Source: a virus | Length of the DNA stretch: 37,793 bases | IMG/VR virus record: IMGVR_UViG_3300028584_000490 | Coordinates: 1 to 37,793 of that record | Reading direction: 5' to 3' (one strand) | Shown: in pieces, positions 1-37,793 of the stretch | Layout of the letters: every line of letters starts with the position of its first letter | How positions within the stretch are numbered: the first letter of the stretch is position 1 | Notes under the pieces: generated by a model | Databases searched by the model: none | What the model was told of the DNA's origin: nothing | The model's input: the letters and a program-made list of their open reading frames with translations, nothing else | Program-made: the position numbers and the translations under genes

Positions 1-237
1 ACAGATACTGAAAGAGCTTTATTTAATGCTAGTAAGTTTTCACGAATGGTAGTATCTAGCGTTGCTGGCGCAAGTAATTATGTCCAAAAAGTTCAGGCAA
101 TAGAGGATGTAACAAAACTTGCTGGTAAAACAGTAACATTGTCATTTTGGGCTAAAGCTGATAGTAATAAAAATATAGCTATTGCTTTTAGACAATTTTT
201 TGGGAGTGGAGGCACTCCATCAGTACAAGTTGCTGGC
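1..237. repeat. Terminal direct repeat, left copy (identical to 37557-37793); signature of a circular or circularly permuted 37,556 bp replicon
   Basis: Read directly: bases 1-237 (acagatactgaaagagc...caagttgctggc) recur base for base at 37557-37793, and one reading frame continues across the junction. Confidence 0.95.
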
Positions 238-759
238 ATAGGTGTTCAGCTAGTTGCTTTAACAACTGCTTGGCAGAAAAAAACTCTCACAATTACACTA
301 CCATCAATAGTGGGTAAGTCTATAGGGACAAATGGAGTACATACCTCAGGAGTAGCATTAGATATTATATATGAGTGTGGGACAACTTTATCACCAAGCT
401 GGGTAAATCTAGGACAGCAATCAGGAACATTCGACATAGCTCAAGTTAAACTTGAAGATGGCTCAGTAGCAACTGATGGATGGTATCCGTATGATGGCGA
501 GTTTGGTGGAGAGATTCAGGCTTGTCAGAGGTATTATGAAAAAGTTACAGTAGTACACGCTACCTCCCCATCTACTACATTTCAAACTAGCTCTTTTAGT
601 GTTGTAAAAAGAATTGTTCCTTCATCATTAGCAGCTGTACAGCTTTCAGGCAGTGGTATGCCTACTATAGCAGGGACTGGCGATAATATTTCGTTTTACC
701 AAAATAGTTCTCCTAGTGCATTAGGGACTATGCTTGTAACTGCATCAGCAGAATTATAA
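1..759 (+). CDS. Tail fibre protein, 3' part (C-terminal receptor-binding region); continuation of 36252..37793
   Basis: Codon phase at base 1 matches the frame entering 37557. It is open from base 1 to TAA 757-759. The track lists only the internal Met at 46. Confidence 0.85.
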   Translation, partial: TDTERALFNASKFSRMVVSSVAGASNYVQKVQAIEDVTKLAGKTVTLSFWAKADSNKNIAIAFRQFFGSGGTPSVQVAGIGVQLVALTTAWQKKTLTITLPSIVGKSIGTNGVHTSGVALDIIYECGTTLSPSWVNLGQQSGTFDIAQVKLEDGSVATDGWYPYDGEFGGEIQACQRYYEKVTVVHATSPSTTFQTSSFSVVKRIVPSSLAAVQLSGSGMPTIAGTGDNISFYQNSSPSALGTMLVTASAEL

Positions 760-769
760 AGGATAATAA

Positions 770-1168
770 ATGTATAAATTAACACAAAACAAGAACTATG
801 TACAAGACCTATCATTTACAGATGGTTATAAAATCATAAGCATAGAGTCAGAAGAATACAAGCAATGGCTATCTGAAGGTAATACTCCTGAACCTGAATT
901 TACAGAAGCAGAACTAGCACAACAGCTAGAGGATGCTAAGCCTAAAACTGTGACTATGCGACAGGCTCGTCTAGCTTTACTTCAAGCTGGGCTATTAGCA
1001 ACTGTTGATACTGCTATTGCTAACGGTAGCGATGAAGCGATGAAGATTGAATGGGACTACGCAACTTCTATTGAACGTAATTGGTCAAGCCTTATCGCTC
1101 TCACTACTGCTATGGGTATGACAAGTGAACAACTAGACGATTTATTTCTATCGGCTAGTACTCTATGA
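770..1168 (+). CDS. Tail-fibre-associated protein, DUF4376-like (132 aa)
   Basis: It lies immediately downstream of the tail fibre. The C-terminal half (TVTMRQARLALLQAGLL...IEWDYATSIERNWSSLIAL...SEQLDDLFLSAS) resembles, from memory, the DUF4376 pattern found beside phage fibre genes. Not verified by HMM. Confidence 0.5.
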   Translation: MYKLTQNKNYVQDLSFTDGYKIISIESEEYKQWLSEGNTPEPEFTEAELAQQLEDAKPKTVTMRQARLALLQAGLLATVDTAIANGSDEAMKIEWDYATSIERNWSSLIALTTAMGMTSEQLDDLFLSASTL

Positions 1169-1788
1169 AATACCTAGAATACACATCAATCCTACTATTC
1201 ACACTCTTCCGTAAGGTATTCGGGCTAGTATGGATATACGTAGCACTACCATTTCGTAAGTATGCTAGAAACACTGTGTACAACTATGTGCTACAAAACG
1301 GTGTATATCTGCAACGGTTGCTAGAGCGTGGTGTTAATGAGTATGAGAAGTTCTATACCATCAGTCCTTATCATGGCAGCAAAGGTGGATACATCAAGAA
1401 ACGTAAGGTGTCTTGGATTGAGTACAAGCTAGTCTATTGGTTGATATGGGGCTGGAATGATGATGATTGTAACGATGATACGTTTGACTTTGGTCATGTA
1501 GTTAGACTACGTGGTGAAGGTTGGTTTTGGGTATGGTTGCTCAAAGGTGCAGAACGTAAAGCATACGGCAATACGTTTGACCTAGGCGATAACATTGTAA
1601 GTAACTTTCACTTTGGTGCTACTACTCAATGGACTTGGAGAAATACTGCTTACAATTTCCGTTACTTCCAATACGAGAAGAGTCCTACTGATAAGAATTT
1701 GTTTCTACTGAGTATCGGGAGTTATAAGTTTGGTTGGGTTAAGGATGAAGATAAAGATAATTATAGCTTAGCTTTTGGTGGTGTGTGA
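1165..1788 (+). CDS. Hypothetical Trp-rich protein with N-terminal hydrophobic anchor (207 aa)
   Basis: ATGA overlap with the upstream gene. The N-terminus YTSILLFTLFRKVFGLVWIYVALPF is hydrophobic, and there are many W/F/Y residues. No family recognised. Confidence 0.55.
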   Translation: MKYLEYTSILLFTLFRKVFGLVWIYVALPFRKYARNTVYNYVLQNGVYLQRLLERGVNEYEKFYTISPYHGSKGGYIKKRKVSWIEYKLVYWLIWGWNDDDCNDDTFDFGHVVRLRGEGWFWVWLLKGAERKAYGNTFDLGDNIVSNFHFGATTQWTWRNTAYNFRYFQYEKSPTDKNLFLLSIGSYKFGWVKDEDKDNYSLAFGGV

Positions 1789-1997
1789 TGTGGAAGAAGC
1801 TACTCATCATTGACGTTTGGATTAACCGTAAGGTATTTAGAGGTCAAGAGGAAACTATGTCAGACCGTATGGGTGAGAACCTACTAGAGAAAGACTATGG
1901 GTGTTGCAAGTGGAGAGTAGTGGTGTGCAAGGTGTTGAGCTGGATTGATCCACGTAAGGGTAATCATTGTGTAGAAAGTGTAGAAAAAATTGATTAA
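1785..1997 (+). CDS. Hypothetical small Cys-containing protein (70 aa)
   Basis: Overlaps the upstream stop (GTGATG). Cys pairs CC...C...HC are present. No family recognised. Confidence 0.45.
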   Translation: MMWKKLLIIDVWINRKVFRGQEETMSDRMGENLLEKDYGCCKWRVVVCKVLSWIDPRKGNHCVESVEKID

Positions 1998-2006
1998 GGG
2001 TTTATT

Positions 2007-2408
2007 ATGTATGCACTAGGAAAAGTTGAACTTGCTATATCGGAACACGCTGTTACTCTAGGTATTCTAGTTAATAGCGTTGGGAAGATTGAGGGCTTTA
2101 TGGAAGAGTCCGTTAAAGGGCAAATGAGACAAGAAGTGCTACTAGAAAAACTCGCAAACTTTGAAGCGAATACTAAGACTAGCTTTGATCGTGCTCATGC
2201 AAGAATAGACAAATTGGAAGCCGACATTACACTAAAAGAAAAATCAATGCGTGACCATATTGAAAGTATTGAGCCTATGGCAACTAATGGTGATCGGGTT
2301 CATAGTGGAATAGTATTTACTGCAAAAGCGTTGAGTGGTTTAGTTTTAACGATGTTGTTTGGGTTGGTTATTTGGGCTATTCAAGCATCAAATTATAAGG
2401 GGCAATAA
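2007..2408 (+). CDS. Coiled-coil protein with C-terminal transmembrane helix (133 aa); possible lysis-associated membrane protein
   Basis: The C-terminal segment GIVFTAKALSGLVLTMLFGLVIWAIQA is a predicted TM helix. The gene abuts the endolysin gene (TAATG overlap). Confidence 0.5.
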   Translation: MYALGKVELAISEHAVTLGILVNSVGKIEGFMEESVKGQMRQEVLLEKLANFEANTKTSFDRAHARIDKLEADITLKEKSMRDHIESIEPMATNGDRVHSGIVFTAKALSGLVLTMLFGLVIWAIQASNYKGQ

Positions 2409-2857
2409 TGCAAGGGTTTCACAAAAATTTCACGTTTGAAGAGTTGACAAACACAAACCATAAGAGCCTATTGGCTCAAAATATCAAAGAAGCTGTCAAG
2501 TATCAAAACGCTGGTAAACGACTGTCAAAGCTGTTGGGCAGTATCCGTGAAGCGTATGGGTTTCCTATCTCTATTACAAGCGGATTTCGCTGTCCTACTC
2601 TCAATGTTGCTATCGGTAGCAAAGCTAAGTCGTCGGCTCATTTACGGTTTGAGGCTGCTGATTGTATTCCCGTTGGCAAAGACTTCAAGCACTTCTTTAA
2701 ATGGCTCAATGAGCATAGCGAACAATTCCACGATCTACGCAAAGCTATTATCGAACATCACAAAGGGATTGTACATATCGAAGTGAAGATGGATGTGGAT
2801 GAGCCACAAGTGTTTTACACCACGAATGACAACGTACATTTTGAGGCGGTGGTGTGA
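2408..2857 (+). CDS. Endolysin, peptidase M15 (Zn D-Ala-D-Ala carboxypeptidase-like) family
   Basis: ITSGFRCPTLNVAIGSKAKSSAHLRFEAADCIP followed by GIVHIEV gives the His-Asp-His metal triad pattern of M15_3-type phage endolysins. The gene sits directly upstream of the holin and spanins. Confidence 0.8.
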   Translation: MQGFHKNFTFEELTNTNHKSLLAQNIKEAVKYQNAGKRLSKLLGSIREAYGFPISITSGFRCPTLNVAIGSKAKSSAHLRFEAADCIPVGKDFKHFFKWLNEHSEQFHDLRKAIIEHHKGIVHIEVKMDVDEPQVFYTTNDNVHFEAVV

Positions 2858-3057
2858 TGAAAAAGCTATCAGATAGTGTTCGTCCAATCCTAACATACCT
2901 CTTTGCTGTTTTATATATTGTAGTGAGTACATGGGGGGTATGGATTGGTAAGATTGAGTTTCAAATCTACTTTGCACAAGTTGGCACAATGGTGGGGATG
3001 ATGGTATCGTTTTGGTTTGGTGAAAAATCAGCTTTGAAAGACCCAAGGGGGGAATAG
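2854..3057 (+). CDS. Holin candidate (67 aa, two TM helices, charged C-terminus)
   Basis: Two predicted TM helices (PILTYLFAVLYIVVSTWGVWI and FAQVGTMVGMMVSFWF), then EKSALKDPRGE. It overlaps the endolysin stop (GTGATGA) and lies between the endolysin and the spanins. Confidence 0.7.
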   Translation: MMKKLSDSVRPILTYLFAVLYIVVSTWGVWIGKIEFQIYFAQVGTMVGMMVSFWFGEKSALKDPRGE

Positions 3058-3059
3058 AT

Positions 3060-3404
3060 ATGGAGCCTATAACATGGATTACGTTTTTAAAGAGATATTG
3101 GAAATTAGCTTTGGTCTTTGTTGTCTTATCGCTATTATCTATTTCACTGGTATGGATGATGATCTCAAACATTAATTTACAAGCTGATAATAGGGTGCTT
3201 AAATCTGAACTACTAAGTATTACTTCACAGTTGGAACAAAGCGCCAAAGAATATGAAACGGCTATGAATGAGTACACAAACAATATTCAAAAAATAAACA
3301 CGGTGTATTTGGATCGTGTGAAAACTATCTATAACATACAAGGAGATAACGATGCGAATGATTGTAATGACACTGCTTTTGTCCTCAATAGTATTGAGTA
3401 TTAG
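3060..3404 (+). CDS. i-spanin (Rz-like; N-terminal TM helix plus coiled coil)
   Basis: N-terminal TM helix WKLALVFVVLSLLSISLVWMMI, then a helical periplasmic region. The lipoprotein gene overlaps its 3' end in another frame. Confidence 0.7.
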   Translation: MEPITWITFLKRYWKLALVFVVLSLLSISLVWMMISNINLQADNRVLKSELLSITSQLEQSAKEYETAMNEYTNNIQKINTVYLDRVKTIYNIQGDNDANDCNDTAFVLNSIEY

Positions 3405-3585
3405 CGGATGTTTTGGCTGTGAGCCACAAGTGATCAAGTGCGTCACGCCACGCGTAGAAAAGCCCATCGTGAGCAATAAGCTCTATGAGGATAGTTTTCA
3501 GGGTGCGAAGCAGTGCGCTATGAATTACTATGCTATGAAGAAGTATGCGGAACTGTTGGAAGAAGCGAATGGGGTTTGTCGTTAA
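3352..3585 (+). CDS. o-spanin (Rz1-like outer-membrane lipoprotein), overlapping the i-spanin by 53 nt
   Basis: Signal peptide MRMIVMTLLLSSIVLSISG followed by Cys (lipobox I-S-G-C). It is a small protein and shows the classic overlapped spanin arrangement. Confidence 0.75.
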   Translation: MRMIVMTLLLSSIVLSISGCFGCEPQVIKCVTPRVEKPIVSNKLYEDSFQGAKQCAMNYYAMKKYAELLEEANGVCR

Positions 3586-3600
3586 AAACAATCCTATATC
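3581..3600 (+). promoter_or_regulatory. Late-block motif copy a (GTTAAAAACAATCCTATATC)
   Basis: One of four related intergenic motifs. It spans the o-spanin stop and ends 35 nt before ATG 3636. Confidence 0.5.
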
Positions 3601-3635
3601 TATGCAAAAATAGTGAAAATAGATAAAGGGTATAG

Positions 3636-3950
3636 ATGAGTTTGCGCAAGATCATATCACGCTCTAAAATCGCTATCTCAAAAGCGCAACAATCCGCTGG
3701 TGTCGCTGTGCCGGATCTCGCTAATCGTGTTACGGCACTGGAACAAGAAGATCAGGCAATCAATACGGATATTACTGCTTTGCAAGGGGTTGATACTACC
3801 CACGGCAATGCTATTACTGCACTACAAAACTACAATACTACCGGATACACTGGCACTATCACTCTTGTCGCTACGGTGAATTTTGTGGCGCAAACACTCA
3901 CTACTAAAACACTCACTTATCTCAATGGAAAATTAACGGAGGTCGTATAA
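3636..3950 (+). CDS. Hypothetical late protein (104 aa, coiled-coil then beta-rich)
   Basis: Clean ORF with SD AAAGGG upstream. Heptad-like segment VTALEQEDQAINTDITALQGVDTTHGNAITALQ. Function unknown. Confidence 0.5.
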   Translation: MSLRKIISRSKIAISKAQQSAGVAVPDLANRVTALEQEDQAINTDITALQGVDTTHGNAITALQNYNTTGYTGTITLVATVNFVAQTLTTKTLTYLNGKLTEVV

Positions 3951-3951
3951 T

Positions 3952-4464
3952 ATGGCAAGTATCGCAAGCACTGATGAGGGGATCACCGGGGTTAAACCTA
4001 GTTATCAAGATCCATTACTGGATACGTTTCGTGAGCTGATGGATGCAGCTAGAACATTTTGCGTCGAAGAGCGTGATGCTGGACGTATTACCCATAAAGA
4101 GTACGCAATGCTGTATTTGCAGACATTGCAAACGTGCATCACAACATCGGCACAGTTAGCGCGTGATGCTGCTGAGCAAGATTTTAAGGTTGCAAATTTA
4201 TTGGATCTTGATAAACAGATCAAAGAGCAACAAGTCAAGCAGCTCAAAGTCGAAGTGGCGCTGAAAACGACGCAAAAAAATCAGATCGAGCAATCGGTGT
4301 ATGATAATAGGCTCATCAAGATCGAGGGCGATTTGGCGGATATGACGGGGATGATCCTCAATGGTGGAACGCAAGCGGTTCCCGCTGGATTGGCAACAAG
4401 TCTCACTAATGCTATCGCTACGCTGGTGGCGATCCCTAAAGAAACTGTGACTATTGAGGCATAA
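3952..4464 (+). CDS. Hypothetical late protein (170 aa)
   Basis: Tightly packed after 3636..3950 (TAATATG). No motif recognised. Confidence 0.5.
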   Translation: MASIASTDEGITGVKPSYQDPLLDTFRELMDAARTFCVEERDAGRITHKEYAMLYLQTLQTCITTSAQLARDAAEQDFKVANLLDLDKQIKEQQVKQLKVEVALKTTQKNQIEQSVYDNRLIKIEGDLADMTGMILNGGTQAVPAGLATSLTNAIATLVAIPKETVTIEA

Positions 4465-4466
4465 TC

Positions 4467-5582
4467 ATGGCTGATATAAGTTATGGTGGCGGCGGTGGAG
4501 GCGGTGGGTATTATCCTCCGAGTTTTGATCCTAATAACCCGATGGGTGGTGGCGGTGGCGGTGCTATCCCCGTATTAAGTCCTGAGCAGCAAGCTTATGT
4601 AAATAATCTATCGTATGCTGTTTCTCATGTAAGTACCCTTGATCCCTCTTTTAACTCAGATTATTTTTCTAGTAATTTTAATGCTCAAAACCCCTATACT
4701 CAATATTATGATGCTACGGCTGCAAATACTCTTGCAAGTGTTTATTATAATATAGGATCTTATGGGAATGAATATCATATTATAGGATATACCTATTCAA
4801 ATGTTCATGGGAAAGACTATATTGATCCAATATATCGTGTTTATGATAATGCTTTTAAACAATTTGAAGCCGCTACTACCTCCGCTCAAAACACCTATTT
4901 ACAGCAACAAACAGATGCCAATAATGCTGCGATTGATGAGGGTCAGGATCTCTATGTTAAATCGTTTGGTAATATTAAAAACCCCTCGATCAAAAGCGAC
5001 ATCGCTACACTCTCGCAACTCAAAGAGCTTTACTCACAGCTGCAATTTCAGCAAGACATCACGCAATATCTCAACCGTGTACCGGATGTCAATAATATCA
5101 ATCAAATGCTTGATTTGGAAAATCGTATCAAGAACATGGAAAGTAATCTCTCTAAGGAGCTAATGGATTATTGGCGGCAGCAAGAGATCCTTAAGAAAAA
5201 AGAGAATGAATTTTTTACGTGGGATTTTAATTGGTTATCTGATCCTTATTTTGGAAAAGGTGGTGGAGCTGGGCAGCAGTTATATCAACTCTATTTGCAG
5301 CAAGAGCAATTTTTGGCAAATAACAACTCGATGATCTCGGATGGATCGATCTATGATTGGATGGCGGGGGGAATATATCTAAATTCAGTTATGCCAGGTG
5401 GTGATCTAAGCGCTCCGTATATGCCCAATGATTATTACAGTGTAGGGCTGCAATATCAAGTTACGGGGACGGATCTCAATGAGGGTTCAAAGATACTCGA
5501 TCCTTGGAGTTCTATGGCTGGGGGTGCATCGTTTGGGTTAAACTCTAGCAGTCGTGCAGCATATCAAGTGTTGGAGTTGTGA
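4467..5582 (+). CDS. Low-complexity late protein (371 aa): poly-Gly N-terminus, N/Q/Y-rich body
   Basis: MADISYGGGGGGGGYYPPSFDPNNPMGGGGGGA followed by N/Q/Y-rich sequence (QNPYTQYYDA, QQLYQLYLQQEQFLANNNS). It sits in the late block. Confidence 0.55.
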   Translation: MADISYGGGGGGGGYYPPSFDPNNPMGGGGGGAIPVLSPEQQAYVNNLSYAVSHVSTLDPSFNSDYFSSNFNAQNPYTQYYDATAANTLASVYYNIGSYGNEYHIIGYTYSNVHGKDYIDPIYRVYDNAFKQFEAATTSAQNTYLQQQTDANNAAIDEGQDLYVKSFGNIKNPSIKSDIATLSQLKELYSQLQFQQDITQYLNRVPDVNNINQMLDLENRIKNMESNLSKELMDYWRQQEILKKKENEFFTWDFNWLSDPYFGKGGGAGQQLYQLYLQQEQFLANNNSMISDGSIYDWMAGGIYLNSVMPGGDLSAPYMPNDYYSVGLQYQVTGTDLNEGSKILDPWSSMAGGASFGLNSSSRAAYQVLEL

Positions 5583-5636
5583 AAAGCAATCTCATTGGTA
5601 CGATAAGATAGTAGTAATTTATAGTAGGAGTGTATT

Positions 5637-5936
5637 ATGGGTGAGCAAAGCTGGTATAGCGGATTGGGTGATTGGTTTGGCAATGCTGCCTCCGGTGCTA
5701 AATCATGGCTTGGAGATGGTAAGAATTTGGCTGGGCTTGGTCAGATTGTTGGAGGGCTGGGCGGTGCTTATGCTGCTAATGAGCAAAGCAAAGCCGCTAA
5801 AGCTATGTTGGACTTGCAAAAGCAATCTTTTTATGATGAGAAAGATCGTCGCAAAAAAACACAACTCACGCTAGATGATGCGTTTAATACAGCTGTTCCA
5901 CTCGTCCCGGCTCCTAAACTAACACTGGGGGCATAA
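5637..5936 (+). CDS. Small glycine-zipper protein (99 aa)
   Basis: GLGDWFGNAASGAKSWLGDGKNLAGLGQIVGGLGGAYAA. SD TAGGAG lies upstream of ATG 5637. Confidence 0.55.
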   Translation: MGEQSWYSGLGDWFGNAASGAKSWLGDGKNLAGLGQIVGGLGGAYAANEQSKAAKAMLDLQKQSFYDEKDRRKKTQLTLDDAFNTAVPLVPAPKLTLGA

Positions 5937-5937
5937 G

Positions 5938-6777
5938 ATGGCTGGTGGTGCAATATTGGATCTTAACCCCTCTCTCATCGGGTATTTGGGCGGGTATGGA
6001 CGTGCGGCAAAATCTATCGGTGATTCGATGGTGGGTGTTGGGCAGTTACAGTTGGACGATAAAAAACGTATTGAAGATGAGCGGATACGAAATGCGACAC
6101 TGAATCTCGCTACTAATGCGGATAAGAGAGCGCAAGATGCTCAGGATTATACGAAGCAGAGAGATTTTGAGACAAAGAATGATAAGTTTAATTCTAATGC
6201 TGCTAATAATGCTTTTTTACTAGGGCAGGATATGCCCCAAGAGATGAGCAATGAGTATGCAAAACTTTCACTGATCGATCCAGCGACTACGGCTGCGATG
6301 CTCAAAAGTGATAAAGAGAAATATGCCGGAACTGCTGGGGGTATAATCTTCAACACTGGAACGGGTGCTATCGCCGGGGATTATCGGGATAAATCAGATA
6401 GCAGCGGGTTTGGCGGCAAAGGTGTTACTCATGTCGATACAATCCAGGGCGGTAAAGTAATGCGTACTTTTATGAACCCAACAACCGGAGAGACTAAGAG
6501 CATTGTAGTCGGTGGGACTCCTACGGGTGTTTATGGGATGCAAGTAGCGGATGGTATTGGGGATGGTAATACAGCGCAGCGACCTAAGATCACTAATACT
6601 ACCACTCAGGAGATTGGCGGTACTAATGTGATGGCAAAGGGCGGTATGCCGATCACATTTGCTAAAGATCCTAAGATCGCAGCGGAGCAAAAGAAGTGGG
6701 CATTGCCTATCGAGGGCGGTGGCTACTATGTGCCTCGTGATATGACGGCTGCTTATAAGAAAGCATTTCCGCGTTAA
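5938..6777 (+). CDS. Hypothetical Gly-rich late protein (279 aa)
   Basis: ATG follows the upstream stop by one base (TAAGATG). Gly-rich segments are present. No family recognised. Confidence 0.55.
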   Translation: MAGGAILDLNPSLIGYLGGYGRAAKSIGDSMVGVGQLQLDDKKRIEDERIRNATLNLATNADKRAQDAQDYTKQRDFETKNDKFNSNAANNAFLLGQDMPQEMSNEYAKLSLIDPATTAAMLKSDKEKYAGTAGGIIFNTGTGAIAGDYRDKSDSSGFGGKGVTHVDTIQGGKVMRTFMNPTTGETKSIVVGGTPTGVYGMQVADGIGDGNTAQRPKITNTTTQEIGGTNVMAKGGMPITFAKDPKIAAEQKKWALPIEGGGYYVPRDMTAAYKKAFPR

Positions 6778-6779
6778 TC

Positions 6780-6798
6780 GTTAAAACCCATCCTATAC
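6780..6798 (+). promoter_or_regulatory. Late-block motif copy b (GTTAAAACCCATCCTATAC)
   Basis: Identical over 19 nt to 32084-32102. It begins 3 nt after stop 6775-6777 and ends 32 nt before ATG 6831. Confidence 0.55.
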
Positions 6799-6830
6799 AG
6801 CGGGTACACTAAGAAAAAAAAGGTGTACTC

Positions 6831-9800
6831 ATGGCTGATGTATGGTCACGACTCGGTATCAAACCCTATGAAGCCGATCCTAAAAAAGTAAAACTCACTC
6901 TCGAAGATGCTCCCAAGGTGGAAGCGAAGCCACAAGCACAAGATACGAGCCGTAGCATTGGTCAAATTATCCTCGATACCGATGCACAGTTTGGCCAGGG
7001 TGCCGGATCACTCGTGCAAACATTCGGAGATTTGGGGCAGCTTGCTACGGGTAATAAAAACTCTCTTCAATCGTATGGTCAAGAGGTCAAAGACTTCTAT
7101 GGCAATCTTCTCTCCCCTCAATACAAACAAGAAGGTAAAGACGTATCGGCTGCGATCAAAGCAAAAGATGGAGAGATCGCGCAAGCGGTTGAGGCTATCA
7201 AGCAATATGCTACACATCCCTCGCAGCTATCGGGTGCAATTGTAGGATCAATCCCGGCTATGGCTGCGGGCGGTGTCCCTGGTAAAGTGCTGGGATTGGG
7301 TGCTGGTGCATTGGGAATTGGAGCTACGGGGGTTACGCGTGCCTCTATCGGTGGGGCTGCTGCGGGTGAATCAGTAATACAAGGTGGTCAAACGGGGGGC
7401 GAAGTGCTACGCGGTGATTTGAATCAAGCTGCAAATTCCGATTGGACTCCTAAGTATTCCCAAGAAGAGATACTAGATCGTGCGCGTACTGCTGCGCTGG
7501 GTTCTGCTGCTACTACTGCCCTCACCTATGCGATCCCTGGATCAACAACAATCGAAAAAGCATTGTTGGGTGTTGAGAATAAAGTGGGAAGCCGCGCTGT
7601 TAATACGGCTAAGGGTTTTGCGGGTGAAATGGGTCAAGAGGGAATCCAGGGTGGTACAGGGCAAATGTCTCAAAACTATGCCGAAGATAAACCACTCACG
7701 CAAGGTGTCGGAGAGGTTACTGCAACGGGCGCTCTCATCGGTGGGATCATGGGTGGTGGTATGGGGTTTGCCAATAGCACATCCAGCGCACCACAAGCAG
7801 CCCCTAAAAAACCTAGTGAGACGATCAACGTCGAAGAGGAAGTAAAGAGCGAAGCAAAGAAGCAAGCTTACACCTGGGCTACGCAGCGTGAGGGCGAAGT
7901 ACGTCAAGAAGCAGCGCAAGCAAAGGCGCACGTCAATGAAATGCTCAATAACGGGTTAGATCCAAAGAGTGTACGTGCTACGCTGGATAATCTCATCACG
8001 CCAAGTGCAGCCGATGTGAAACTAACTCAACTGCTCAATGAGGGTACGATCCTACCCTCTAACATGACGGGTATGCGTATCGTGCCTCTCATTGAAGATA
8101 CGATACAAGCCTCTATCGATGCGCCGGAACTTGCCCGTACCAATCAAGAACTAGAATCGGTACTCAAACAAGCGGGCATGAGTAAACGTCTCACGCAGAT
8201 CATTACTGCTGCGTATGCTGCTAAAGATCCTCAAATACTCAAAGATCACATCCAAGAGACACTTGATGGTAATACGCATGAGTTTGTCGATCATGCACCG
8301 ATCCAAGAAGCGATCATGCAGCAAGTAGCACAGCTTGACGAACAACACGCGATACAAATGGAAGCTATCAAGCAGCAAGAGGAAGAACAAAAAGCTATCG
8401 AAACGCTATCAAATGATAGCGAAAGTGTAGCGGTTGAGCCGAAACAAGAAGAGGTAATTTTTAAGCCCGCACAAGGGAAGCGTGCAGTGCGCGGTGAATT
8501 GTTTGATCTACCTTTTGGATACAAAGGTGTTATTGTTAAGAACCAGGCGGGGGATGCTGCTGAACTGTATGAGTATTCCACGGGATCACGTTTGTCGGGG
8601 TATAGTGCTGGTACAAGCTGGAAGCTAGATGAGTCTATTGCCGAGGCGCGTAATAAAATGGAACGTACCGGGGAAGAAAAGCTCGCGCAGCATTTTGAAG
8701 AGATTAAAAATGATAGAGGTATCACTAACACTGAAATCGTTTATGCTAAAGCTCCTACTATTACCAAAGAGAAAGAACTTGTAACAATAGAATCATTTAA
8801 TCGAGATGGAATAGCAATTGAAGTAAGCGGAACACCAATTAAGCTTTCAAATAATATCAATGCTATTATCACTAAACGTGATGATGGTTGGCATATCACT
8901 GAATCTGATGTAGGCGCACCACTAGGCGGAGGCAAAACAAGAAAAGAGGCTATTGATGCTGTTAATAATTCTATTCAGAAAATAGGAATTGAAAAATATT
9001 CAACACTTATTGAAAAGAAAAGAAAAGAATATGACATATTTCGTCTCCCTATTGAGGAAGTAAAGCAGTTCTTTAATGGGATGGATGCTAATGAAAAGAT
9101 AGAGTTTTCAAAGTCATGGGGCAGCAATACGCCTGAATGGTGGGCAGATAAAAATTGGGATGATTTAAGAAGCGATCAGCACGATGCACTTAAAAGCGTA
9201 TATTTAGGTCATAATAGAAATAAGAGTGATACAATACTAGATGATACTAAAACAATATCAAAAGATACTAAAACAACACTAAAAGGGGTGAAAGATGAAG
9301 AAGTACAACCAATTCGAGGCAATGATGGCGCTGGAAGCGAAGATACCGGATCAACAACGGTACGACCTGATGAAGCAAGTAACCCAAGGGGAAGCGATGC
9401 TGCCCGCGATGGAGGCATCGATGGAGAGACGAAAGGCGCAAGCAATGTTGTCGGAGCAGTACGATCACCTAAATCGGATATTGGGAACAGTGGCGGGGAT
9501 GATGCAGTATCCCAAGGAACTGAGCCAATGGAACGATACGCAGCCCCTAGCAGTGATGATACAAACGCTGCCGGAGTTGGAATCGACACAGTGGTATCAA
9601 GCGGTGGTGAACAAAATCTTAACCTAGAGGGCAAAGATCCTATCATACTTACAAGAGGTCAGCGTAGAGATATAAACTACCAGGCAAAAGCCATTCTCGA
9701 AAAAGGTGCGCCATACAGCGAAGCCGACAAAGAGATCCTACGCCAATACACCGGAGAGGGCGGGTTGGTATCCTCTAAAGAATCTCTCACACAACACTAC

Positions 9801-12800
9801 ACACCGTATCAAACGATCAAAGCCATTTATAACGCTCTCGATGTTGCGGGGTTTGCTCCCAAAACTGCATTAGAGCCAGCGGTGGGAAGCGGGAATTTTG
9901 TCGGGTTTCGTCCTGATCTCGCGTGGACGACTATCGACATCGATAAAACCAATCACGAGGTTGTCAATGCGCTGTACCCAAAAGCCAATAACTATCATAA
10001 CGGGTTTGAAGAGTTTAAGGGCAAAGGGTTTGATCTCATCATCTCCAATGTACCGTTTCTCGAAGAGCGCGGCGCGGGACTGCTCAAAGATCGTAAAGAC
10101 ATTAAGATGCTGCACGATTACTATTTTGCAGCGGCTATGGATAAGGTCAATGATAATGGGATCGTGGCGTTTGTCACGTCCAAGGGGACTATGGATAAGT
10201 CCGATGGTGCTATTCGTAAAGAGGTAGTGAGTCGGGGCGATATTATCGGAGCGTATCGTTTGCCTAGTGGTACGTTTTCTAAAAATGCGCATACCGATGT
10301 TGTCACCGATGTGATCTTCATCCAAAAACGTCCGGAGGGTGTGGAGCCTAGAGAAGAGCGTGCGCGTGACAATGAGGCGTTTGTGTCCTCTACCAAAACA
10401 GCTGATGATATATACATGAATACCTATTTTCAAAACCATACGTCCAATATCCTGGGCGATGTTAAAGCGGGGATCGATAAAGCCTATGGCCGTCCCGCGT
10501 ATGAGATCACGGGTACACCGGATTACAGCCGCATGAAGATCGACTATGCAGCGTATGGGAAAGAGAACCAAAAAGATGCAGCCAATGAGACACAGACTAT
10601 CCCTACAAACAGCAAAGAGTTTAAACAGTATGCCCAAGATAACGCGATTGAGTACACCAGCCATAAAGGTAGTGGGATCGTTATCGATGGTAGCAATGTT
10701 TTAGCGCAGCGTGAAGTGGAGTTTTCGGACATCGATCAAAAGGCGTACTATTATGAGCCATTAACGGACAAGGGGTTGTCCGATAAGATCCTAGCCCTGG
10801 ATAAGATCGTAGCAGCGGGTGAGGCTAATAACCTCGAAGAGGGGACAAAGCTCATCGATGCCTACAAAGCAGCGTTTAAAACCCACCCTAAGAAAGATAA
10901 AGCCCTGGGCAAAGCATTGCGCGAAGCGGGGGAAGATCAGAAGGTGTATGAGTATGGTAGTTTGTTTAATGATAAGTTTATACCTAGTGATATATTCCGT
11001 GAGCAGACACGCTATACCGGAAGCGGTAAAGCAGATATAAGCGAATCATCCCCACTCAAAGAACGATTATTTTACTCCGAGAACAACGAGGGTAAGCTCA
11101 ATATCAGAACCTCAAAGCTCCTGGATATGGATGAGTTCGGGGATATGCTCAAAGATGATAACTATGCCTATATTGGAGAGTTTAGCGTACAAAACAAGAT
11201 CCTCTATTACAGCGGCAATATCTATGATAAGATCGATGAGATTACTAAGATCCGGGATCAAAATTTAGGGGTTAAAAAATACGATGATGCAATCAGTGAG
11301 AAGCTCGATCTTCAACTCAAAGCACTCGAAGCCATACTGCCTGAACCCAAGAAGGTGGATGAGATCGAGTTTAAGGGAATAGAGAAGTGGATCAGCGATG
11401 CGGGGATCGAGATCCCGTTTAAGATGGTCAAGAAAACAGAGAAGCTACGCGACAATGGCGGGACTAAGACAACAGAGGAATGGCAAAGCGGATACGGTAA
11501 TATTTTTGATAATTACCTAAACGGCAAGCAGCTTATCTCAGCAAAACAAGATGAGTCAATGGCCTCGTTTAAAAACCGTTTGCGCGAAGCACAGCAAGAA
11601 GTGGCAACGGTACAAGACAAGTATCGTGCCTGGCTGTCAAGCAAGGGGCATACTGAGGCGTTTGAGAAAGCCTATAACAAACGCTTTAACGGATACGTGC
11701 AGCCGGACTATCTCGCAGCCTCGTACCTGATCCAGGACACACTCGATGCGCTGCCAAAAGAACTCACACTGCGCAGCAATCAGATCCAATGGATCATGCA
11801 AGCATATTATGAGGGTAAGGGGATCAATGCGCATGATGTTGGGGGCGGTAAGACGTTGGCTGGGATCGTGTTGGCAAAAGTCCTCAAAGATAAAGGGGCT
11901 GCTACAAAGCCGATCTTTGTTGTGCCGTCCAAGGTTATCAAGAATTGGGTTAAAGAGATCAAGCGTGCCGTACCGGATGCGAAGATCGTGGATTTGGGGA
12001 GTCTCTCAAAAGATAAGCGCGAATCGATGCTGCACGATTTGGCAAACACCAATGCCGATTATGTGCTGATTTCAAAAGAGGGTTTCCAGGCGCTCAAACT
12101 GCCGCTGCAAAAAGAGATCGATTATGCAACGCAGCTGTTACGAGAGAATTTGCAAAACGATAACCTAACCGGACGTGCTGAACAAGTAGCCAATGAGAAA
12201 GTAGAGCGCTATTTGGCGGTACTAAGAACCGATAATAAAAACAAATCGATCACGATTGACAAGCTGGGGATCGATGCCGTGTTCGCCGATGAAGCACGCA
12301 GCTATAAAAATATTGGGGTTAGCAGTGATCTTGTCGGTAATAAGCTGGGTAAAGCGTTTAGCATGAAAGAGAACGAGAAAACTAAGACCGTAAGTATCGA
12401 CAGTGCTATGGCGTATGATTTTCGTTTTAAAACCCGCTACATCGCAGAGCGTAACAATGGGCGTAATGTATTCTTACTCGATGCAACACCTACACCAAAC
12501 AAGCCTATCGAGATCTTCACGATGCTCAAACACCTGGACAATAATATATTCGATGAGTATGGGATCACTACGGATCGTGATTTTGCTAATATGTTTTTTG
12601 AGTTTGGGATTAAGCCTACTAAGACGGGGGGCATGGATAAAGGGTTGATCGCGCTTAAAAATGCGTTTGGACTCAAAGGGATCATGAATCGCTACATCAA
12701 TCGAATCAGCATGGCAGATTTTGCCAGCCAAAAGATCATCGATCTACCCGAAGAGAAAGTGATTAACCACTACCTCGATCAAACCGATGAGGGCGATATA

Positions 12801-14111
12801 GTGTTTACGGATATTGCTAAACGTATGCAAGAAGCAAAAGCCGATAAAGAGAAACGTAAAGAGATACCAGGGATATTTAGCAACGGGATCACGGCAAGTG
12901 TCGATCCAAGATTGTATCAGCGTATGGGGATCACAGACATACTTGATCCTACACCGGATAATCATAAGATCGCCAAGGTGATCGATCTCGTTCTATCCAA
13001 ACGCGGCATCGATGCGAAGTCGGGGCAGATCATATTCCTAGACAGTGCCGGGCATACGGCAAGTGATACGAATGTAAAGGTAGATAAGACAACGGGAGTC
13101 GAGACTGTTTATGCTGCTACCCTGGAACAAAACCTACACCGTGATATGAAAGATAAGCTTATCGCTAGTGGCAAATATAAAGCTAATGAGATTGCTATCC
13201 TAAGTGGCCAGGAGATCACTGATCCAAGAACGGGTAAAGAGACGGGAGCTACGGGCGATAAAGCGCAGCAACTCAAGCAAGATATTGTTGATGCGTATGA
13301 TGCCGGGCAAGTTAAGGTAATCATCGGAACAACTAAGAGTGCGGGTGAGGGGATGAATATCCAAAAGTTTACGACGGATATTTACCACATCGATCTACCC
13401 TGGACGATTGCCGAAGTAATCCAGCGCAATGGGCGTGGGGTACGGTTTGGTAATCAAAACGCAAGTGTAAACCTACACTACTTTTTCCAGGCGGGGACGT
13501 TTGACTCTCTCATGTATAAAACAGTCATGAATAAAAAAGGATGGAATGAGGCGCTATGGGATACCAAAGTAGAGGATCGTATGGAAGTCGTGGACGAGGG
13601 TGGATCGATGCCAAGTCCAGCGGAGATCATGTTAGCTATGGAAAAAGATCCTATTAAGAGGAGACAATTAGAACTAGAGATCGAATACCAGCGCCTCAGT
13701 GATGAATATAACAATGTTACCGATGAAGTTAAAGCCATCGAGCGCAGAATATCAACCATAACAACAGAGCAGCGCGACGAGGGCAATAAGCAACGTGATC
13801 TCGAAGCACGTATGAAAGATCCAACGCCTACGCTAGAGCTGCGTGAGCTGCAAGAGAAGATGCACAAAGAGCCTAAGAAGTACAAAGCAAAGTTTGAGGA
13901 AGTCCAGGCGCGCGTTAAGAAGAGCCAAGAGGGTATGCACGCGCAACGTGTAGCTAAGATGGAGAATCTCAAGAAAGAAGAAGTGCGACGATACGAAGCA
14001 CTCAAAACAGCGAGAGAGAATCATACTAAAGTCGCGGGCGAACTAAGAGATTTTGAGGATAAGTACATGGATAACCGGGGTAATTTTATAGCTGAAGTGG
14101 AGTGTGCGTAA
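6831..14111 (+). CDS. Giant polyvalent protein (2426 aa): N-terminal glycine-zipper region, tandem small modules, acidic G/S/D disordered linker, N6-adenine DNA methyltransferase domain, SNF2/DEAD-type helicase domain, C-terminal coiled coil (P1 DarB-like architecture)
   Basis: Uninterrupted 7.3 kb ORF. MTase motif I EPAVGSGNFVG (nt ~9873) and motif IV DLIISNVPF (nt ~10044). Helicase motif I DVGGGKTLAG (nt ~11835), motif II FADEARSYKN (nt ~12288), motif III LLDATPTPN, motif V GTTKSAGEGMNIQ, and motif VI QRNGRGVRFGN (nt ~13422). Confidence 0.85.
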   Translation: MADVWSRLGIKPYEADPKKVKLTLEDAPKVEAKPQAQDTSRSIGQIILDTDAQFGQGAGSLVQTFGDLGQLATGNKNSLQSYGQEVKDFYGNLLSPQYKQEGKDVSAAIKAKDGEIAQAVEAIKQYATHPSQLSGAIVGSIPAMAAGGVPGKVLGLGAGALGIGATGVTRASIGGAAAGESVIQGGQTGGEVLRGDLNQAANSDWTPKYSQEEILDRARTAALGSAATTALTYAIPGSTTIEKALLGVENKVGSRAVNTAKGFAGEMGQEGIQGGTGQMSQNYAEDKPLTQGVGEVTATGALIGGIMGGGMGFANSTSSAPQAAPKKPSETINVEEEVKSEAKKQAYTWATQREGEVRQEAAQAKAHVNEMLNNGLDPKSVRATLDNLITPSAADVKLTQLLNEGTILPSNMTGMRIVPLIEDTIQASIDAPELARTNQELESVLKQAGMSKRLTQIITAAYAAKDPQILKDHIQETLDGNTHEFVDHAPIQEAIMQQVAQLDEQHAIQMEAIKQQEEEQKAIETLSNDSESVAVEPKQEEVIFKPAQGKRAVRGELFDLPFGYKGVIVKNQAGDAAELYEYSTGSRLSGYSAGTSWKLDESIAEARNKMERTGEEKLAQHFEEIKNDRGITNTEIVYAKAPTITKEKELVTIESFNRDGIAIEVSGTPIKLSNNINAIITKRDDGWHITESDVGAPLGGGKTRKEAIDAVNNSIQKIGIEKYSTLIEKKRKEYDIFRLPIEEVKQFFNGMDANEKIEFSKSWGSNTPEWWADKNWDDLRSDQHDALKSVYLGHNRNKSDTILDDTKTISKDTKTTLKGVKDEEVQPIRGNDGAGSEDTGSTTVRPDEASNPRGSDAARDGGIDGETKGASNVVGAVRSPKSDIGNSGGDDAVSQGTEPMERYAAPSSDDTNAAGVGIDTVVSSGGEQNLNLEGKDPIILTRGQRRDINYQAKAILEKGAPYSEADKEILRQYTGEGGLVSSKESLTQHYTPYQTIKAIYNALDVAGFAPKTALEPAVGSGNFVGFRPDLAWTTIDIDKTNHEVVNALYPKANNYHNGFEEFKGKGFDLIISNVPFLEERGAGLLKDRKDIKMLHDYYFAAAMDKVNDNGIVAFVTSKGTMDKSDGAIRKEVVSRGDIIGAYRLPSGTFSKNAHTDVVTDVIFIQKRPEGVEPREERARDNEAFVSSTKTADDIYMNTYFQNHTSNILGDVKAGIDKAYGRPAYEITGTPDYSRMKIDYAAYGKENQKDAANETQTIPTNSKEFKQYAQDNAIEYTSHKGSGIVIDGSNVLAQREVEFSDIDQKAYYYEPLTDKGLSDKILALDKIVAAGEANNLEEGTKLIDAYKAAFKTHPKKDKALGKALREAGEDQKVYEYGSLFNDKFIPSDIFREQTRYTGSGKADISESSPLKERLFYSENNEGKLNIRTSKLLDMDEFGDMLKDDNYAYIGEFSVQNKILYYSGNIYDKIDEITKIRDQNLGVKKYDDAISEKLDLQLKALEAILPEPKKVDEIEFKGIEKWISDAGIEIPFKMVKKTEKLRDNGGTKTTEEWQSGYGNIFDNYLNGKQLISAKQDESMASFKNRLREAQQEVATVQDKYRAWLSSKGHTEAFEKAYNKRFNGYVQPDYLAASYLIQDTLDALPKELTLRSNQIQWIMQAYYEGKGINAHDVGGGKTLAGIVLAKVLKDKGAATKPIFVVPSKVIKNWVKEIKRAVPDAKIVDLGSLSKDKRESMLHDLANTNADYVLISKEGFQALKLPLQKEIDYATQLLRENLQNDNLTGRAEQVANEKVERYLAVLRTDNKNKSITIDKLGIDAVFADEARSYKNIGVSSDLVGNKLGKAFSMKENEKTKTVSIDSAMAYDFRFKTRYIAERNNGRNVFLLDATPTPNKPIEIFTMLKHLDNNIFDEYGITTDRDFANMFFEFGIKPTKTGGMDKGLIALKNAFGLKGIMNRYINRISMADFASQKIIDLPEEKVINHYLDQTDEGDIVFTDIAKRMQEAKADKEKRKEIPGIFSNGITASVDPRLYQRMGITDILDPTPDNHKIAKVIDLVLSKRGIDAKSGQIIFLDSAGHTASDTNVKVDKTTGVETVYAATLEQNLHRDMKDKLIASGKYKANEIAILSGQEITDPRTGKETGATGDKAQQLKQDIVDAYDAGQVKVIIGTTKSAGEGMNIQKFTTDIYHIDLPWTIAEVIQRNGRGVRFGNQNASVNLHYFFQAGTFDSLMYKTVMNKKGWNEALWDTKVEDRMEVVDEGGSMPSPAEIMLAMEKDPIKRRQLELEIEYQRLSDEYNNVTDEVKAIERRISTITTEQRDEGNKQRDLEARMKDPTPTLELRELQEKMHKEPKKYKAKFEEVQARVKKSQEGMHAQRVAKMENLKKEEVRRYEALKTARENHTKVAGELRDFEDKYMDNRGNFIAEVECA

Positions 14112-16291
14112 TGGGTTGTGATTTAAAGAAGAGAAAAGCGCAGTATGATAGCCTCGTAGATAAGATGTTTGGGAAGCTTGAAGATTGGAATAGTATCGAT
14201 AAGACGTTTGACAAGTTAGAAGGTGGGCTGATCGCTGCGGATAAGTACGTCGTGAACAAAGTCAATGCCTCACAAGAGAAAGTAAAAGTAAAAAATCTGT
14301 TTGCAATCCATGAGACAGAGCGTGTTTTCAGTGAATGGATGCGGGAGTTGCGTATCCAAAAGCAGATGATCGCGGATCGTGCGCAGCAGACACAAGAGTT
14401 TTTGCAAGGGTTGAGTGAAGAACATAGCGAGCAGCTGGTGCGTGCACTCAATGGTGACATCGATGCGATCACACTGCCACAAGAACTGCGCGGAGTCTAT
14501 GACACGTTTCGTGAAGCGATCAATAGCAATGCTAGAGAACTCGTAGAGCTGGGTGTACTCAAAGAAGAGAACATGATAAGCGATTACCTCAAACGCTACT
14601 ACAAAGATTTCCTCGATACGAGCGGCAGCGGTAAGGCGTATTTTGACAAGCGGTTTAAAGCACGTAAAGACTTGACGCATGATGAACGCCTGGCAAAAGG
14701 GATGATCGAAGATGCAAGCTATGTGATCCCTAAGACAATGGCAGATCAAAAGCTCCAAGCACTCAAAGCAAAAGTGTTGCAAAGCATCGCCGATAAGTTC
14801 GGGAAAGACAAAGAAGAAGAGGGATATGTCCAGGTTCCGGATACTACTGTGGGCGGTGGGGTTAAAATGTACGGAGCATTATCGGGTAAATATGTACCCG
14901 AAGAGATCCTATCCTCTCTCAAGGGGGCATCGTTCGCACGCAAGCAGCTAACTGCTTGGGAGGGGTGGGTTGGTTTCATCGATCATATTAAGGTTAATAT
15001 GACGGTCAAGAATCCATTTACCCACGTTTATAATGTAGGATCAAATGTTCTCATGTCGTTTTTACATGGAGACGTGCAAGCCCTGGGTCGTGTTTTGGAT
15101 ATGGCGCATCGGGATAAGGTAAAGTTTCGTGCGTTGGTCGAAGAGGCAAACAAATACGGGCTTAATACGCTTCTGGGAGATATGGAAGATCAACTCGTCC
15201 TGGATGAGAATGGAAGCCCTAGCCTCATCAAGACGATTGCTAAAAATCTCTACATGACACAAGACTCTAAGATGGGTAAAGGGATGCGCAAGGCGTATGA
15301 GTGGGAGGATAAGATCTTCAAGCTTGCAGCGTTTGAGGGCAATATGAAAAAAATGCGTGAAGAGCTGGGGCGAGAACTAACCGAAGATGAGAAGCGCACC
15401 GCGTTTCGTGAAGCGAATGAGGCGTATGTTGATTATGACTCTCCGCTGCCGGATGGTGTTAAGCTATTGGATAAATCCGGGTTGTTTCCGTTTCTCCACT
15501 ATACTTGGAAATCATCGCCCGTAGTTGCCAAAGCTGCACTCAAACATCCGGTACGGTTTGCGATCATGCAAGCGGCACTCATCGGTTTGGGAGCCTCGGC
15601 ATGGTTTGGGGACGATGATGATGATCTAAAGCCGGGTTGGGCTGCTAGTCAATGGAATCTATTGGGATCTAAAGAGTGGGTTAATCTCCATAATGGGCTG
15701 TTTCTCAATGCGGGTCGTCTCGTCCCTGGTGCGAAGATCGGTGGGCTTGATTTTAGTGGTGGGTTTATCGGTGGTATGATTAACATCGGTGGAGGTAAGA
15801 CTACGCTTGGGTATGATTTTGTGAACAAGTACGATACTGTTGGGGAGAGTGTCGTTAAACGTGTAGCGACGTTTGCGGAGAGCTATGCACCTCCTATATC
15901 ACCTATCGGGCGTTATGGGCAGCGCCTAGTAAAGAACGCAATGGGTGAGGGAAAGAAGAACAGCAGCACCGGGGAGATCATGGATACGAAAGAGATCCTA
16001 TCACAGCCGCTAGGGTTACGCAAGTTTGATGCGAAGCATGAAGCGCAGCTCAAAGCCAATGCGATCAAGAATAAATACGTGCGGATGGTAGAAAAGGGCG
16101 AGGATAAAACGGATGCCGCAAAGGTGTATCGTGATGAGCGTCGTGAGCTGATGGATAGTGTAGCGAAACAAAAAGTAGTAGGGTTGAAGCTCGATGATAC
16201 TCCGCCAAAAGCGGATAAGGAAGTGGAAGGGGAAGCAGCTAAGAAGAAAAAGAGTTTGTCGCTGCTAAGTCCGGTGAGGTTGAAGTTATGA
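14111..16291 (+). CDS. Hypothetical large late protein (726 aa) translationally coupled to the polyvalent gene
   Basis: ATG 14111 overlaps the polyvalent stop (TAATG); the track's earlier ATG 14102 is inside the upstream gene. Contains GDDDDDLKPGW and Gly-rich GGLDFSGGFIGGMINIGGGKT. No family recognised. Confidence 0.6.
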   Translation: MGCDLKKRKAQYDSLVDKMFGKLEDWNSIDKTFDKLEGGLIAADKYVVNKVNASQEKVKVKNLFAIHETERVFSEWMRELRIQKQMIADRAQQTQEFLQGLSEEHSEQLVRALNGDIDAITLPQELRGVYDTFREAINSNARELVELGVLKEENMISDYLKRYYKDFLDTSGSGKAYFDKRFKARKDLTHDERLAKGMIEDASYVIPKTMADQKLQALKAKVLQSIADKFGKDKEEEGYVQVPDTTVGGGVKMYGALSGKYVPEEILSSLKGASFARKQLTAWEGWVGFIDHIKVNMTVKNPFTHVYNVGSNVLMSFLHGDVQALGRVLDMAHRDKVKFRALVEEANKYGLNTLLGDMEDQLVLDENGSPSLIKTIAKNLYMTQDSKMGKGMRKAYEWEDKIFKLAAFEGNMKKMREELGRELTEDEKRTAFREANEAYVDYDSPLPDGVKLLDKSGLFPFLHYTWKSSPVVAKAALKHPVRFAIMQAALIGLGASAWFGDDDDDLKPGWAASQWNLLGSKEWVNLHNGLFLNAGRLVPGAKIGGLDFSGGFIGGMINIGGGKTTLGYDFVNKYDTVGESVVKRVATFAESYAPPISPIGRYGQRLVKNAMGEGKKNSSTGEIMDTKEILSQPLGLRKFDAKHEAQLKANAIKNKYVRMVEKGEDKTDAAKVYRDERRELMDSVAKQKVVGLKLDDTPPKADKEVEGEAAKKKKSLSLLSPVRLKL

Positions 16292-16564
16292 TGGGATAAC
16301 CATCATAGTGATAATAAGCATAGAAAAAACAACTGCACCAAAGAAACCATCGCTTTTATCACGAAATACGGTAGAATACAAAAAACCAGCGCACGCGATG
16401 TATACTAGAGAATATTGTGGTGCGATAAATGCTATGATAAAAGGGATGATCCACGCATGAACGATGCCTTTAACTATTTGCCCGTAATCGTACTCTTGTA
16501 CGTCACTTTCAAAATTTGGCGCGATCAGCGATGGCGCAGTGCTGTTAGTAAGTGGTTTTGACAT
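16286..16564 (-). CDS. Small integral membrane protein (92 aa), last gene of the leftward tiny-protein operon
   Basis: Hydrophobic helices (HAWIIPFIIAFIAP, LVYIACAGFLYSTVF, FFGAVVFSMLIITMMVI). SD AAGGA upstream. Its stop overlaps the convergent 726-aa gene by 6 nt. Confidence 0.6.
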   Translation of the reverse strand: MSKPLTNSTAPSLIAPNFESDVQEYDYGQIVKGIVHAWIIPFIIAFIAPQYSLVYIACAGFLYSTVFRDKSDGFFGAVVFSMLIITMMVIPS

Positions 16565-16565
16565 T

Positions 16566-16787
16566 TTATAGTCCTTTAAATTTATTAGATTCTTCTAAAT
16601 GACTAATTTTAGATTCTAATATTTTATTTCTAAGTTCTAAATGACTAATAGTTTCTTCATAGTAATCACAAATTGCATCAACAAAAGTATCATTTATTGT
16701 TGCTTTTACACTATGAAATCCATCTTTTAATTCTTCAGAAACACATTTTACAAAATACGTTTTACCTTTAAATAATTCTCTACTCAT
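16566..16787 (-). CDS. Hypothetical small protein (73 aa)
   Basis: I place the start at Met12 of the track ORF (MSRELFKGK...), because ATG 16787 forms an ATGA overlap with the upstream 43-aa ORF and has SD AAGGGA. Confidence 0.55.
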   Translation of the reverse strand: MSRELFKGKTYFVKCVSEELKDGFHSVKATINDTFVDAICDYYEETISHLELRNKILESKISHLEESNKFKGL

Positions 16788-16915
16788 AATGTTCCCTTTT
16801 TTATTTGATATGTAAACCATTCATTGAAGCCATGATCTGATCCATTTTCTTTTATCCATTTTGTTCTGTATGTATTATACATTTCCATTACTTCTTTAAT
16901 TAAATTAGAATTCAT
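16784..16915 (-). CDS. Hypothetical micro-protein (43 aa, MNSNLIKEVMEMYNTYRTKWIKENGSDHGFNEWFTYQIKKGTL); not in ORF track
   Basis: Hand translation. It has ATGA overlaps at both ends (16912-16915 and 16784-16787) and SD GGAGGA 8-9 nt upstream. It fills the otherwise empty gap between two listed ORFs. Confidence 0.5.
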   Translation of the reverse strand: MNSNLIKEVMEMYNTYRTKWIKENGSDHGFNEWFTYQIKKGTL

Positions 16916-17115
16916 GCTGATATTCCTCCAAAGTCAAATAAAAACCCACTCTCTAGCATAGCGTTAAGTTTTGCAAGGCGAAATATATAGCGCTCTATTA
17001 CATCATTTAGTTGAAGATCTTTTGAATATGACAGCTCTTTATCTAATAGGCGCTGTGTTTCATTGATCGACTGCTGCACTCTTCTTTTGTATTCCGGTGT
17101 TAGTTCTTTTTTCAT
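16912..17115 (-). CDS. Hypothetical helical small protein (67 aa)
   Basis: Strong SD AAGGAG 8 nt upstream of ATG 17115. ATGA overlap with the upstream 37-aa ORF. Confidence 0.6.
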   Translation of the reverse strand: MKKELTPEYKRRVQQSINETQRLLDKELSYSKDLQLNDVIERYIFRLAKLNAMLESGFLFDFGGISA

Positions 17116-17225
17116 TTTACTGCTCCTTGGTGTTGTGCTGCTAATGCAGTTCCGGTGTTTGTTGCCCAGCTTGCTGCTGCGTGGATCGATGCGTAGATCG
17201 CTATGATCATGATGATTGTTTTCAT
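17112..17225 (-). CDS. 37-aa hydrophobic or signal-peptide-like micro-protein (MKTIIMIIAIYASIHAAASWATNTGTALAAQHQGAVK); not in ORF track
   Basis: Hand translation. SD AAGGA lies upstream of ATG 17225, and the stop overlaps the next start (ATGA). The N-terminal 20 residues look like a Sec signal or TM helix. Confidence 0.45.
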   Translation of the reverse strand: MKTIIMIIAIYASIHAAASWATNTGTALAAQHQGAVK

Positions 17226-17404
17226 GGTGTTTATCCTTTTTGTATATATTTAACTGATGACAGTATTATACAACTAACATTAAAACAAGCTGAAACAATA
17301 CTAAATTAACATCATTTTAGTGTCAAATTACAACTTTATAGTATTAATCAACACTTTTTTAGGGTTTTATGGTACTATTTTAGTATTCTTTTAGGAGGTT
17401 TGAT

Positions 17405-18043
17405 ATGGTTATTACAGTAGCTCATCAAAAAGGTGGTGTGGGGAAAAGTACGATCGCTAGTAATTTGGCGGTCGAGTATTTCAAAACGTATGGGGATCGT
17501 CTCACGGTTGTGGATTTGGATACGCAGCGATCATTGACGTATTTTAATAATATACGAAAATACAATGGAATCCAAGAGCTGCCGATCGTCCAGGTGAAGA
17601 GCGCGGATGAGCTTACGGCAGTGATTAAAGCAAACAAGGGATTGATCCTCATCGATGCTGGAGGGTTTGATAGTGATGTGAATCGTGTGGCGATGCTGCA
17701 CGCGGATCGGATCATCACTCCGGTGAGCGATAGCAGCTTTGAGCTGGGTGGGTTGATGATGTTTCGCGGGATCTTGCGAGAGCTTCGTGCTGCTCGTCCT
17801 GATCTTGTCGCTACTGTGCTGCTCAATCGGGTGCATCAGTTCGCGGGGAAGAGTTTGGAGGAGATCTTCGACTTTGCTCGCAGCAATGAGGAGTTTGGTA
17901 TTTTTGAGACGATCCTACGAGATCGAGGGGAGTACAAACGTGCGACGGAAAATGGAAAGAGCGTTGTAGAGCTTGTGAGAGACGGCAAAGCAGCGCAAGA
18001 GATCACTAATTTGATGGAGGAGATGGATAATGAACAAGTTTAA
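17405..18043 (+). CDS. parA: ParA-family partition ATPase (small, type Ib-like, 212 aa)
   Basis: Deviant Walker A HQKGGVGKSTIASNLA. AGGAGG at 17393-17398. It is followed by an overlapping small RHH gene. Confidence 0.85.
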   Translation: MVITVAHQKGGVGKSTIASNLAVEYFKTYGDRLTVVDLDTQRSLTYFNNIRKYNGIQELPIVQVKSADELTAVIKANKGLILIDAGGFDSDVNRVAMLHADRIITPVSDSSFELGGLMMFRGILRELRAARPDLVATVLLNRVHQFAGKSLEEIFDFARSNEEFGIFETILRDRGEYKRATENGKSVVELVRDGKAAQEITNLMEEMDNEQV

Positions 18044-18248
18044 TGAAGCGGCGCTGGATGCAGCGGTCAATGGTGCGGCGATGAAAGTTGCTGTTGAGGC
18101 GGTAGAGATCGAGGTGGATAAACAATCTCCGGTGTACGACATACCAAAGCAATGGAAGAAGCTGATCAAGAAACATCGCCATGCTACGTTTAGTGCGTAT
18201 GCTCGTGCAGCGATTGAAGAGAAGATGCAGCGGGATGGGTTGATATGA
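18030..18248 (+). CDS. Ribbon-helix-helix centromere-binding protein candidate (ParG-like, 72 aa)
   Basis: Overlaps the parA 3' end. The C-terminal segment SPVYDIPKQWKKLIKKHRHATFSAYARAAIEEKMQRDG fits a beta-alpha-alpha RHH layout after a flexible N-tail. Confidence 0.6.
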   Translation: MNKFNEAALDAAVNGAAMKVAVEAVEIEVDKQSPVYDIPKQWKKLIKKHRHATFSAYARAAIEEKMQRDGLI

Positions 18249-18433
18249 GAGTACGTTTCTTTATAGCGAGATGGGAGCAGGGAGAGATAGAGATTAGCGA
18301 TAGTAAGTATGAAGAGTATTTAGCTATGGATACTTATGACAAAATGCAATTCGTTGAGGATCTTGCATACAGCACATATTCAGATAAAGATACAGTAGAG
18401 GCATATATCAATCCAATCAAAGAGATCGATTAG
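18245..18433 (+). CDS. Small acidic protein (62 aa)
   Basis: ATGA overlap with the RHH gene. About a quarter of the residues are D/E. Function unknown. Confidence 0.5.
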   Translation: MRVRFFIARWEQGEIEISDSKYEEYLAMDTYDKMQFVEDLAYSTYSDKDTVEAYINPIKEID

Positions 18434-18458
18434 CCTCTTTCCGTTTCCTAGTCATATA

Positions 18459-18494
18459 AGCCCGGTGCATCGTTATGGTGTAGCCGGGCTTTTT
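18459..18494 (+). terminator. Candidate rho-independent terminator of the par operon
   Basis: AGCCCGG (18459-18465) pairs with CCGGGCT (18484-18490) and is followed by TTTTT. The loop is large (18 nt), so confidence is moderate. Confidence 0.5.
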
Positions 18495-18495
18495 G

Positions 18496-19266
18496 CGTTC
18501 TACCTACCTGGTGCCGCTGCAAGCGCTAACGCGGGGGCGGGTTTCGGGATCTTGTTCTCTTGTCTTGCTGCTTTAAGCGCCAACACGACAAAGCCAAGAG
18601 CGCTCAATATGAAGATTGATTAACGGTTGGGGTTTGGAGGGGGGTTTGGTTGGGAAATCTGTCCCGTCCCGCTTGATTTTTTAAGGTTGGGCGTTTTGGC
18701 GTGTAACCTTAAGCGATTGGGTGCTGATGCAGCAGATCGGTAGCACCATGTTGTCCATGTGGGAAAAATGGTATTGAAAGTGTATAAAAGTGGAAAGTGT
18801 ATAAATCTATGAACTATTGCAAAAACAGCTCCCTATTATAGGGGATCGGCGCTGCTGTGATCTGTATGGGTTAAGCGTTCGTTTGTTTTGTACATATTTG
18901 GGCTTATTTATGGGGAAAATGTGGGGTAGTGTTGGTGGAGGGTGGTTTTGTGGGGGAAAAGTCCAAAAAACAAGAGGGGGGTATGGGCATATTGGCTGGA
19001 CGGGCTGGGAAATTTTGGGATGAAATTGTACGGGGGGTGCTTGACCCCTCGGTCGCGCCACGGTACTACTACGGTCGGAGTATTTTTGCGTATCATTTTT
19101 GCATTTTTGCCCCGCCAAAATTGCGCAAGATTGTTACGTTTAGAAAACGTCACCTTTTTCTACTAGGCGCTCTTGGCTCTTTCGAGCGAAGCGGGAACAA
19201 TTCATCGTGTTGGGGCTTGAATGGTCGGTGTGGTATCCCCGCGGTTGGTATGGTGCGTGTTGGGGC
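18496..19266. other. ~770 bp G-rich (+ strand) non-coding island between two convergent operons
   Basis: No ORF here has an SD or a plausible composition. There are many G4-7 runs (ggggtttggaggggggtttggttggg; ggtggagggtggttttgtggggg; agaggggggtatggg; gtacggggggtgc). Hairpin TTAAGGTT(18681-18688)/AACCTTAA(18705-18712). 13-nt direct repeats GAAAGTGTATAAA (18776, 18793) and CGTGTTGGGGCTT (19206, 19256). Confidence 0.6.
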
Positions 19267-19473
19267 TTAGTAGATATAGTAAAACTGTGATGAACTTCCG
19301 ATCCATCCAATGCTTTTGAAAAAGTAGAATGATCCAAAAAATGAAATAGCCATAGAAATTGCCAGGATATATTCTGATAATTTTGAGCATTTTTTTTCGT
19401 GGCACTCTTGTCCAACATAATAGAGCGATCCTGGTACAGCCATTATGATTATAATTGATAAGATTCCAAGCAT
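19267..19473 (-). CDS. Small two-TM membrane protein (68 aa), distal gene of the repressor operon
   Basis: Predicted TM helices LGILSIIIIMAVPGSLYYV and ILAISMAISFFGSFYFF. The start lies 1 nt after the upstream stop. Confidence 0.55.
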   Translation of the reverse strand: MLGILSIIIIMAVPGSLYYVGQECHEKKCSKLSEYILAISMAISFFGSFYFFKSIGWIGSSSQFYYIY

Positions 19474-19474
19474 C

Positions 19475-19714
19475 TTATTTCTTTGGGGTATTTCGTTTAT
19501 CTTCTGATGGGAGGACTTGTTTTGCTGATCCGTCAGGGTTGTAGATTACCTTTATATCATCGGTGAATTTCATTCGTACCATTGTCCCTAAAAACTCCTG
19601 AAACACTTCACCCGTATCATCATTGATAATGGTAAAGCGTTCAGAATCTTTTACATAGACCCATTTCGCGTTGGCGCTTACTATGATCAGTGCTGCTAAT
19701 ATAATTTTTTTCAT
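19475..19714 (-). CDS. Small exported protein (79 aa, Sec signal peptide)
   Basis: MKKIILAALIIVSANA then KW (AxA cleavage-like site). ATGA overlap with the repressor stop. Confidence 0.6.
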   Translation of the reverse strand: MKKIILAALIIVSANAKWVYVKDSERFTIINDDTGEVFQEFLGTMVRMKFTDDIKVIYNPDGSAKQVLPSEDKRNTPKK

Positions 19715-20361
19715 CCGTGATACTCCATTGTGTAGATTACTTGCCCTAATATTTCTATCTCATCTTTTTTAATATTAAATTGTGGGTAGTCGGGGTTATC
19801 ACTTTTTACGATCAACCCATTATGGGCTACAAATAGCCGTTTAACAAAGATCTCATCGTTCATGCGGATAATAAAAATTTTGCCGTTTTTAATTTCGTGT
19901 TGGAGCTTATCAACGAAGATCATATCTCCATCGTTTAGGGTTTGGTTCATACTATCACCACTTACTTTTATCGCTTCAATAAGCTTGGAAGAGGTGCGTG
20001 GCAATAGGTTGTGATCCACAAAGATCATATCATACTCACAATGATCCCCATTAAGACATCCAAATCCAGCTGATGCAGATATATCCTGGAAAAGTTTTAC
20101 TGCAATTTTTCCTACTGGCGCATCATCTCCAAGATTTAGGCGAGGGGAGATCTTCATCTCACCCAACCCATAGAAGATATATTCTAAATTTGCATCTGTA
20201 TCACGCAAATTATTGACTATTGCTTCATGAGGGATAGCATTTCTTCTTTTTCTCTCGTAAATATTTGCTGCTGTTAATCCAATAATTTGTGCTATTTCTT
20301 TGTCATCTGTAACTTTAAAAAAAGTTTTTAAGCGCAATAGCACATTATTTATGTCATTCAA
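19711..20361 (-). CDS. CI/LexA-like phage repressor (HTH + S24 peptidase autocleavage domain)
   Basis: N-terminal HTH (KEIAQIIGLTAANIYERKRRNAIP). S24 catalytic Ser in VSGDSMNQTL and Lys in EIFVKRL. It is divergent from an XRE gene. Confidence 0.85.
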   Translation of the reverse strand: MNDINNVLLRLKTFFKVTDDKEIAQIIGLTAANIYERKRRNAIPHEAIVNNLRDTDANLEYIFYGLGEMKISPRLNLGDDAPVGKIAVKLFQDISASAGFGCLNGDHCEYDMIFVDHNLLPRTSSKLIEAIKVSGDSMNQTLNDGDMIFVDKLQHEIKNGKIFIIRMNDEIFVKRLFVAHNGLIVKSDNPDYPQFNIKKDEIEILGQVIYTMEYHG

Positions 20362-20380
20362 AGTTACTCCTAAGTTTTTG

Positions 20381-20397
20381 TGTTGTAATATACAACA
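20381..20397. promoter_or_regulatory. Candidate operator: 17-bp palindrome TGTTGTA-ATA-TACAACA in the repressor/cro divergent region
   Basis: Perfect 7-bp inverted arms read in the 109-bp intergenic region between the divergent starts 20361 and 20471. Confidence 0.5.
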
Positions 20398-20470
20398 TAT
20401 TTTCTTCTATGCTGTATTGTGTATGTTTATATTATATCGGCATTTTTAATAAATTAAGCAAAGGTTTTAT

Positions 20471-20689
20471 GTGGTAAGTCAAAATATTAAGATTTTTCGT
20501 GTTACATTAAAGCTCGATCAAGATGAATTTGCAAAGCGTTTAGGCGTGACTCAGCCGACAATATCAAGCTGGGAAAACGGAAAAACAAAGCCCGATGTGG
20601 ATCATATTTTGACTATTGTTGATATGGGTGCGAATATTTATTTTATTTTGCATGGTATTGGATCACCACTTATGAGGATGAGCGCATGA
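20471..20689 (+). CDS. Cro-like XRE-family HTH regulator (72 aa)
   Basis: LDQDEFAKRLGVTQPTISSWENGKTKP is a canonical XRE HTH. The start is GTG, and the gene is divergent from the repressor. Confidence 0.75.
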   Translation: MVSQNIKIFRVTLKLDQDEFAKRLGVTQPTISSWENGKTKPDVDHILTIVDMGANIYFILHGIGSPLMRMSA

Positions 20690-21063
20690 GTCAAAAATAC
20701 GTATCAGTCAATTATGTTATGGATCGGGATGATCGTACCCGTAAGTATTTTGAGAACATGATGCGCTCTAAGCATAATCATGGGCGGGTGATCCAGGAGA
20801 ATGGGAAACTGATGGTGGATGCTAATTATGACGTTGGTATGCAGCATGAGATCTATGATCTGTATATGCAAGCGGAGCATTTAGCAAAAAATACCCATAA
20901 GCTCGCGGTGTATCTCTCTCGTTATCTCTCCGGTGATGAAGTCAATGCGTTGTATCTGTATTTGCGCTATGCGTCGTTCAAACATTTTGAGAGAGCAAAG
21001 CTGGTGAAGGAATTATTGCTTCGCTTTATTTGCGAAAATTCTCTTTTTGGAGTGCAAGCGTGA
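20686..21063 (+). CDS. Hypothetical early protein (125 aa) immediately upstream of the TGTTGCGGC repeat array
   Basis: ATGA overlap with cro. No family recognised. Its position suggests a regulator or origin-binding role, but that is inference only. Confidence 0.5.
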   Translation: MSQKYVSVNYVMDRDDRTRKYFENMMRSKHNHGRVIQENGKLMVDANYDVGMQHEIYDLYMQAEHLAKNTHKLAVYLSRYLSGDEVNALYLYLRYASFKHFERAKLVKELLLRFICENSLFGVQA

Positions 21064-21112
21064 GTCTCCTGGCTACCACCGCGCGATCGTTTGCACTGCC
21101 AAAAGGGAATTT

Positions 21113-21350
21113 TGTTGCGGCTGTTGCGGCATTTGTTGCGGCACTGTTGCGGCTTGACCTCCCTATTTTGGGCAAGTGTAGCTATGTTGCGGCTGTTGCG
21201 GAACTTTCCGTGTATATATGTGCGCATAGGGGCGCGCAGGCGCGGTAGGTACATATCGTGCCGCAACATAGCAACACATAGCTACACCTCCCTTGTGTAC
21301 GCTGTTGCTACCCTATCTTTTATTTTTCTTTAAGTCGCAACATAGCAACA
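21113..21350. repeat. Iteron-like array: TGTTGCGGC x6 direct (21113, 21122, 21134, 21145, 21185, 21194) plus inverted copies (GCCGCAACA 21260; GCAACA at 21271, 21337, 21345), followed by an AT-rich tract
   Basis: Read directly. Copies 1-4 are spaced 9-12 nt apart. The direct and inverted sets flank a TATATATG / GC-rich palindromic centre (ggggcgcgcaggcgcgg). An A/T-rich stretch at 21320-21400 follows. Confidence 0.8.
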
Positions 21351-21576
21351 AAGAAAAATTTAAGAAAAGAACTTAAAAAAAGCAAAGAGATTTTAAACTT
21401 CCTATTGGGAAAGGCTCTTTGCTCTTGCGATGAAGTTTGCAAAGAACTAACGCTACACGTAGTGGTTGGTCGTTTGGAGATTTCACAAACCAAAGGAGTT
21501 GTTCATGACAACCAAAGAGAAAAAGAAACTACGGGCAAAACGAAAAGCTCGAACGCAAATGAAAGGGGAATAGATT

Positions 21577-21885
21577 ATGGAGTTAGTCGGTGGTAGATCT
21601 AGCGGGATGAGTGTTTTTGAAAAAGCAAGGGCGGTATCGTTTGTGCCGTATGCTGAGTCGTTTTTGGGGGTGGTGTTTACCGACATCCATAGCCCTAAGT
21701 GTTTGTGTCCGTTTCACGATGATGGTGATCCTAGCTTTAGCGTGAGTTTGAAAATAAATAAGGGAAAGTGTTTCTCGTGCATGGAGCGCGGGCGTATGGT
21801 GGACATCATCGAGTTTACGGCAACGATCGTGGGGTGCAGTCCTAAAGAAGCAGCGGAAAAGATTTGTGAGGATTTGGCATTATGA
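21577..21885 (+). CDS. Stand-alone DnaG-type primase zinc-binding domain (zf-CHC2, 102 aa)
   Basis: CLCPFHDDGDPSFSVSLKINKGKCFSCMERG is the CHC2 zinc-ribbon signature of bacterial and phage primases. Confidence 0.8.
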   Translation: MELVGGRSSGMSVFEKARAVSFVPYAESFLGVVFTDIHSPKCLCPFHDDGDPSFSVSLKINKGKCFSCMERGRMVDIIEFTATIVGCSPKEAAEKICEDLAL

Positions 21886-22469
21886 GAGTTCTTAATCTAT
21901 ACGCTGGAATTGGCGGGAATAGAAAACTATGGGGGGGGGACATTCAAGTGACTGCCGTTGAATTCGATCCATCCATTGCAGAAGCATATAAAGATCGTTA
22001 TCCAAATGATACTGTAATTGTTGGATGCGCTCAAAAATATCTTTTGGAAAATTATAGAAACTTTGATTTTATATGGGCATCCCCTCCATGCCAATCTCAT
22101 AGCACTATCATAAACTCACAATACACGAGAGATAACTACAACGCAAAATTGCCTGATATGTCACTCTATCAAATAATTTTATTTTTACAAGGTCATGGCA
22201 GAAAAATTAAATGGGTTGTAGAAAATGTAATCCCATATTATGAACCTCTTATAAAACCGACTTCAAAAATTGATAGACACTTGTACTGGTCAAACTTTGA
22301 TATTCCTAGTATTGATGTTGAGAAAAAACATATTATTAAATTTGTTACGATTGACACACTAAAAGATTTTGATATTTCAAAGTATTCAGGAATAAAAAAT
22401 AAACGACAAGTTATCAGAAACCAAGTTGATTACCAAGTAGGCGCATATATTTTTGGATGTGCTCTATGA
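21882..22469 (+). CDS. Compact DNA cytosine-5 methyltransferase-like protein (195 aa, minimal target-recognition region)
   Basis: Motif I LNLYAGIGG. Motif II TAVEFD. Motif IV ASPPCQSHS (catalytic Cys). Motif VI WVVENV. R-containing DRHLYWSNF. C-terminal RNQVDYQVGAYIF resembles motif X. Only about 35-40 residues lie between motif VIII and the C-terminal motifs. The gene is AT-rich relative to its neighbours. Confidence 0.7.
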   Translation: MRVLNLYAGIGGNRKLWGGDIQVTAVEFDPSIAEAYKDRYPNDTVIVGCAQKYLLENYRNFDFIWASPPCQSHSTIINSQYTRDNYNAKLPDMSLYQIILFLQGHGRKIKWVVENVIPYYEPLIKPTSKIDRHLYWSNFDIPSIDVEKKHIIKFVTIDTLKDFDISKYSGIKNKRQVIRNQVDYQVGAYIFGCAL

Positions 22470-25123
22470 CTGAGGCGCAAAAGAATTATCATGAGCGGCA
22501 GGCGGCGATGGAGGCTGCGAAGTTGGTATCCGAGCAAACGAGTATCGAGGTGGGATCGAAGTGTCGGGATGAGTATCTCAAGGATCAAGAGGGTTTGACG
22601 TGGATGCTGGAGCATAACCCTAAAAAGGTGCAAGAGTTTTTTCCGTTTTTGATGGATGCTCCTAAAGAGATTGCGCAGTGTGCGATCAAGCAGATCGGAT
22701 GGGTGCGGTATCACGACTCTATTTCGGTTATCAATCATTACCAAGGGGTTTTTAACTATCGCAAGGTACGTGAAAAATATGCGTTTGCCCGTGATGAAGA
22801 TGGATCGTTGCTGCGCGATGAGCAAGGGCATTTTATTAAGACCGGACGCGCAAAAGGTAAATGGATCGCTGGGCGTGGTGAGGCTACGGGTAAACCGTAT
22901 CCGCTGGAACTGTTCGAGATGGTCGATGATTTTGGTACAGTGGTCGTGTGTGAGGGTGAAAAAGATGCACTGAATCTTAATCTCTATGGCGTACCCGCTT
23001 TGACGCTTGGTGGTGTTGGTGAACGATGGGAGCCTCATAGTGAAGTTTTGCGCAGCCGCAACGTAATCCTATGGCATGACAACGATGCTGCGGGTGTCGG
23101 TGCGTCTGAGCGTGCGTTGGAAGTGTTGAGCAGTGTGTGTGAATCGGTGATGATCGTGGACTGGCGACGGCTGGATCCTAATGCTGCCAATAAAGCGGAT
23201 GTTACGGACTACTTGATCAATATCGGGCATATCGGGGCGGATGCGTTGTTGCGACGTTTGAAGAATAGCCGATACATGGTAAGCGTGACAAAAAAATGGG
23301 AGGATGTAGCGCACATGATGTTTTGCTCGTTACAGCCATTGCATTATGAGCGTGACGAAGAGCTGGGTGAGATGATGAAGATCTTTATCGATGCTCTCAA
23401 AAACGATAAAGAGTCCAATGCGTATAACAAGATCATGGATCGTGCGCATGGATTACTCAACAAATACCCTGAAAAAGCGGAAGCAGTGCGCCTCTCACGA
23501 CTCCCAGCCCCAAGCGAAGATGAAAAAGAGAAACTAGCAGAGTATGAAAAGATGCGTATCAAAGGGGTAGAACTCCTAGAGACAGCGTGTGAGGATGCGG
23601 TGTTGTATGAGTATTTTTCCAAGACGTTTATGGGGGAGATGCGCAAGCACGTAACAAGCGATGTCGTACTGCACTGGGATGAGTCATTTCGTGCGGTTGG
23701 GGTTGATTTTGTCCGTAATGGAAATGCGTATCTGTATTGGTGCGGGACACATTACAATCAAGCTACTGATACCCAGGTGAAAAATACCTTTAACCGATTT
23801 TTGGAGATGGCACGTATCAATCTCAAACAGCGTCTCAACTACGGGACGTTTAAACGTCCGGCGATGGACTCAATCCTGGATAATGCTTATTTTATCGATG
23901 ATGTTCAAACAAAGTGGGAGAAACACGCGGTGATCAACCACCAAGGTGGGACGATCCTCATCGATGAAGTGGGGAACGTGCAGCATAAAGCGCATGAGCG
24001 TGATGATTTTATGACCTATGTGCTGCCGTACAAATACGATCCTAGTGCCAAGATGCCCAAATGGCAGAAGTTTTTGGATCGTGTGATCCCTGATGAGTCT
24101 GTGCAGATGGTGTTACAAGAGTATGCCGGGTATTTGTTCAGTCCGTCGTATCTCCAAAAGTTTATCTTTTTGTACGGGATGGGGGCAAATGGTAAATCGG
24201 TGTTTATCAAAGTTCTTGCGTCACTGTTTGATGATGCCAATGTATCGTATCTCAAAGTCCAGGATATGTTCGACCACAACCTCGACGTTCTCAACGGTAA
24301 AAAACTCAACATCTCCAGCGAGCTGTCTGGAAATGCTACGCAAAAAGGGCAGATTGAAACCATCAAAGAGATCGCGGAGGGTGCGACTATCACGGTGAAC
24401 CCGAAGCATGAGAAGCCGTACAAAATCTATAACCCGCCAAAGCTGATGATGAGTGCAAATACGAAGCTCACGGGTGGTGGTCAAAACGACGGTCTGATCC
24501 GTCGTCTCATCATGATCCCGTTTGAGGTTCAGATCCCTGAGAAAGAGCGTAACAGCAATCTCCATAATGAGATCATCGAAGAGGAGATGAGTGGGGTGCT
24601 GAATTGGGCGGTTGAGGGGTTGATCCGTTTGACAAAAAACAAAGGGCAATTTACCCAAAGTGCAATCCTGGATCAAGTGACCGAAGAGTACCGCGAAGAG
24701 ACAGATCAAGTGTATAGCTATATCAAAGAGTGTTTTGGACAGTACGAAACAGCAGTGAATGAAGATGCTGTGCGACGTGTCCATGATGTCGCGTTGATAT
24801 ACAGTGAAAAAGCGGTGATGAGTACGAAGTATCTCTATATGCACTATCAGTTGTGGGCAAAAGAGAACGGTGTGTATGAGATGAAGCAGCAAAACTTTAC
24901 GAGCAAGCTGGCTGAAAAACTCAAAACAAAGTCGATCGATAAGCGGGTAAAAATCCTCAATGTTACGAAAGGATATGCAGCGGGTGAGCCTATGGTGCAA
25001 AGCTATGAATCAAAAGTAGTGAAATGTATCGTCGGGTTTAGGATCAATGGTGATATTAAAATCAGTGTAAACGGATTGAATGTATCGATGATGGAAACTA
25101 TACAACAAGGAGAAGAGTCATGA
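22466..25123 (+). CDS. Primase (Toprim) fused to a P4/D5-type replicative helicase (885 aa)
   Basis: Toprim motifs VVVCEGEKDALNL and ILWHDNDAAGV. P4/D5-family Walker A LYGMGANGKSVF and a C-terminal D5-like region. ATG 22466 forms an ATGA overlap with the MTase stop. Confidence 0.85.
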   Translation: MTEAQKNYHERQAAMEAAKLVSEQTSIEVGSKCRDEYLKDQEGLTWMLEHNPKKVQEFFPFLMDAPKEIAQCAIKQIGWVRYHDSISVINHYQGVFNYRKVREKYAFARDEDGSLLRDEQGHFIKTGRAKGKWIAGRGEATGKPYPLELFEMVDDFGTVVVCEGEKDALNLNLYGVPALTLGGVGERWEPHSEVLRSRNVILWHDNDAAGVGASERALEVLSSVCESVMIVDWRRLDPNAANKADVTDYLINIGHIGADALLRRLKNSRYMVSVTKKWEDVAHMMFCSLQPLHYERDEELGEMMKIFIDALKNDKESNAYNKIMDRAHGLLNKYPEKAEAVRLSRLPAPSEDEKEKLAEYEKMRIKGVELLETACEDAVLYEYFSKTFMGEMRKHVTSDVVLHWDESFRAVGVDFVRNGNAYLYWCGTHYNQATDTQVKNTFNRFLEMARINLKQRLNYGTFKRPAMDSILDNAYFIDDVQTKWEKHAVINHQGGTILIDEVGNVQHKAHERDDFMTYVLPYKYDPSAKMPKWQKFLDRVIPDESVQMVLQEYAGYLFSPSYLQKFIFLYGMGANGKSVFIKVLASLFDDANVSYLKVQDMFDHNLDVLNGKKLNISSELSGNATQKGQIETIKEIAEGATITVNPKHEKPYKIYNPPKLMMSANTKLTGGGQNDGLIRRLIMIPFEVQIPEKERNSNLHNEIIEEEMSGVLNWAVEGLIRLTKNKGQFTQSAILDQVTEEYREETDQVYSYIKECFGQYETAVNEDAVRRVHDVALIYSEKAVMSTKYLYMHYQLWAKENGVYEMKQQNFTSKLAEKLKTKSIDKRVKILNVTKGYAAGEPMVQSYESKVVKCIVGFRINGDIKISVNGLNVSMMETIQQGEES

Positions 25124-25620
25124 AAATCGGACACGTACAAAAACGAAGTTATAAAGCGGGTGAAGAGGTCAAGAGTTATTTGGAGATGATCGTGCGTCCT
25201 CCTATGATGGAGAGTGCTACGTTTACTGTTTCAGTGAACAAAGATAAGGTCAATGCTAATGAGCCGGATTTTAATATTTGGTACTCGTTTAATCGCAAGG
25301 GTGAGAAATATCCGTCTACTAAGGTGGGGGCATTGTGGAACAAGGTGAGCGATAAGGGGACAGAGTATAAAAATGGCTCAATCGAATGTCCGGCAGTACC
25401 AGGTGGGAAACTCAATATTTCTGTTTTTGCCACAAAGGTCAAAGAGGGTGAGGAGATCGATTGGTCGCACGATGTTTTGTGGTCTCCTCCAAGAGCGCAA
25501 GAGTCGGGAGGATATAGCGATGGCGGTTATGCTGCGCCCTATACTGGGAAGCCTATTGTTGAGATGGTCGATGCAAACGGGAATGTCGAAGTGATCCCCG
25601 AAGATGAAATCCCATTTTAG
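25120..25620 (+). CDS. DUF736-like protein with SSB-type acidic C-terminal tip (166 aa)
   Basis: IGHV...NEPDFNIW...VGALWNKVSDKGTEYKNGSIECPAVPGGKLNISVF...WSHDVLWSPPRAQE matches my recollection of the DUF736 pattern (IG.F...NAPDYRI...GAAWKK.S..G..Y.S...DP......A.L...W.RP). A Gly/Tyr-rich linker follows, then the terminal PEDEIPF, like the SSB DDDIPF tip. Confidence 0.55.
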   Translation: MKIGHVQKRSYKAGEEVKSYLEMIVRPPMMESATFTVSVNKDKVNANEPDFNIWYSFNRKGEKYPSTKVGALWNKVSDKGTEYKNGSIECPAVPGGKLNISVFATKVKEGEEIDWSHDVLWSPPRAQESGGYSDGGYAAPYTGKPIVEMVDANGNVEVIPEDEIPF

Positions 25621-25630
25621 GAGTTGAGTG

Positions 25631-25762
25631 ATGTTAAGTAATTGTTGGGAATGTGAGCTTTTTGTGTTGGGGATGGTGGCAGTTGGGTATTTGATCTTTG
25701 ATTATATCTCATGTAAACGACGAAAATGGGGTGAGAATACAAAGAAGTGGTGGAGACGATGA
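25631..25762 (+). CDS. Possible micro-protein (43 aa, one TM helix; MLSNCWECELFVLGMVAVGYLIFDYISCKRRKWGENTKKWWRR); not in ORF track
   Basis: Hand translation. It fills the gap after 25620, and its stop forms an ATGA overlap with ATG 25759 of the next gene. Confidence 0.35.
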   Translation: MLSNCWECELFVLGMVAVGYLIFDYISCKRRKWGENTKKWWRR

Positions 25763-26157
25763 AGCAAAGTTATCTATGGGGGCAAGTATTGCAAGTCTTT
25801 TTGCACTTGCTGGATAAAGAGGATAAGCGAAAATCCTACATCATCAAACTCAATGATGCTTTAAGTCGTGTGAACTATATGCCAAAGCGTGATAAATGTC
25901 CCGTCTATTTCAAAACAGCGGATATTGTAGAAAAAGCAGTGATCAAAACGTGGGACGAATTGCCCATTGATGCGTGTGTAACTATCAGCGCATTGTGTTG
26001 GCTCATCCTCAATCGTCACCGCGACGAGTTGCGTATGTACAAGCTCAATCGCAAACATTTTGAAGCGATGGTGGGCAATGGTGTAGCCGGGTATGCGATG
26101 GCAACTGCAAAAGTGTTGAATGTGTTGGAGAAAAATATAGCGGAGGCAATGGTATGA
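25759..26157 (+). CDS. Hypothetical early protein (132 aa)
   Basis: I prefer ATG 25759 (MKQSYLWGQ...) to the track's GTG 25747. No family recognised. Confidence 0.5.
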   Translation: MKQSYLWGQVLQVFLHLLDKEDKRKSYIIKLNDALSRVNYMPKRDKCPVYFKTADIVEKAVIKTWDELPIDACVTISALCWLILNRHRDELRMYKLNRKHFEAMVGNGVAGYAMATAKVLNVLEKNIAEAMV

Positions 26158-26804
26158 CGTATGTAAGATACTGTGCAGATATGAAGAAGTTTGAACAACA
26201 TCCTATGAGTGAAGTATATTTTAACATCATGCAAGGGATTGGAAACGATACCCAAGCCCCGCTCATAATCGAACCTAAAAAAGATCATCGCAAAGCGGCT
26301 GCGAGTTTGGACAATTTTATCAAAATTGCTGAGAGTTCTAAGCGCCGTCATTGTGTGCGTATATCCGAGACACTGCCAAAAAAGCCACGGGCTGTGAAGC
26401 CTCGAATATTAAAACACCTCCCCAACAGTTTGAAAAAAATATCCCTCAAAGATATGACACCCGAAGAGTTGAGATTGCACAAGAACGAGATAAAGAGAAA
26501 AAGTCTAGTACGTCGCAAGGAAGCGGGTACATTCAAGACATTGAGCGAAGAGCAGCGGGAGATCCAGCGCCAATATTCGAGAGATTACTACTGGAAGAAT
26601 CACGAAGTGCAGAGGGAGAAAGAACGCATACGCCGTCAAAACATGACAGAGGAACAAAAAGCCAAGATCAAAGAAGCGATGAGAACATGGCAAGAGGAGA
26701 ACCGAGAACACGTCAATGCGCAAGCACGAGAGTGGAAGCGAATCAATCGGGCAAAAAAGAGAGAGAGTATAAACAATACGTCACCATTACAAAAAGTAAG
26801 TTAA
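26154..26804 (+). CDS. Hypothetical highly basic protein (216 aa) with repeated R/K-x-Y/W-xxx-N-x-E motifs
   Basis: ATGA overlap upstream. The C-terminal half reads QRQYSRDYYWKNHEVQREKERIRRQN...MRTWQEENREHVNAQAREWKRINRAKKRE (three similar units), which supports this frame over the overlapping 26351..26869 frame. Confidence 0.55.
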   Translation: MTYVRYCADMKKFEQHPMSEVYFNIMQGIGNDTQAPLIIEPKKDHRKAAASLDNFIKIAESSKRRHCVRISETLPKKPRAVKPRILKHLPNSLKKISLKDMTPEELRLHKNEIKRKSLVRRKEAGTFKTLSEEQREIQRQYSRDYYWKNHEVQREKERIRRQNMTEEQKAKIKEAMRTWQEENREHVNAQAREWKRINRAKKRESINNTSPLQKVS

Positions 26805-26855
26805 CAGCGATGGTAGAGATGGCGTATATTCGTGGATTTAATGAAGGGGCTTGTA

Positions 26856-27080
26856 ATGAAATACAATGACTTGGAACTGTTTGAAGTAGATCAAGAGTGG
26901 CTGGACATCAAGAAAAAGTCCGAGAGTTTTAATAACTTTTGTGATTGGGCAATGGTACGCTTGCAAGTTCTTATTGAGGAGTCAATACTTGGTGATGATT
27001 GGTTCAGCTACGAGAACAAAGAGCTGCGTAAGTATCGCGAAAAAGCGATTGAATTTTATCGAAAGAAGAGGGGGAAGTGA
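26856..27080 (+). CDS. Hypothetical small protein (74 aa)
   Basis: I prefer ATG 26856 (MKYNDLELFEV...), which has SD GAAGGGG upstream. The track starts at 26832. Confidence 0.45.
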   Translation: MKYNDLELFEVDQEWLDIKKKSESFNNFCDWAMVRLQVLIEESILGDDWFSYENKELRKYREKAIEFYRKKRGK

Positions 27081-27508
27081 TGAACCAAACATCAAAAGAA
27101 ATGTTCGATGAGTTTATGATGGATGATGTAGGTGCCTTTGACCCAAGTAAATATAAAGGCGTTAGTAAACGTGCGCCACACGAAGATGCATATCAAAAAG
27201 CTATGGACATAGCGATAGGTGTGTTTACCAAAAATGATACTGGAAAGTTACGTTACGGACTTATCCCTCCGATAGCTGAAATGGAGATGGTAAAAGTCCT
27301 GACATTCGGTGCGCAAAAATACAGTCCTGATAACTGGAAAAATGTAGATGATCTAAGCCGATACGTCGACGCAGCATTGCGTCATATATCCGCTTATCGC
27401 ATAGGTGAACAAAACGATCAAGAGACAGGGCATCACCATTTAGCTCATGCGATGTGTTGTTTGAGTTTTATTGTTGATTTGGAATGTGTGATTGTGGTGA
27501 AAGAATAA
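27077..27508 (+). CDS. dATP/dGTP diphosphohydrolase N-terminal-domain-like protein (DUF5664-type, 143 aa)
   Basis: GKLRYGLIPPIAEMEMVKVLTFGAQKYSPDNWKN...YVDAALRHISAYRIGE..DQETGHHHLAHAMCCLSFI matches my recollection of this phage family's conserved blocks. Needs an HMM check. Confidence 0.5.
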   Translation: MMNQTSKEMFDEFMMDDVGAFDPSKYKGVSKRAPHEDAYQKAMDIAIGVFTKNDTGKLRYGLIPPIAEMEMVKVLTFGAQKYSPDNWKNVDDLSRYVDAALRHISAYRIGEQNDQETGHHHLAHAMCCLSFIVDLECVIVVKE

Positions 27509-28044
27509 TGGAAAAAAATCAAAAAATAGCACTTGATCTATGGTTGGGTACGGCTACGCTATTTAATGATTTTAAGCCATGCACGGATCGTGATTTGTGT
27601 ATTGAGCTGGGGCATCTCGATATAGAGGTCACGAAGTCTACTATCGCTAGGTGGAGAGAGAAGTTTGATTTTGCGGGACACTTGCAAAACAAGATCAGCG
27701 CGTCTATGGTAACGGATGCCACTACACGAGAACTGATCGCAAAATCCGCAAGTGATGCCGTGATCGAAAAGACAATCGTGGACATCGAGCGCAATGGTAA
27801 GTTATCCGGATTGGCATACTCAATCCTGGAAGCCAAAGCGGAGATGATCATGCTCAAATACGAAACGACAAAGATCGTCAGCGATAACGATGCGAAGATC
27901 GCTGTACAGATTGCACAACTCACTACGGGGCGAGAAGATAGGATGTTGGATCGTGCAGCGATGCTCGATACTGCCAAGATGATCAGCAAAGAGGATATAT
28001 TGGCGGGGTTTGATTCACTTGCGGTGGATGTGGAGATCGAATGA
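27508..28044 (+). CDS. Small terminase subunit candidate (178 aa)
   Basis: The call rests mainly on its position upstream of TerL. It has an N-terminal HTH-like segment (DIEVTKSTIARWREKF) and a helical middle. ATG 27508 overlaps the upstream stop (TAATG). Confidence 0.45.
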   Translation: MEKNQKIALDLWLGTATLFNDFKPCTDRDLCIELGHLDIEVTKSTIARWREKFDFAGHLQNKISASMVTDATTRELIAKSASDAVIEKTIVDIERNGKLSGLAYSILEAKAEMIMLKYETTKIVSDNDAKIAVQIAQLTTGREDRMLDRAAMLDTAKMISKEDILAGFDSLAVDVEIE

Positions 28045-28826
28045 AATACATCTCCATGCTATCGGGTGGTCAGGATAGTACCGCAATGACTCTAAAACTT
28101 TTAGAACTTGGTGAGCCAGTTGATTACATCGTATTTTCTGATACTGGCTTAGAGTTTGACGATATGTATGAATATATTGATAAGCTTGATTTATTTTTTC
28201 AGCGTAAATATGGAAAAAAGATTATTCGCTTACATCCAAAAAATGATTTTGAGTTTTGGACTTTTGGGGAAACAACAAAAGGCGAAAATATTGGGATGAT
28301 CCGAGGCACTCCAAGAGTTTCATTGCCGTGTTTTTGGAGAAGAGATGCCAAAGAATATCCACTAACTAGATGGCTCAAAGAAAATAATATTACAAAATTC
28401 ATAAAATATGTAGGCTACACGGCAAGCGAAACAAGCCGTGCAAATGGAATGGAGGAGTTTAATTACAAAGCCCCATTAATAGAATGGAACTGGACTGAAA
28501 GCGATGTACAAAAATATCTCAAAGATAATATGATGGAAAATAAACTCTATCAGCATTTTTCTCGTACTGGGTGTGCGGTATGTCCAAAACAAACTATCAA
28601 CGATAAGTATATGATATGGAAACGCTATAAAAAAGAGTGGGATTATATGGTGGACGTTGAAACAAGATTAAAGTTAGCAAGAAAAGCCAAGGGTGAGAAG
28701 CATAGCCCAGCGTGGCATGATTTATATTTTACAGATCAGCTTGAAAAAATGTTTATAAAAAAAGATCGGACACCGACTTTTGAATTTGAATTTGAAGCAG
28801 TACAAGACTGCTTTTGCAAGATATAG
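28041..28826 (+). CDS. PAPS-reductase/DndC-like PP-loop ATPase family protein (261 aa)
   Basis: N-terminal PP-loop SMLSGGQDSTAM. C-terminal SRTGCAVCPKQ (R-x-GC-xx-C) and terminal CFC. ATGA overlap with the upstream gene. The gene is AT-rich and GATC-poor relative to its neighbours. Confidence 0.7.
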   Translation: MKYISMLSGGQDSTAMTLKLLELGEPVDYIVFSDTGLEFDDMYEYIDKLDLFFQRKYGKKIIRLHPKNDFEFWTFGETTKGENIGMIRGTPRVSLPCFWRRDAKEYPLTRWLKENNITKFIKYVGYTASETSRANGMEEFNYKAPLIEWNWTESDVQKYLKDNMMENKLYQHFSRTGCAVCPKQTINDKYMIWKRYKKEWDYMVDVETRLKLARKAKGEKHSPAWHDLYFTDQLEKMFIKKDRTPTFEFEFEAVQDCFCKI

Positions 28827-28835
28827 GGAAATCGA

Positions 28836-30362
28836 ATGAGCGCATTACTAAAACCGCTGGATCAGCTCAAATTTGCTAAGTTTGTTACCCCTAACATATT
28901 TGAGAACGCTACTCCTAAACTGCATATCACGCTTTTGGATTTTCTAAACAAAGGGAGTCGATTTTCAGCAGTGATCCTCTCGCGTGGGTTTGGTAAATCT
29001 ACGCTGCTCAATAAGATCCATATCCTAAGCCGTATTTTCTTCAAGCATGAAAAATACACGATGATCGTGTCAGAGAATGAGGGTAAAGCTAAATCGTTTT
29101 TGCGTGACATTAAACGTATGATCGATGATGCTGCACTGCTGCGCCTGGATATACGGCGTGGTGCAATATGGAATGAGAAGATGATCGAGATCGTGGTCAA
29201 TGCCTCCTCTCCTGAGTTTGCGCACTTGCCTCCTGAAAAGCGTGGGTATCGTTGTGCAGTGGTAGCGTATGGAGCCGGTGAAGATCCGCGGGGGTATTTG
29301 TACGACAATAGCCGTCCTACATTTATTATATCCGACGATATTGAGTCGCGTGAGTTGGTAAAGAGCAAAGTGCAGCGTGAGAAGTTGGCAGAGTGGTTTT
29401 TCCAGGATCTCGTCCCCGCATTGCATCCGGAGGGTGAAATCCTCATTATCGGTACGATCATGCACGCAGAGCAGCTGATCAGTCGTATACGTGATAATCC
29501 TCAATGGGATACGATCACGCTTGGTTGTTATGATGAGAATGGTGAGTCCAGGTGGAAGAGTCGTTTTAGTAAAGAGGATCTCGAAGCGATACGGCATGGA
29601 TTTGAGGCGCAAGGGCTGTTTAATGCGTTTCCTAATGAATATCTGTGTATTCCGCAAAACGAAGCCAAGCAGCTATTCCAGCGTGACGATTATCGCTACT
29701 TTGAGCGCATACGATACAGCGATAAGGTGACGATCAAGAAGTTCAAAGATGCTAAGGGTGAGTATGATATTAAGATCTATGAACCTATTGCTATTGTGCT
29801 AAGTGATGGCAGTGAGATACCGTACATCGATTTGAAGATCTACACAACTATGGATTTGGCAAGTGATGGGAAAGATAGGACGTGTATTTTTACGGTGGGG
29901 TATGATACAGCTGGGAATGAATACAATTTGGATATTAGCAGCGGGCATTGGAATCCGTTTGAAAAGTCGATCCAGGCATTGCGGGTACAAGCACAGTTTC
30001 ACCCTATCCGGTTTGGGATCGAGAAAGCGGGTGCGCAAAACGATTTTTTCTACACCATCGATGTGGCGCAAAAAGAGTATGGTATCCGTATCCCCGTGGA
30101 TCCTCTCTCGCATGGCGGGGTGAATAAGAATATACGGATCTCGAATTTGCAGCCGAGTTATTTGGCTCGTAAGATCTATCATAACCGCAGTGACAAAAAC
30201 AATGCGATGTATGAAGCGCAGCTGGGGAATTTTAATATCGACATCCAAAGCAGTGTGGATGATATGATCGATGCCAGGGCGTATCAGCTGCAATATGTGG
30301 TCAATCGAAGTTTTGAAAATATCTACGTAGATGATAAATACAATGTAGGCGCATGGGAATAA
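28836..30362 (+). CDS. terL: Terminase large subunit
   Basis: Walker A VILSRGFGKSTL. Walker B-like TFIISDDIES. C-terminal nuclease-like region with acidic residues (TTMDLASDGKDRT). Size 508 aa. Confidence 0.85.
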   Translation: MSALLKPLDQLKFAKFVTPNIFENATPKLHITLLDFLNKGSRFSAVILSRGFGKSTLLNKIHILSRIFFKHEKYTMIVSENEGKAKSFLRDIKRMIDDAALLRLDIRRGAIWNEKMIEIVVNASSPEFAHLPPEKRGYRCAVVAYGAGEDPRGYLYDNSRPTFIISDDIESRELVKSKVQREKLAEWFFQDLVPALHPEGEILIIGTIMHAEQLISRIRDNPQWDTITLGCYDENGESRWKSRFSKEDLEAIRHGFEAQGLFNAFPNEYLCIPQNEAKQLFQRDDYRYFERIRYSDKVTIKKFKDAKGEYDIKIYEPIAIVLSDGSEIPYIDLKIYTTMDLASDGKDRTCIFTVGYDTAGNEYNLDISSGHWNPFEKSIQALRVQAQFHPIRFGIEKAGAQNDFFYTIDVAQKEYGIRIPVDPLSHGGVNKNIRISNLQPSYLARKIYHNRSDKNNAMYEAQLGNFNIDIQSSVDDMIDARAYQLQYVVNRSFENIYVDDKYNVGAWE

Positions 30363-30465
30363 TACTTATATAGTATTATTTTAGTGTTAAATAGTATTAA
30401 AACAATAGTAAACTTTAAGTTTTGTATGATTATAATGCCTTTTAGAATTATACAAGGGGTTTACG

Positions 30466-31059
30466 ATGGTGGTAGGGTATGTACGGGTATCAACGGTAAA
30501 ACAAGATGCTGAAAATCAAATGGGTGAGATTTCAAGGTGGTGTGCGTATAGTGGCATGAGTGTAGAAAAAATCGTCAGTGAGACAATCAGCAGCCGAAAA
30601 AAAGAGCGTGAGATCTTTGAGTTGGTGGAGAGTATGGGGGAGGGTGATGTCCTCATCGTCACTGAACTCTCACGGATTGCCCGTAGTGTCAAAGAGCTAT
30701 CGGCGATCACAGAAACGTTGGTGGAGAAAAAAGTTCGGATCGTTTTTCTCAAAGAGGGGCTGGACATCCATGATAATAATCCAGCGGGTAAAATGATGTT
30801 ATCCATATTGGGAAGTATCGCAGAGTTTGAGCGTGATATGATCTCTATTCGTACCAAAGAGGCGATGCAAACCAAGCGTGATAATGGTATCGTCGTGGGA
30901 CGGATCAAGGGATCAAAAAATAAAGAACACAAATTGCTAGGCAAAGAGAAACAGATCCAAGGGTATCTCGATAAAGGGATGAGCAAAACGGATATAATCA
31001 AGGTGCTTGGGGTGAGCCGTGGGACTTTTTATAGTTTTATAGGCGAGATGGGATTATAA
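30466..31059 (+). CDS. Small serine recombinase (resolvase/invertase family, 197 aa)
   Basis: N-terminal VGYVRVSTVKQDAENQ (catalytic Ser), SRIARS, and a C-terminal HTH (SKTDIIKVLGVSRGTFYSF). SD AAGGGG upstream. Confidence 0.85.
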   Translation: MVVGYVRVSTVKQDAENQMGEISRWCAYSGMSVEKIVSETISSRKKEREIFELVESMGEGDVLIVTELSRIARSVKELSAITETLVEKKVRIVFLKEGLDIHDNNPAGKMMLSILGSIAEFERDMISIRTKEAMQTKRDNGIVVGRIKGSKNKEHKLLGKEKQIQGYLDKGMSKTDIIKVLGVSRGTFYSFIGEMGL

Positions 31060-31814
31060 TGTGTGCAATAGGTGGTGCTATGAGTTCAAAAATATATAAA
31101 CATAATCCGGTCATACGCGGTCATATGACGGATGGGAGCAATCCGGCGATTAAAGAGGAAAACCAAAAGGTTATCATGCTCGATGCGTTTGAGATGGATT
31201 TATTCAATGCTATTTATTATTTTTCCCAACAAACACTTTGGCATGATGATCCTGATATGTTGGAGTCTGAATCGGTGGTGATACTGTACTCTAATGTCAA
31301 GAAGTTTTTGGGGATACGCAGTAACGATTTTAAGCCTATGGTAATCAATGCTCTCATCAAGCTGCTCACTACGGAGATCGTATTTAACAGCTACACGTTT
31401 GAGAGCGGTAAAACCCTCAAAAATATGCACGTTCCAATACTGTCTATGTTTGCCGAGGAGGTCAATCTCAATGCTGATGCGTTTGAAGTGATCATCAATC
31501 CTATCATGATTAGAGCAATGGCGCAGCATCATAATAATTTTACTATCGTGGATATGAAAAAAACACGCCGTCTCTCTAGCAAATATGCAAAGCGTTTATA
31601 TGAGTGGTTGTCGAGTATGAAGCAGATCAATAAAAAGATCCGTGTGAATCTCGAAATGATGAATAAGTTGTTGGGGATGGAAGAGAGCGATTTTAAGCGT
31701 GCCAATAAGATCATAAAAAATTCGTATCCTCAACTGTTTGAGCTGTTGAATTTCACGTATGAGTATGATCGCGCAACTAAAGAGATCGTGTTTTTGTTCG
31801 CTACTAAAGGGTGA
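31059..31814 (+). CDS. Rep_3-like iteron-binding plasmid replication initiator (251 aa)
   Basis: Winged-helix-type block RRLSSKYAKRLYEWLSSMKQINKKIRVNLEMMNKLLGMEE...YPQLFELLNFTYEYDRATKEIVFLF. The iteron array follows immediately. TAATG coupling to the recombinase gene. Confidence 0.7.
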   Translation: MCAIGGAMSSKIYKHNPVIRGHMTDGSNPAIKEENQKVIMLDAFEMDLFNAIYYFSQQTLWHDDPDMLESESVVILYSNVKKFLGIRSNDFKPMVINALIKLLTTEIVFNSYTFESGKTLKNMHVPILSMFAEEVNLNADAFEVIINPIMIRAMAQHHNNFTIVDMKKTRRLSSKYAKRLYEWLSSMKQINKKIRVNLEMMNKLLGMEESDFKRANKIIKNSYPQLFELLNFTYEYDRATKEIVFLFATKG

Positions 31815-31822
31815 AATATCTT

Positions 31823-31946
31823 CCCGTAAATGGCTCCTTTTTTCTCCCGTAAACGGCTCCTTTTTTTACCGTAAACGGTACTTTGTTTCCCGTAAACGGC
31901 TCCAAACTTTCCCGTAAACGGTACTTTTTTTACCGTAAACGGTACT
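31823..31946 (+). repeat. Six direct iterons (core CCGTAAACGG; 15-mers at 31823, 31846, 31868, 31889, 31911, 31932), candidate plasmid oriV
   Basis: Read directly. The spacing of 21-23 bp is about two helical turns. Two alternating variants occur (CCCGTAAACGGCTCC and ACCGTAAACGGTACT). T-rich spacers separate them, and an A/T-rich region follows (31950-32080). Confidence 0.9.
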
Positions 31947-32083
31947 TTTTAATTTTATTCACACCCTATACGCTCCCATAAACACGCTGTTTTGTAAAGT
32001 TTTTCACATTCCCTAAATACTTCTAAGTTCTTATATAAATAAAATATAAATGGCTTTCACTGGTATTTTTTAGTATGTGAATA

Positions 32084-32102
32084 GTTAAAACCCATCCTAT
32101 AC
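32084..32102 (+). promoter_or_regulatory. Late-block motif copy c (GTTAAAACCCATCCTATAC)
   Basis: Identical to 6780-6798. It ends 39 nt before the portal ATG 32142. Confidence 0.55.
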
Positions 32103-32141
32103 GTAGCGTACTCTTTGGAAAATAAAACCCAAGGGTACATT

Positions 32142-33767
32142 ATGGCACTGTCTAAAAAAGATCAAGCGGATCTTACTCTCATCAACAATGCGTTTGCACG
32201 TCAAGAAAAATATCACGGTCAATGGAAAATGTTTGACGATTATTTCAGGGGGCGTTTTAGTGAGGATCAATGGAAGCGACTCAAAAAAACGAAGCGCTCC
32301 AAACTCTTTATCCCGGTGATCCGTAACATCATCAATATCACGAAGTCAATTTTTACCACGAGCTTTTTTAGCTCCGGTTGTCCTATCGAGGCTATGTATA
32401 TCGGGGATAGTGATCGTGAGAAAGCTAACGTGATCACGACGCTTGCAAAGTATCACTACGATAAGGATAAGCCGTACAAAGAGTTGGCGCGTGCTTTTTG
32501 GTCGGCTCTCACTATGCGTATGGGGATTGTAATCAGCTATTGGGATACGGATCGTATCAGAACTCGGGAAATATTCATCAAAGACATTGCGTTTGACTAT
32601 GAGGCTACGGGGATCGATGATATTGAATATCTGTCATATCGGCTGTGGGAGAGCGGCAATGCGATCTTAACCAAGATCAAAAGCGGGTTTTATAAGATCA
32701 GTGAGAAAGATTTTTTTGGTAATGACTCATCGACGTATTTTTCCAAACGGTATGAAGTCAAAGAGCTGATCCGTCGTGATGGTAAAAAATGGTCATGCCG
32801 CACGTTTTGTGATGGGAAGCTACTGCGTAAAGCCTCGTTTGAACGTAACCCGTTTCAGTATGGCTATGCCATCGATGAGTACAAGCACCACGATAAGGAT
32901 CGCGCACGAGATCAGATCATGGTGTATGGCGGATCATTGGTCGCGACACTAAAGGAGATTCAAGATGAGATCAATATTAAGAGAAATCAAAAAAACGACA
33001 TCCAGGAAGAGAAGATTAATCCAACATGGTTTATTGGGGATACAGTACAGGTTAATCCTTTTGACCTCAAAAAAGGGGCGGGAACTGCTATCAAAGTGAC
33101 GGGGGCGATGAGTCCCTCAAATATGATGATGCGTCCTACTCCAAGCCAGGGAGATTTGGATAATGATCTGGCAATGCTCACCAAACAAGATCTCGAAGAT
33201 GCAAGCGGTATCAATGGGATCATGCGCGGGGCTACGAGTACAAGTGATCGCAGAAGTGCTGCATCGCTATCTATCGTCAATGCAAACAGCTCCCCGCGTA
33301 TCGAGGATATGATTATGCTCATATCCGATACGCTGTTTCATCATTGGGCAAAAAATTTCGTCTATCTCGCAATCAAACATTCCAGCGATGATCTGATCCA
33401 CCGTCTCACAGAGCGCAATGATTTTCCATTGGGGAGATTTGGAGCTAGGGATGCCGGGGATTATGACATCCGTATTAATTTTGGAAGTACGATCAATAAA
33501 GAGGCTAAGGTTAATGATCTACTCTCGATCACACAAATGCTGCTGCAAAATCCTAAAGTCAATCCAGCGATCATCGAGGGGATGATCAAAGAGATCGTAA
33601 ACATGAAGTTGGGAGAAAATACCAATCTCACCGAACTCTTTACCCAGGCGATGATGCAAGAAGATCCAATGGAAAACCCTAATGAAATGGTGGAAGCACC
33701 GCAAGAAGCGATGATCGATCCGCAAGAAGAGCGCGAAAAGATGCTAATGGCAGCGGGAAGTTTGTAA
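32142..33767 (+). CDS. Portal protein candidate (541 aa)
   Basis: The size and position (first gene of the head module, upstream of scaffold and capsid) support the call, as does the acidic C-terminus. I prefer ATG 32142 (MALSKKDQ...) to the track's TTG 32115. No motif-level confirmation. Confidence 0.6.
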   Translation: MALSKKDQADLTLINNAFARQEKYHGQWKMFDDYFRGRFSEDQWKRLKKTKRSKLFIPVIRNIINITKSIFTTSFFSSGCPIEAMYIGDSDREKANVITTLAKYHYDKDKPYKELARAFWSALTMRMGIVISYWDTDRIRTREIFIKDIAFDYEATGIDDIEYLSYRLWESGNAILTKIKSGFYKISEKDFFGNDSSTYFSKRYEVKELIRRDGKKWSCRTFCDGKLLRKASFERNPFQYGYAIDEYKHHDKDRARDQIMVYGGSLVATLKEIQDEINIKRNQKNDIQEEKINPTWFIGDTVQVNPFDLKKGAGTAIKVTGAMSPSNMMMRPTPSQGDLDNDLAMLTKQDLEDASGINGIMRGATSTSDRRSAASLSIVNANSSPRIEDMIMLISDTLFHHWAKNFVYLAIKHSSDDLIHRLTERNDFPLGRFGARDAGDYDIRINFGSTINKEAKVNDLLSITQMLLQNPKVNPAIIEGMIKEIVNMKLGENTNLTELFTQAMMQEDPMENPNEMVEAPQEAMIDPQEEREKMLMAAGSL

Positions 33768-33781
33768 TTGTGTAAAAACAC

Positions 33782-33800
33782 ATCCTATGGGGATGTTATA
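33782..33800 (+). promoter_or_regulatory. Late-block motif copy d (GTAAAAACACATCCTATGG), overlapping a small hairpin plus T-run
   Basis: The core AAAAAC-ATCCTAT is shared with copies a-c. ACATCC (33790-33795) pairs with GGATGT (33801-33806), followed by TATAGTTTTTT. It ends 31 nt before ATG 33832. Confidence 0.45.
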
Positions 33801-33831
33801 GTTTTTTGATTAAACCAAATAGGAGCATTTC

Positions 33832-34083
33832 ATGGCGAAGCAAAAAGAAGAAAATCTCGGAACTTTTATCAAAAAGCACCCAAGCGGTATGCTAGAAACG
33901 GATAAGGGTGAGAAGAGTTTTCAAGGTAATATCGGAGAGGTATTTATGCGCGGTGAGGACGGCAAGACGTTTATTGTTGCTAAGGGATCTGCTGGCAAAG
34001 AAACTAAAGCTGAAAAAGCAGCGCGTGAAGCTGCTGAAAAAGCAGAAGCAGATCGTATTTTAGCCGAGGCTGAGGCGCAGTAA
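33832..34083 (+). CDS. Hypothetical head-module protein (83 aa, K/E/A-rich C-terminus)
   Basis: SD TAGGAG upstream. It lies between the portal and scaffold candidates. Confidence 0.5.
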   Translation: MAKQKEENLGTFIKKHPSGMLETDKGEKSFQGNIGEVFMRGEDGKTFIVAKGSAGKETKAEKAAREAAEKAEADRILAEAEAQ

Positions 34084-34526
34084 TGGAAGAGGATTATCAA
34101 GAAGAGCAAGGGACGCAAGAGCAAACCGCTGCTATTGCGCCTCAAAGTGCCGATACGGTAACGATGAGCCGTGAAGAGCTGCAACAGCTCATGGCTCCAA
34201 TGCAAGAGTACAGCCAAGAAAAAGCGGTCACGGCTGCTACGAGTGATATTCAAAGCCGTATTGCGGATTTTGATTTAGGCAAAGTACACGATGCGCTCAA
34301 AGAGTTGCACAAAACGAACCCATCCCAGGCGGAGGCAATGAACAACCCACAAGGTTGGGAGTTGCTTTGGATGCGGGAGCTTGCTGGTAAAACAGTGAGC
34401 GCGGATGCGGTGAACGCTGGACGAAATGTAGATTCGGACGGTGGGCGGCAAGCGGTGATCGATAAGATCTCACGAGGTGAGGGTGGCGTGACTGATCGCG
34501 TTAGCCTTATGGAAAAATACGTTTAA
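34083..34526 (+). CDS. Scaffolding protein candidate (147 aa)
   Basis: Acidic and helical, and immediately upstream of the capsid gene. TAATG coupling to the previous gene. Confidence 0.5.
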   Translation: MEEDYQEEQGTQEQTAAIAPQSADTVTMSREELQQLMAPMQEYSQEKAVTAATSDIQSRIADFDLGKVHDALKELHKTNPSQAEAMNNPQGWELLWMRELAGKTVSADAVNAGRNVDSDGGRQAVIDKISRGEGGVTDRVSLMEKYV

Positions 34527-34546
34527 CCTTTGGAGGGTAAATAATC

Positions 34547-35455
34547 ATGGATTTAATGACAACACGCGAAGCCTACGGGCATGACATCGATCTCTACGAA
34601 GAGATCAAGCAGTTTGGATGGGTAGAAACCCCGTTTTTGGCAAGTTTGGCGGATAAAGCGCCACGCGCACGCACAAACCCTGGTTTTGGACATCAATGGA
34701 AATTTATGAACGTGCCTGATGGTGCCGTGAATAAAAACTTAGAGGGTGCTCCGTCGGTTGCAGCTGAGAAGTTTTCATTGGGTTCAGCTACTAATCACTA
34801 TCAGATTTTCAAAAACACCTTTGGTGTTACGCGTTCAGAAATGAAAGCTACGGGGATCGATGGTAAAAAAGAGTTGGCACGTCAAATGGACATGAGCCGT
34901 ATCAAACACATGAAATCTATCGAGATGGCATTGTGTGGAGCGCAAGCACCGGTACAGCGTGTCACATCAGGTACCGAAGTTGCGGGAGAGCTTGGTGGTG
35001 TTAAACACTTCTTGACTGCTAATACAGATGTTGGTATGGCAAGTGCGACATTGACATGGGGCATGATCCGTGATCTTTTGAAAATCGGATTTATGAAAGG
35101 TATGCCATACAACTATATCATGATGGGTTCTGATCAAAAAGATGCTCTCGATGATATTTTGTTTAGCAAAACTACGTCTAACAATATGGCAAATAGCCGT
35201 ATCGACAACAACGTAACTGTAATCGGTAACACGGCGTATGGTAATAACATCAAAGTTATTCTTAACCCGTTCCTCGATGCTACTGAGATCTTGGCGTATA
35301 ACTCCGAGTATGTTAATCCGGTTATTTGGGATCCTACTCATGTAGGTGACATCAGCAAAGATCAAGACGGTGTATCTAAACAGATGATCACTGAAATGAC
35401 GTTGCGTGTTGAGCATGAATATGCAATAGGTCGTTTGAAAGCGTTGGCGGTATAA
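34547..35455 (+). CDS. Major capsid protein (HK97-fold; SU10/DUF5309-like by recollection, 302 aa)
   Basis: Position after the scaffold and size support the call. N-terminal block WVETPFLASLADKAPRARTNPGFGHQWKF resembles the conserved (E)TPF...H.W block of that capsid family. SD GGAGGG upstream. Confidence 0.7.
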   Translation: MDLMTTREAYGHDIDLYEEIKQFGWVETPFLASLADKAPRARTNPGFGHQWKFMNVPDGAVNKNLEGAPSVAAEKFSLGSATNHYQIFKNTFGVTRSEMKATGIDGKKELARQMDMSRIKHMKSIEMALCGAQAPVQRVTSGTEVAGELGGVKHFLTANTDVGMASATLTWGMIRDLLKIGFMKGMPYNYIMMGSDQKDALDDILFSKTTSNNMANSRIDNNVTVIGNTAYGNNIKVILNPFLDATEILAYNSEYVNPVIWDPTHVGDISKDQDGVSKQMITEMTLRVEHEYAIGRLKALAV

Positions 35456-35457
35456 TC

Positions 35458-35865
35458 ATGGCAACGTATGGGGAAGTAACACGACGTATCCGCAGTGAGT
35501 TGTCAAGTGATCGCAGTTTCACTGATGAATCACTTTTGGACGCTGTTACGGATTCCATGCGTGATATTGCTAAGAGGTGTGTTCCTCTTAGCCTAGTATG
35601 CCAAGGAAATGTTGAGCCATTATTTCGATGGATTGACGATGTGAATTTCATTCGTACTATTGCTGTTCCATCAGGAACATTGATCGAAGAGATTGACATC
35701 GATGATTTATTGCGTGAAGCAGTTGTGTTTGGGTCATGCAAAGTATTGAGCCGTGATCGAAAAGGTGACTATCACACCCTAATGCTGCAAGAGATAAATA
35801 ACTATAACTGGGCAATCTATGAGGGGGAGTCCAATGTCGCTGATCTACTCACAGACGGATACTAA
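35458..35865 (+). CDS. Head-tail adaptor/connector candidate (135 aa)
   Basis: Position only: it directly follows the capsid gene. Confidence 0.4.
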   Translation: MATYGEVTRRIRSELSSDRSFTDESLLDAVTDSMRDIAKRCVPLSLVCQGNVEPLFRWIDDVNFIRTIAVPSGTLIEEIDIDDLLREAVVFGSCKVLSRDRKGDYHTLMLQEINNYNWAIYEGESNVADLLTDGY

Positions 35866-36259
35866 TTACACCGAACTATCAACACGATGGGGTAATACTC
35901 CTACAACTACGGACGTATGTGTTGCACTATCCACCGAGTCATTACTGCAAAGCGATGAGCCAAATTATAATCTAGTTTCTGATCGATGGAATCAGGGTGT
36001 CCCTTATTTTAAAGTACAAAACCTTGGTGCTGTTTCCTATATATTTGAATGTACCTATGTTGATCGTATCGATGGTTATATGGTGTCGGAGTGTTCTGCA
36101 TCATTGCTGCGATCAGAGCTAGAGCATTTTAATGACTTTATCCGTTATCAAGATTTAGAGATTACAAGGGCTGATCTTGTTGCCCTGAATGATCTGTTGG
36201 TGAGCATGGTGCTTACCGGAAATGACTGTAACACATTACAAGGAGCAAGCTGTGGATAA
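35834..36259 (+). CDS. Hypothetical virion protein (141 aa) upstream of the tail fibre
   Basis: I prefer ATG 35834 (MSLIYSQTD...), which has GGGGGAG upstream. Its stop overlaps the tail-fibre GTG. Confidence 0.45.
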   Translation: MSLIYSQTDTNYTELSTRWGNTPTTTDVCVALSTESLLQSDEPNYNLVSDRWNQGVPYFKVQNLGAVSYIFECTYVDRIDGYMVSECSASLLRSELEHFNDFIRYQDLEITRADLVALNDLLVSMVLTGNDCNTLQGASCG

Positions 36260-37793
36260 GTTTATTGATATTTTACGAAATATAAGGGATGTTTTATACC
36301 CCGAAATGGTTGCGATGTATAACACTATTGTTGGTTCAAATCCGCTTGGAATGGATGGCAAAGTCGATAAAGTAAGTGGAAAGCAGCTCTCTACTGAGGA
36401 CTACACAGCTTTAGAGAAAAACAAGCTCTCATTAATAGAGGAACAAGCCAATCATTATACGCATCCATCCCAACACCCCGCATCTATTATTGATGGGTCA
36501 ATGTATCCGTCTCAATTTGTAAAGACAGACGCTCTTGGAAATACCGGGTTTGGATATGTGGGATGGGGTGAGATTGTAGGGAAGCCATCTGATTCAGATA
36601 ATGTAGAGCTTATAACCAACAAAGGTGTTCCAAACGGGTATGCCCCTCTTGATGCAACGGGAAAAATAAATCCATCTTTTATCAGCTCATTAAATACTGT
36701 TGATGTTTTTACCCCGGCTGATGAAGCTTCTATGCTTTTGCTAACAGCGGGGCTTGGGGATATTGCATACAGACAAGATAACACAAACAGCTATATGCTT
36801 GTCGCCAATCCAGCCTCTACGTTGGCAAATTGGAAGCAACTCAACCTCGTTGGGGTTTCAAGTTTCAACGGAGCTATTGGCGCGGTTAATGTAGATACGT
36901 CTAGCATACCGGAGGGTACAAACCAATATTTCACCAATGAGCGTGTGGATGATCGTATGGCTGCTCTCGTAAAGGCGGGTACAAATGTATCAATAGTTTA
37001 TGATGATGTATCAAATACTCTTACAATCAGCGCTGATGATACATCAGTATTATGGAGTCAGCTGCAAAATGTTCCTACGACGTTTGCCCCATCTGCGCAT
37101 AATCATGTTGTTGCGGATCTAAGTGATGCTGATACATTGGTTAGAAAAGACTCGGCTACTGGAGCTGCTTATATGCCATCAGGTACAACAGCACAACGTC
37201 CAGTAAGCCCAGTGAATGGGTATATGAGATATAACTCAGAACTGCTGGCTATGGAAGCATATACAAATGGAGCATGGGGTTCAGTAGCAGATACTAATGG
37301 TGTTGTATTGACAACAACTAATCAGGATGTAGCTGGAATAAAAACCTTTAGCTCATCCCCAGTCATCCCCAATGCTACACTAGGTACTCACCCACTTGCT
37401 GCAAAGCAATCAGGAGGTAGACGCAACTACCTAATCAATGGTAACTTTGACTCATGGCAATATGGTACAAGTCAGAGTATTTCAGGATATGGTAGTGATG
37501 ATAGGTGGATTAACGTAAATGTAGGATCAACTAAAACACATATCCAAGTAGCTTGCACAGATACTGAAAGAGCTTTATTTAATGCTAGTAAGTTTTCACG
37601 AATGGTAGTATCTAGCGTTGCTGGCGCAAGTAATTATGTCCAAAAAGTTCAGGCAATAGAGGATGTAACAAAACTTGCTGGTAAAACAGTAACATTGTCA
37701 TTTTGGGCTAAAGCTGATAGTAATAAAAATATAGCTATTGCTTTTAGACAATTTTTTGGGAGTGGAGGCACTCCATCAGTACAAGTTGCTGGC
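36252..37793 (+). CDS. Tail fibre protein, 5' part (open at window end; continues at base 1 to 759; joined product about 687 aa)
   Basis: There is no stop from GTG 36252 to the window end. AGGAG lies at 36241-36245, 6 nt upstream, and the start overlaps the previous stop in GTGGATAA. The frame is the same as 1..759 once the 237-nt overlap is removed. Tail-fibre-type motifs in the translation: HYTHPSQHPASIIDG, NQYFTNERVDDRMAALVKAG, GTTAQRPVSPVNGYMRYNSELLAMEAYTNGAWGSV. It is absent from the ORF track because it has no stop inside the window. Confidence 0.85.
   Translation, partial: MDKFIDILRNIRDVLYPEMVAMYNTIVGSNPLGMDGKVDKVSGKQLSTEDYTALEKNKLSLIEEQANHYTHPSQHPASIIDGSMYPSQFVKTDALGNTGFGYVGWGEIVGKPSDSDNVELITNKGVPNGYAPLDATGKINPSFISSLNTVDVFTPADEASMLLLTAGLGDIAYRQDNTNSYMLVANPASTLANWKQLNLVGVSSFNGAIGAVNVDTSSIPEGTNQYFTNERVDDRMAALVKAGTNVSIVYDDVSNTLTISADDTSVLWSQLQNVPTTFAPSAHNHVVADLSDADTLVRKDSATGAAYMPSGTTAQRPVSPVNGYMRYNSELLAMEAYTNGAWGSVADTNGVVLTTTNQDVAGIKTFSSSPVIPNATLGTHPLAAKQSGGRRNYLINGNFDSWQYGTSQSISGYGSDDRWINVNVGSTKTHIQVACTDTERALFNASKFSRMVVSSVAGASNYVQKVQAIEDVTKLAGKTVTLSFWAKADSNKNIAIAFRQFFGSGGTPSVQVAG
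37557..37793. repeat. Terminal direct repeat, right copy (identical to 1-237)
   Basis: Same 237 nt as the window start. Confidence 0.95.

Follow-up and report, generated by a model that had tools for sequence, protein, structure and literature searches.

A recurrent box with an in-register -10 hexamer at candidate late promoters of an uncultured phage-plasmid

Described phage promoters and the phage-plasmid examined

In phages P1 and T4, promoters that retain a sigma-70 -10 carry a phage-specific box in place of the -35 element. The Lpa box of P1 is centred near -22. The middle promoters of T4 combine the -10 (TAnnnT) with an asymmetric MotA box, which has the consensus (a/t)(a/t)(a/t)TGCTTtA and is centred at -30, and the AsiA protein remodels region 4 of sigma. 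The 11 late promoters of P1, each consisting of a sigma-70 -10 and a 9-bp inverted-repeat box, are under positive control by Lpa (PMC10695390). [quoted passage not shown] The promoter classes of T4 have been summarised (PMC6024815, PMC7403470). Temperate phages of Gram-positive bacteria encode a small activator (RinA, ArpU or Ltr) that acts at a dedicated promoter to turn on the genes for packaging, morphogenesis and lysis (PMC3152322).

The stretch of DNA analysed here (the window; 37,793 nucleotides) assembles as a circle: its ends overlap by 237 bp, so that the unit genome is 37,556 bp, with 43% G+C. Because it includes genes for a cI-like repressor, a Rep3-type initiator and ParA as well as head and lysis genes (Table 1), it is an uncultured temperate phage-plasmid. 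A serine recombinase is also encoded, and the tail fibre gene spans the assembly junction. The middle of the polyvalent protein is made up of a DarB-like methyltransferase and an SNF2 helicase. The host is probably a Sulfuricurvum- or Sulfurimonas-like, sulfur-oxidising member of the Campylobacterota; homologues of the portal protein carry the labels Sulfuricurvum sp. and Sulfurimonas sp., and a Helicobacteraceae metagenome-assembled genome contains one relative. No close relatives were found among GenBank phages or PLSDB plasmids using megablast and tblastn; among GenBank phage proteins, the best matches to this portal protein reach an identity of only ~24%. SNW-1, a published prophage of Sulfurimonas, has a long tail and is a different phage. 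Gene regulation in phages of the Sulfurimonadaceae and of other environmental Campylobacterota is, to our knowledge, almost wholly unstudied.

The window contains five copies of a box followed by a -10 hexamer, and these sites can be compared with each of the described systems. As in P1, they are dispersed candidate late promoters of a plasmid prophage, with a sigma-70 -10 and a phage-specific box replacing the -35. Unlike the 9-bp inverted repeat of P1, the box is asymmetric, about 14-19 bp long and located at about -37 to -19, and no homologue of Lpa was found in PHROGs, Pfam or NCBIfam scans, though a very remote homologue may be present. The displacement of the -35-like hexamer (19-21 bp from the -10) recalls Mu Pmom, but unlike the Mu C sites the box has no dyad and lies further downstream, with conservation dropping upstream of -38; no ORF scanned against Pfam and PHROGs matched the Mor/C family. 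The likeness to T4 middle promoters is one of geometry only, namely a -10 with an asymmetric phage-specific box. The MotA box consensus is not matched, T4 is virulent with another host and lifestyle, and no homologues of MotA or AsiA were detected in PHROG scans. Whereas RinA, ArpU or Ltr usually act at one promoter upstream of terS, at least five candidate promoters were found here, with terS and terL outside the blocks preceded by a box. Late control of the lambda Q type involves a single late promoter (PR') with a Q-binding element, a promoter-proximal pause, downstream terminators and the Q protein; here there are five candidate promoters, the profile scans gave no Q-family match, and the sites have nothing in common beyond the -10. 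As the defining features of the P1, Mu and T4 families that were tested were not found, the sites are similar to these systems in logic but are not members of them.

Five copies of the box and their -10 hexamers

A pattern search recovered five copies of the box (consensus GTnAAAAnnnATCy) in the window, all on the + strand and all intergenic, and none elsewhere on either strand (Table 1). The strand and intergenic location agreed with the original prediction, which had listed four copies, three of them (a, b and c) at the positions found here. The fourth, copy d, is real but had been placed at 33782-33800, 10 nt too far to the right, and the count was one short. The additional copy, e, is more divergent and surfaced in a register-based search. 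Boxes b and c are identical at 19/19 positions, as had been described, and the 'AGCG..TAC' similarity noted downstream of both corresponds to the spacer plus the -10 hexamer (TACACT in b and TACTCT in c).

A genome-wide search of both strands allowing mismatches had been proposed as a check on the motif. With up to three mismatches, the 19-mer gave three matches in the window against 0.01 expected, and the core AAAMMMATCCTAT gave four exact matches, each on the + strand and intergenic. The pattern GTNAAAANNNRTSY matched exactly five times on both strands of the 37.8 kb, at the five sites, compared with an expectation of 1.19, a figure that overstates the evidence somewhat because this and the other degenerate patterns used for statistics were drawn up from the sites themselves. 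When an in-register ANNNT was added, there were still five matches in the window against 0.13 expected. Chance is no explanation for the box copies.

Consistent with the earlier observation that no copy precedes the early genes or the leftward operons, the both-strand search of the window gave only the five sites, with none in early, leftward or coding regions. The copies had also been described as lying at or just after a stop codon, which is correct for a, b and d, but box c is found 270 nt past the rep gene, beyond the plasmid-type origin. The order of the late blocks was as predicted, with c preceding the portal gene, d the head-fibre-lysis block, a the internal (Gly-rich) virion proteins and b the polyvalent protein; box e additionally divides the Gly-rich block, preceding ORF 5637 inside it. 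The terminase has no box and sits upstream of the origin in the rightward early operon. No dyad symmetry is common to the five sites, and the box is asymmetric and not palindromic, which excluded a recombinase crossover site of the hix/gix kind. An invertible promoter switch operated by the adjacent serine recombinase was also rejected, as no convincing flanking inverted repeats were present and distant clades of relatives keep a box without the recombinase.

Table 1. Positions of the boxes, -10 hexamers and main genes in the window
Feature	Position	Strand	Description
Box c	32084-32102	+	GTTAAAACCCATCCTATAC; 3' of plasmid-type origin, 5' of portal gene
-10 of site c	32109-32114	+	TACTCT; portal ATG at 32142
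Box d	33772-33790	+	GTAAAAACACATCCTATGG; 4 nt past portal stop codon
-10 of site d, extended	33794-33802	+	TGt TATAGT; hexamer 33797-33802; ORF 33832 (head module) 29 nt downstream
Box a	3581-3599	+	GTTAAAAACAATCCTATAT; about -37 to -19; overlaps stop codon of last lysis-cassette ORF (3352-3585)
-10 of site a, extended	3603-3611	+	TGc AAAAAT; hexamer 3606-3611; start of ORF 3636 24 nt downstream
Box e	5579-5597	+	GTGAAAAGCAATCTCATTG; overlaps stop codon of ORF 4467-5582; precedes ORF 5637-5936
-10 of site e	5604-5609	+	TAAGAT; ORF 5637 starts 27 nt downstream
Box b	6780-6798	+	GTTAAAACCCATCCTATAC; 2 nt past stop codon of ORF 5938-6777
-10 of site b	6805-6810	+	TACACT; gene for 2426-aa polyvalent protein starts at 6831
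Lysis cassette	2007-3585		
Internal virion proteins	3636-6777		
Polyvalent protein, 2426 aa	6831-14111		729-aa protein next (14102-16291)
ParA	17405		
cI-like repressor	19711-20361	-	S24 peptidase
cro	20471		
Orphan 125-aa gene	20686-21063		
Primase-helicase	22457-25123		888-aa ORF; D5/DUF5906
DUF736 gene	25120-25620		
TerS-like gene, then TerL	28836-30362 (TerL)		
Rep3-type initiator	31059-31814		Followed by six iterons and a DnaA-box-like sequence
Portal, SU10-type	32142-33767		
Major capsid protein	34547-35455		

At all five sites, a sigma-70-type -10 hexamer (xAnnnT) is found at the same offset, occupying positions 26-31 counted from the start of the box. If the hexamer is taken as -12 to -7, the box falls at about -37 to -19. 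A TG two bases 5' of the hexamer was found only at sites a and d among the five. The start codons lie 20-29 nt beyond the hexamer, giving short leaders that hold Shine-Dalgarno sequences, and alignment of the five window sites revealed no shared element downstream of the -10. In the window, the box has GTnAAAA as its 5' part, which is -35-like, and ATCCTAT as its 3' part. The sole -35-like hexamer in the window sites (GTGAAA or GTTAAA) is 19 bp from the -10. Across the clades of relatives examined below, the distance between the -35-like hexamer (GTGAAA or TTGACA) and the -10 is 19-21 bp, with none at 16-18 bp, and as this spacing is too long, an unaided sigma-70 holoenzyme would be poorly served. 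None of the five sites was called in a scan for consensus sigma-70 promoters, and most of the -10 hexamers are weak (AAAAAT, TACTCT, TACACT and TAAGAT). By inspection, the sites fit neither the sigma-28 nor the sigma-54 consensus. The candidate early leftward promoter is canonical (TTGACA-17-TAGTAT), and the cI-cro region contains no box and has a different, palindromic operator, so the box is not general to the promoters of this phage.

We consider, with moderate confidence, that the five boxes are probably the upstream halves of five positively controlled late promoters, each made up of a phage-specific box and an ordinary -10. The late promoter or activator box with P1-like logic put forward in the original prediction is the reading best supported by these analyses, given the fixed offset of the -10, the conservation in relatives and, in distant clades, the place of the portal box at the start of an operon. 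Transcription would start at these sites, with the host RNA polymerase reading the -10 and an early or middle protein of the phage binding the box at -37 to -19 and recruiting or re-positioning the polymerase. The bound protein would supply the contact that a well-spaced -35 would give, through class II-type activation or through remodelling of region 4 of sigma. The portal, head-fibre-lysis, internal virion protein and polyvalent protein genes would then be transcribed during lytic growth only. No terminator precedes the internal promoters d, a, e and b, which would therefore add to read-through from upstream, raising the expression of downstream blocks and setting the relative amounts of the protein blocks.

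The box in related genomes

Relatives were drawn from IMG/VR, JGI metagenomes and GTDB genomes, and from Logan, NCBI and JGI assemblies by exact-protein look-up. The exact 19-mer was absent from IMG/VR. About 15 of the relatives are full-length (33-38 kb). The comparison covered 12 genomes, most of them metagenomic, with links to Sulfuricurvum, Sulfurimonas and Helicobacteraceae. Conservation of the motif in related phages had been proposed as a check, and a box and -10 were found at the orthologous sites before the portal gene and just after it, with the hexamer in register in 11 of the 12 genomes. L014 departs from this arrangement, with TGTGAAACTAGTA as the box at site c, the hexamer out of register and site d absent.

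In the close clade (portal identity of 89% for L012, 74% for L002, 70% for L013, 62% for L004 and 60% for L008), the window's own box and -10 were found at both portal-flanking sites. An alignment was made of 14 sites, the five in the window and nine from L002, L004/L010 and L008 (60-74% portal identity); all 14, which include orthologous sites that are not independent observations, had G1 T2 n A4-A7, (A/G)T(C/G) at positions 11-13 and [T/C/A]AnnnT at 26-31, the hexamers including AAAAAT, TAAGAT, TACACT, TACTCT and TATAGT. Exact matches to the box in the window, L013, L012, L010 and L008 were on the + strand, intergenic and accompanied by a hexamer in register in 16 of 17 instances. The site c hexamer was TACTCT or TATTCT in all close relatives, and among the close-clade orthologues examined that of site d was TATAGT with one exception, the first post-portal site of L012, which has TATATT. 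L010 and L013 have further copies before the homologues of ORF 5637 and the polyvalent protein gene, and L010 has an additional copy before the lysis genes. The leader of site b, TACACTAAGAAAAAAAAGGTGTAC, is also kept in L010. In L004, a hairpin followed by a T-run is found immediately 5' of box c.

The more distant relatives, with 42-58% portal identity, have a different box in the same two places, repeated in each genome and with TAnnnT in register. The box at c and d was TGACAAAATAGCA in L005-L007, TGACAAACTAGCA in L011, AAAACTTCTAAAAACTCGTG in L015 (20/20 identical between the two sites), ACTGArAAAATACGGGAA in L017 and CTGACAwwT..TCTA in L016. All clades share the 5' part (TGAnAAA, in some TTGACA), while the 3' part is clade-specific, yet near-identical between both sites of one genome. 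In the ~10 kb covered for the distant clades, the two portal-flanking copies were the only ones found, and a scan of IMG/VR for the distant-clade box plus -10 gave mostly single matches that are probably due to chance. The strand opposite to the portal gene carries the terminase and replication genes in L005, L006, L011 and L016, and a small cI-like gene lies directly upstream of the portal gene, so the portal operon there needs its own, regulated promoter.

When sites c and d were compared within each of the 12 genomes, identity was 0.67-1.0 over most of -37 to -24 (two positions were at 0.50 and 0.42) and 1.0 at -12, -11 and -7. In the spacer between these positions it was 0.08-0.42, and upstream of -38 it was 0.08-0.58, mostly ≤0.4, with only two positions near -41 at 0.5-0.6. 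This is the profile that would be expected of a two-element promoter with an upstream element read by a co-evolving factor.

A box that co-varies with the phage clade is also what would be expected of an operator, and the main rival to positive control is that these promoters need no help to be used by the host polymerase, and that a phage repressor binds the box as an asymmetric operator, holding each late promoter shut in the lysogen, much like the dispersed asymmetric C1 operators of P1. A protein on the box, which covers the -35 and spacer region, would obstruct the polymerase there; the 5' part of the box is a perfect TTGACA in distant clades, and a plasmid prophage must silence its late genes. 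However, all clades place the TTGACA-like hexamer 19-21 bp from the -10, which is poor for unaided sigma-70, and the -10 hexamers are mostly weak. Furthermore, with the cI-cro region free of the box and served by another operator, a second repressor would be required and none is evident. We regard negative control as unlikely, and the remaining readings are weaker. Among them, plain host promoters, with the box as an odd -35 or upstream element liked by the RNA polymerase of Sulfurimonadaceae and timing provided by read-through or copy number, would account for the sigma-70-type -10 at every site and for the -35-like 5' part (TGAnAAA or TTGACA) shared by the clades. They would not account for 3' halves that are clade-specific (ATCCTAT, ATAGCA, CTCGTG and ATACGGGAA) and near-identical within a genome, as a host preference predicts otherwise. 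Constitutive late promoters would also be intolerable for a prophage and the early promoter regions lack the box, making this explanation improbable.

Boxes a, e, b and d lie just past or over stop codons with no terminator before them, and are thus probably transcribed by read-through. This would suit a signal in the long late transcript that serves processing, anti-termination (a site of the nut/put kind) or translational control by pairing with the ribosome binding site, and RNA processing or antitermination had been offered as the alternative in the original prediction. In single-sequence folds, the box or the -10 region pairs with the Shine-Dalgarno sequence at sites a, b, c and d (z-scores of -1.4 to -2.3), and the hairpin at site b is identical in L010. 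However, these z-scores are unremarkable, no fold is common to the five sites and Rfam gave 0 matches at gathering thresholds. For six orthologues of site c the RNAalifold consensus was ~0 kcal/mol with no covariation, and the hairpin at site d (33780-33796), which has one compensatory change in L002, is missing in L004 and L008. A signal of this type would also leave the in-register TAnnnT and the operon-start site c of the distant clades unexplained. The Rfam, shared-fold and conserved-structure searches therefore gave the RNA alternative no support, and we judge it very improbable. No tRNA was found in a tRNA search.

Candidate proteins reading the box

The contiguous conserved motif of ~19 nt ending in CCTATA could be taken for a promoter of a phage single-subunit RNA polymerase (T7- or N4-like), and it has a superficial resemblance to the T3 promoter (AATTAACCCTCACTAAAG). 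Matches to PHROG virion RNA polymerases were found in ORFs 6831-14111 and 14102-16291, but only at profile positions 191-607 and 3241-3365, the non-catalytic ends; the virion RNA polymerase profile matches only the N-terminal part of the 2426-aa protein and the C-terminal part of the next ORF. The homologue of the giant protein in L010 is only 1470 aa, and the CCTATA part of the box is replaceable in relatives whereas the downstream TAnnnT is invariant. As the 888-aa ORF is a primase-helicase and the N4-type similarity is confined to the ends, a phage-encoded RNA polymerase was rejected as not present, and a promoter of this type is scarcely credible.

Under positive control, the factor that binds the box would presumably be encoded by the phage. 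The original prediction had identified no dedicated late regulator, and scans of nearly all ORFs with the Pfam, PHROGs and NCBIfam profile libraries likewise found no match to a late activator, sigma factor, sigma-remodelling protein, Mor/C, Q, Lpa or RinA; Pfam was run on ~20 ORFs, chiefly early or giant ones, and the libraries together covered all but a few ORFs that are short or span the junction. One of the small proteins encoded at 25759-27080 had been suggested as the regulator, but the case for this is weak, because the ORFs at 25747-27080 are not conserved among relatives with the same box.

The early proteins conserved across the clades are Cro, the 125-aa orphan, the primase, the DUF736 protein and the TerS-like protein. 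All 27 homologues of the 125-aa protein fall inside this phage group. Since its gene adjoins a cluster of iteron-like repeats, the repeat unit of which differs between the window and L002, it may be an origin-binding protein instead of a regulator. In the TerS-like protein, which is all-helical, an N-terminal segment resembles a helix-turn-helix, and this protein has no PDB neighbour. PDB sequence searches with the 125-aa, DUF736 and 186-aa proteins gave no match, nor did Foldseek searches of the PDB with AlphaFold models of the 125-aa and 186-aa proteins (pLDDT of 81.6 and 69, respectively) give any match with E below 1. A literature search found no functional data on DUF736.

We tentatively suggest that the box could be read by an undescribed protein family of Campylobacterota phage-plasmids, which would be a new sigma-appropriation protein or class II-type late activator with a co-evolving box specificity. 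Such a family may bind the asymmetric bipartite box and compensate for a -35-like hexamer displaced by 2-4 bp. The candidates may include the 125-aa protein (20686-21063), the DUF736 protein (25120-25620) and the helical 186-aa protein encoded upstream of terL.

The regulatory logic, positive control of phage late genes, is already well known and is not a new principle. The lineage has no studied relatives. Comparison across genomes backs a concrete late-promoter model and defines a putative late regulon of the portal, head-fibre-lysis, internal virion protein and polyvalent ejected protein genes, with the terminase outside it. The clade-specific boxes amount to a natural specificity-swap series, which makes the search for the activator directly testable. 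Box patterns can also aid the annotation of operon starts in metagenomic relatives. In L012, a gene for a 436-aa protein has been inserted after the portal gene and a box is found on either side of it, each with its own -10.

Circular genome and candidate origins

The terminal 237 bases of the window repeat the first 237 exactly, so the assembly is circular and the genome measures 37,556 bp. A Rep3-family initiator gene followed by six iterons forms a replication module of plasmid type, and past the iterons there is a DnaA-box-like TTATTCACA as well as an AT-rich stretch. This module, together with ParA, indicates a phage-plasmid lifestyle. The TTCACAnnCCTAAATACTTCTAA element found 5′ of box c, the proposed late promoter box upstream of the portal gene, was kept in relatives.

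A second repeat cluster, containing at least six copies of TGTTGCGGC or its complement GCCGCAACA, was found between the gene for a 125-aa orphan (a conserved early protein) and the primase zinc-ribbon gene. At the equivalent place in L002, a close-clade relative, the repeat is a different one, TGTTACGCTTC. This second cluster may serve as the lytic origin, with either the 125-aa protein or the primase as its possible binding partner.

Coordinates of features in the window
Feature	Position	Remarks
Terminal repeat	1-237; 37557-37793	exact
Tail-fibre ORF	~36222 to 759	spans assembly junction
Hairpin at site b	6804-6829	GTACAC-N13-GTGTAC
Polyvalent protein and next ORF	6831-16291	2426 aa and 729 aa
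ParA	17405-18043	
Second repeat cluster	21100-21350	
PAPS-reductase-domain gene	28041-28826	
Plasmid-type replication module	31059-32083	
Six iterons	31814-31955	~22 bp each (CCGTAAACGGYWC plus T-run); 3′ of Rep3-family initiator gene
Hairpin at site d	33780-33796	ACATCC-TATGG-GGATGT

Hairpins at two proposed late promoters

The hairpin at site b, the proposed late promoter before the polyvalent gene, overlaps both the −10 and the Shine-Dalgarno sequence of that gene. An identical hairpin was found in L010 (bases 13217-13242), a relative at 30-60% protein identity. Only transcripts reading through from upstream could form this structure, in which the ribosome-binding site would be masked. Boxes a and d also include an anti-Shine-Dalgarno CCT, pairing with an AGG downstream. 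The second hairpin lies within site d, just after the portal gene, where it covers the spacer between box and hexamer; it was kept in L002 with one compensatory change (A-T to G-C) and was absent from L004 and L008.

Gene content and layout among relatives

The N-terminal region of the polyvalent protein is N4 virion RNA polymerase-like; a DarB-like methyltransferase also forms part of this protein, as does an SNF2 helicase. The end of the protein encoded by the ORF that follows resembles the C-terminus of the N4 polymerase. The architecture of the pair resembles an ejected-protein scaffold with an anti-restriction module in place of the polymerase module. The L010 homologue of the larger protein is just 1470 aa.

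L012 is the closest relative, at 89% portal identity. In its 11643-13400 region, a polysaccharide deacetylase-like gene of 436 aa is inserted 3′ of the portal gene with a copy of the box plus −10 on each side, which suggests a moron whose late promoter was acquired or duplicated. The TerS-like gene and terL abut in all relatives examined; in this genome only, the PAPS-reductase-domain gene lies between them.

Four relatives from the distant clades (L005, L006, L011 and L016) have their replication and terminase module in the opposite orientation to the structural genes. Immediately 5′ of the predicted portal promoter they carry a small cI-type helix-turn-helix gene. In L016, a tyrosine integrase takes the place of Rep and resolvase. 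Next to the tail-fibre genes of two distant relatives, L016 (bases 13159-14741) and L017 (bases 15845-17462), there is a diversity-generating retroelement with bAvd and a reverse transcriptase.

Follow-up and report, generated by a model that had tools for sequence, protein, structure and literature searches.

A candidate virion-ejected DarB-type anti-restriction enzyme on an N4 gp50-like chassis in a temperate Campylobacterota phage

A Campylobacterota phage encodes a 2426-aa polyvalent protein that, judged by homology, is built in order from an N-terminal domain (NTD) of the N4 gp50 type, a middle region, an acidic linker and a DarB-type dyad of DNA methyltransferase (MTase) and SNF2 helicase. 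The interpretation that we favor, and hold to be probable if far from certain, is that this protein is packaged in the virion, ejected and tethered at the membrane as an anti-restriction enzyme of the DarB type, carried on the chassis of N4 gp50 and accompanied by a 726-aa partner module. Packaging, ejection, membrane insertion, the physical complex, methylation and anti-restriction are all predictions made from sequence comparison.

Results

The DNA analyzed (hereafter the window) is the whole 37,793-nt IMG/VR record IMGVR_UViG_3300028584_000490. Its ends carry an exact 237-bp terminal direct repeat, and the genome is therefore circular with a length of 37,556 bp. The phage (~37.6 kb) is temperate and carries a CI/S24-type repressor and ParA. 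The giant open reading frame (ORF) runs from an ATG start to a TAA stop at 6831..14111 on the + strand and occupies 19.4% of the genome, in agreement with an earlier interpretation of this DNA (the sequence-only reading), which had put it at about a fifth. A megablast search with the gene found no match among 50,697 phage records.

Genes for tail fibre, lysis and virion proteins flank the giant gene on one side and the end of the late block lies on the other; small reverse-strand genes follow it, as they do in Bcep22-like phages. This late-operon position had been considered unusual. Rather, placement among late or virion genes is the norm for phage polyvalent proteins according to Iyer et al., 2017 (PMC5512222), and the giants of VvAW1, JC1/Bcep22 and LASTA are placed in the same way. 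The gene had also been credited with its own late-type motif, and this proved real: GTTAAAACCCATCCTATAC lies at 6780..6798 on the + strand, 33 nt 5' of the start codon, and recurs identically at 32084-32102 before the portal gene. These are the only two exact copies in the genome, and variants are found at 3581-3599 and about 33770; all four sites are intergenic and on the + strand. A search allowing ≤3 mismatches gave three matches where 0.01 would be expected by chance. The motif is probably a late promoter or activator site, a function that we infer.

Directly upstream are three genes on the + strand (4467..6777) with glycine-rich products of 371, 99 and 279 aa, the 'several glycine-rich small proteins' of the sequence-only reading, and the 99-aa protein has a glycine-zipper stretch. 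Their homologues in the relatives L005 and L006 are syntenic, again directly 5' of the giant gene. None of the three has a family match in Pfam or PHROG or resembles the genes that precede the pVa5, VvAW1, LASTA and H. pullorum giants. Their position makes them candidates for co-ejected proteins.

The enzymatic part of the giant is of the DarB type. The sequence-only reading had recognized N6-adenine MTase motifs and a full SF2/SNF2 helicase set, and each motif that it quoted is present once and in place: EPAVGSGNFVG (aa 1015-1025) and DLIISNVPF (aa 1068-1076) for the MTase, and DVGGGKTLAG (aa 1669-1678), DEAR (aa 1820-1823), TPTPN (aa 1886-1890), GEGMNIQ (aa 2172-2178) and QRNGRGVRFGN (aa 2198-2208) for the helicase. 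The segment-by-segment profile search that it had proposed gave significant matches to both enzymes. The N6-adenine DNA MTase (9651..10535, + strand; motif I LEPAVGSGNF, motif IV SNVPF) belongs to the EcoKI/TaqI-like gamma class. Scanned alone, the segment scores 31.7 bits (1.3e-7) with Pfam N6_Mtase, above the gathering cut-off of 20.4, and its profile matches the structures of BsaXI, EcoKI M, BseCI, TaqI, CamA and BrxX. The whole 2426-aa protein matches the PHROG families 'DNA methyltransferase' (5e-138) and 'DarB-like antirestriction' (2.7e-108).

An inter-domain region (aa 1236-1600; 10536..11630, + strand) follows, colinear with VvAW1 gp01 and L006 and without a Pfam family match. It leads into the SNF2/SF2 helicase, a dsDNA translocase (11631..13700, + strand; motifs I GGGKT, II DEAR, III TPTPN and VI QRNGRGVR), which is matched by Pfam SNF2-rel_dom (aa 1651-1752, 3.7e-13), Helicase_C (aa 2141-2207, 1e-8) and ResIII, and in the PDB by the Sso Rad54-like, ISWI and SMARCA proteins. 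The catalytic motifs of the MTase (I, IV) and of the helicase (I, II, VI) are intact. Nearly all of ~39 relatives retain MTase motifs I and IV, and most of the closer relatives retain helicase motifs II and VI. The protein ends in a charged tail (aa 2291-2426; 13701..14108, + strand; E16 K16 R11 per 100 aa) with only weak coiled-coil matches in Pfam; it is probably a coiled coil and is a candidate docking site for the 726-aa protein.

The sequence-only reading had likened this architecture to that of P1 DarB, and the comparison bears it out. P1 DarB (2255 aa) aligns in three colinear BLASTP blocks (E 1e-15 to 7e-20), in which DarB 47-276, 733-1198 and 1467-1548 correspond to aa 945-1168, 1534-1974 and 2156-2238 of the giant, and the two proteins share NVPF, an unusual form of motif IV. 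Identity in the blocks is only 23-46%, and DarB begins almost directly with the MTase, lacking the ~940-aa N-terminal part made up of NTD, middle region and linker. In P1, a myovirus, packaging of DarB depends on DarA, Hdf, DdrA and DdrB. A tblastn search of the window with these four proteins found nothing significant, which would imply a different packaging route, via the NTD and the C-terminal module. DarB itself lies inside the head and, once the DNA has been injected, guards it in cis against type I restriction (Iyer et al., 2017, PMC5512222).

The same MTase-helicase core, in colinear order, is present in giants of podophages, namely Bcep22 gp75/JC1 gp69 (4515 aa), VvAW1 gp01 (3640 aa) and LASTA gp01 (4433 aa, 'PLxRFG'), and the DarB-like giants of VvAW1, Bcep22/JC1, DC1 and LASTA have ~25% identity to the 2426-aa protein over ~1300 aa. 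As here, the gene closes the virion module and is its largest member, and JC1 gp69 has been detected in purified virions by mass spectrometry (PMC9144972). They differ in being 1.5-2 times longer, with extra domains (SLT in DC1), and in being single polypeptides, whereas the C-terminal module is here an ORF of its own. Of the two giants compared in this respect, VvAW1 gp01 and LASTA gp01, neither has ends that match the NTD or C-terminal-module profiles.

As described by Iyer et al., 2017 (PMC5512222), polyvalent proteins are large polypeptides of disparate domains, a description that fits the NTD, MTase and SNF2 parts of this 2426-aa protein, and the polyvalent dyad has an EcoKI/TaqI-like MTase directly N-terminal to a SWI2/SNF2 ATPase, the same order as here. 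Pfam finds neither LPD36 nor any other LPD domain in the 2426-aa protein, even at E ≤ 1 on segments. A conserved helix region that precedes the MTase core in this protein, DarB and VvAW1 may correspond to LPD36.

The N-terminal part links the giant to N4 gp50. Subdomain 1 of the NTD (aa ~40-320; 6948..7790, + strand) is, by sequence, a homologue of gp50 ~103-447 that includes the membrane-inserting helices. BLASTP aligns aa 135-304 with gp50 235-432 (E 1e-5) across the gp50 membrane-helix region, and a hidden Markov model (HMM) made from 152 NTD matches scores gp50 103-447 at 44.5 bits. PHROG_2206, 'virion RNA polymerase', also matches the NTD (2.9e-17); the matches to this family are confined to the terminal regions, with none in between. 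In gp50, residues 224-278 are predicted to span the membrane, and the NTD on its own inserts into nanodiscs (PMC13434306). The structure prediction suggested for this region by the sequence-only reading was run with AF2 and gave a helical bundle carrying glycine-zipper helices (pLDDT 80-94; H130-160, H165-201, H293-314). The model resembles the first fragments of giants in BFVD whose last fragments resemble the model of the 726-aa protein. Glycine-rich stretches do lie at aa 140-168 (nt 7248-7334) and aa 300-314 (nt 7728-7772), as had been noticed, yet they are not the oddity they were taken for and form part of a conserved module of a widespread chassis. Because the hydrophobicity of these stretches is no more than moderate (19-aa Kyte-Doolittle maximum 1.3), the argument for membrane insertion of the NTD is drawn from its homology to N4.

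An exhaustive HMMER search with the NTD yielded 275 cluster representatives, nearly all matching near the protein N-terminus and most of them 1-5 kaa long. The best 150 of the 275 include seven N4-like virion RNA polymerases (vRNAPs), four DarB-like proteins and 11 with PBECR/LPD cargo, and a sample of 21 others carries LPD38, ART-PolyVal, LPD37 or LPD39 domains. By this profile evidence, the NTD heads hundreds of giant phage proteins with cargo as varied as RNA polymerase, ADP-ribosyltransferase, PBECR RNase and LPD38. A tblastn search of phages with the NTD found no match, and neither did a word-indexed homologue search, probably because glycine-rich words crowded its candidate list. The NTD profile is not significant against the giants of VvAW1, LASTA, pVa5 and H. 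pullorum or the N-terminus of L006. Since VvAW1, LASTA and L006 lack the NTD by this measure, DarB cargo does not depend on this particular NTD. Glycine/alanine-rich hydrophobic stretches occur at a similar position in these four giants and in the L006 N-terminus.

Subdomain 2 of the NTD (aa ~334-530; 7830..8420, + strand) is helical (AF2 pLDDT 50-80) and conserved in the Campylobacterota phage clade whatever the cargo. It has ~50% identity to the 1700-aa PBECR2/LPD1 protein of L005 and matches 27 of 39 clade members, the L006 protein among them. The middle region (aa 541-820; 8451..9290, + strand) varies among relatives, being common only to P0284, P0285 and P0125, and has no Pfam match at E ≤ 1. 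Two possible repeats of ~85 aa within aa 545-745 scored 42, within the range of shuffled sequences (mean 27 ± 4.8, maximum 48), and were discarded as not significant.

An acidic low-complexity linker (aa 821-940; 9291..9650, + strand) with 19 G, 14 D and 13 S in 120 residues separates these regions from the MTase. The sequence-only reading had correctly seen an acidic G/S/D linker, which measures ~120 aa, and had again called it unusual; an equally low-complexity acidic stretch stands at the same place in L006, and in N4 gp50 a low-complexity linker of ~100 aa (907-1006) lies between NTD and enzyme (PMC13434306). The linker thus appears to be a chassis module that parallels that of gp50 in architecture, without sequence homology.

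The second link to gp50 lies downstream. The 726-aa ORF (14111..16291, + strand) starts with an ATG at 14111 that shares one base with the TAA stop of the giant ORF (TAATG), so the translational coupling that had been described is real. Its product had been presented as an unknown and unusual protein; it is instead, as homology indicates, the C-terminal 'bookend' module of polyvalent giants, encoded separately, and its core (aa ~280-500; nt 14948-15610) corresponds to gp50 3198-3451. PHROG_2206 positions 3241-3365 of 3406 match it (E 4.9e-10). Its tblastn matches fall at the very C-terminal ends of Vibrio N4-like vRNAPs and of a 2044-aa giant from an H. pullorum prophage. A jackhmmer search with it in a small local database finds gp50 3198-3451 (6e-27), pVa5 3025-3304 and 22 NTD-bearing giants, in which the match is always at the C-terminal end. 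The strong similarity to gp50 emerges only through intermediates in this iterative search; one-step comparison is weak (hhalign probability 9.5%; 14 bits with the clade HMM). The AF2 model (pLDDT 77.9) resembles BFVD fragments from the C-terminal ends of polyvalent proteins (E as low as 4.5e-24, TM up to 0.66). Neither sequence profile nor Foldseek matched the family to a PDB entry, and a full-length N4 vRNAP chain was absent among the PDB matches of the family search (library to April 2026 in both cases). The HExxH metallopeptidase motif is absent from both the 2426-aa and the 726-aa protein. Identity with the 'PLxRFG' domain was dropped, since hhalign shows no relation to the C-termini of LASTA gp01 and VvAW1 gp01.

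The sequence-only reading had envisaged the machine as a single fused polypeptide. In this phage it is divided between two coupled ORFs, whereas among relatives P0123, P0161, P0210 and the H. pullorum giant have it fused. In this phage, L005 and L006 the two ORFs overlap or stand 1 nt apart, and at least 13 giant/partner pairs were found by matching contigs of equal length. The family comprises 136 homologous clusters at E ≤ 0.001, and most of those listed are free-standing ORFs of 680-900 aa. A split caused by a sequencing frameshift was rejected because the two-ORF order, with its 1-nt overlap or gap, is conserved in relatives only 47-61% identical and because of these free-standing homologues. 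No slippery heptamer, as would serve a programmed frameshift fusing the ORFs, was seen by eye before the stop codon of the giant ORF. Encapsidation of N4 gp50 requires its C-terminal domain, taken as a whole. By analogy, the giant may have a packaging partner in the 726-aa protein.

Taken together with N4 gp50, the locus shares a homologous NTD, a low-complexity linker before the enzyme, a homologous extreme C-terminal subdomain (3198-3451) and a position at the end of the virion gene block. The cargo is RNA polymerase in gp50 and MTase-helicase here; the N4 RNAP domain has no match anywhere in the window, so the 2426-aa protein is not a vRNAP and only the chassis is shared. Furthermore, the gp50 C-terminal domain is part of the same polypeptide, whereas the homologue of 3198-3451 is here a separate ORF, and the genome is temperate and 37.6 kb long as opposed to a ~70-kb lytic schitovirus. 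Cargo is also exchanged between close relatives while both terminal modules stay. The syntenic relative L005 keeps the NTD and a 718-aa partner and has PBECR2+LPD1 in place of the methylase-helicase, and relatives carry PBECR, LPD1, LPD38 and ART-PolyVal domains.

Discussion

In the mechanism that we favor, the N-terminal helical domain with its glycine-zipper helices would exit the capsid through the tail and insert into, or associate with, the inner membrane, where it would belong to the ejection conduit. The ~120-aa acidic disordered linker would tether the cargo to this domain, and the N6-adenine MTase and SNF2 dsDNA translocase would meet incoming phage DNA at the entry site. There they would shield it in cis from restriction by the host, much as P1 DarB acts against type I systems; the most plausible way would be for the enzyme to move along the DNA and methylate it. 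The 726-aa module would be made as a separate polypeptide in equal amounts and, by the N4 analogy, may bind the giant and mediate packaging, ejection or both. Ejection gains independent support from the homology of both terminal modules to the ejected N4 vRNAP.

A broader proposal, which we put forward as a speculation and consider unlikely as a whole, is that the terminal modules together act as portable bookends that package and eject whatever cargo they are combined with, a system common to the N4 vRNAP and hundreds of polyvalent proteins, that the C-terminal module acts in trans in this clade, and that the DarB-type cargo stays tethered to the inner membrane at the entry pore, where its SNF2 motor reels in the genome and methylates it on entry. 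If true, this would explain why DarB protects only in cis. Such bookend modules do not figure as named domains in the available text of Iyer et al., 2017 (PMC5512222).

The motor can also be taken as the primary function, which strikes us as rather improbable: a membrane-tethered SNF2 translocase would reel the genome in, the MTase would methylate the passing DNA, and anti-restriction would be a by-product. The NTD and linker chassis is that of N4 gp50, whose transcription, while membrane-anchored, has been proposed as a genome-internalization motor (PMC13492108; PMC13434306). SNF2 enzymes translocate on dsDNA without unwinding it, and such a motor would explain why P1 DarB is reported to protect in cis only (Iyer et al., 2017, PMC5512222). 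The helicase motifs are intact and conserved. However, the closest syntenic relative, L005, has PBECR2+LPD1 instead of the MTase-helicase, so phages of this group can enter the cell without a translocase at this position. In addition, P1 DarB is dispensable on non-restricting hosts, as reported for P1 dar mutants (Iida et al., 1987, cited in PMC9144972).

Distinctly improbable, in our judgment, is an unpackaged, cytoplasmic late enzyme that methylates or remodels progeny DNA before packaging, next to a 726-aa protein that would be an unrelated structural protein. Late expression, with a motif common to the portal gene, and a weak PADLOC match to 'orphan methyltransferase' would fit such an enzyme, and orphan phage MTases commonly act on replicating DNA. 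Nevertheless, ~940 N-terminal residues with homology to the NTD of an ejection protein would be left unexplained, as would the fact that the C-terminal bookend module is consistently paired with the giant or fused to it, and the swap to an RNase-type cargo in the syntenic relative, and homologous giants do occur in virions (JC1 gp69, PMC9144972; P1 DarB, PMC5512222). A prophage-encoded DISARM- or BREX-like module protecting the lysogen from other phages is highly implausible: the phage is temperate (CI/S24-type repressor, ParA) and NCBIfam and PADLOC report DrmD, DrmA and DpdE, but the matches span only ~80-140 residues of generic SF2 helicase lobes at 16-38 bits against curated NCBIfam cut-offs of 610-1200, no partner components are encoded nearby, and the gene lies inside the late structural operon rather than in a moron or immunity position.

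DarB-like polyvalent proteins in podophage late operons have been described since 2011-2017, and the core of this finding is therefore not new. What the locus offers is a compact natural dissection of the delivery chassis. The ends of the N4 vRNAP, its membrane-inserting NTD and last C-terminal subdomain, here flank a wholly different enzyme, and L005 has a third cargo. The C-terminal module is free-standing in one clade and fused in others, a Rosetta-stone pattern that predicts a physical complex. This pattern marks the parts of gp50 and the polyvalent proteins most likely to carry the encapsidation and ejection determinants, and suggests that these determinants can act in trans. It is relevant to the packaging of proteins of 250-400 kDa and their passage through a ~30 Å tail channel, and to the design of phages for enzyme delivery. 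The locus also points, on sequence grounds, to a candidate anti-restriction protein throughout a clade of temperate Campylobacterota phages of ~37 kb, whose giants are named only 'helicase-related', 'SNF2-related' or 'hypothetical' in the sources searched.

Finally, the 2426-aa protein can be likened, by description, to another giant polyvalent protein with a different cargo. The Stx phage phi24B protein gp47 (2811 aa; LPD5/LPD1/LPD38/MuF-C) is abundant in virions and invisible in cryo-EM, and a 2026 preprint puts it forward as an ejection protein (bioRxiv 10.64898/2026.04.10.717836).

Genome organization

An exact 237-bp direct repeat occupies the two ends of the contig (1-237 and 37557-37793), and the 37,793-bp window is therefore a complete circular contig with a genome of 37,556 bp, of which the giant gene (6831-14111, + strand, 2426 aa) takes up 19.4%. 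PHROG scans for gene functions across the window point to a small temperate phage that encodes a ParA-like protein (17405-18043), a CI/S24-type repressor (19711-20361, - strand), a primase (22457-25123), the large terminase (28836-30362), a small serine recombinase of the DNA-invertase type (30466-31059; PHROG_125, 6e-51), the portal (32115-33767), the major head protein (34547-35455), a long tail-fibre ORF that runs off the 3' end, spans the contig ends and continues to 759, an endolysin (2408-2857) and a virion structural protein (3952-4464). Beyond the last of these lie further small genes without family matches, then the giant gene, the gene of its 726-aa partner (14111-16291, + strand) and small reverse-strand genes. 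All the closest relatives belong to Campylobacterota (Sulfurospirillaceae, Sulfurimonas, Helicobacteraceae, Arcobacteraceae, Campylobacter concisus and C. pinnipediorum), and many sit on 36-38 kb contigs.

The giant protein carries DarB-type enzymes

The sequence-only reading had credited the giant protein with a methyltransferase and a helicase resembling P1 DarB, an anti-restriction protein. Significant HMM matches confirm both enzymes, and every motif it had quoted occurs once, exactly where it had been placed. Pfam locates SNF2-rel_dom at aa 1651-1752 (3.7e-13) and Helicase_C at aa 2141-2207 (1e-8), along with ResIII. A Pfam scan of the entire protein missed the methyltransferase; on the methyltransferase segment alone, N6_Mtase scored 31.7 bits against a threshold of 20.4, and a profile of this region built from five sequences matches the solved structures of BsaXI, EcoKI M, BseCI, TaqI, CamA and BrxX. 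The protein also matches the PHROG families 'DNA methyltransferase' (5e-138) and 'DarB-like antirestriction' (2.7e-108). The likeness to P1 DarB proved to be true homology, as BLASTP aligns the two proteins in three colinear blocks that cover the methyltransferase (giant aa 945-1168, DarB 47-276), the helicase N-lobe (aa 1534-1974, DarB 733-1198) and the helicase C-lobe (aa 2156-2238, DarB 1467-1548). Both share an unusual motif IV, NVPF instead of NPPF; since P1 DarB has it too, this is a family trait and no sign of decay.

Vibrio phage VvAW1, Burkholderia phages Bcep22, JC1 and DC1, Klebsiella phage LASTA and others encode DarB-like giants that share about 25% identity with the core of the protein (aa ~820-2300). 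As here, the giant gene closes the virion module of VvAW1, JC1 and LASTA and is its largest gene; for JC1, analysis of purified virions identified gp69 from 51 unique peptides (PMC9144972). About 40 closer relatives from Campylobacterota (40-63% identity, 2.1-2.4 kaa) are named, if at all, only 'helicase-related', 'SNF2-related' or 'putative helicase'. Nearly all of them retain methyltransferase motifs I and IV, and most of the closer ones retain helicase motifs II and VI, which argues for active enzymes. The giant protein does not appear to use the P1 Dar packaging helpers, as comparison of P1 proteins with the window gave no significant match.

An N4-type N-terminal domain precedes the enzymes

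By several lines of sequence comparison, the N-terminus of the giant protein is an N-terminal domain (NTD) of the type found in gp50, the virion RNA polymerase (vRNAP) of phage N4. Positions 191-607 of the profile PHROG_2206 ('virion RNA polymerase') match aa 107-534, and gp50 235-432 aligns by BLASTP with aa 135-304 (E 1e-5), the region that corresponds to the predicted membrane-spanning helices of gp50 (224-278). An exhaustive phmmer search with aa 1-540 against 1.84 billion cluster representatives returned 275 matches, nearly all near the N-termini of proteins that mostly measure 1,000-5,000 aa. The best 150 of the 275 were classified locally and include seven bona fide N4-like vRNAPs (RNAP domain and N4 C-terminal domain both present), four DarB-like methyltransferase-helicases and 11 proteins that share the PBECR/LPD cargo of the related contig L005 (see below); 28 of the 150 were found reciprocally with the N4 NTD. 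Pfam identifies LPD38 (11), ART-PolyVal (3), and LPD39 or LPD37 in 21 other NTD-bearing proteins, whose domain content marks them as polyvalent proteins in the sense of Iyer et al. (2017, PMC5512222). An HMM made from the NTD matches recovers gp50 103-447 at 44.5 bits. The giant protein itself is not a vRNAP, because the window holds no RNAP domain and neither the giant nor its partner has an HExxH motif.

AlphaFold2, given a 26-sequence alignment, models aa 43-314 as a confident helical bundle with the glycine-rich stretches folded into long helices (130-160, 165-201 and 293-314), and aa 334-529 as a second helical subdomain of lower confidence. The isolated gp50 NTD enters nanodiscs (PMC13434306). 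Because the hydropathy of the giant's NTD is only moderate (maximum 1.3), it is from N4 that we infer membrane insertion. A G/D/S-rich acidic linker (aa 821-940) precedes the enzyme, as a low-complexity linker (907-1006) does in gp50, a parallel of architecture and not of sequence homology; the related integrated prophage L006 has an acidic segment of equal low complexity at the same position. Further upstream, aa 546-745 (8466-9065) may contain a pair of ~85-aa repeats, in each of which a helix follows a run of beta-strands (e.g., GKTRKEAIDAVNNSIQKIG), although their similarity is not significant (score 42 versus 27 +/- 4.8 for shuffles) and the segment has no family match.

The partner protein is a separately encoded C-terminal module

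The partner's ATG overlaps the stop codon of the giant gene (TAATG), and its product is, by homology, the C-terminal 'bookend' of such giants, encoded separately. Positions 3241-3365 of the 3406 in PHROG_2206 match the partner, and tblastn locates homologous sequence at the very C-terminal end of Vibrio N4-like vRNAPs and of a giant (2044 aa) from prophages of Helicobacter pullorum. A one-step comparison with gp50 is weak; a local iterative search via intermediates equates partner aa ~280-500 with gp50 3198-3451 (6e-27) and also aligns the partner with pVa5 3025-3304 and with seven of seven vRNAP representatives. In the same search, 22 of the best 150 (of 275) NTD-bearing giants carry the module, always at the extreme C-terminus.

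The AlphaFold2 model of the partner (pLDDT 77.9) has no match in the PDB. In BFVD its matches include fragment 3 of the Vibrio phage phi 1 vRNAP as well as the final fragments of giant phage proteins (E to 4.5e-24, TM to 0.66) annotated as zeta toxin, ART-PolyVal, LPD, helicase or LT_GEWL. For several of those giants (Escherichia phage PTXU04, Ralstonia phage Alix, A0A6J7WQ13 and others), it is the first fragment that the NTD model matches. These giants therefore share a layout of NTD, variable cargo and C-terminal module.

Searches with the partner returned 136 homologous clusters at E<=0.001; among those listed, most are ORFs of 680-900 aa that stand alone, and in some a PBECR1, 2 or 3 RNase domain has been added. 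Free-standing modules with such a predicted RNase (PBECR1, PBECR2 or PBECR3) are found in L006 (10001-12565, where the extra domain is PBECR3) and in the proteins P0012, P0016, P0039, P0041, P0043, P0044, P0048, P0050 and P0056. Because relatives' free-standing modules bear these domains, the partner protein, too, can probably act as a cargo carrier.

Cargo is exchanged between conserved ends

L005 is the closest syntenic contig, with the same ParA, S24 repressor, primase and upstream genes. At the position of the giant gene it encodes a protein of 1700 aa in which PBECR2 and LPD1 take the place of the methyltransferase-helicase. The first 24 residues of this protein are almost identical to those of the giant protein, identity is about 50% across the equivalent of aa ~345-510, and a 718-aa partner follows (61% identity to the 726-aa partner). 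In L006 a divergent first NTD subdomain is followed by DarB cargo (47% identity).

The window, L005 and L006 all keep the two ORFs in this arrangement, overlapping by 1 nt or 1 nt apart, and for at least 13 pairs giant and partner come from contigs of the same length. The split is therefore real, and a frameshift artefact is ruled out. In some relatives (P0123, P0161, P0210 and the H. pullorum giant) giant and partner are fused, which predicts that the two proteins act together.

A model for packaging, ejection and anti-restriction

The methyltransferase-helicase dyad is the third most prevalent polyvalent-protein module, and phage polyvalent proteins typically lie among late virion genes, according to Iyer et al. 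(2017, PMC5512222). The giant protein is best filed in this polyvalent, DarB-like class, on an N4-type chassis whose C-terminal module is supplied in trans. In current models the NTD and linker keep gp50 anchored at the inner membrane, with the enzyme working on entering DNA (PMC13434306), and a 2026 preprint proposes the giant polyvalent gp47 of phi24B as an ejection protein (bioRxiv 10.64898/2026.04.10.717836). By analogy, the best-supported model, whose functional steps we infer throughout, is that both proteins would be packaged, with the partner standing in, in trans, for the C-terminal region in packaging; the NTD would be ejected and then associate with the membrane; and the tethered methyltransferase-translocase could act on the incoming genome and shield it from restriction.

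A reading in which the SNF2 motor serves mainly DNA import is weakened by the cargo-swapped relative L005. A cytoplasmic enzyme that is never packaged does not explain the bookends. A prophage defence system was rejected by defence-model searches, which returned helicase-lobe fragments only and no DISARM or BREX partner genes. The value of this locus lies in the recognition of the conserved terminal modules and in their natural separation here, which together open the packaging and ejection of giant proteins to testing.

Late motif and neighboring genes

The 'late-type motif' previously noticed before the giant gene is real: the 19-nt sequence GTTAAAACCCATCCTATAC has two exact copies, at 6780-6798 (giant gene) and 32084-32102 (portal gene), and two variants, at 3581-3599 (before ORF 3636) and about 33770-33788 (before ORF 33832). 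All four sites are intergenic, on the + strand and upstream of late genes, and this candidate late promoter or activator site would mark at least four late transcription units. An inverted repeat, GTACAC-N13-GTGTAC (6803-6829), flanks the A-rich Shine-Dalgarno region just 5' of the giant gene's start codon and could fold as a translational control hairpin.

Two glycine-rich proteins are also encoded nearby: a 371-aa protein (4467-5582) with two poly-glycine runs at its start, GGGGGGGG and GGGGGG, and a 99-aa protein (5637-5936) with the glycine-zipper stretch LAGLGQIVGGLGGAYAA. As both are kept directly upstream of the giant gene in L005 and L006, they are candidates for additional proteins that are ejected or act on membranes.

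Together, the ParA-like protein, CI/S24-type repressor and primase suggest a phage-plasmid lifestyle; L006, in contrast, is integrated in a 415-kb chromosomal contig. No tyrosine integrase was found among the window ORFs scanned. The serine recombinase and a weakly replication-initiator-like protein (30466-31814) occupy an odd place between the large terminase and portal genes. Directly upstream of the large terminase gene, a PAPS-reductase-like protein (28041-28826; PHROG_424, 5e-40) may be a DNA-modification or packaging accessory.

Follow-up and report, generated by a model that had tools for sequence, protein, structure and literature searches.

Temperate phages commonly carry a patchwork of accessory genes that are swapped independently of one another. 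The morons of the lambdoid pL and nin regions, of HK97-type phages and of the P2/P4 hot-spots are small, dispensable genes that lie at a fixed position between syntenic genes, differ in content among near-identical genomes, deviate in base composition and have their recombination joints at gene boundaries. These traits recur at the locus described here, a leftward run of five very small genes (orfA to orfE, minus strand, positions 16286-17225) in a window of 37,793 nucleotides, by which we mean the whole stretch of DNA analysed. Whereas the classical moron has its own promoter and terminator, the genes of this slot lack promoters of their own, have one upstream promoter region in common, are translationally coupled and are followed by no terminator; the neighbours of the slot are a virion gene and a partition locus rather than immunity or tail genes, and its cargo is unlike known defence or conversion genes. 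Integron cassette arrays also place promoterless, exchangeable small ORFs behind a single end promoter, but the slot has no integron integrase, attC sites or matching inverted repeats at its junctions, and no intergenic spacers, because its genes overlap or abut; gene exchange appears to use homologous gene-end sequences. Phage-plasmids have been reported to carry variable repertoires of plasmid-type genes (Pfeifer et al. 2021, as relayed in PMC11652158). As far as that summary describes them, the present element resembles phage-plasmids in combining phage modules with ParA-type maintenance and in holding variable genes, mostly of unknown function, beside a plasmid-type module, and differs in that the slot's cargo is made up of micro-proteins and not of resistance or defence systems.

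The window represents a temperate phage of Campylobacterota whose circular genome is complete, about 37.6 kb long and equipped with plasmid-type maintenance genes. Circularity is indicated by a 237-nt terminal overlap, and the genome encodes a CI repressor, ParA, primase, terminase, portal, capsid and lysis genes. It contains no tyrosine integrase, and the sole recombinase of the element is a serine invertase 13 kb from the unit. Divergent from the unit lies a partition module (17405-18248, plus strand) consisting of parA (212 aa), whose product matches Pfam AAA_31/MipZ/CbiA/ParA and phrog_164, and an overlapping 72-aa partner that matched no family and that we infer to be a centromere-binding protein. 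Megablast against INPHARED returned no match to this podovirus-like group of Campylobacterota phages, and the only relatives met among phage records were distant prophages of Helicobacter pullorum. We consider the region probably to be a hypervariable, moron-type accessory-gene slot of a Campylobacterota temperate phage-plasmid, and not a five-component machine.

A sequence-only reading had described the region as a chain of five minus-strand ORFs, and this layout was confirmed in all its details. orfA (17112-17225; 37 aa), orfB (16912-17115; 67 aa), orfC (16784-16915; 43 aa) and orfD (16566-16787; 73 aa) are joined by ATGA stop/start overlaps at 17112-17115, 16912-16915 and 16784-16787, and orfE (16286-16564; 92 aa), the last gene of the unit, follows after a 1-nt gap at 16565. 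An SD-like motif is found 5-9 nt upstream of every start, namely aaGGAtaaacacc for orfA, AAGGAGcagtaaa for orfB, GGAGGaatatcagc for orfC, a weak aaGGGAacatt for orfD and AAGGActataaa for orfE. An 84-aa alternative form of orfD would begin at 16820, has no SD and is not the version called by IMG. The 37-aa and 43-aa ORFs had been noted as missing from the ORF track; they are indeed absent there, but only through a length cut-off, and all five ORFs are called genes in the source JGI/IMG contig. Downstream, the stop codon of orfE overlaps that of a convergent gene for a 729-aa virion protein by 6 nt (TTATGA, 16286-16291), an overlap also seen in L001, L009 and two other contigs, and no terminator-like site was found between the two genes.

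The five ORFs are coding. On the minus strand, 99.9% of 16286-17225 lies under ATG-to-stop ORFs of at least 30 aa; 2000 dinucleotide shuffles gave 21.7% +/- 14% with a maximum of 73%, and not one (0/2000) equalled the observed value. Coverage on the strand opposite the unit is 11%. Codon-position periodicity is strong in orfD (GC1/2/3 of 0.36/0.27/0.04), and purifying selection acts on orfE (dN/dS 0.32-0.41) and on orfB (approximately 0.22). The leftward unit is a genuine polycistronic array of densely packed genes for unannotated micro-proteins. Its marked AT-richness is also real (GC of 0.336 in the slot and 0.431 in the whole window), but it is spread unevenly over the five genes, with GC of 0.465, 0.363, 0.250, 0.225 and 0.398 from orfA to orfE and GC3 of 0.42, 0.29, 0.20, 0.04 and 0.37. 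The low GC3 of orfC and orfD (0.20 and 0.04) makes this pair look recently imported, and, judged by codon composition, the five genes derive from at least three sources.

The mosaic structure of the slot is apparent from a comparison of 11 related slots, out of more than 300 homologous elements. In L001-L006 and L027 the interval from the 729-aa virion-protein gene to parA is always occupied by small leftward genes, which vary in number and family; its flanks are syntenic in this genome, L001-L004, L006 and L027. Ten arrangements were found across the eleven independent loci, and slot GC lay 0.06-0.12 under locus GC in all six relatives measured. Whole genes are present or absent between relatives, in keeping with the accessory nature proposed earlier. 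The closest relatives, L007 and L008, are about 98% identical to the window over 18248-17106 (parA and orfA, the latter with an identical product) and 95% identical over orfE; blastn places the breakpoints at window positions 17106 and 16564. Between them, orfB-orfC-orfD forms a replaceable module (16565-17105, minus strand, 541 nt), where L007 and L008 have 144 nt with a single 50-aa ORF that shares the start ATGAAAAAAG and is unrelated to orfB, orfC or orfD. The slot of L009 and L010 reads 67a-orfB'-62aa-orfE, and in another contig orfB' is joined directly to orfE. The orfB' product is 64% identical to that of orfB, and the two genes agree at 27 of their first 29 and 49 of their last 51 nucleotides and are saturated between. 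The gene immediately upstream of orfE differs by lineage, encoding 50, 62, 68, 76 or 123 aa, or being orfD.

None of the five products gave a match above noise in Pfam, PHROGs, NCBIfam, PADLOC or PDB, and the product types foreseen from the sequence, a hydrophobic N-terminus in orfA, a confident helical hairpin in orfB and three TM-length helices in orfE, were all recovered. orfB encodes a helical-hairpin micro-protein (AF2 model with pLDDT 87, helices 7-29 and 37-56) of an undescribed phage family with about 30 relatives among 1.84e9 representatives and no match in Pfam, PHROG or PDB. A hit of orfB to Cas1_II in PADLOC-DB was spurious (16.8 bits over a helical stretch). orfC belongs to an undescribed family of approximately 45-aa phage proteins with about 25 relatives and the motif KELM..YNEYR.KWIE..G.D.GF.EWFT.QV; orfC-like genes occur in 10 unrelated IMG/VR contigs, never adjoining orfB- or orfE-like genes. 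More generally, orfB-like and orfC-like genes are found in unrelated phage contigs with GC of 0.40-0.61, never together or with orfE. orfD is an orphan, as an exhaustive HMMER search of 1.84e9 representatives matched only orfD itself. Its product probably has a beta-rich N-terminal half and a C-terminal helix, the region of the helix containing a 14-aa internal repeat (ISHLE...ISHLE), and its DNA carries a 27-nt direct repeat with 42-nt spacing at 16581-16649.

These distributions bear on the notion that the five genes, or a core such as orfA with orfE or orfC with orfD, make up one system, for example an abortive-infection or exclusion device in which orfE would be the membrane effector and orfB-orfD soluble sensors or modulators. 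The tight stop/start coupling and the single promoter region would suit such a system, as would the fact that the closest relatives keep orfA and orfE and exchange the genes between them, and orfE may need a small membrane partner, because the orfE of clade II always travels with a TM micro-protein. Against this, arrangements are common only to near-identical genomes, orfA is missing from other clade I slots that carry orfE, the orfB and orfC families stand alone elsewhere, codon composition points to separate origins, and PADLOC, Pfam and PHROG hold no match. The conserved five-gene synteny that the sequence-only reading had looked to for support was found in 0 of 11 related slots. A single five-gene system is contradicted by that absence, by near-identical relatives that exchange orfB-orfC-orfD for one gene, by orfB-like and orfC-like genes that never co-occur elsewhere, and by a codon composition of at least three origins. 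We therefore regard a one-system reading, whole or core, as quite unlikely. The mosaic slot has evidence against it as well, in that the coupling and the retention of orfA and orfE around a variable middle in the closest relatives could reflect interplay between some neighbours; interplay is likewise possible for orfC and orfD, which have been observed as a pair only, orfD being unique.

orfE is the recurrent anchor of the slot. It encodes a conserved membrane protein whose three TM helices (27-47, 49-65 and 72-89 in the AF2 model) are also given by Kyte-Doolittle windows, and it belongs to a family of 25 clusters; copies 37-97% identical occupy the same position in L001, L003, L006, L007-L010 and L027. 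Its association with par genes takes two forms, since in clade II it lies downstream of, and co-directional with, parA-parB, always accompanied by a conserved 40-49-aa single-TM micro-protein. Neither sequence nor fold comparison with Pfam, PHROG, PDB and BFVD yielded a match. The protein most likely acts at the inner membrane. Like T4 Imm, lactococcal Sie2009-type proteins and HK97 gp15, it is a small membrane protein, and it resembles exclusion proteins in being polytopic, accessory, encoded away from the lytic modules and confined to a single phage group; unlike those three, with which it has no sequence or fold similarity, it is par-linked and not repressor-linked. On this analogy superinfection exclusion, suggested earlier for the operon, may tentatively be proposed for orfE alone among the five genes, as our preferred guess but a less than even one. 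The repressor operon of the element encodes its own secreted and membrane proteins, which are equally good exclusion candidates. A broader proposal, which we hold to be doubtful, would make orfE an undescribed par-linked membrane module of Campylobacterota phage-plasmids, serving maintenance in the plasmid state or the exclusion of related elements, and the orfB and orfC families new, widely dispersed phage micro-protein inhibitors with roles in anti-defence or host takeover, gathered by the slot.

Plasmid stabilisation functions often cluster, and the unit adjoins par genes in two architectures. It could accordingly be imagined as a post-segregational killing module in which a membrane toxin, orfE or orfA, both being small and hydrophobic, is neutralised by a neighbouring small protein. 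Such a module would require a co-inherited pair, but the gene upstream of orfE changes in each lineage, and L002 and L004 keep parA while lacking orfE. No homology to toxin-antitoxin families was detected in Pfam, NCBIfam, PADLOC or PHROGs, and an Rfam search revealed no antisense RNA family of the kind that a type I system would entail. The lack of a co-varying partner for any of the genes across relatives speaks against the killing or addiction function suggested earlier, and we consider a killing module very unlikely.

The product of orfA, a signal-peptide-like or single-TM micro-protein, has a hydrophobic N-terminus followed by IHAAASWAT, with a conserved AAAS/W motif. P0203 (42 aa, 62-66% identity, E 6e-4) is the one distant relative, and orfA is absent from the remaining clade I slots, including those carrying orfE. 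The hydrophobic segment and the IHAAASWAT stretch behind it, which resembles a signal-peptidase site, are shared with P0203 and could be taken to mark a secreted pre-peptide for arbitrium-like communication. In a Gram-negative host, though, Sec export reaches the periplasm only, no AimR-type receptor is present, the neighbours (43-92 aa) show no TPR or HTH match, and orfA occurs in the nearest relatives and one distant match only. The earlier suggestion of small-peptide signalling found neither a receptor gene nor a distribution of orfA beyond the closest relatives, and a communication peptide is extremely improbable.

The divergent control region expected between the unit and parA is present at 17226-17404 (179 nt) and contains iterated ATACTAWA/TAGTAT motifs. 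Three of the eight window-wide matches to ATACTAWA lie within it (17298, 17337 and 17379), together with degenerate copies and the palindrome TACTATTTTAGTA at 17372-17384, and relatives have lineage-specific iterons at the equivalent place. The repeats are probably partition-site or operator repeats. Two putative promoters for the unit lie among them. P1 (17298-17326, minus strand) is of the sigma-70 type, with TTGACA, a 17-nt spacer and TAGTAT, and agrees with the consensus at 10 of 12 positions; it ranks only as a candidate because the promoter scan overall was not above chance (8 sites versus 6.1 expected). P2 (17265-17270, minus strand) is an alternative with a perfect TATAAT -10 element 39 nt upstream of the orfA ATG and no good -35; in Campylobacterota promoters the -35 is usually weak or absent.

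Tiny, overlapping, mosaic gene arrays are typical of the early operons of temperate phages, and were the unit repressed by CI it would be an early lytic operon, a left operon like that of lambda pL, shut off in lysogens, active after infection or induction and encoding small host-takeover or anti-defence proteins. Two half-sites of the cI-cro palindrome (GTTGTAWW) lie directly against the -35 and -10 candidates, and four of the seven GTTGTAWW matches in the window fall in the two control regions, the palindrome's own two included. Agreement with the 15-mer palindrome, however, is limited to 11 of 15 positions at each of the two sites beside the promoter candidates, the palindromes of the cI region do not recur in the slot-parA region of L001, L002 and L006, and cI is 2.3 kb away with the par genes between. 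A search for covariation of a CI operator in relatives was negative, and early lytic expression under CI, for which the half-sites in this genome still speak, is unlikely. The plasmid or lysogenic state is a plausible setting for expression of the unit: its putative promoters are embedded in par-type iterons, no support emerged for a CI operator, and transcription of the late virion genes would pass through the unit in antisense.

The mosaic slot is probably best explained as follows. One leftward transcript would start from a promoter within the partition-site-like repeats upstream of parA and would always terminate at the convergent virion-protein gene, with orfE usually the last gene in the clade. 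Between the promoter and orfE, recombination at gene boundaries would bring in, remove and exchange small promoterless genes. The 3' end of the preceding gene would supply each newcomer with an SD and with a start that overlaps or adjoins that end, so that any gene landing in the slot would be co-translated. The present genome holds orfA, common to its nearest relatives, the recurrent orfB, the very AT-rich pair orfC-orfD, apparently a recent import, and orfE. The unit is probably transcribed during plasmid-prophage maintenance, and each product probably works on its own, with the host or competing phages as its target.

The locus opens no new category of system, and it matters chiefly because it points to small proteins that can be tested. 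It also cautions against reading a functional unit into genes that are tightly coupled in translation. The orfB-, orfC- and orfE-like families are unannotated, come with alignments and genomic contexts, and could be screened for anti-defence, host-takeover and exclusion activity. If the accessory-slot reading is true, the locus would show clearly, in a natural setting, how cassettes turn over one gene at a time in the little-studied phage-plasmids of sulfur-oxidising Campylobacterota.

The chain of five leftward ORFs with overlapping ends and individual Shine-Dalgarno (SD) motifs that the sequence-only reading had described was borne out by both the coordinates and a comparison with shuffled sequence. 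On the minus strand, orfA (17225..17112, 37 aa), orfB (17115..16912, 67 aa), orfC (16915..16784, 43 aa) and orfD (16787..16566, 73 aa) are linked by ATGA stop/start overlaps, a single base separates orfD from orfE (16564..16286, 92 aa), and an SD-like motif, weak for orfD, stands 5-9 nt 5' of all five starts. On the minus strand of the region, 99.9% of the sequence falls within ORFs of 30 aa or more, compared with 21.7% +/- 14% in dinucleotide shuffles (n = 2000), none of which (0/2000) attained the observed coverage, and with 11% on the opposite strand. All five are gene calls in the JGI/IMG annotation of the window's contig (37,793 bp). The AT-richness noted for the unit was also confirmed, with a regional GC of 0.25-0.34 against 0.46-0.50 in the flanks.

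PHROG/Pfam scans identified a primase, a large terminase, a portal protein, a major capsid protein, a polyvalent DarB-like methyltransferase/helicase virion protein of 2426 aa and a tail fibre gene at 46-759, whose ORF probably runs on across the contig junction. Positions 1-237 are identical to 37557-37793, and this 237-nt end repeat indicates a complete genome of ~37.56 kb that is circular or terminally redundant. A ParA gene (17405-18043) is overlapped by a 72-aa partner ORF, a CI/LexA-type repressor is encoded at 19711-20361 on the minus strand, and the scans found no tyrosine integrase in the window; a phage-plasmid lifestyle is plausible for this element. Genes for a 197-aa serine recombinase/invertase and a 251-aa replication-initiator-like protein lie within 30466-31814, an unusual place between the large terminase and portal genes, and may be another inserted module. 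The DarB-like protein and then a 729-aa virion protein (14102-16291) fill 6831-16291 and are of remarkable size for a genome of 37.6 kb, of which they take up about 25%; their homologues in relatives bear PBECR (PF18809/10/12) or LPD1 domains, and both products would probably be anti-restriction or virion proteins that are injected. For the 729-aa protein 305 homologues were found; most lie on 30-39-kb contigs, and their named sources are Sulfurospirillaceae, Sulfurimonas, Helicobacteraceae, Arcobacteraceae and Campylobacter. Since Sulfuricurvum MAGs additionally hold orfE relatives, these sources together point to a member of the Campylobacterota as host. Megablast gave no INPHARED match to the region, and the only relatives otherwise seen among phage or prophage records were distant Helicobacter pullorum prophages. 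SNW-1 of Sulfurimonas indica is of comparable size; it appears to be another type of phage, and the paper describing it is silent on the slot locus.

In relatives, the slot between the 729-aa virion-protein gene and parA contains leftward small genes every time, and the identities of these genes differ. In order of transcription, where the window has orfA-orfB-orfC-orfD-orfE, the loci L007 and L008 of other contigs have orfA, a 50-aa gene and orfE; L009 and L010 have a 67-aa gene, the orfB relative orfB', a 62-aa gene and orfE; and a 952-bp contig has a partial 35-aa gene, a 67-aa gene of the orfB' cluster and orfE. An orfE-like gene follows a 68-aa gene in L001, a 68-like and a 76-aa gene in L027, 53- and 68-aa genes in L006 (with a 77-aa gene after it) and a 123-aa gene in L003 (with a 205-aa gene after it). 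L002 contains a single 53/68-aa gene homologous to the 53-aa gene of L006, L004 a single uncalled 67-aa ORF, and L005, an integrase-type element without parA, genes of 152, 42, 70 and 77 aa. The slot is lower in GC than its own locus in every case compared, by 0.06-0.12. The 53-aa basic protein (..LARLAKRKGY.VEI..; L002 2412-2573, L006 10839-11000) is encoded by the first gene of the slot, is recorded on five contigs, and is another mobile micro-gene of the hot-spot. The five-gene string, proposed earlier as one system that related elements would conserve in synteny, is absent from the slots of the relatives compared. A toxin-antitoxin or addiction module is disfavoured, because no partner co-varies with any of the genes, and small-peptide signalling lacks a receptor gene.

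The joints of this exchange can be located in near-identical genomes. L007 and L008, from two different samples, match the window at ~98% identity from 18248 down to 17106, which spans parA, the control region, orfA in full and orfB as far as its tenth nt, and at 95% identity over orfE. In place of the 541-nt orfB-C-D they hold 144 nt with one unrelated 50-aa ORF, which starts at the same ATGAAAAAAG as in the window and ends 1 base before orfE. Codons 1-5 of orfE are unlike between the two (MLEVF against MSKPL), placing the right-hand recombination joint inside the start of orfE. A proposed N-terminal homology between orfD and the L007 50-aa ORF (LFKGKTYFV against IYRGKTWEV) was rejected, as BLASTP gave no alignment at E <= 5. 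Over orfE and the virion gene, the window shares 86% identity with L009 and L010; the orfB' of these loci has 64% protein identity to orfB, and its DNA agrees with orfB at 27 of the first 29 and 49 of the last 51 positions, around a saturated centre (dS 1.5, dN 0.33). The conserved gene ends bear the SD and start of the next gene, whichever gene that is, and it is in this way that unrelated genes become translationally coupled. Base composition shows separate origins for the five genes: GC and GC3 are 0.465 and 0.42 in orfA, 0.363 and 0.29 in orfB, 0.250 and 0.20 in orfC, 0.225 and 0.04 in orfD, and 0.398 and 0.37 in orfE, compared with a GC3 of 0.43-0.53 in core phage genes. orfC and orfD seem to have arrived recently, from a donor of far higher AT content.

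None of the five products gave an above-noise match in Pfam, PHROGs, NCBIfam or PADLOC; matches to PriC, YlqD, DUF5595 and Cas1_II all fell under threshold and were taken as noise. Searched exhaustively with HMMER, a set of 1.84 billion representatives returned only a self-match for orfD, one relative for orfA (P0203, a 42-aa protein), ~30 relatives of 52-87 aa for orfB (consensus LTPEYKRR..QA..ETQ.LLDKEL.YS.DLQ......HIAKL..ML) and ~25 of 42-63 aa for orfC (consensus KELM..YNEYR.KWIE..G.D.GF.EWFT.QV). Proteins from these orfB and orfC families matched nothing consistent in Pfam or PHROGs, PDB sequence-profile searches were empty, and Foldseek with orfB produced only non-specific helical-hairpin matches. 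Ten unrelated IMG/VR contigs (GC 0.40-0.61) contain orfC-like genes and two contain orfB-like genes, mostly within runs of other tiny genes, and HMM scans of all loci found members of the B, C and E families together only in the window and in L009/L010 (B and E). The joined orfA-E had no tblastn match at E <= 1 among phages and plasmids, and IMG/VR scans with the 729-aa protein, orfE or the orfA alignment found nothing; neither orfE nor ParA had a contig on record by exact protein match, and Rfam and tRNA scans were negative. The unit comprises one orphan and three micro-protein families that are undescribed. An orfC-type 40-aa domain is also fused inside an ORF of 1218 aa on a viral contig of 175 kb (L016 1484-5140) and forms the N-terminus of P0190, a protein of 137 aa with a GNAT-like C-terminus. 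Within orfD, a 27-nt direct repeat at 42-nt spacing (16581-16649) encodes a 14-aa repeat (..ISHLELRNKILE / SKISHLEESNKF..), which suggests an internal duplication within the C-terminal amphipathic helix.

The sole recurrent gene of the unit is orfE, usually the last, and in several lineages its stop overlaps that of the convergent virion gene by 6 nt (TTATGA). Its profile search yielded 25 clusters (84-110 aa), which are entirely metagenomic and lack any Pfam domain, and its dN/dS against five relatives is 0.32-0.41. AlphaFold2 with 26 sequences predicts helices at 27-47, 49-65 and 72-89 (pLDDT ~85 there) behind a disordered N-terminus, the most conserved stretch, LYSTVFR.KS.GFFG, running from the last part of helix 2 into the beginning of helix 3; Foldseek found nothing similar to this model. 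In clade II (L023-L026 and L028-L033, Sulfuricurvum MAGs included), the orfE-like gene is co-directional and directly 3' of parA-parB where these are present. Its occurrence beside par genes there and in clade I, the window's own group, amounts to partition linkage in two architectures. At every clade II locus the orfE-like gene is followed by a micro-protein of 40-49 aa that has a single TM segment and a conserved basic tail, KRR.G.NP.DAKY (L023 2379-2507; L024 3278-3406; L025 3281-3421; L026 3442-3582; also L028-L033), with one or two genes inserted between them at some loci, and the two are a conserved pair. In the window's clade orfE is without a constant partner; orfA was rejected as an equivalent small-TM partner because L001, L003, L006 and L027 have no comparable ORF. 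A holin function for orfE was ruled out, since a complete, self-contained lysis cassette (endolysin, 2-TM holin-like ORF and spanin-like pair) is already present at 2007-3585. Superinfection exclusion would be a reasonable guess for orfE, by analogy. In the repressor operon, 3' of CI on the minus strand, a 79-aa signal-peptide protein (MKKIILAALIIVSANA; 19475-19714) and a 68-aa TM protein (19267-19473) occupy classic positions for lysogeny-expressed exclusion proteins, and are equally good candidates. That a par-linked orfE membrane module comes together with new inhibitor micro-protein families seems unlikely to us.

Two candidate leftward promoters precede the unit on the minus strand, TTGACA-17-TAGTAT (17326..17298), from a promoter scan that as a whole was not above chance, and a perfect TATAAT (17270..17265) read from the sequence. 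Of the window's eight ATACTAWA sites, three lie in the 179 nt between orfA and parA (17226-17404), together with degenerate copies; a TACTATTTTAGTA palindrome 5' of parA accompanies the iterated ATACTAWA/TAGTAT. In relatives the equivalent place is taken by other iterons (L002 and L006 have AACATTA/AACATCA in at least 10 copies), a pattern expected of partition-site or operator repeats co-varying with partition proteins. A near-perfect palindrome, GTTGTA-ATA-TACAAC (20382-20396), lies in the gap between cI and a Cro-like HTH ORF of 72 aa (20471-20689); it is the probable CI operator, and a copy with three mismatches stands at 21498-21512. GTTGTA half-sites of this palindrome adjoin both leftward promoter candidates and could, as a minor rival, mean that CI controls the unit; however, they match the palindrome at just 11 of 15 positions, and a covariation test of CI sites at the slot-parA region failed in L001, L002 and L006. 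The repeats at 17226-17404 are probably a partition site or the operator of the 72-aa ParA partner. No terminator was found between the unit and the convergent late gene, and late transcription would therefore run antisense to the unit. Judged from these sequence features, the promoter, iteron, CI and terminator evidence leans towards expression of the unit while the element is maintained and not in lytic growth.

The best-supported reading of the region is a hypervariable accessory-gene slot. We propose that a fixed promoter region would serve all genes of the slot, that the terminal membrane-protein gene, orfE, is often kept, and that promoterless micro-genes are swapped freely, joined via shared gene-end sequences. 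What stands of the earlier proposal is thus an accessory unit with probable expression in the plasmid state, and what does not is a single system. Genes exchanged among phage-plasmids are mostly of unknown function (review, PMC11652158). On this reading the slot is a case of the moron (inserted accessory gene) or hot-spot behaviour well known from temperate phages and phage-plasmids; unlike autonomous promoter-terminator morons, its cargo is chained by translational coupling.

Follow-up and report, generated by a model that had tools for sequence, protein, structure and literature searches.

C5-cytosine methyltransferases of the known M.HhaI type have 320-450 residues, including a target-recognition domain (TRD) of 80-100 residues plus motif IX. 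To our knowledge, the smallest TRD among the characterised C5 methylases is that of DNMT3A/B, and the DNMT3 enzymes read CpG via oligomer interfaces and regulatory domains. A C5 methylase can also be built from two subunits, as in M.AquI, where the alpha subunit carries motifs I-VIII and the beta subunit motifs IX-X. Foreign genes, in turn, are familiar guests of phage genomes: at phage "moron" hotspots and in T4-like split genes, deviant foreign genes stand at a fixed position and the cargo varies between relatives. In this study, we describe a locus in which a very small C5 methylase gene is found between the two genes of a phage primase.

The analysed stretch of DNA (37,793 nucleotides, hereafter "the window") derives from a temperate phage whose hosts are Campylobacterota (Campylobacter-type bacteria). 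Its + strand carries, at positions 21577-25123, a run of three translationally coupled ORFs for a zinc-binding domain (ZBD), a C5-methyltransferase-like protein and a Toprim/D5_N/SF3 helicase (Table 1). The three ORFs and the ATGA overlaps at both junctions had been recognised in an earlier note made from the letters alone, and their coordinates and domains were confirmed, as were the G+C counts of 19 at 22141-22200 and 35 at 22501-22560, which are exact. A Megablast search of positions 21000-25500 against 50,697 phage records gave no match, so that no cultured close relative is known. The same phage also encodes a 2426-aa DarB-like methylase/helicase protein (an anti-restriction setting). We consider it probable that an ancestral two-gene primase, with a slot between its genes, acquired a TRD-minimal methylase, and this is in our judgement the best explanation of the locus as a whole.

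Table 1. Features of the primase-methylase locus (positions in the window)
Feature	Positions	Strand	Basis
Stand-alone DnaG/T7-type CHC2 ZBD gene, 102 aa	21577..21885	+	ORF list, PF01807, PHROG "DNA primase" families
Left junction ATGA (methylase start overlaps ZBD stop)	21882..21885	+	sequence ttATGAgag
C5-cytosine-methyltransferase-type gene, predicted TRD-minimal, 195 aa	21882..22469	+	PF00145, alignment, AlphaFold2, Foldseek
Right junction ATGA (primase-helicase start overlaps methylase stop)	22466..22469	+	sequence ctATGActg
Large primase subunit gene, Toprim + D5_N + SF3 (D5/P4-type) + Pox_D5 C-terminal domain, 885 aa	22466..25123	+	Pfam, PHROG

A primase encoded by two genes

The first ORF matches Pfam Zn_ribbon_DnaG (PF01807, E 2.9e-10). 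The third, which measures 888 aa from its first ATG (22457) and 885 aa from the ATG overlapping the upstream stop (22466), contains Toprim_2 (PF13155), D5_N (PF08706), DUF5906 (PF19263, SF3 P-loop) and Pox_D5 (PF03288), and its EGEKDA and GxGxNGKS blocks are both present and invariant. The full DnaG/T7-type plus SF3 set (CHC2 zinc ribbon, Toprim, D5_N and SF3 P-loop helicase) is therefore present in the window. The CHC2 ZBD and Toprim are shared with T7 gp4 and DnaG, and D5_N and the SF3 helicase with P4 alpha and poxvirus D5; unlike in these T7 gp4- and P4/D5-type systems, the ZBD in the window's clade is a separate, translationally coupled polypeptide. The two coupled genes would thus supply a zinc-binding subunit of ~100 aa and a Toprim/SF3-helicase subunit of 885 aa, which together may form one primase. 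Such a two-chain primase is plausible because the ZBD of T7 gp4 and DnaG is able to serve an adjacent subunit in trans.

The earlier note had attributed the separation of the two genes to the methylase, whose insertion would have cut a ZBD-Toprim-helicase gene that had until then been contiguous in the lineage of this phage. The methylase gene is clearly foreign and stands exactly at the domain boundary, and the fused architecture does exist: a ZBD-Toprim-helicase of ~970 aa is encoded by >100 less closely related prophages of Campylobacterota (Campylobacter concisus, Sulfurospirillum, Arcobacteraceae), and in it the ZBD lies at residues ~12-95 and residue 3 of the window primase aligns at ~108, directly after the ZBD. 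The unsplit gene presupposed by the note was thus found in these more distant relatives, but not in the window's own clade. Among the 13 lineages of that clade, several of which are known solely from short metagenomic contigs, every one encodes the ZBD in an ORF of its own (91-106 aa) and none has it in one polypeptide with the catalytic domain, fusion being confined to the outgroup; the close primase homologues are all 885-909 aa, none with PF01807. Seven of the 13 lineages carry no insert, and their ZBD and primase ORFs are joined directly by an (A/G)TGA overlap (primase identity to the window: L005 78%, L184 71%, L191 61%, L088 52%, L183 47%, L194 38%, L091 33%). A separate ZBD without any intervening gene is precisely what the note itself had named as evidence against its model. 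The seven include the nearest relative of the window, L005, whose undisrupted ZBD-primase junction is identical to the right junction of the window, ctATGActgaggcgcaa. Moreover, unrelated cargos are found at the same point in other lineages. These observations make it extremely improbable that the methylase split the primase; the split in the linker after the ZBD appears, from sequence comparison, to be ancestral to the whole clade and to predate the insert.

The slot between the primase genes

Five unrelated cargos occupy the slot between the ZBD and primase genes across the clade, and three of these cargo sets include DNA methylases: the 195-aa C5 methylase of the window; a 340-aa C5 methylase in L006/L087; a 93-aa ORF, a 150-aa ORF and a 276-aa D12-class N6-adenine methylase (PF02086, E 3.8e-25) in L007; YopX and a 78-aa ORF in L192; and a 134-aa ORF in L182. 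Nearly all of the cargo joints retain ATGA overlaps. Searches of Pfam, NCBIfam and PHROG gave no match for the 93-aa and 150-aa ORFs of L007 or the 78-aa ORF of L192, and the sole match of the 134-aa ORF in the same databases was weak, to the Pfam family HTH_17 below threshold. It is suggested that the 4-nt overlap between the primase genes serves as a docking slot that accessory genes have used repeatedly.

The two C5 methylases found in the slot gave no phmmer match to each other, and hhalign of the 195-aa methylase with the 340-aa methylase family gave a 36% probability and an alignment that goes wrong past motif IV. The view that the shorter protein is a truncation of the longer type was rejected, and the two are regarded as independent acquisitions, because no relationship is detectable beyond motifs I-IV. 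The full-length methylase in L006 appears to be dual-coding, with a second open frame at 3986-5008; the AlphaFold2 model of this frame-B protein has low confidence (pLDDT 46). M.AquI is a precedent for a divided C5 methylase, relevant both to this dual-frame gene and to a TRD-less core that needs a partner, although in the window protein the N-terminal motifs and the putative motif X equivalent are in one chain, and no partner gene goes with it from one genomic context to the next.

Repeated use of the slot by five cargos could also be read in another way, namely that an earlier cargo split the primase in the ancestor of the clade, insertion being a simple route to a stop/start pair in the linker, and that the cargos have since been swapped while the insert-free relatives arose by precise secondary deletions. 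However, at least 4-5 independent precise deletions would be needed, each restoring an (A/G)TGA overlap, and no cargo remnants were seen at the empty junctions of the insert-free lineages. A neighbour-joining tree, built as a simple distance tree from 16 sequences, places L091 and L194 at the base of the clade, and neither has an insert; for the window, L006/L087 and L182, the closest relative of each is likewise without one. We judge an earlier cargo to be a distinctly unlikely cause of the split.

The foreign origin of the methylase gene itself, which the earlier note had suggested from composition, is upheld by several lines of evidence. Its G+C content is 33.2% (GC3 0.235), as against 47.2% and 46.5% (GC3 0.52-0.53) in its neighbours, and it falls within the lowest 2% of the contig's 588-nt windows. 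The closest homologues, with 75-78% identity, have other, unrelated gene surroundings in their phages, with no primase nearby. Nucleotide similarity to L003, L001 and L004 begins exactly at the methylase ATG and ends ...TGTGCT before the resident CTATGA; the acquired low-G+C cargo spans ~21882 to 22462, and the last codon and stop are resident junction sequence. By these sequence features, the methylase gene is a foreign, horizontally acquired insert. A cassette the size of one ORF would have entered the slot from a donor low in G+C. An ATGA overlap was retained at either end, so that the early/replication operon probably yields the methylase alongside both primase subunits, whose own expression would continue without a break.

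The intervening ORF matches PF00145 and methylase PHROGs only, and within the methylase gene the ORF list has nothing else on the + strand that reaches 50 aa. The intervening sequence holds no HNH, GIY-YIG, LAGLIDADG or intein domain, which led us to reject a homing endonuclease or an intein as the source of the split. A promoter of the insert's own was not supported either, the consensus-scan counts being within or near the shuffle expectation, and the scan found no + strand terminator between the three genes. The locus is like the moron hotspots and T4-like split genes in its fixed position and variable foreign cargo, but differs from them in that the insert shows no sign of a homing endonuclease, an integrase or a promoter/terminator of its own, and in that the cargos are stitched by start/stop overlaps into an operon, between the halves of one enzyme. 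In contrast to the T4-like genes split by mobile genes, the primase split was apparently not caused by the cargo.

The predicted 195-aa methylase and its family

The 195-aa protein scores 31.6 bits against PF00145 (gathering score 22), over residues 1-86 only, and 26.6 bits against TIGR00675, far under its cut-off of 100.65; both matches are confined to motifs I-IV. In an alignment of 75 family sequences, it keeps 31 of the 31 invariant residues, including E27. The AlphaFold2 model (pLDDT 91, pTM 0.88) confidently shows a methyltransferase fold of seven strands, in which the catalytic loop is flexible. Motif I (LNLYAGIGGNR; G11, G12, N13 and R14 invariant) follows strand 1, motif IV (SPPCQ; S67, P68 and C70 invariant) lies after strand 4 and before the flexible loop, which is of low confidence, and motif VI (ENV; E114, N115 and V116 invariant) is at the end of strand 5. 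Two further motifs were tentatively assigned by their position in the model, without a profile match: DRHLYW (R132 and H133 invariant), in the strand 6-7 hairpin, as a variant of motif VIII (canonical QxRxR), and RNQV (N180 and V182 invariant), before the C-terminal helix, as a variant of motif X (canonical GNxV). In the model, the TRD and motif IX are not present, and ~35 residues (138-173), mostly coil, take their place and link the hairpin to the C-terminal helices. The motifs I, IV and VI read in the earlier note are present, as LYAGIGG, SPPCQ and VENV, and lie in invariant columns, and its "almost no TRD" agrees with the model.

The fold and the order of the catalytic motifs are common to this protein and M.HhaI, M.HaeIII and Dcm (PF00145); the likeness to the M.HhaI type extends over GIGG, Pro-Cys and ENV and, as far as position in the model indicates, may include the beta-hairpin with a motif VIII variant and the C-terminal helix after a putative Asn-x-Val variant of motif X. 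Foldseek gave a probability of 1.0 to DNMT3A/B, DNMT2, M.HaeIII, M.HhaI and DNMT1. The best full-length structural matches are the catalytic domains of DNMT3A/DNMT3B (query-normalised TM-score 0.55-0.63), which at 14-17% identity provide a working analogy and not a membership. Taken together, alignment, model and structure comparison indicate a TRD-minimal protein of the C5-methyltransferase type, as the note had supposed, with a complete catalytic core that is presumably active. The description "unusually small" holds against the enzymes of 320-450 aa, whereas the window family has ~195-210 aa; it needs qualifying because ~200 aa is the usual size in the protein's own large family, which comprises at least 174 clusters at 50% identity (E <= 1e-30), mostly of 190-230 aa, from phages of Bacteroidota, Actinomycetota, Proteobacteria and Campylobacterota, and also from an archaeal virus. 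In the literature, we found nothing on this ~200-aa family, on methylases that bind the sliding clamp or on genes that overlap a methylase gene; the phage C5 methylases treated by Burke et al. 2021 (PMC8256090) are other ones.

Among the close relatives, 55 of 112 end in Q..[LMI]F, where 0.4 would be expected from shuffled tails, and this QxxLF tail, present in about half of them, resembles a sliding-clamp-binding motif. The window protein lacks a QxxLF-like motif and has ...YIFGCAL as its C-terminus; ~10-17 C-terminal residues of its nearest homologues, QxxLF included, are missing, probably taken away by the 3' crossover at the insertion joint. The window copy could be impaired because this tail is missing. 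One may go further and regard the gene, lacking both TRD and tail, as an inactive remnant that is passively carried. Against this view, the ORF is intact and complete in the invariant family residues, dN (0.16-0.27) is far below a saturated dS, which points to purifying selection, about half of the family is naturally tail-less, and the TRD-minimal form is the conserved norm over the divergent clusters. An inactive remnant is thus very unlikely.

It has also to be considered whether the substrate is DNA at all. When sequences are compared, the solved structures that match best are those of DNMT2 tRNA methyltransferases (family-profile E 4e-9, versus 1e-3 for M.HaeIII), and the protein has no recognisable DNA-recognition domain, so it might act on RNA in a DNMT2-like manner (for example, on tRNA targeted by host anticodon nucleases) or on another pyrimidine substrate. 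However, the DNMT2 matches end at query residues 90-124 and span motifs I-VI only, which are common to all C5 methylases; the TRD region of DNMT2 is absent from the window protein, and the best full-length structural matches are DNA methylase domains, those of DNMT3. The genomic company also argues for DNA: some family members are fused to N-terminal ParB_N and HTH DNA-binding modules, many have the clamp-binding-like tail, relatives adjoin N4/N6 DNA methylases in phage replication modules, and the slot itself has repeatedly received DNA methylases. We consider a substrate other than DNA quite improbable.

Possible functions and implications

The most likely function of the 195-aa protein would be SAM-dependent C5 methylation of cytosines at a short or degenerate site while the phage DNA replicates, which may protect this DNA from the many restriction systems of the hosts. 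The self-protective role raised in the earlier note, in which a short site or nascent DNA would be methylated, is plausible. A broader speculation is that the ~200-aa family consists of TRD-free C5 cores tethered to the replication or partition machinery, so that nascent phage DNA would be methylated with little or no sequence specificity. The tethers would be the clamp-binding tail in about half of the close members, the ParB/HTH modules in some, and co-translation with the primase in the window phage. If this were true, the family would be a viral counterpart of the PCNA-tethered DNMT1, but we hold it to be rather unlikely.

The appealing story in which a methylase broke a primase is corrected by these results: the methylase did not do so. 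Instead, the seam of a naturally two-gene primase seems to be a recurrent docking point in Campylobacterota phages, with cargo that often includes DNA methylases, where accessory genes are stitched in by start/stop overlaps and leave the operon undisturbed. The locus also points to minimal C5 methylases as a very large family that awaits characterisation, and raises the question of how a target is found without a recognition domain; here, concrete hypotheses follow from the clamp-binding-like tail and from the fusions to ParB. A 195-aa cytosine methylase with a short site or no specificity, if it proves to be one, would be a useful tool.

Primase in two genes and the cargo slot at its seam

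The ORFs of the zinc-binding domain (ZBD), the methylase and the primase follow one another as the earlier note described, and reading of the sequence confirmed an ATGA overlap at both junctions, each start codon overlapping the stop codon of the preceding ORF. An alternative upstream ATG at 22457 would extend the primase to 888 aa. The primase has the same parts as a T7/DnaG-type ZBD-Toprim module and a P4/D5-type SF3 helicase, but they are carried on two chains.

Features of the window (plain coordinates) and of related loci (L-handles)
Feature	Position	Strand	Length	Evidence or remark
ZBD ORF	21577-21885		102 aa	DnaG-type CHC2 zinc ribbon PF01807, E 2.9e-10
Methylase ORF	21882-22469		195 aa	PF00145, 31.6 bits vs gathering score 22, residues 1-86 only
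Primase ORF	22466-25123		885 aa	Toprim_2, D5_N, DUF5906 (SF3 P-loop), Pox_D5
Iteron-like array	21113-21342			within 510-bp non-coding region directly upstream of ZBD gene
CI-like S24 repressor	19711-20361	minus		
DarB-like anti-restriction methylase/helicase	6831-14111	+	2426 aa	PHROG matches: helicase, DNA methyltransferase, DarB-like anti-restriction protein; lowest E 5e-138
PAPS-reductase-like protein	28041-28826	+	261 aa	phrog_424, E 5e-40; directly upstream of large terminase
Low-GC3 ORFs	46-759, 770-1168, 2007-2408	+		GC3 0.20-0.28
Three-ORF slot cargo	L007:1067-2624		93, 150 and 276 aa	276-aa D12-class (Dam-like) N6-adenine methylase, PF02086, E 3.8e-25
Dual-frame methylase loci	L006:3982-5008, L087:326-1352, L180:1497-2411, L181:1497-2244, L186:1497-2229, L187:1497-2237, L188:1497-2366, L189:1497-2184, L190:1497-2204			
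Methylase genes with visible C-terminal tails	L001:6001-6615, L003:6001-6627, L004:6001-6621			
Lockin gene	L184:5215-5577			downstream of primase
Tad2-like gene	L192:8106-8390			downstream of primase

We retrieved 190 related loci and scanned them with profiles built from the window ZBD and from an alignment of primase homologues. None of the close homologues of the 885-aa primase (47-78% identity, 885-909 aa) has the ZBD; among the primase homologues compared, it is present only in a 28%-identical relative of 975 aa. The unsplit ZBD-Toprim-helicase gene for which the earlier note proposed to search was found in distant loci only: more than 100 loci of a distant clade (about 28-30% identity) encode one fused protein of ~970 aa. 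Its ZBD occupies residues ~12-95 and the counterpart of window primase residue 3 lies at ~108; therefore, the linker is precisely where the split falls.

In the window's own primase clade, the ZBD is a separate ORF of 91-106 aa in all 13 lineages. The slot is empty, and the two ORFs abut via an (A/G)TGA overlap, in L005 (78%), L184 (71%), L191 (61%), L088 (52%), L183 (47%), L194 (38%) and L091 (33%), where the percentages are the identities of each primase to that of the window. The occupied slots hold the 195-aa C5 methylase (window), a 340-aa C5 methylase (L006/L087), YopX with a 78-aa ORF (L192), a 134-aa ORF (L182), and the three ORFs of L007, in which the D12-class methylase ORF extends over an alternative, more upstream start of the primase ORF. 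When the fused forms were used to root a neighbour-joining tree, the nearest relatives of the window, L006/L087 and L182 were each without an insert, as were the two basal lineages of the clade. A cargo that caused the split in an ancestor and was lost afterwards is unlikely. The most economical reading puts the two-gene primase first, followed by five or more independent insertions at its seam. The proposal that insertion of the methylase split a once-contiguous primase gene is contradicted by the seven insert-free lineages with a separate ZBD, the very observation that the earlier note had named as evidence against it, and is hardly credible. The two-gene primase is ancestral in the clade and its seam is a cargo slot. 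The slot behaves like a phage accessory-gene hotspot; no mobility gene is evident in it, and the genes on either side encode the two halves of a single enzyme.

The acquired 195-aa methylase

The cargo of the window is foreign. The methylase gene has a G+C content of 33.2% and a GC3 of 0.235, against 47% and 0.52-0.53 in its neighbours, and its G+C is in the lowest 2% among equal-sized windows across the contig; the G+C counts of 19 and 35 in two 60-nt lines, to which the earlier note had drawn attention, were exact on recount. Homologues with 75-78% identity are found in very different phage neighbourhoods, none adjoining a primase. Nucleotide similarity to the methylase genes of three other loci (L003, L001 and L004) starts at the ATG and stops at ...GGATGTGCT, just before CTATGA; therefore, the acquired piece is essentially a single ORF without signals of its own. 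Horizontal acquisition is thus upheld by the deviant composition, the other phage contexts and the sharp limits of similarity.

The ZBD|primase junction of the insert-free L005 reads ggtctATGActgaggcgcaa. In the window, the same right-hand junction sequence, gctctATGActgaggcgcaa, directly follows the methylase, and the left junction is made by a second ttATGA. A scan found no + strand terminator between the three genes, and promoter-like matches at the insert were at chance level in a consensus scan. Nearly all cargo joints in the relatives retain the same start/stop overlaps. We infer selection for unbroken translational coupling of the primase operon, and microhomology exchange at the overlap junctions may contribute.

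A word-indexed search returned at least 8000 candidates, the best matches being 190-225 aa long and some of them named 'DNA cytosine methyltransferase', from Campylobacterales, Sulfurimonas and Malaciobacter. An exhaustive search gave 174 clusters (50% identity) at E <= 1e-30 and 563 at E <= 1e-10, mostly of 190-230 aa; members also occur in cultured viruses, among them Flavobacterium, Gordonia and Vibrio phages and a Nitrosopumilaceae spindle-shaped virus. Invariant in a 75-sequence alignment are G11-G12-N13-R14 (motif I), E27, S67-P68-x-C70 (motif IV), E114-N115-V116 (motif VI), R132-H133 and Q176/N180/V182. A confident AlphaFold2 model (pLDDT 91, pTM 0.88) has the full seven-stranded methyltransferase sheet with the strand 6-7 hairpin and C-terminal helices; the loop that follows the catalytic Cys is modelled with low confidence. 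Where a target-recognition domain (TRD) and motif IX would be expected, the chain has only about 35 residues, most of them coil, in agreement with the near-absent TRD noticed earlier. Foldseek retrieved C5 methylases at probability 1.0; the best full-length matches were the catalytic domains of DNMT3A/B (TM-score normalised to query 0.55-0.63), which have a small TRD, and partial matches were DNMT2, M.HaeIII, M.HhaI and DNMT1.

The identity of the protein as a C5 methyltransferase stands in part: the Pfam threshold is passed and the fold agrees, but TRD and motif IX are missing and the score stays below the equivalog-level cut-off of NCBIfam. It is therefore filed as a TRD-minimal variant of the C5 DNA methylases, which it probably resembles in its working and from which it differs by the absence of TRD and motif IX. 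Sequence-only matches to solved structures were DNMT2 and M.HaeIII, over motifs I-VI; the former would suit an RNA or other substrate, which we think improbable. Comparison with homologues gave a dN of 0.16-0.27 with dS saturated; the intact catalytic core is subject to purifying selection, and the gene has, from these substitution rates, the look of a working enzyme that belongs to a conserved minimal type, not of a broken Dcm. The same observations speak against an inactive remnant, a quite unlikely reading to which the missing C-terminal tail of the window copy would lend itself.

That tail, a Q..[LMI]F motif no more than 8 residues from the C-terminus, is present in 55 of 112 close members of the family (P0002-P0120, P0138-P0287), compared with 0.4 in shuffled tails; the C-terminal pentapeptide in KQGGLF is an example, and P0004 and P0010 are among the homologues that bear a tail. 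The strict motif occurs in the last 14 residues of 15/109 divergent cluster representatives (background, 23/2058 internal windows), and QxxLL-type variant endings are many more among them. The tail resembles, in sequence, the bacterial beta-clamp-binding motif, QL[SD]LF, which Dalrymple and colleagues are said to have described in 2001. The window copy ends 13 residues past RNQV without it, the tail having been removed at the 3' crossover. Some members carry N-terminal ParB_N and HTH modules instead (P0175, P0220, P0278), and the same core is found, at 37-45% identity, within two larger viral proteins of BFVD, H9YTL8 (359 aa) and H9YQD4 (521 aa). Thus, as a lead and not a demonstration, the core looks like a module combined with different DNA-engaging devices.

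The two-frame methylase of the L006/L087 slot

In the 1023-bp methylase gene of this slot, two frames of 340 codons are open from end to end, with an offset of 4 nt. Motifs I, IV, VI, VIII and X lie in frame A, which matches PF00145 (E 2e-33) and phrog_363; the hit of frame B is phrog_1008, annotated 'DNA methyltransferase' (E 1.5e-20), and a Pfam scan found no family in it. The arrangement recurs in eight genes, which come from a freshwater virome and from phages of Campylobacterota, Acinetobacter, Salmonella, Pseudomonas, Ralstonia, Vibrio and Microcystis, with Salmonella phage S9-5 and Acinetobacter phage ABMM1 among them. Seven of the eight begin (A/G)TGAATGAG(C/T)TGG, with frame B starting 4 nt after frame A (ATGAATG); the gene of the Microcystis phage retains the frame B ATG but lacks a frame A start codon at the homologous position, its CDS being annotated from 9 nt farther upstream. 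In each of the eight genes, the two frames run open to about 20 nt or less from one another's ends. When codons were shuffled synonymously so that frame A stayed unchanged, 3.7-9.5 stops were expected in the +1 frame, and the real genes have none from the frame B start codon until a few codons before frame A ends (P <= 0.02 in 7/8 genes); the +2 frame showed no stop depletion in the same test. At identical four-fold codons, third positions are 51% identical across these very divergent phages. A motif IX-like C-terminal block of frame B, EWLMGWPxGWT...DKFQ, is more conserved than the overlapped frame-A residues by inspection of two alignments.

Frame B has 2497 database protein matches, mostly of 240-380 aa and without a Pfam domain among the matches listed, and GenBank records vary as to which of the two frames is annotated. 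Its AlphaFold2 model reaches a pLDDT of only 46, which counts against a folded independent protein. Our literature search found no description of a two-frame methylase arrangement. This gene family appears to be dual-coding, and we hypothesize that a catalytic core and a recognition subunit may lie in the overlapping frames.

The surrounding phage genome and the proposed role of the cargo

The window spans an entire 37.8-kb contig of a temperate phage, whose other genes include those for terminase, portal and major head proteins and for a Cro-like HTH protein. The relatives of its primase were found in Campylobacterota genomes and metagenomes, among them those of Campylobacter concisus, Sulfurimonas, Sulfurospirillum and Arcobacteraceae. 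The iteron-like array consists of TGTTGCGGC in six direct copies (one with a mismatch) and two inverted; an AT-rich tract follows (~21315-21400), and all six exact matches to the unit in the contig fall within the array, which is probably a replication origin or an operator of the primase operon. Most genes have a GC3 of about 0.45-0.53, and the low-GC3 ORFs suggest further acquired genes in a mosaic genome. The PAPS-reductase-like gene, at 35.5% G+C below its neighbours, may be a DNA-modification or auxiliary gene.

We propose that the methylase would be co-expressed with the primase from an early operon and would methylate replicating phage DNA at C5 in a short or degenerate site, giving the phage an anti-restriction benefit. 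Such a benefit would fit the methylases in three of the five slot cargos and the DarB-like protein of the same phage, a second and far larger function of anti-restriction type. Downstream of the primase, a DUF736 gene is conserved in six lineages (L005, L006, L183, L184, L191 and L192), together with variable small genes, among them a Lockin gene and a Tad2-like gene that may be an anti-defence gene. Therefore, the whole early operon seems to gather counter-defence cargo.

Follow-up and report, generated by a model that had tools for sequence, protein, structure and literature searches.

The window analysed here, a stretch of viral DNA with a full length of 37,793 nucleotides, is most likely the genome of a temperate phage that persists as a plasmid in a Sulfuricurvum-like host, with the segment at positions 30363-32141 serving as the replicon of the plasmid state. 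It is best read as a phage-plasmid because it is circular, encodes ParA, a CI-type repressor and a D5-type primase-helicase with repeats of its own, and has no recognisable integrase. A sequence-only reading of the DNA had proposed a phage on its way to becoming a phage-plasmid, and the whole genome indeed looks like one. The circular genome is about 37.6 kb long, bases 1-237 recurring at 37557-37793 as a 237-bp terminal overlap. Its phage gene set includes the large terminase subunit TerL, an SU10-type portal and major capsid protein, an M15 peptidase, a CI/S24 repressor and a Cro-like helix-turn-helix (HTH) protein, and alongside these stands the combination that marks a phage-plasmid, a plasmid initiator (Rep_3 with iterons) plus ParA. 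Pfam scans of the larger open reading frames (ORFs) found no integrase domain, the sole recombinase being a serine enzyme of 197 aa, and Rfam and tRNA scans of the window gave no match. Phage-plasmids are increasingly viewed as a bridge between phages and plasmids, and most of the groups known so far are from enterobacteria, vibrios and Firmicutes. The element described here is likely a new lineage of phage-plasmid, in sulfur-oxidising Campylobacterota; our literature search turned up no account of such an element from Sulfuricurvum or any other member of the Campylobacterota.

A probable Rep_3 replicon between the TerL and portal genes

The sequence-only reading had pointed to an unusual distance between the TerL and portal genes, and all sequence features that it listed are present at the positions given below. 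The two genes are separated by 1.78 kb holding two ORFs. TerL (28836-30362, plus strand; phrog_38, E 9.5e-61) forms the upstream border and the portal protein (32142-33767, plus strand; PF23899 SU10_portal, E 2.7e-16) the downstream border; the portal gene likely starts at the ATG at 32142, a TTG at 32115 sharing its frame. The intervening segment, 30363-32141, encodes a small serine recombinase and a Rep_3 initiator and carries six iterons. The cassette occupies what is naturally a gap separating the transcription unit of TerL from that of the portal, and in this phage family the gap is a cargo slot. A promoter-like 19-mer, the late motif GTTAAAACCCATCCTATAC, is found at 32084-32102 on the plus strand, about 40 nt before the portal ATG. 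It occurs exactly at 6780 and 32084 and with three mismatches at 3581, where 0.01 chance matches are expected, and its copy before the portal gene is conserved in relatives. The motif is present as described, but the idea that it restores late transcription after the insertion is not supported: a similar element precedes the portal gene in relatives whose slot is empty, and the motif is therefore probably the ancestral promoter of the portal gene.

The second ORF of the cassette (31059-31814, plus strand) encodes a Rep_3-family replication initiator. The profile search that had been proposed for this ORF identifies PF01051 (Rep3_N) with an E-value of 5e-11 and 43.6 bits, above the gathering cutoff of 22.4, and the domain is present in 13 of 13 Rep homologues. 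Further matches are the NCBIfam models RepM (E 2e-10) and RepE (E 1e-7), RepE in a profile search against the PDB, and Acinetobacter RepM, with which tblastn aligns the protein; tblastn against a phage collection gave no match. An AlphaFold model of Rep (pLDDT 75.7) contains two tandem winged-helix domains, WH1 and WH2. When this model was compared with the PDB by Foldseek, the best 46 matches were all RepE, Pi, RepA-WH1 or MSBI1.176-WH1 initiator structures with probabilities of 0.99-1.00, and the full-length RepE and Pi matches (ranks 1-43) aligned over 212-245 columns with a probability of 1.00; their TM-scores of 0.3-0.4 probably reflect a differing domain orientation. Rep is both intact and conserved: 79 alignment columns stay invariant as identity falls from 96% to 57%. 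The overlap of rec and rep in a TAATG had been taken as translational coupling. The overlap exists in the DNA, but coupling through it is doubtful and not a conserved feature, because the start of most Rep homologues corresponds to Met8 (ATG at 31080, with AGGTGG ahead of it) and, in a strain variant of 96% identity, an ORF of 43 aa lies between rec and rep. The true Rep start is probably the ATG at 31080, which gives a protein of 244 aa.

Downstream of rep, the six direct repeats ahead of an A/T-rich tract are well delimited. The iterons span 31821-31950 on the plus strand (TRF period 21, 6.0 copies, score 153; consensus TTCCCGTAAACGGyWCTTTTT, 21-23-bp phase), with cores at 31824, 31847, 31869, 31890, 31912 and 31933 and thus spacings of 23, 22, 21, 22 and 21 bp. 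The core reads CCGTAAACGG in five of the six copies and CCGTAAATGG in the first; it is a short palindrome itself (CCGT-AA-ACGG), and the iteron 10-mer is absent from the rest of the window. Relatives have 3-7 iteron copies at the same place, each with its own sequence. The iteron sequence co-varies with Rep (CCCGTAAACGG, CCCGTAAATGGTAC, CATTTCCCCCATTTGTCCC, TACTCACTCAAATATTC, AAAATAGTCCCTCAAAAG), at least five different iteron sequences accompanying Rep proteins of 23-96% identity. The iterons were also considered as terminators and rejected as such, with two weak 5-bp stems only and an uninformative folding z-score of -2.2. An exact DnaA box, TTATTCACA, adjoins the iterons at 31955-31963 (plus strand) and is the sole perfect copy in the window. 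One-mismatch DnaA boxes at 32000-32008 (plus strand) and 32076-32084 (minus strand) flank a candidate unwinding element at 32015-32075, the A/T-rich tract of the earlier reading, which has 80% A+T against 57% for the genome and ranks in the top ~1% of 40-nt windows. In all eight Rep_3 loci examined (the window and seven relatives) the exact TTATTCACA is found at the same relative position and the order rep, iterons, exact TTATTCACA, A+T-rich tract is kept; judged by base composition, the most A+T-rich 40-mer comes after TTATTCACA in eight of eight. A DnaA box beside iterons is a hallmark of plasmid theta origins. The earlier proposal of a Rep_3/iteron replicon of the theta type is thus supported by the Pfam match, the predicted RepE/Pi-like fold, the co-variation of iterons and Rep, and the conserved DnaA box and A+T-rich tract. 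A clearly delimited replicon of less than 1.8 kb is also a candidate shuttle-vector origin for a host group with few genetic tools.

The serine recombinase and its candidate site

The first ORF of the cassette (30466-31059, plus strand) encodes the small serine recombinase of 197 aa, which is of the resolvase/invertase type (PF00239 Resolvase, E 2.2e-36; phrog_125, E 6e-51). Residues R8, S10, R68 and R71 are kept and align with those of gamma-delta resolvase and Gin. The conserved acidic D67 of the (L)DRLGR motif is replaced by Ser, and the motif reads ELSR(I/L/V/M)(A/G)R in the window and in seven of seven aligned phage relatives. The C-terminal region aligns with the resolvase HTH, HTH_7 scoring 19.3 bits against a cutoff of 23.8. 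In the PDB the protein matches Gin (3e-14) and gamma-delta resolvase (7e-14), and its best curated (NCBIfam) family is the Mpi master DNA invertase, matched over the full length with 160 bits (E 4.5e-47), below the cutoff of 272. The recombinase is not assignable to resolvases or invertases by sequence. The multimer-resolution function that had been ascribed to it goes further than these comparisons, since Gin and gamma-delta resolvase score equally, the Mpi match stays below its cutoff and a search for a full res site (crossover and accessory subsites) beside the recombinase gene recognised none, but a single 34-bp candidate site only. The enzyme shares small size, the catalytic Ser and a C-terminal HTH region (here below the Pfam cutoff) with plasmid resolvases (res-TnpR of Tn3/gamma-delta, the ParA resolvase of RK2, Sin, beta of pSM19035) and with Mpi and Gin; it differs from them by the D67 to Ser replacement in the whole clade and by the lack of a recognised three-subsite res.

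The candidate site is an inverted repeat of 34 bp, TTGTATGATT-N14-AATTATACAA, at 30422-30455 on the plus strand, that spans the TATAAT box (30431-30436) of the rec-rep promoter. It may be bound by the recombinase for autoregulation and/or crossover, and a palindromic site overlapping the recombinase's own promoter resembles res-mediated autoregulation. The repeat has the same geometry in the relatives L173, L001, L004 and L174, and its inner arm base, read by eye, tracks the C-terminal helix of the recombinase (TGTAT..ATACA, TGTAA..TTACA, TGTAG..CTACA). Its only other paired copy in the window lies at 17240-17273. The TTGTAT..ATACAA sites at 17240 and 30422 were rejected as recombination partners: their central dinucleotides differ (GA, CC), and the copy at 17240 is not clearly conserved.

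It is conceivable, though on balance improbable, that the recombinase is a DNA invertase of the Mpi/Gin type which flips a promoter or gene segment rather than resolving dimers, so that its position beside Rep would be incidental. In line with this are the full-length match of 160 bits to Mpi as the best curated family, the top PHROG ('DNA invertase'), the marginal lead of Gin over gamma-delta resolvase and the two relatives whose slot has the recombinase but no Rep. However, the Mpi score is far under the family cutoff, an invertible tail-fibre segment was not found, and rec stays at the head of the replicon operon throughout the clade. Genome-wide and local inverted-repeat searches found no conserved inverted site pair flanking any segment. 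A perfect 16-nt inverted repeat at 30040 and 30560 does flank the rec promoter region, but it coincides with conserved TerL codons (NDFFYT), five relatives do not have it, and it was rejected as a functional inversion site. In the preferred reading the recombinase most likely binds the 34-bp repeat that overlaps its promoter and would thereby autoregulate the operon; judged from its position and by analogy, it would probably also resolve replicon dimers.

Partition genes, shared motifs and the proposed plasmid state

The partition module (17405-18248, plus strand) consists of the ParA ATPase gene at 17405-18043 (PF01656/PF13614; NF041546 ParA_partition, E 2.8e-33) and an overlapping ORF of 72 aa at 18030-18248. 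The 72-aa ORF has no family match; from its position it is a candidate centromere-binding protein. Upstream of the rec-rep operon, at 30361-30412 on the plus strand, lie operator-like repeats (TAGTATT/TAGTGTT/TAGTAAA, ~11-bp phase) with the palindrome AATACT-N5-AGTATT. A 32-bp pattern from this region is found at 30361-30392 and 17297-17328 only, with a chance expectation of 0. The second copy is part of the parA upstream region (17240-17404, plus strand), which also holds TAGTATT repeats and the 34-bp TTGTAT..ATACAA inverted repeat at 17240-17273; the cI-cro region has no copy of the operator-like motifs. The motifs of L024, L028 and contig 36762 are unlike those of the window, yet again common to the par and rep promoter regions. 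Since the repeats upstream of rec-rep are shared with the parA promoter, a single DNA-binding protein probably controls both replication and partition; the small product of the ORF that follows parA may be this protein. The recombinase was rejected as the binder of these repeats, because L024 and L028, in which no recombinase is visible within the 14-20 kb examined, share par/rep motifs too. The upstream repeats are therefore probably not recombinase subsites, being common to parA and present in relatives that show no recombinase.

This arrangement speaks against the earlier description of the cassette as 'self-contained': ParA is encoded 13 kb away, and the operator-like 32-bp stretch is common to the cassette and parA promoter regions. 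The shared operator motifs suggest how a captured replicon gets integrated into the resident control circuit. By analogy, direct and inverted short repeats upstream of both partition and replication operons recall omega of pSM19035 and ParG of TP228. Omega of pSM19035 has operators before copS, delta and omega. The repeats described here differ between related elements and always match within one element; the likeness to omega and ParG is an analogy and the binder a candidate.

From computed gene identities, fold, repeats, conservation, co-variation, circularity and slot states in relatives, we infer how origin firing, DnaA dependence, copy control, dimer resolution, a shared regulator and an extrachromosomal state may fit together. 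A promoter at about 30431 would drive the rec-rep operon. Rep, through its two winged-helix domains, would bind the six iterons and, together with host DnaA at the adjoining TTATTCACA, open 32015-32075 for theta replication. Copy number may be set via iteron saturation and handcuffing, as it is in F, P1 oriR, pSC101 and R6K. Lytic replication would proceed via the separate D5-type primase-helicase, which has a DnaG zinc ribbon and is encoded downstream of TGTTGCGGC repeat arrays, using the repeat region at ~21100-21350. Primase-helicases of the D5/P4-alpha type can maintain plasmid replicons, as in satellite P4. The D5 primase-helicase alone could likewise support plasmid replication here, and Rep might then serve another stage.

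The opposite division of labour, in which Rep and the iterons form an origin for lytic or early replication, comparable to lambda O with ori-lambda, and any replication in the plasmid state is carried out by the D5-type primase-helicase as by P4 alpha, has little probability in our view. It would fit with Rep-like proteins in phages (phrog_4402 'replication initiation protein', E 7.8e-7; phrog_2172, E 2.5e-12) and with the repeat arrays that the D5-type primase-helicase has for itself at 21100-21350. However, the cassette lies among late genes and outside the early operon, it has its own sigma-70-like TATAAT promoter, its operator-like motifs are those of the parA promoter and not of the cI-cro region, and a conserved host DnaA box adjoins the iterons. 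Relatives point in the same direction: those that are integrated have no Rep at the site, whereas contigs of 26-37 kb with ParA carry Rep. We keep to Rep and its iterons as the more likely replicon of the plasmid state.

Slot states in relatives and comparison with known systems

The relatives are metagenomic loci. A single-protein TerL scan of viral contigs found no relative, for which an alignment-based scan was needed, and DNA searches with the TerL-to-portal segment against a phage collection and with the cassette against a plasmid collection gave no match. Among 148 TerL homologues, every one with a named source is from Campylobacterota. The comparison with relatives called for by the sequence-only reading shows that TerL and portal adjoin in many of them, so that a capture between these genes is borne out with respect to the site. 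It is not borne out as a recent event. A whole clade of Sulfuricurvum-type contigs, 29-37 kb long, shares the same Rec+Rep_3 cassette, with identities that go down to ~50% for TerL and ~57% for Rep; one of them is a separate contig of a Sulfuricurvum MAG. The capture, as judged from these sequences, is therefore old and clade-wide. Across the relatives the slot is variable. It holds nothing, Rec, Rep_3, Rec+Rep_3, Rec+RepL, the defence-like pair AAA_21+RloB or unknown ORFs, and near-identical relatives can differ in whether cargo is present. Given the two slots with Rec only, those of the P0024 contig and of IMGVR_UViG_3300000228_000556, the job of the recombinase may not be tied to Rep. L010, in which TerL and portal are adjacent, and L054, with three unknown ORFs in the slot, are integrated in Campylobacter chromosomes, and slot content appears to go with lifestyle, plasmid or integrated. 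That the cassette is a passenger or decaying remnant without a function in the phage's life, for example a small plasmid that entered the genome by recombination, is very improbable: the slot does tolerate unrelated cargo such as AAA_21+RloB and unknown ORFs, but Rep is intact with its invariant columns, the iterons co-vary with it, each of the eight loci has an exact DnaA box, and the cassette, which the entire clade keeps, is wired to the par promoter via shared motifs.

As a tentative extension of the plasmid-replicon reading, the TerL-portal junction might be an exchangeable 'lifestyle slot', in which replicons with initiators of unrelated families (Rep_3 or RepL), whether or not a serine recombinase accompanies them, come and go, each being re-wired by gaining the resident partition operators. 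The content of the slot would then decide between plasmid and integration, and the family would form a natural series of transitions from phage to phage-plasmid. The states seen at this one site (empty, defence cargo, Rec without Rep, Rep_3, RepL) can be compared as a series, which bears on how phages gain or lose plasmid maintenance.

One of the closest parallels in organization is phage P1, which has repA with incC/incA iterons, an oriR with DnaA boxes, parA-parB-parS, Cre-lox dimer resolution and a separate lytic oriL/repL. Like P1, the element described here would be a temperate phage living as a plasmid, with an iteron initiator and DnaA boxes, ParA, a candidate dimer-resolution recombinase and a second, lytic replicon, all known here from sequence. 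There is no sequence relationship with P1: Rep has no phage-database match, and TerL is at most 25% identical to that of any isolated phage. The host differs as well, belonging to the Campylobacterota. Furthermore, the replicon lies between TerL and portal, 13 kb from par, while P1 has one rep-par block, and the recombinase is a small serine enzyme while Cre is a tyrosine recombinase. The replicon itself resembles the mini-F RepE, R6K Pi, pPS10 RepA and Acinetobacter RepM plasmids in its PF01051 domain, the two-winged-helix fold, direct iterons of ~22-bp phase adjoining rep, and a DnaA box with an A+T-rich element. Identity to these initiators is below ~30% where aligned (RepM 25-33% over the C-terminal ~40% by tblastn; RepE/Pi 13-20% in structural alignments), and, unlike these plasmids, the replicon described here is inside a phage genome, has a serine recombinase ahead of rep in the same operon and has a palindromic iteron core. 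The slot is reminiscent of the moron and defence hotspots of temperate phages, being a fixed intergenic site between conserved genes with variable accessory cargo including AAA_21+RloB; a difference is that in part of this family the cargo is the maintenance replicon itself, either Rep_3 or RepL.

Rep and its predicted origin

The sequence-only reading had placed a plasmid replicon, made up of a serine recombinase, a Rep_3-like gene and six iterons, between TerL and portal, and the ORF map and the raw sequence confirm that all of these parts are present. TerL (28836-30362; PHROG terminase large subunit family, E 9.5e-61) is followed on the same plus strand by a serine recombinase of 197 aa (30466-31059; PF00239, E 2.2e-36), a Rep ORF of 251 aa (31059-31814) and the portal gene (PF23899, SU10_portal, E 2.7e-16), which is open from 32115 and likely starts at ATG 32142. 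The proposed similarity of Rep to Rep_3 initiators was borne out by a PF01051 (Rep3_N) match of 43.6 bits, above the curated cutoff of 22.4. In tblastn, the C-terminal half of Rep aligns with Acinetobacter RepM. Among NCBIfam models RepM (E 2e-10) and RepE (E 1e-7) match, both under their family cutoffs, and a profile built from 14 homologues of Rep picks up RepE among the PDB entries (E 0.003). An AlphaFold model (pLDDT 75.7) has as its top 46 PDB matches mini-F RepE, R6K Pi and the WH1 domains of pPS10 RepA and MSBI1.176. Rep clearly belongs to the family of winged-helix initiators, if only as a distant member. The TAATG overlap of rec and rep, earlier read as translational coupling, is probably no coupling device, because most Rep homologues have their start at the counterpart of Met8 (ATG 31080, with AGGTGG ahead of it) and because L177, a strain variant with 96% DNA identity, carries a 43-aa lipoprotein-like ORF between the two genes. 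L177 also lacks the PAPS-reductase-like gene found just 5' of TerL (28041-28826); both differences amount to small strain-level indels.

Downstream of rep, six repeats with the core CCGTAAA(C/T)GG start at 31824, 31847, 31869, 31890, 31912 and 31933, spaced 21-23 bp apart, and the 10-mer core is found nowhere else in the window. Five bases past the last iteron, at 31955, lies the sole perfect copy of the DnaA box TTATTCACA in the window. Two one-mismatch boxes follow at 32000 and 32076, and the stretch between them (32015-32075) is 80% A+T, compared to a genome mean of 57%. Related loci that bear Rep_3 have three to seven repeats each, in a phase of about 21-22 bp, between rep and portal. Their sequence differs with Rep: CCCGTAAACGG is found in the window, L177, L173 and L001, CCCGTAAATGGTAC in L005, CATTTCCCCCATTTGTCCC in L174, TACTCACTCAAATATTC in L024 and AAAATAGTCCCTCAAAAG in L028. 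The order of iterons, exact TTATTCACA and most A+T-rich 40-mer is kept in all eight Rep_3 loci (the window and seven relatives), where a perfect 9-mer is expected by chance about 0.0025 times per intergenic region of that size; the exact box is absent from the RepL-bearing locus. Variable iterons combined with an invariant host DnaA box are what would be expected of an initiator-specific, DnaA-assisted theta origin. The same pairing is hard to explain if the cassette were a passenger remnant.

Cargo at the TerL-portal site

Thirteen Rep homologues with 57-96% identity were found, one of which bears the name of a Sulfuricurvum MAG. Several of their contigs measure 29-37 kb, and in every contig the order is TerL, resolvase, Rep_3, a gap of about 320 bp and portal; in some cases a small additional ORF separates rec from rep. 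For TerL, 148 homologues were found, and all those with a source name come from Campylobacterota. Mapping of the window's proteins onto 164 loci retrieved with a TerL alignment revealed that the content of the site varies. It is empty (70-230 bp) in many Campylobacter-type loci, holds a defence-like pair of an AAA_21 ATPase and an RloB-like protein in four Campylobacter relatives (L048, L056, L057, L065) and three unknown ORFs in L051 and L054. The recombinase stands alone in L094 and in the P0024 contig of a further relative, Rep_3 with five 21-bp iterons stands alone in L023 and L024, and both genes occur together in the clade of the window. In L030 (6057-7612) the recombinase is accompanied by an initiator of the RepL family (PF05732, E 1e-10) and by a palindromic 21-bp repeat in 2.8 copies; here the site is occupied by a replicon from another family. 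Where modules are rearranged, as in L028, Rep and iterons still lie directly before portal. In a rough neighbour-joining tree of TerL, calculated without bootstrap, the state with recombinase and Rep_3 falls into one clade, with one recombinase-only and one Rep-only genome nesting nearby, and among nearly identical Campylobacter TerLs cargo is present or absent. The varied states, together with the tree, argue that the site between TerL and portal is a cargo slot. Hence, the replicon did not enter this slot recently, but has occupied it for long and throughout the clade.

L010, with TerL and portal adjacent, and L054, with the three unknown ORFs, have no replicon in the slot and are chromosomal. 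In these Campylobacter chromosomes (L010:1-9995, L054:1-9995) the related TerL directly abuts host genes, namely flagellar genes in one (Campylobacter concisus) and polysulfide reductase, RuvB and further genes of the host in the other contig. Thus, TerL lies at the edge of the integrated element, and the chromosomal sites differ.

The late motif before portal (32084-32102) is real and conserved in relatives. However, it had been taken as restoring transcription after the insertion, and this part probably does not hold, since relatives with an empty slot have a spacer of at least 140 bp with a similar element, GGAAAACCATAGATTAGAC, before portal. The portal operon thus seems always to have had its own promoter, with the cargo upstream.

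The recombinase and the link to partition

The recombinase keeps R8, S10, R68 and R71, while D67 of resolvases and invertases is Ser here and in seven of seven related phage recombinases aligned. It scores alike against Gin invertase (E 3e-14) and gamma-delta resolvase (E 7e-14), and the curated family that fits it best is the Mpi master DNA invertase, with 160 bits where the cutoff is 272. A search for inverted sites found no conserved pair flanking any segment. One perfect 16-nt inverted repeat (30040-30055/30560-30575; about 0.01 such pairs expected by chance) has its arms 504 nt apart, one within the NDFFYT codons of TerL and the other within the 5' portion of rec. It was rejected as a functional site because it is missing in five relatives, and is probably a coincidence. 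We give roughly even odds to a role in dimer resolution and autoregulation. This role is favoured by the recombinase gene being the first of the replicon operon, but two relatives have the gene without Rep, which calls for caution.

The 103-bp spacer between TerL and rec is 79% A+T and contains a TATAAT box that is conserved in relatives and spanned by a 34-bp inverted repeat, TTGTATGATT-N14-AATTATACAA (30422-30455). Relatives repeat this geometry, with inner arms TGTAT/ATACA, TGTAA/TTACA or TGTAG/CTACA, and, as read by eye, the variable arm base changes with the C-terminal helix of the recombinase, which makes the repeat the strongest candidate for a site bound by the recombinase. A second 34-bp inverted repeat, TTGTAT..ATACAA (17240-17273), overlaps a minus-strand TATAAT and precedes a leftward cluster of small ORFs that includes a 92-aa hydrophobic protein and a 37-aa ORF, the latter read by eye. 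One protein may control both this promoter and that of rec-rep.

Upstream of the 34-bp repeat, TAGTATT-type repeats fill 30361-30412, and a 32-bp stretch of these (30361-30392) recurs only upstream of parA (17297-17328), where none is expected by chance. The same holds within other elements: ATATATCA in L024, the identical 18-mer AATATTGTAACGATATTT in L028 and TAACATTA/TAACGTTA in contig 36762 of a further relative stand ahead of both parA and rep. These operator-like repeats differ between elements (window, L024, L028, L176/L004) and match within each, which suggests a single regulator for partition and replication. Consequently, the cassette is not self-contained as first thought, because partition is encoded elsewhere with control motifs in common. 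As binder of the shared motifs, the recombinase was rejected since L024 and L028 show none in the DNA examined, Rep since the iteron sequence differs, and CI is probably not the binder because the cI-cro region has no motif copy. A product of the partition operon would instead bind them and co-regulate replication and partition. The obvious candidate is a 72-aa ORF overlapping the end of parA, for which no family match was found. Such control presumably resembles that by omega of pSM19035 and ParG of TP228, by analogy only.

Two predicted replication systems in one genome

Bases 1-237 are repeated at 37557-37793, and this terminal repeat indicates that the genome is a circle of about 37.6 kb. 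It carries genes for a capsid and portal of the SU10 type and an M15 peptidase, a lysogeny switch of a CI/S24 repressor and a divergent Cro-like HTH protein, an early operon with a DnaG zinc-ribbon protein and a D5-type primase-helicase, and a ParA partition ATPase (17405-18043); no integrase domain was found among window ORFs of suitable size. Judged by gene content, this is a phage-plasmid with two predicted replication systems, the primase-helicase of the early operon and, among the late genes, Rep_3 together with its iterons. P1 as a plasmid prophage is functionally the closest system: it combines an iteron initiator and DnaA boxes with partition of the ParA type, uses a recombinase on dimers and keeps its lytic replicon separate, but there is no sequence relationship. 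Neither isolated phages, whose TerL is at most 25% identical, nor catalogued plasmids include a close relative, and literature searches returned no phage-plasmids in Sulfuricurvum or other Campylobacterota. A phage-plasmid with a Rep_3 theta replicon, as predicted here, is a known type. What is unusual is that the replicon lies between TerL and portal, that initiator families are exchanged there and that motifs link the replicon to the par operon.

Three further regions deserve mention. Upstream of the early operon, at 21100-21350, TGTTGCGGC arrays in direct and GCCGCAACATAGCAAC arrays in inverted orientation are a candidate lytic origin or early operator. In the structural module, a 2426-aa ORF (6831-14111) carries SNF2 and helicase C domains and has an exact late motif ahead of it. 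In relatives, the ORFs in this position measure 1700-1769 aa, and that of 1700 aa (L175) has PBECR2/LPD1 domains. We take the window's ORF to resemble polyvalent anti-restriction proteins, possibly delivered with the virion, of which P1 DarB is an example. Between the par and CI operons lies a gene-free region of about 800 nt (18434-19270, with related repeats up to 19680) without an Rfam match. Blocks of it are better conserved in its counterparts (L175:11150-11990, L176:11385-12172) than the proteins encoded next to it. The region, which may represent a cis-acting site or else a large non-coding RNA, contains a long-range inverted repeat (18572-18603 with 19167-19221) in which a base change in L176 mends a pairing mismatch.
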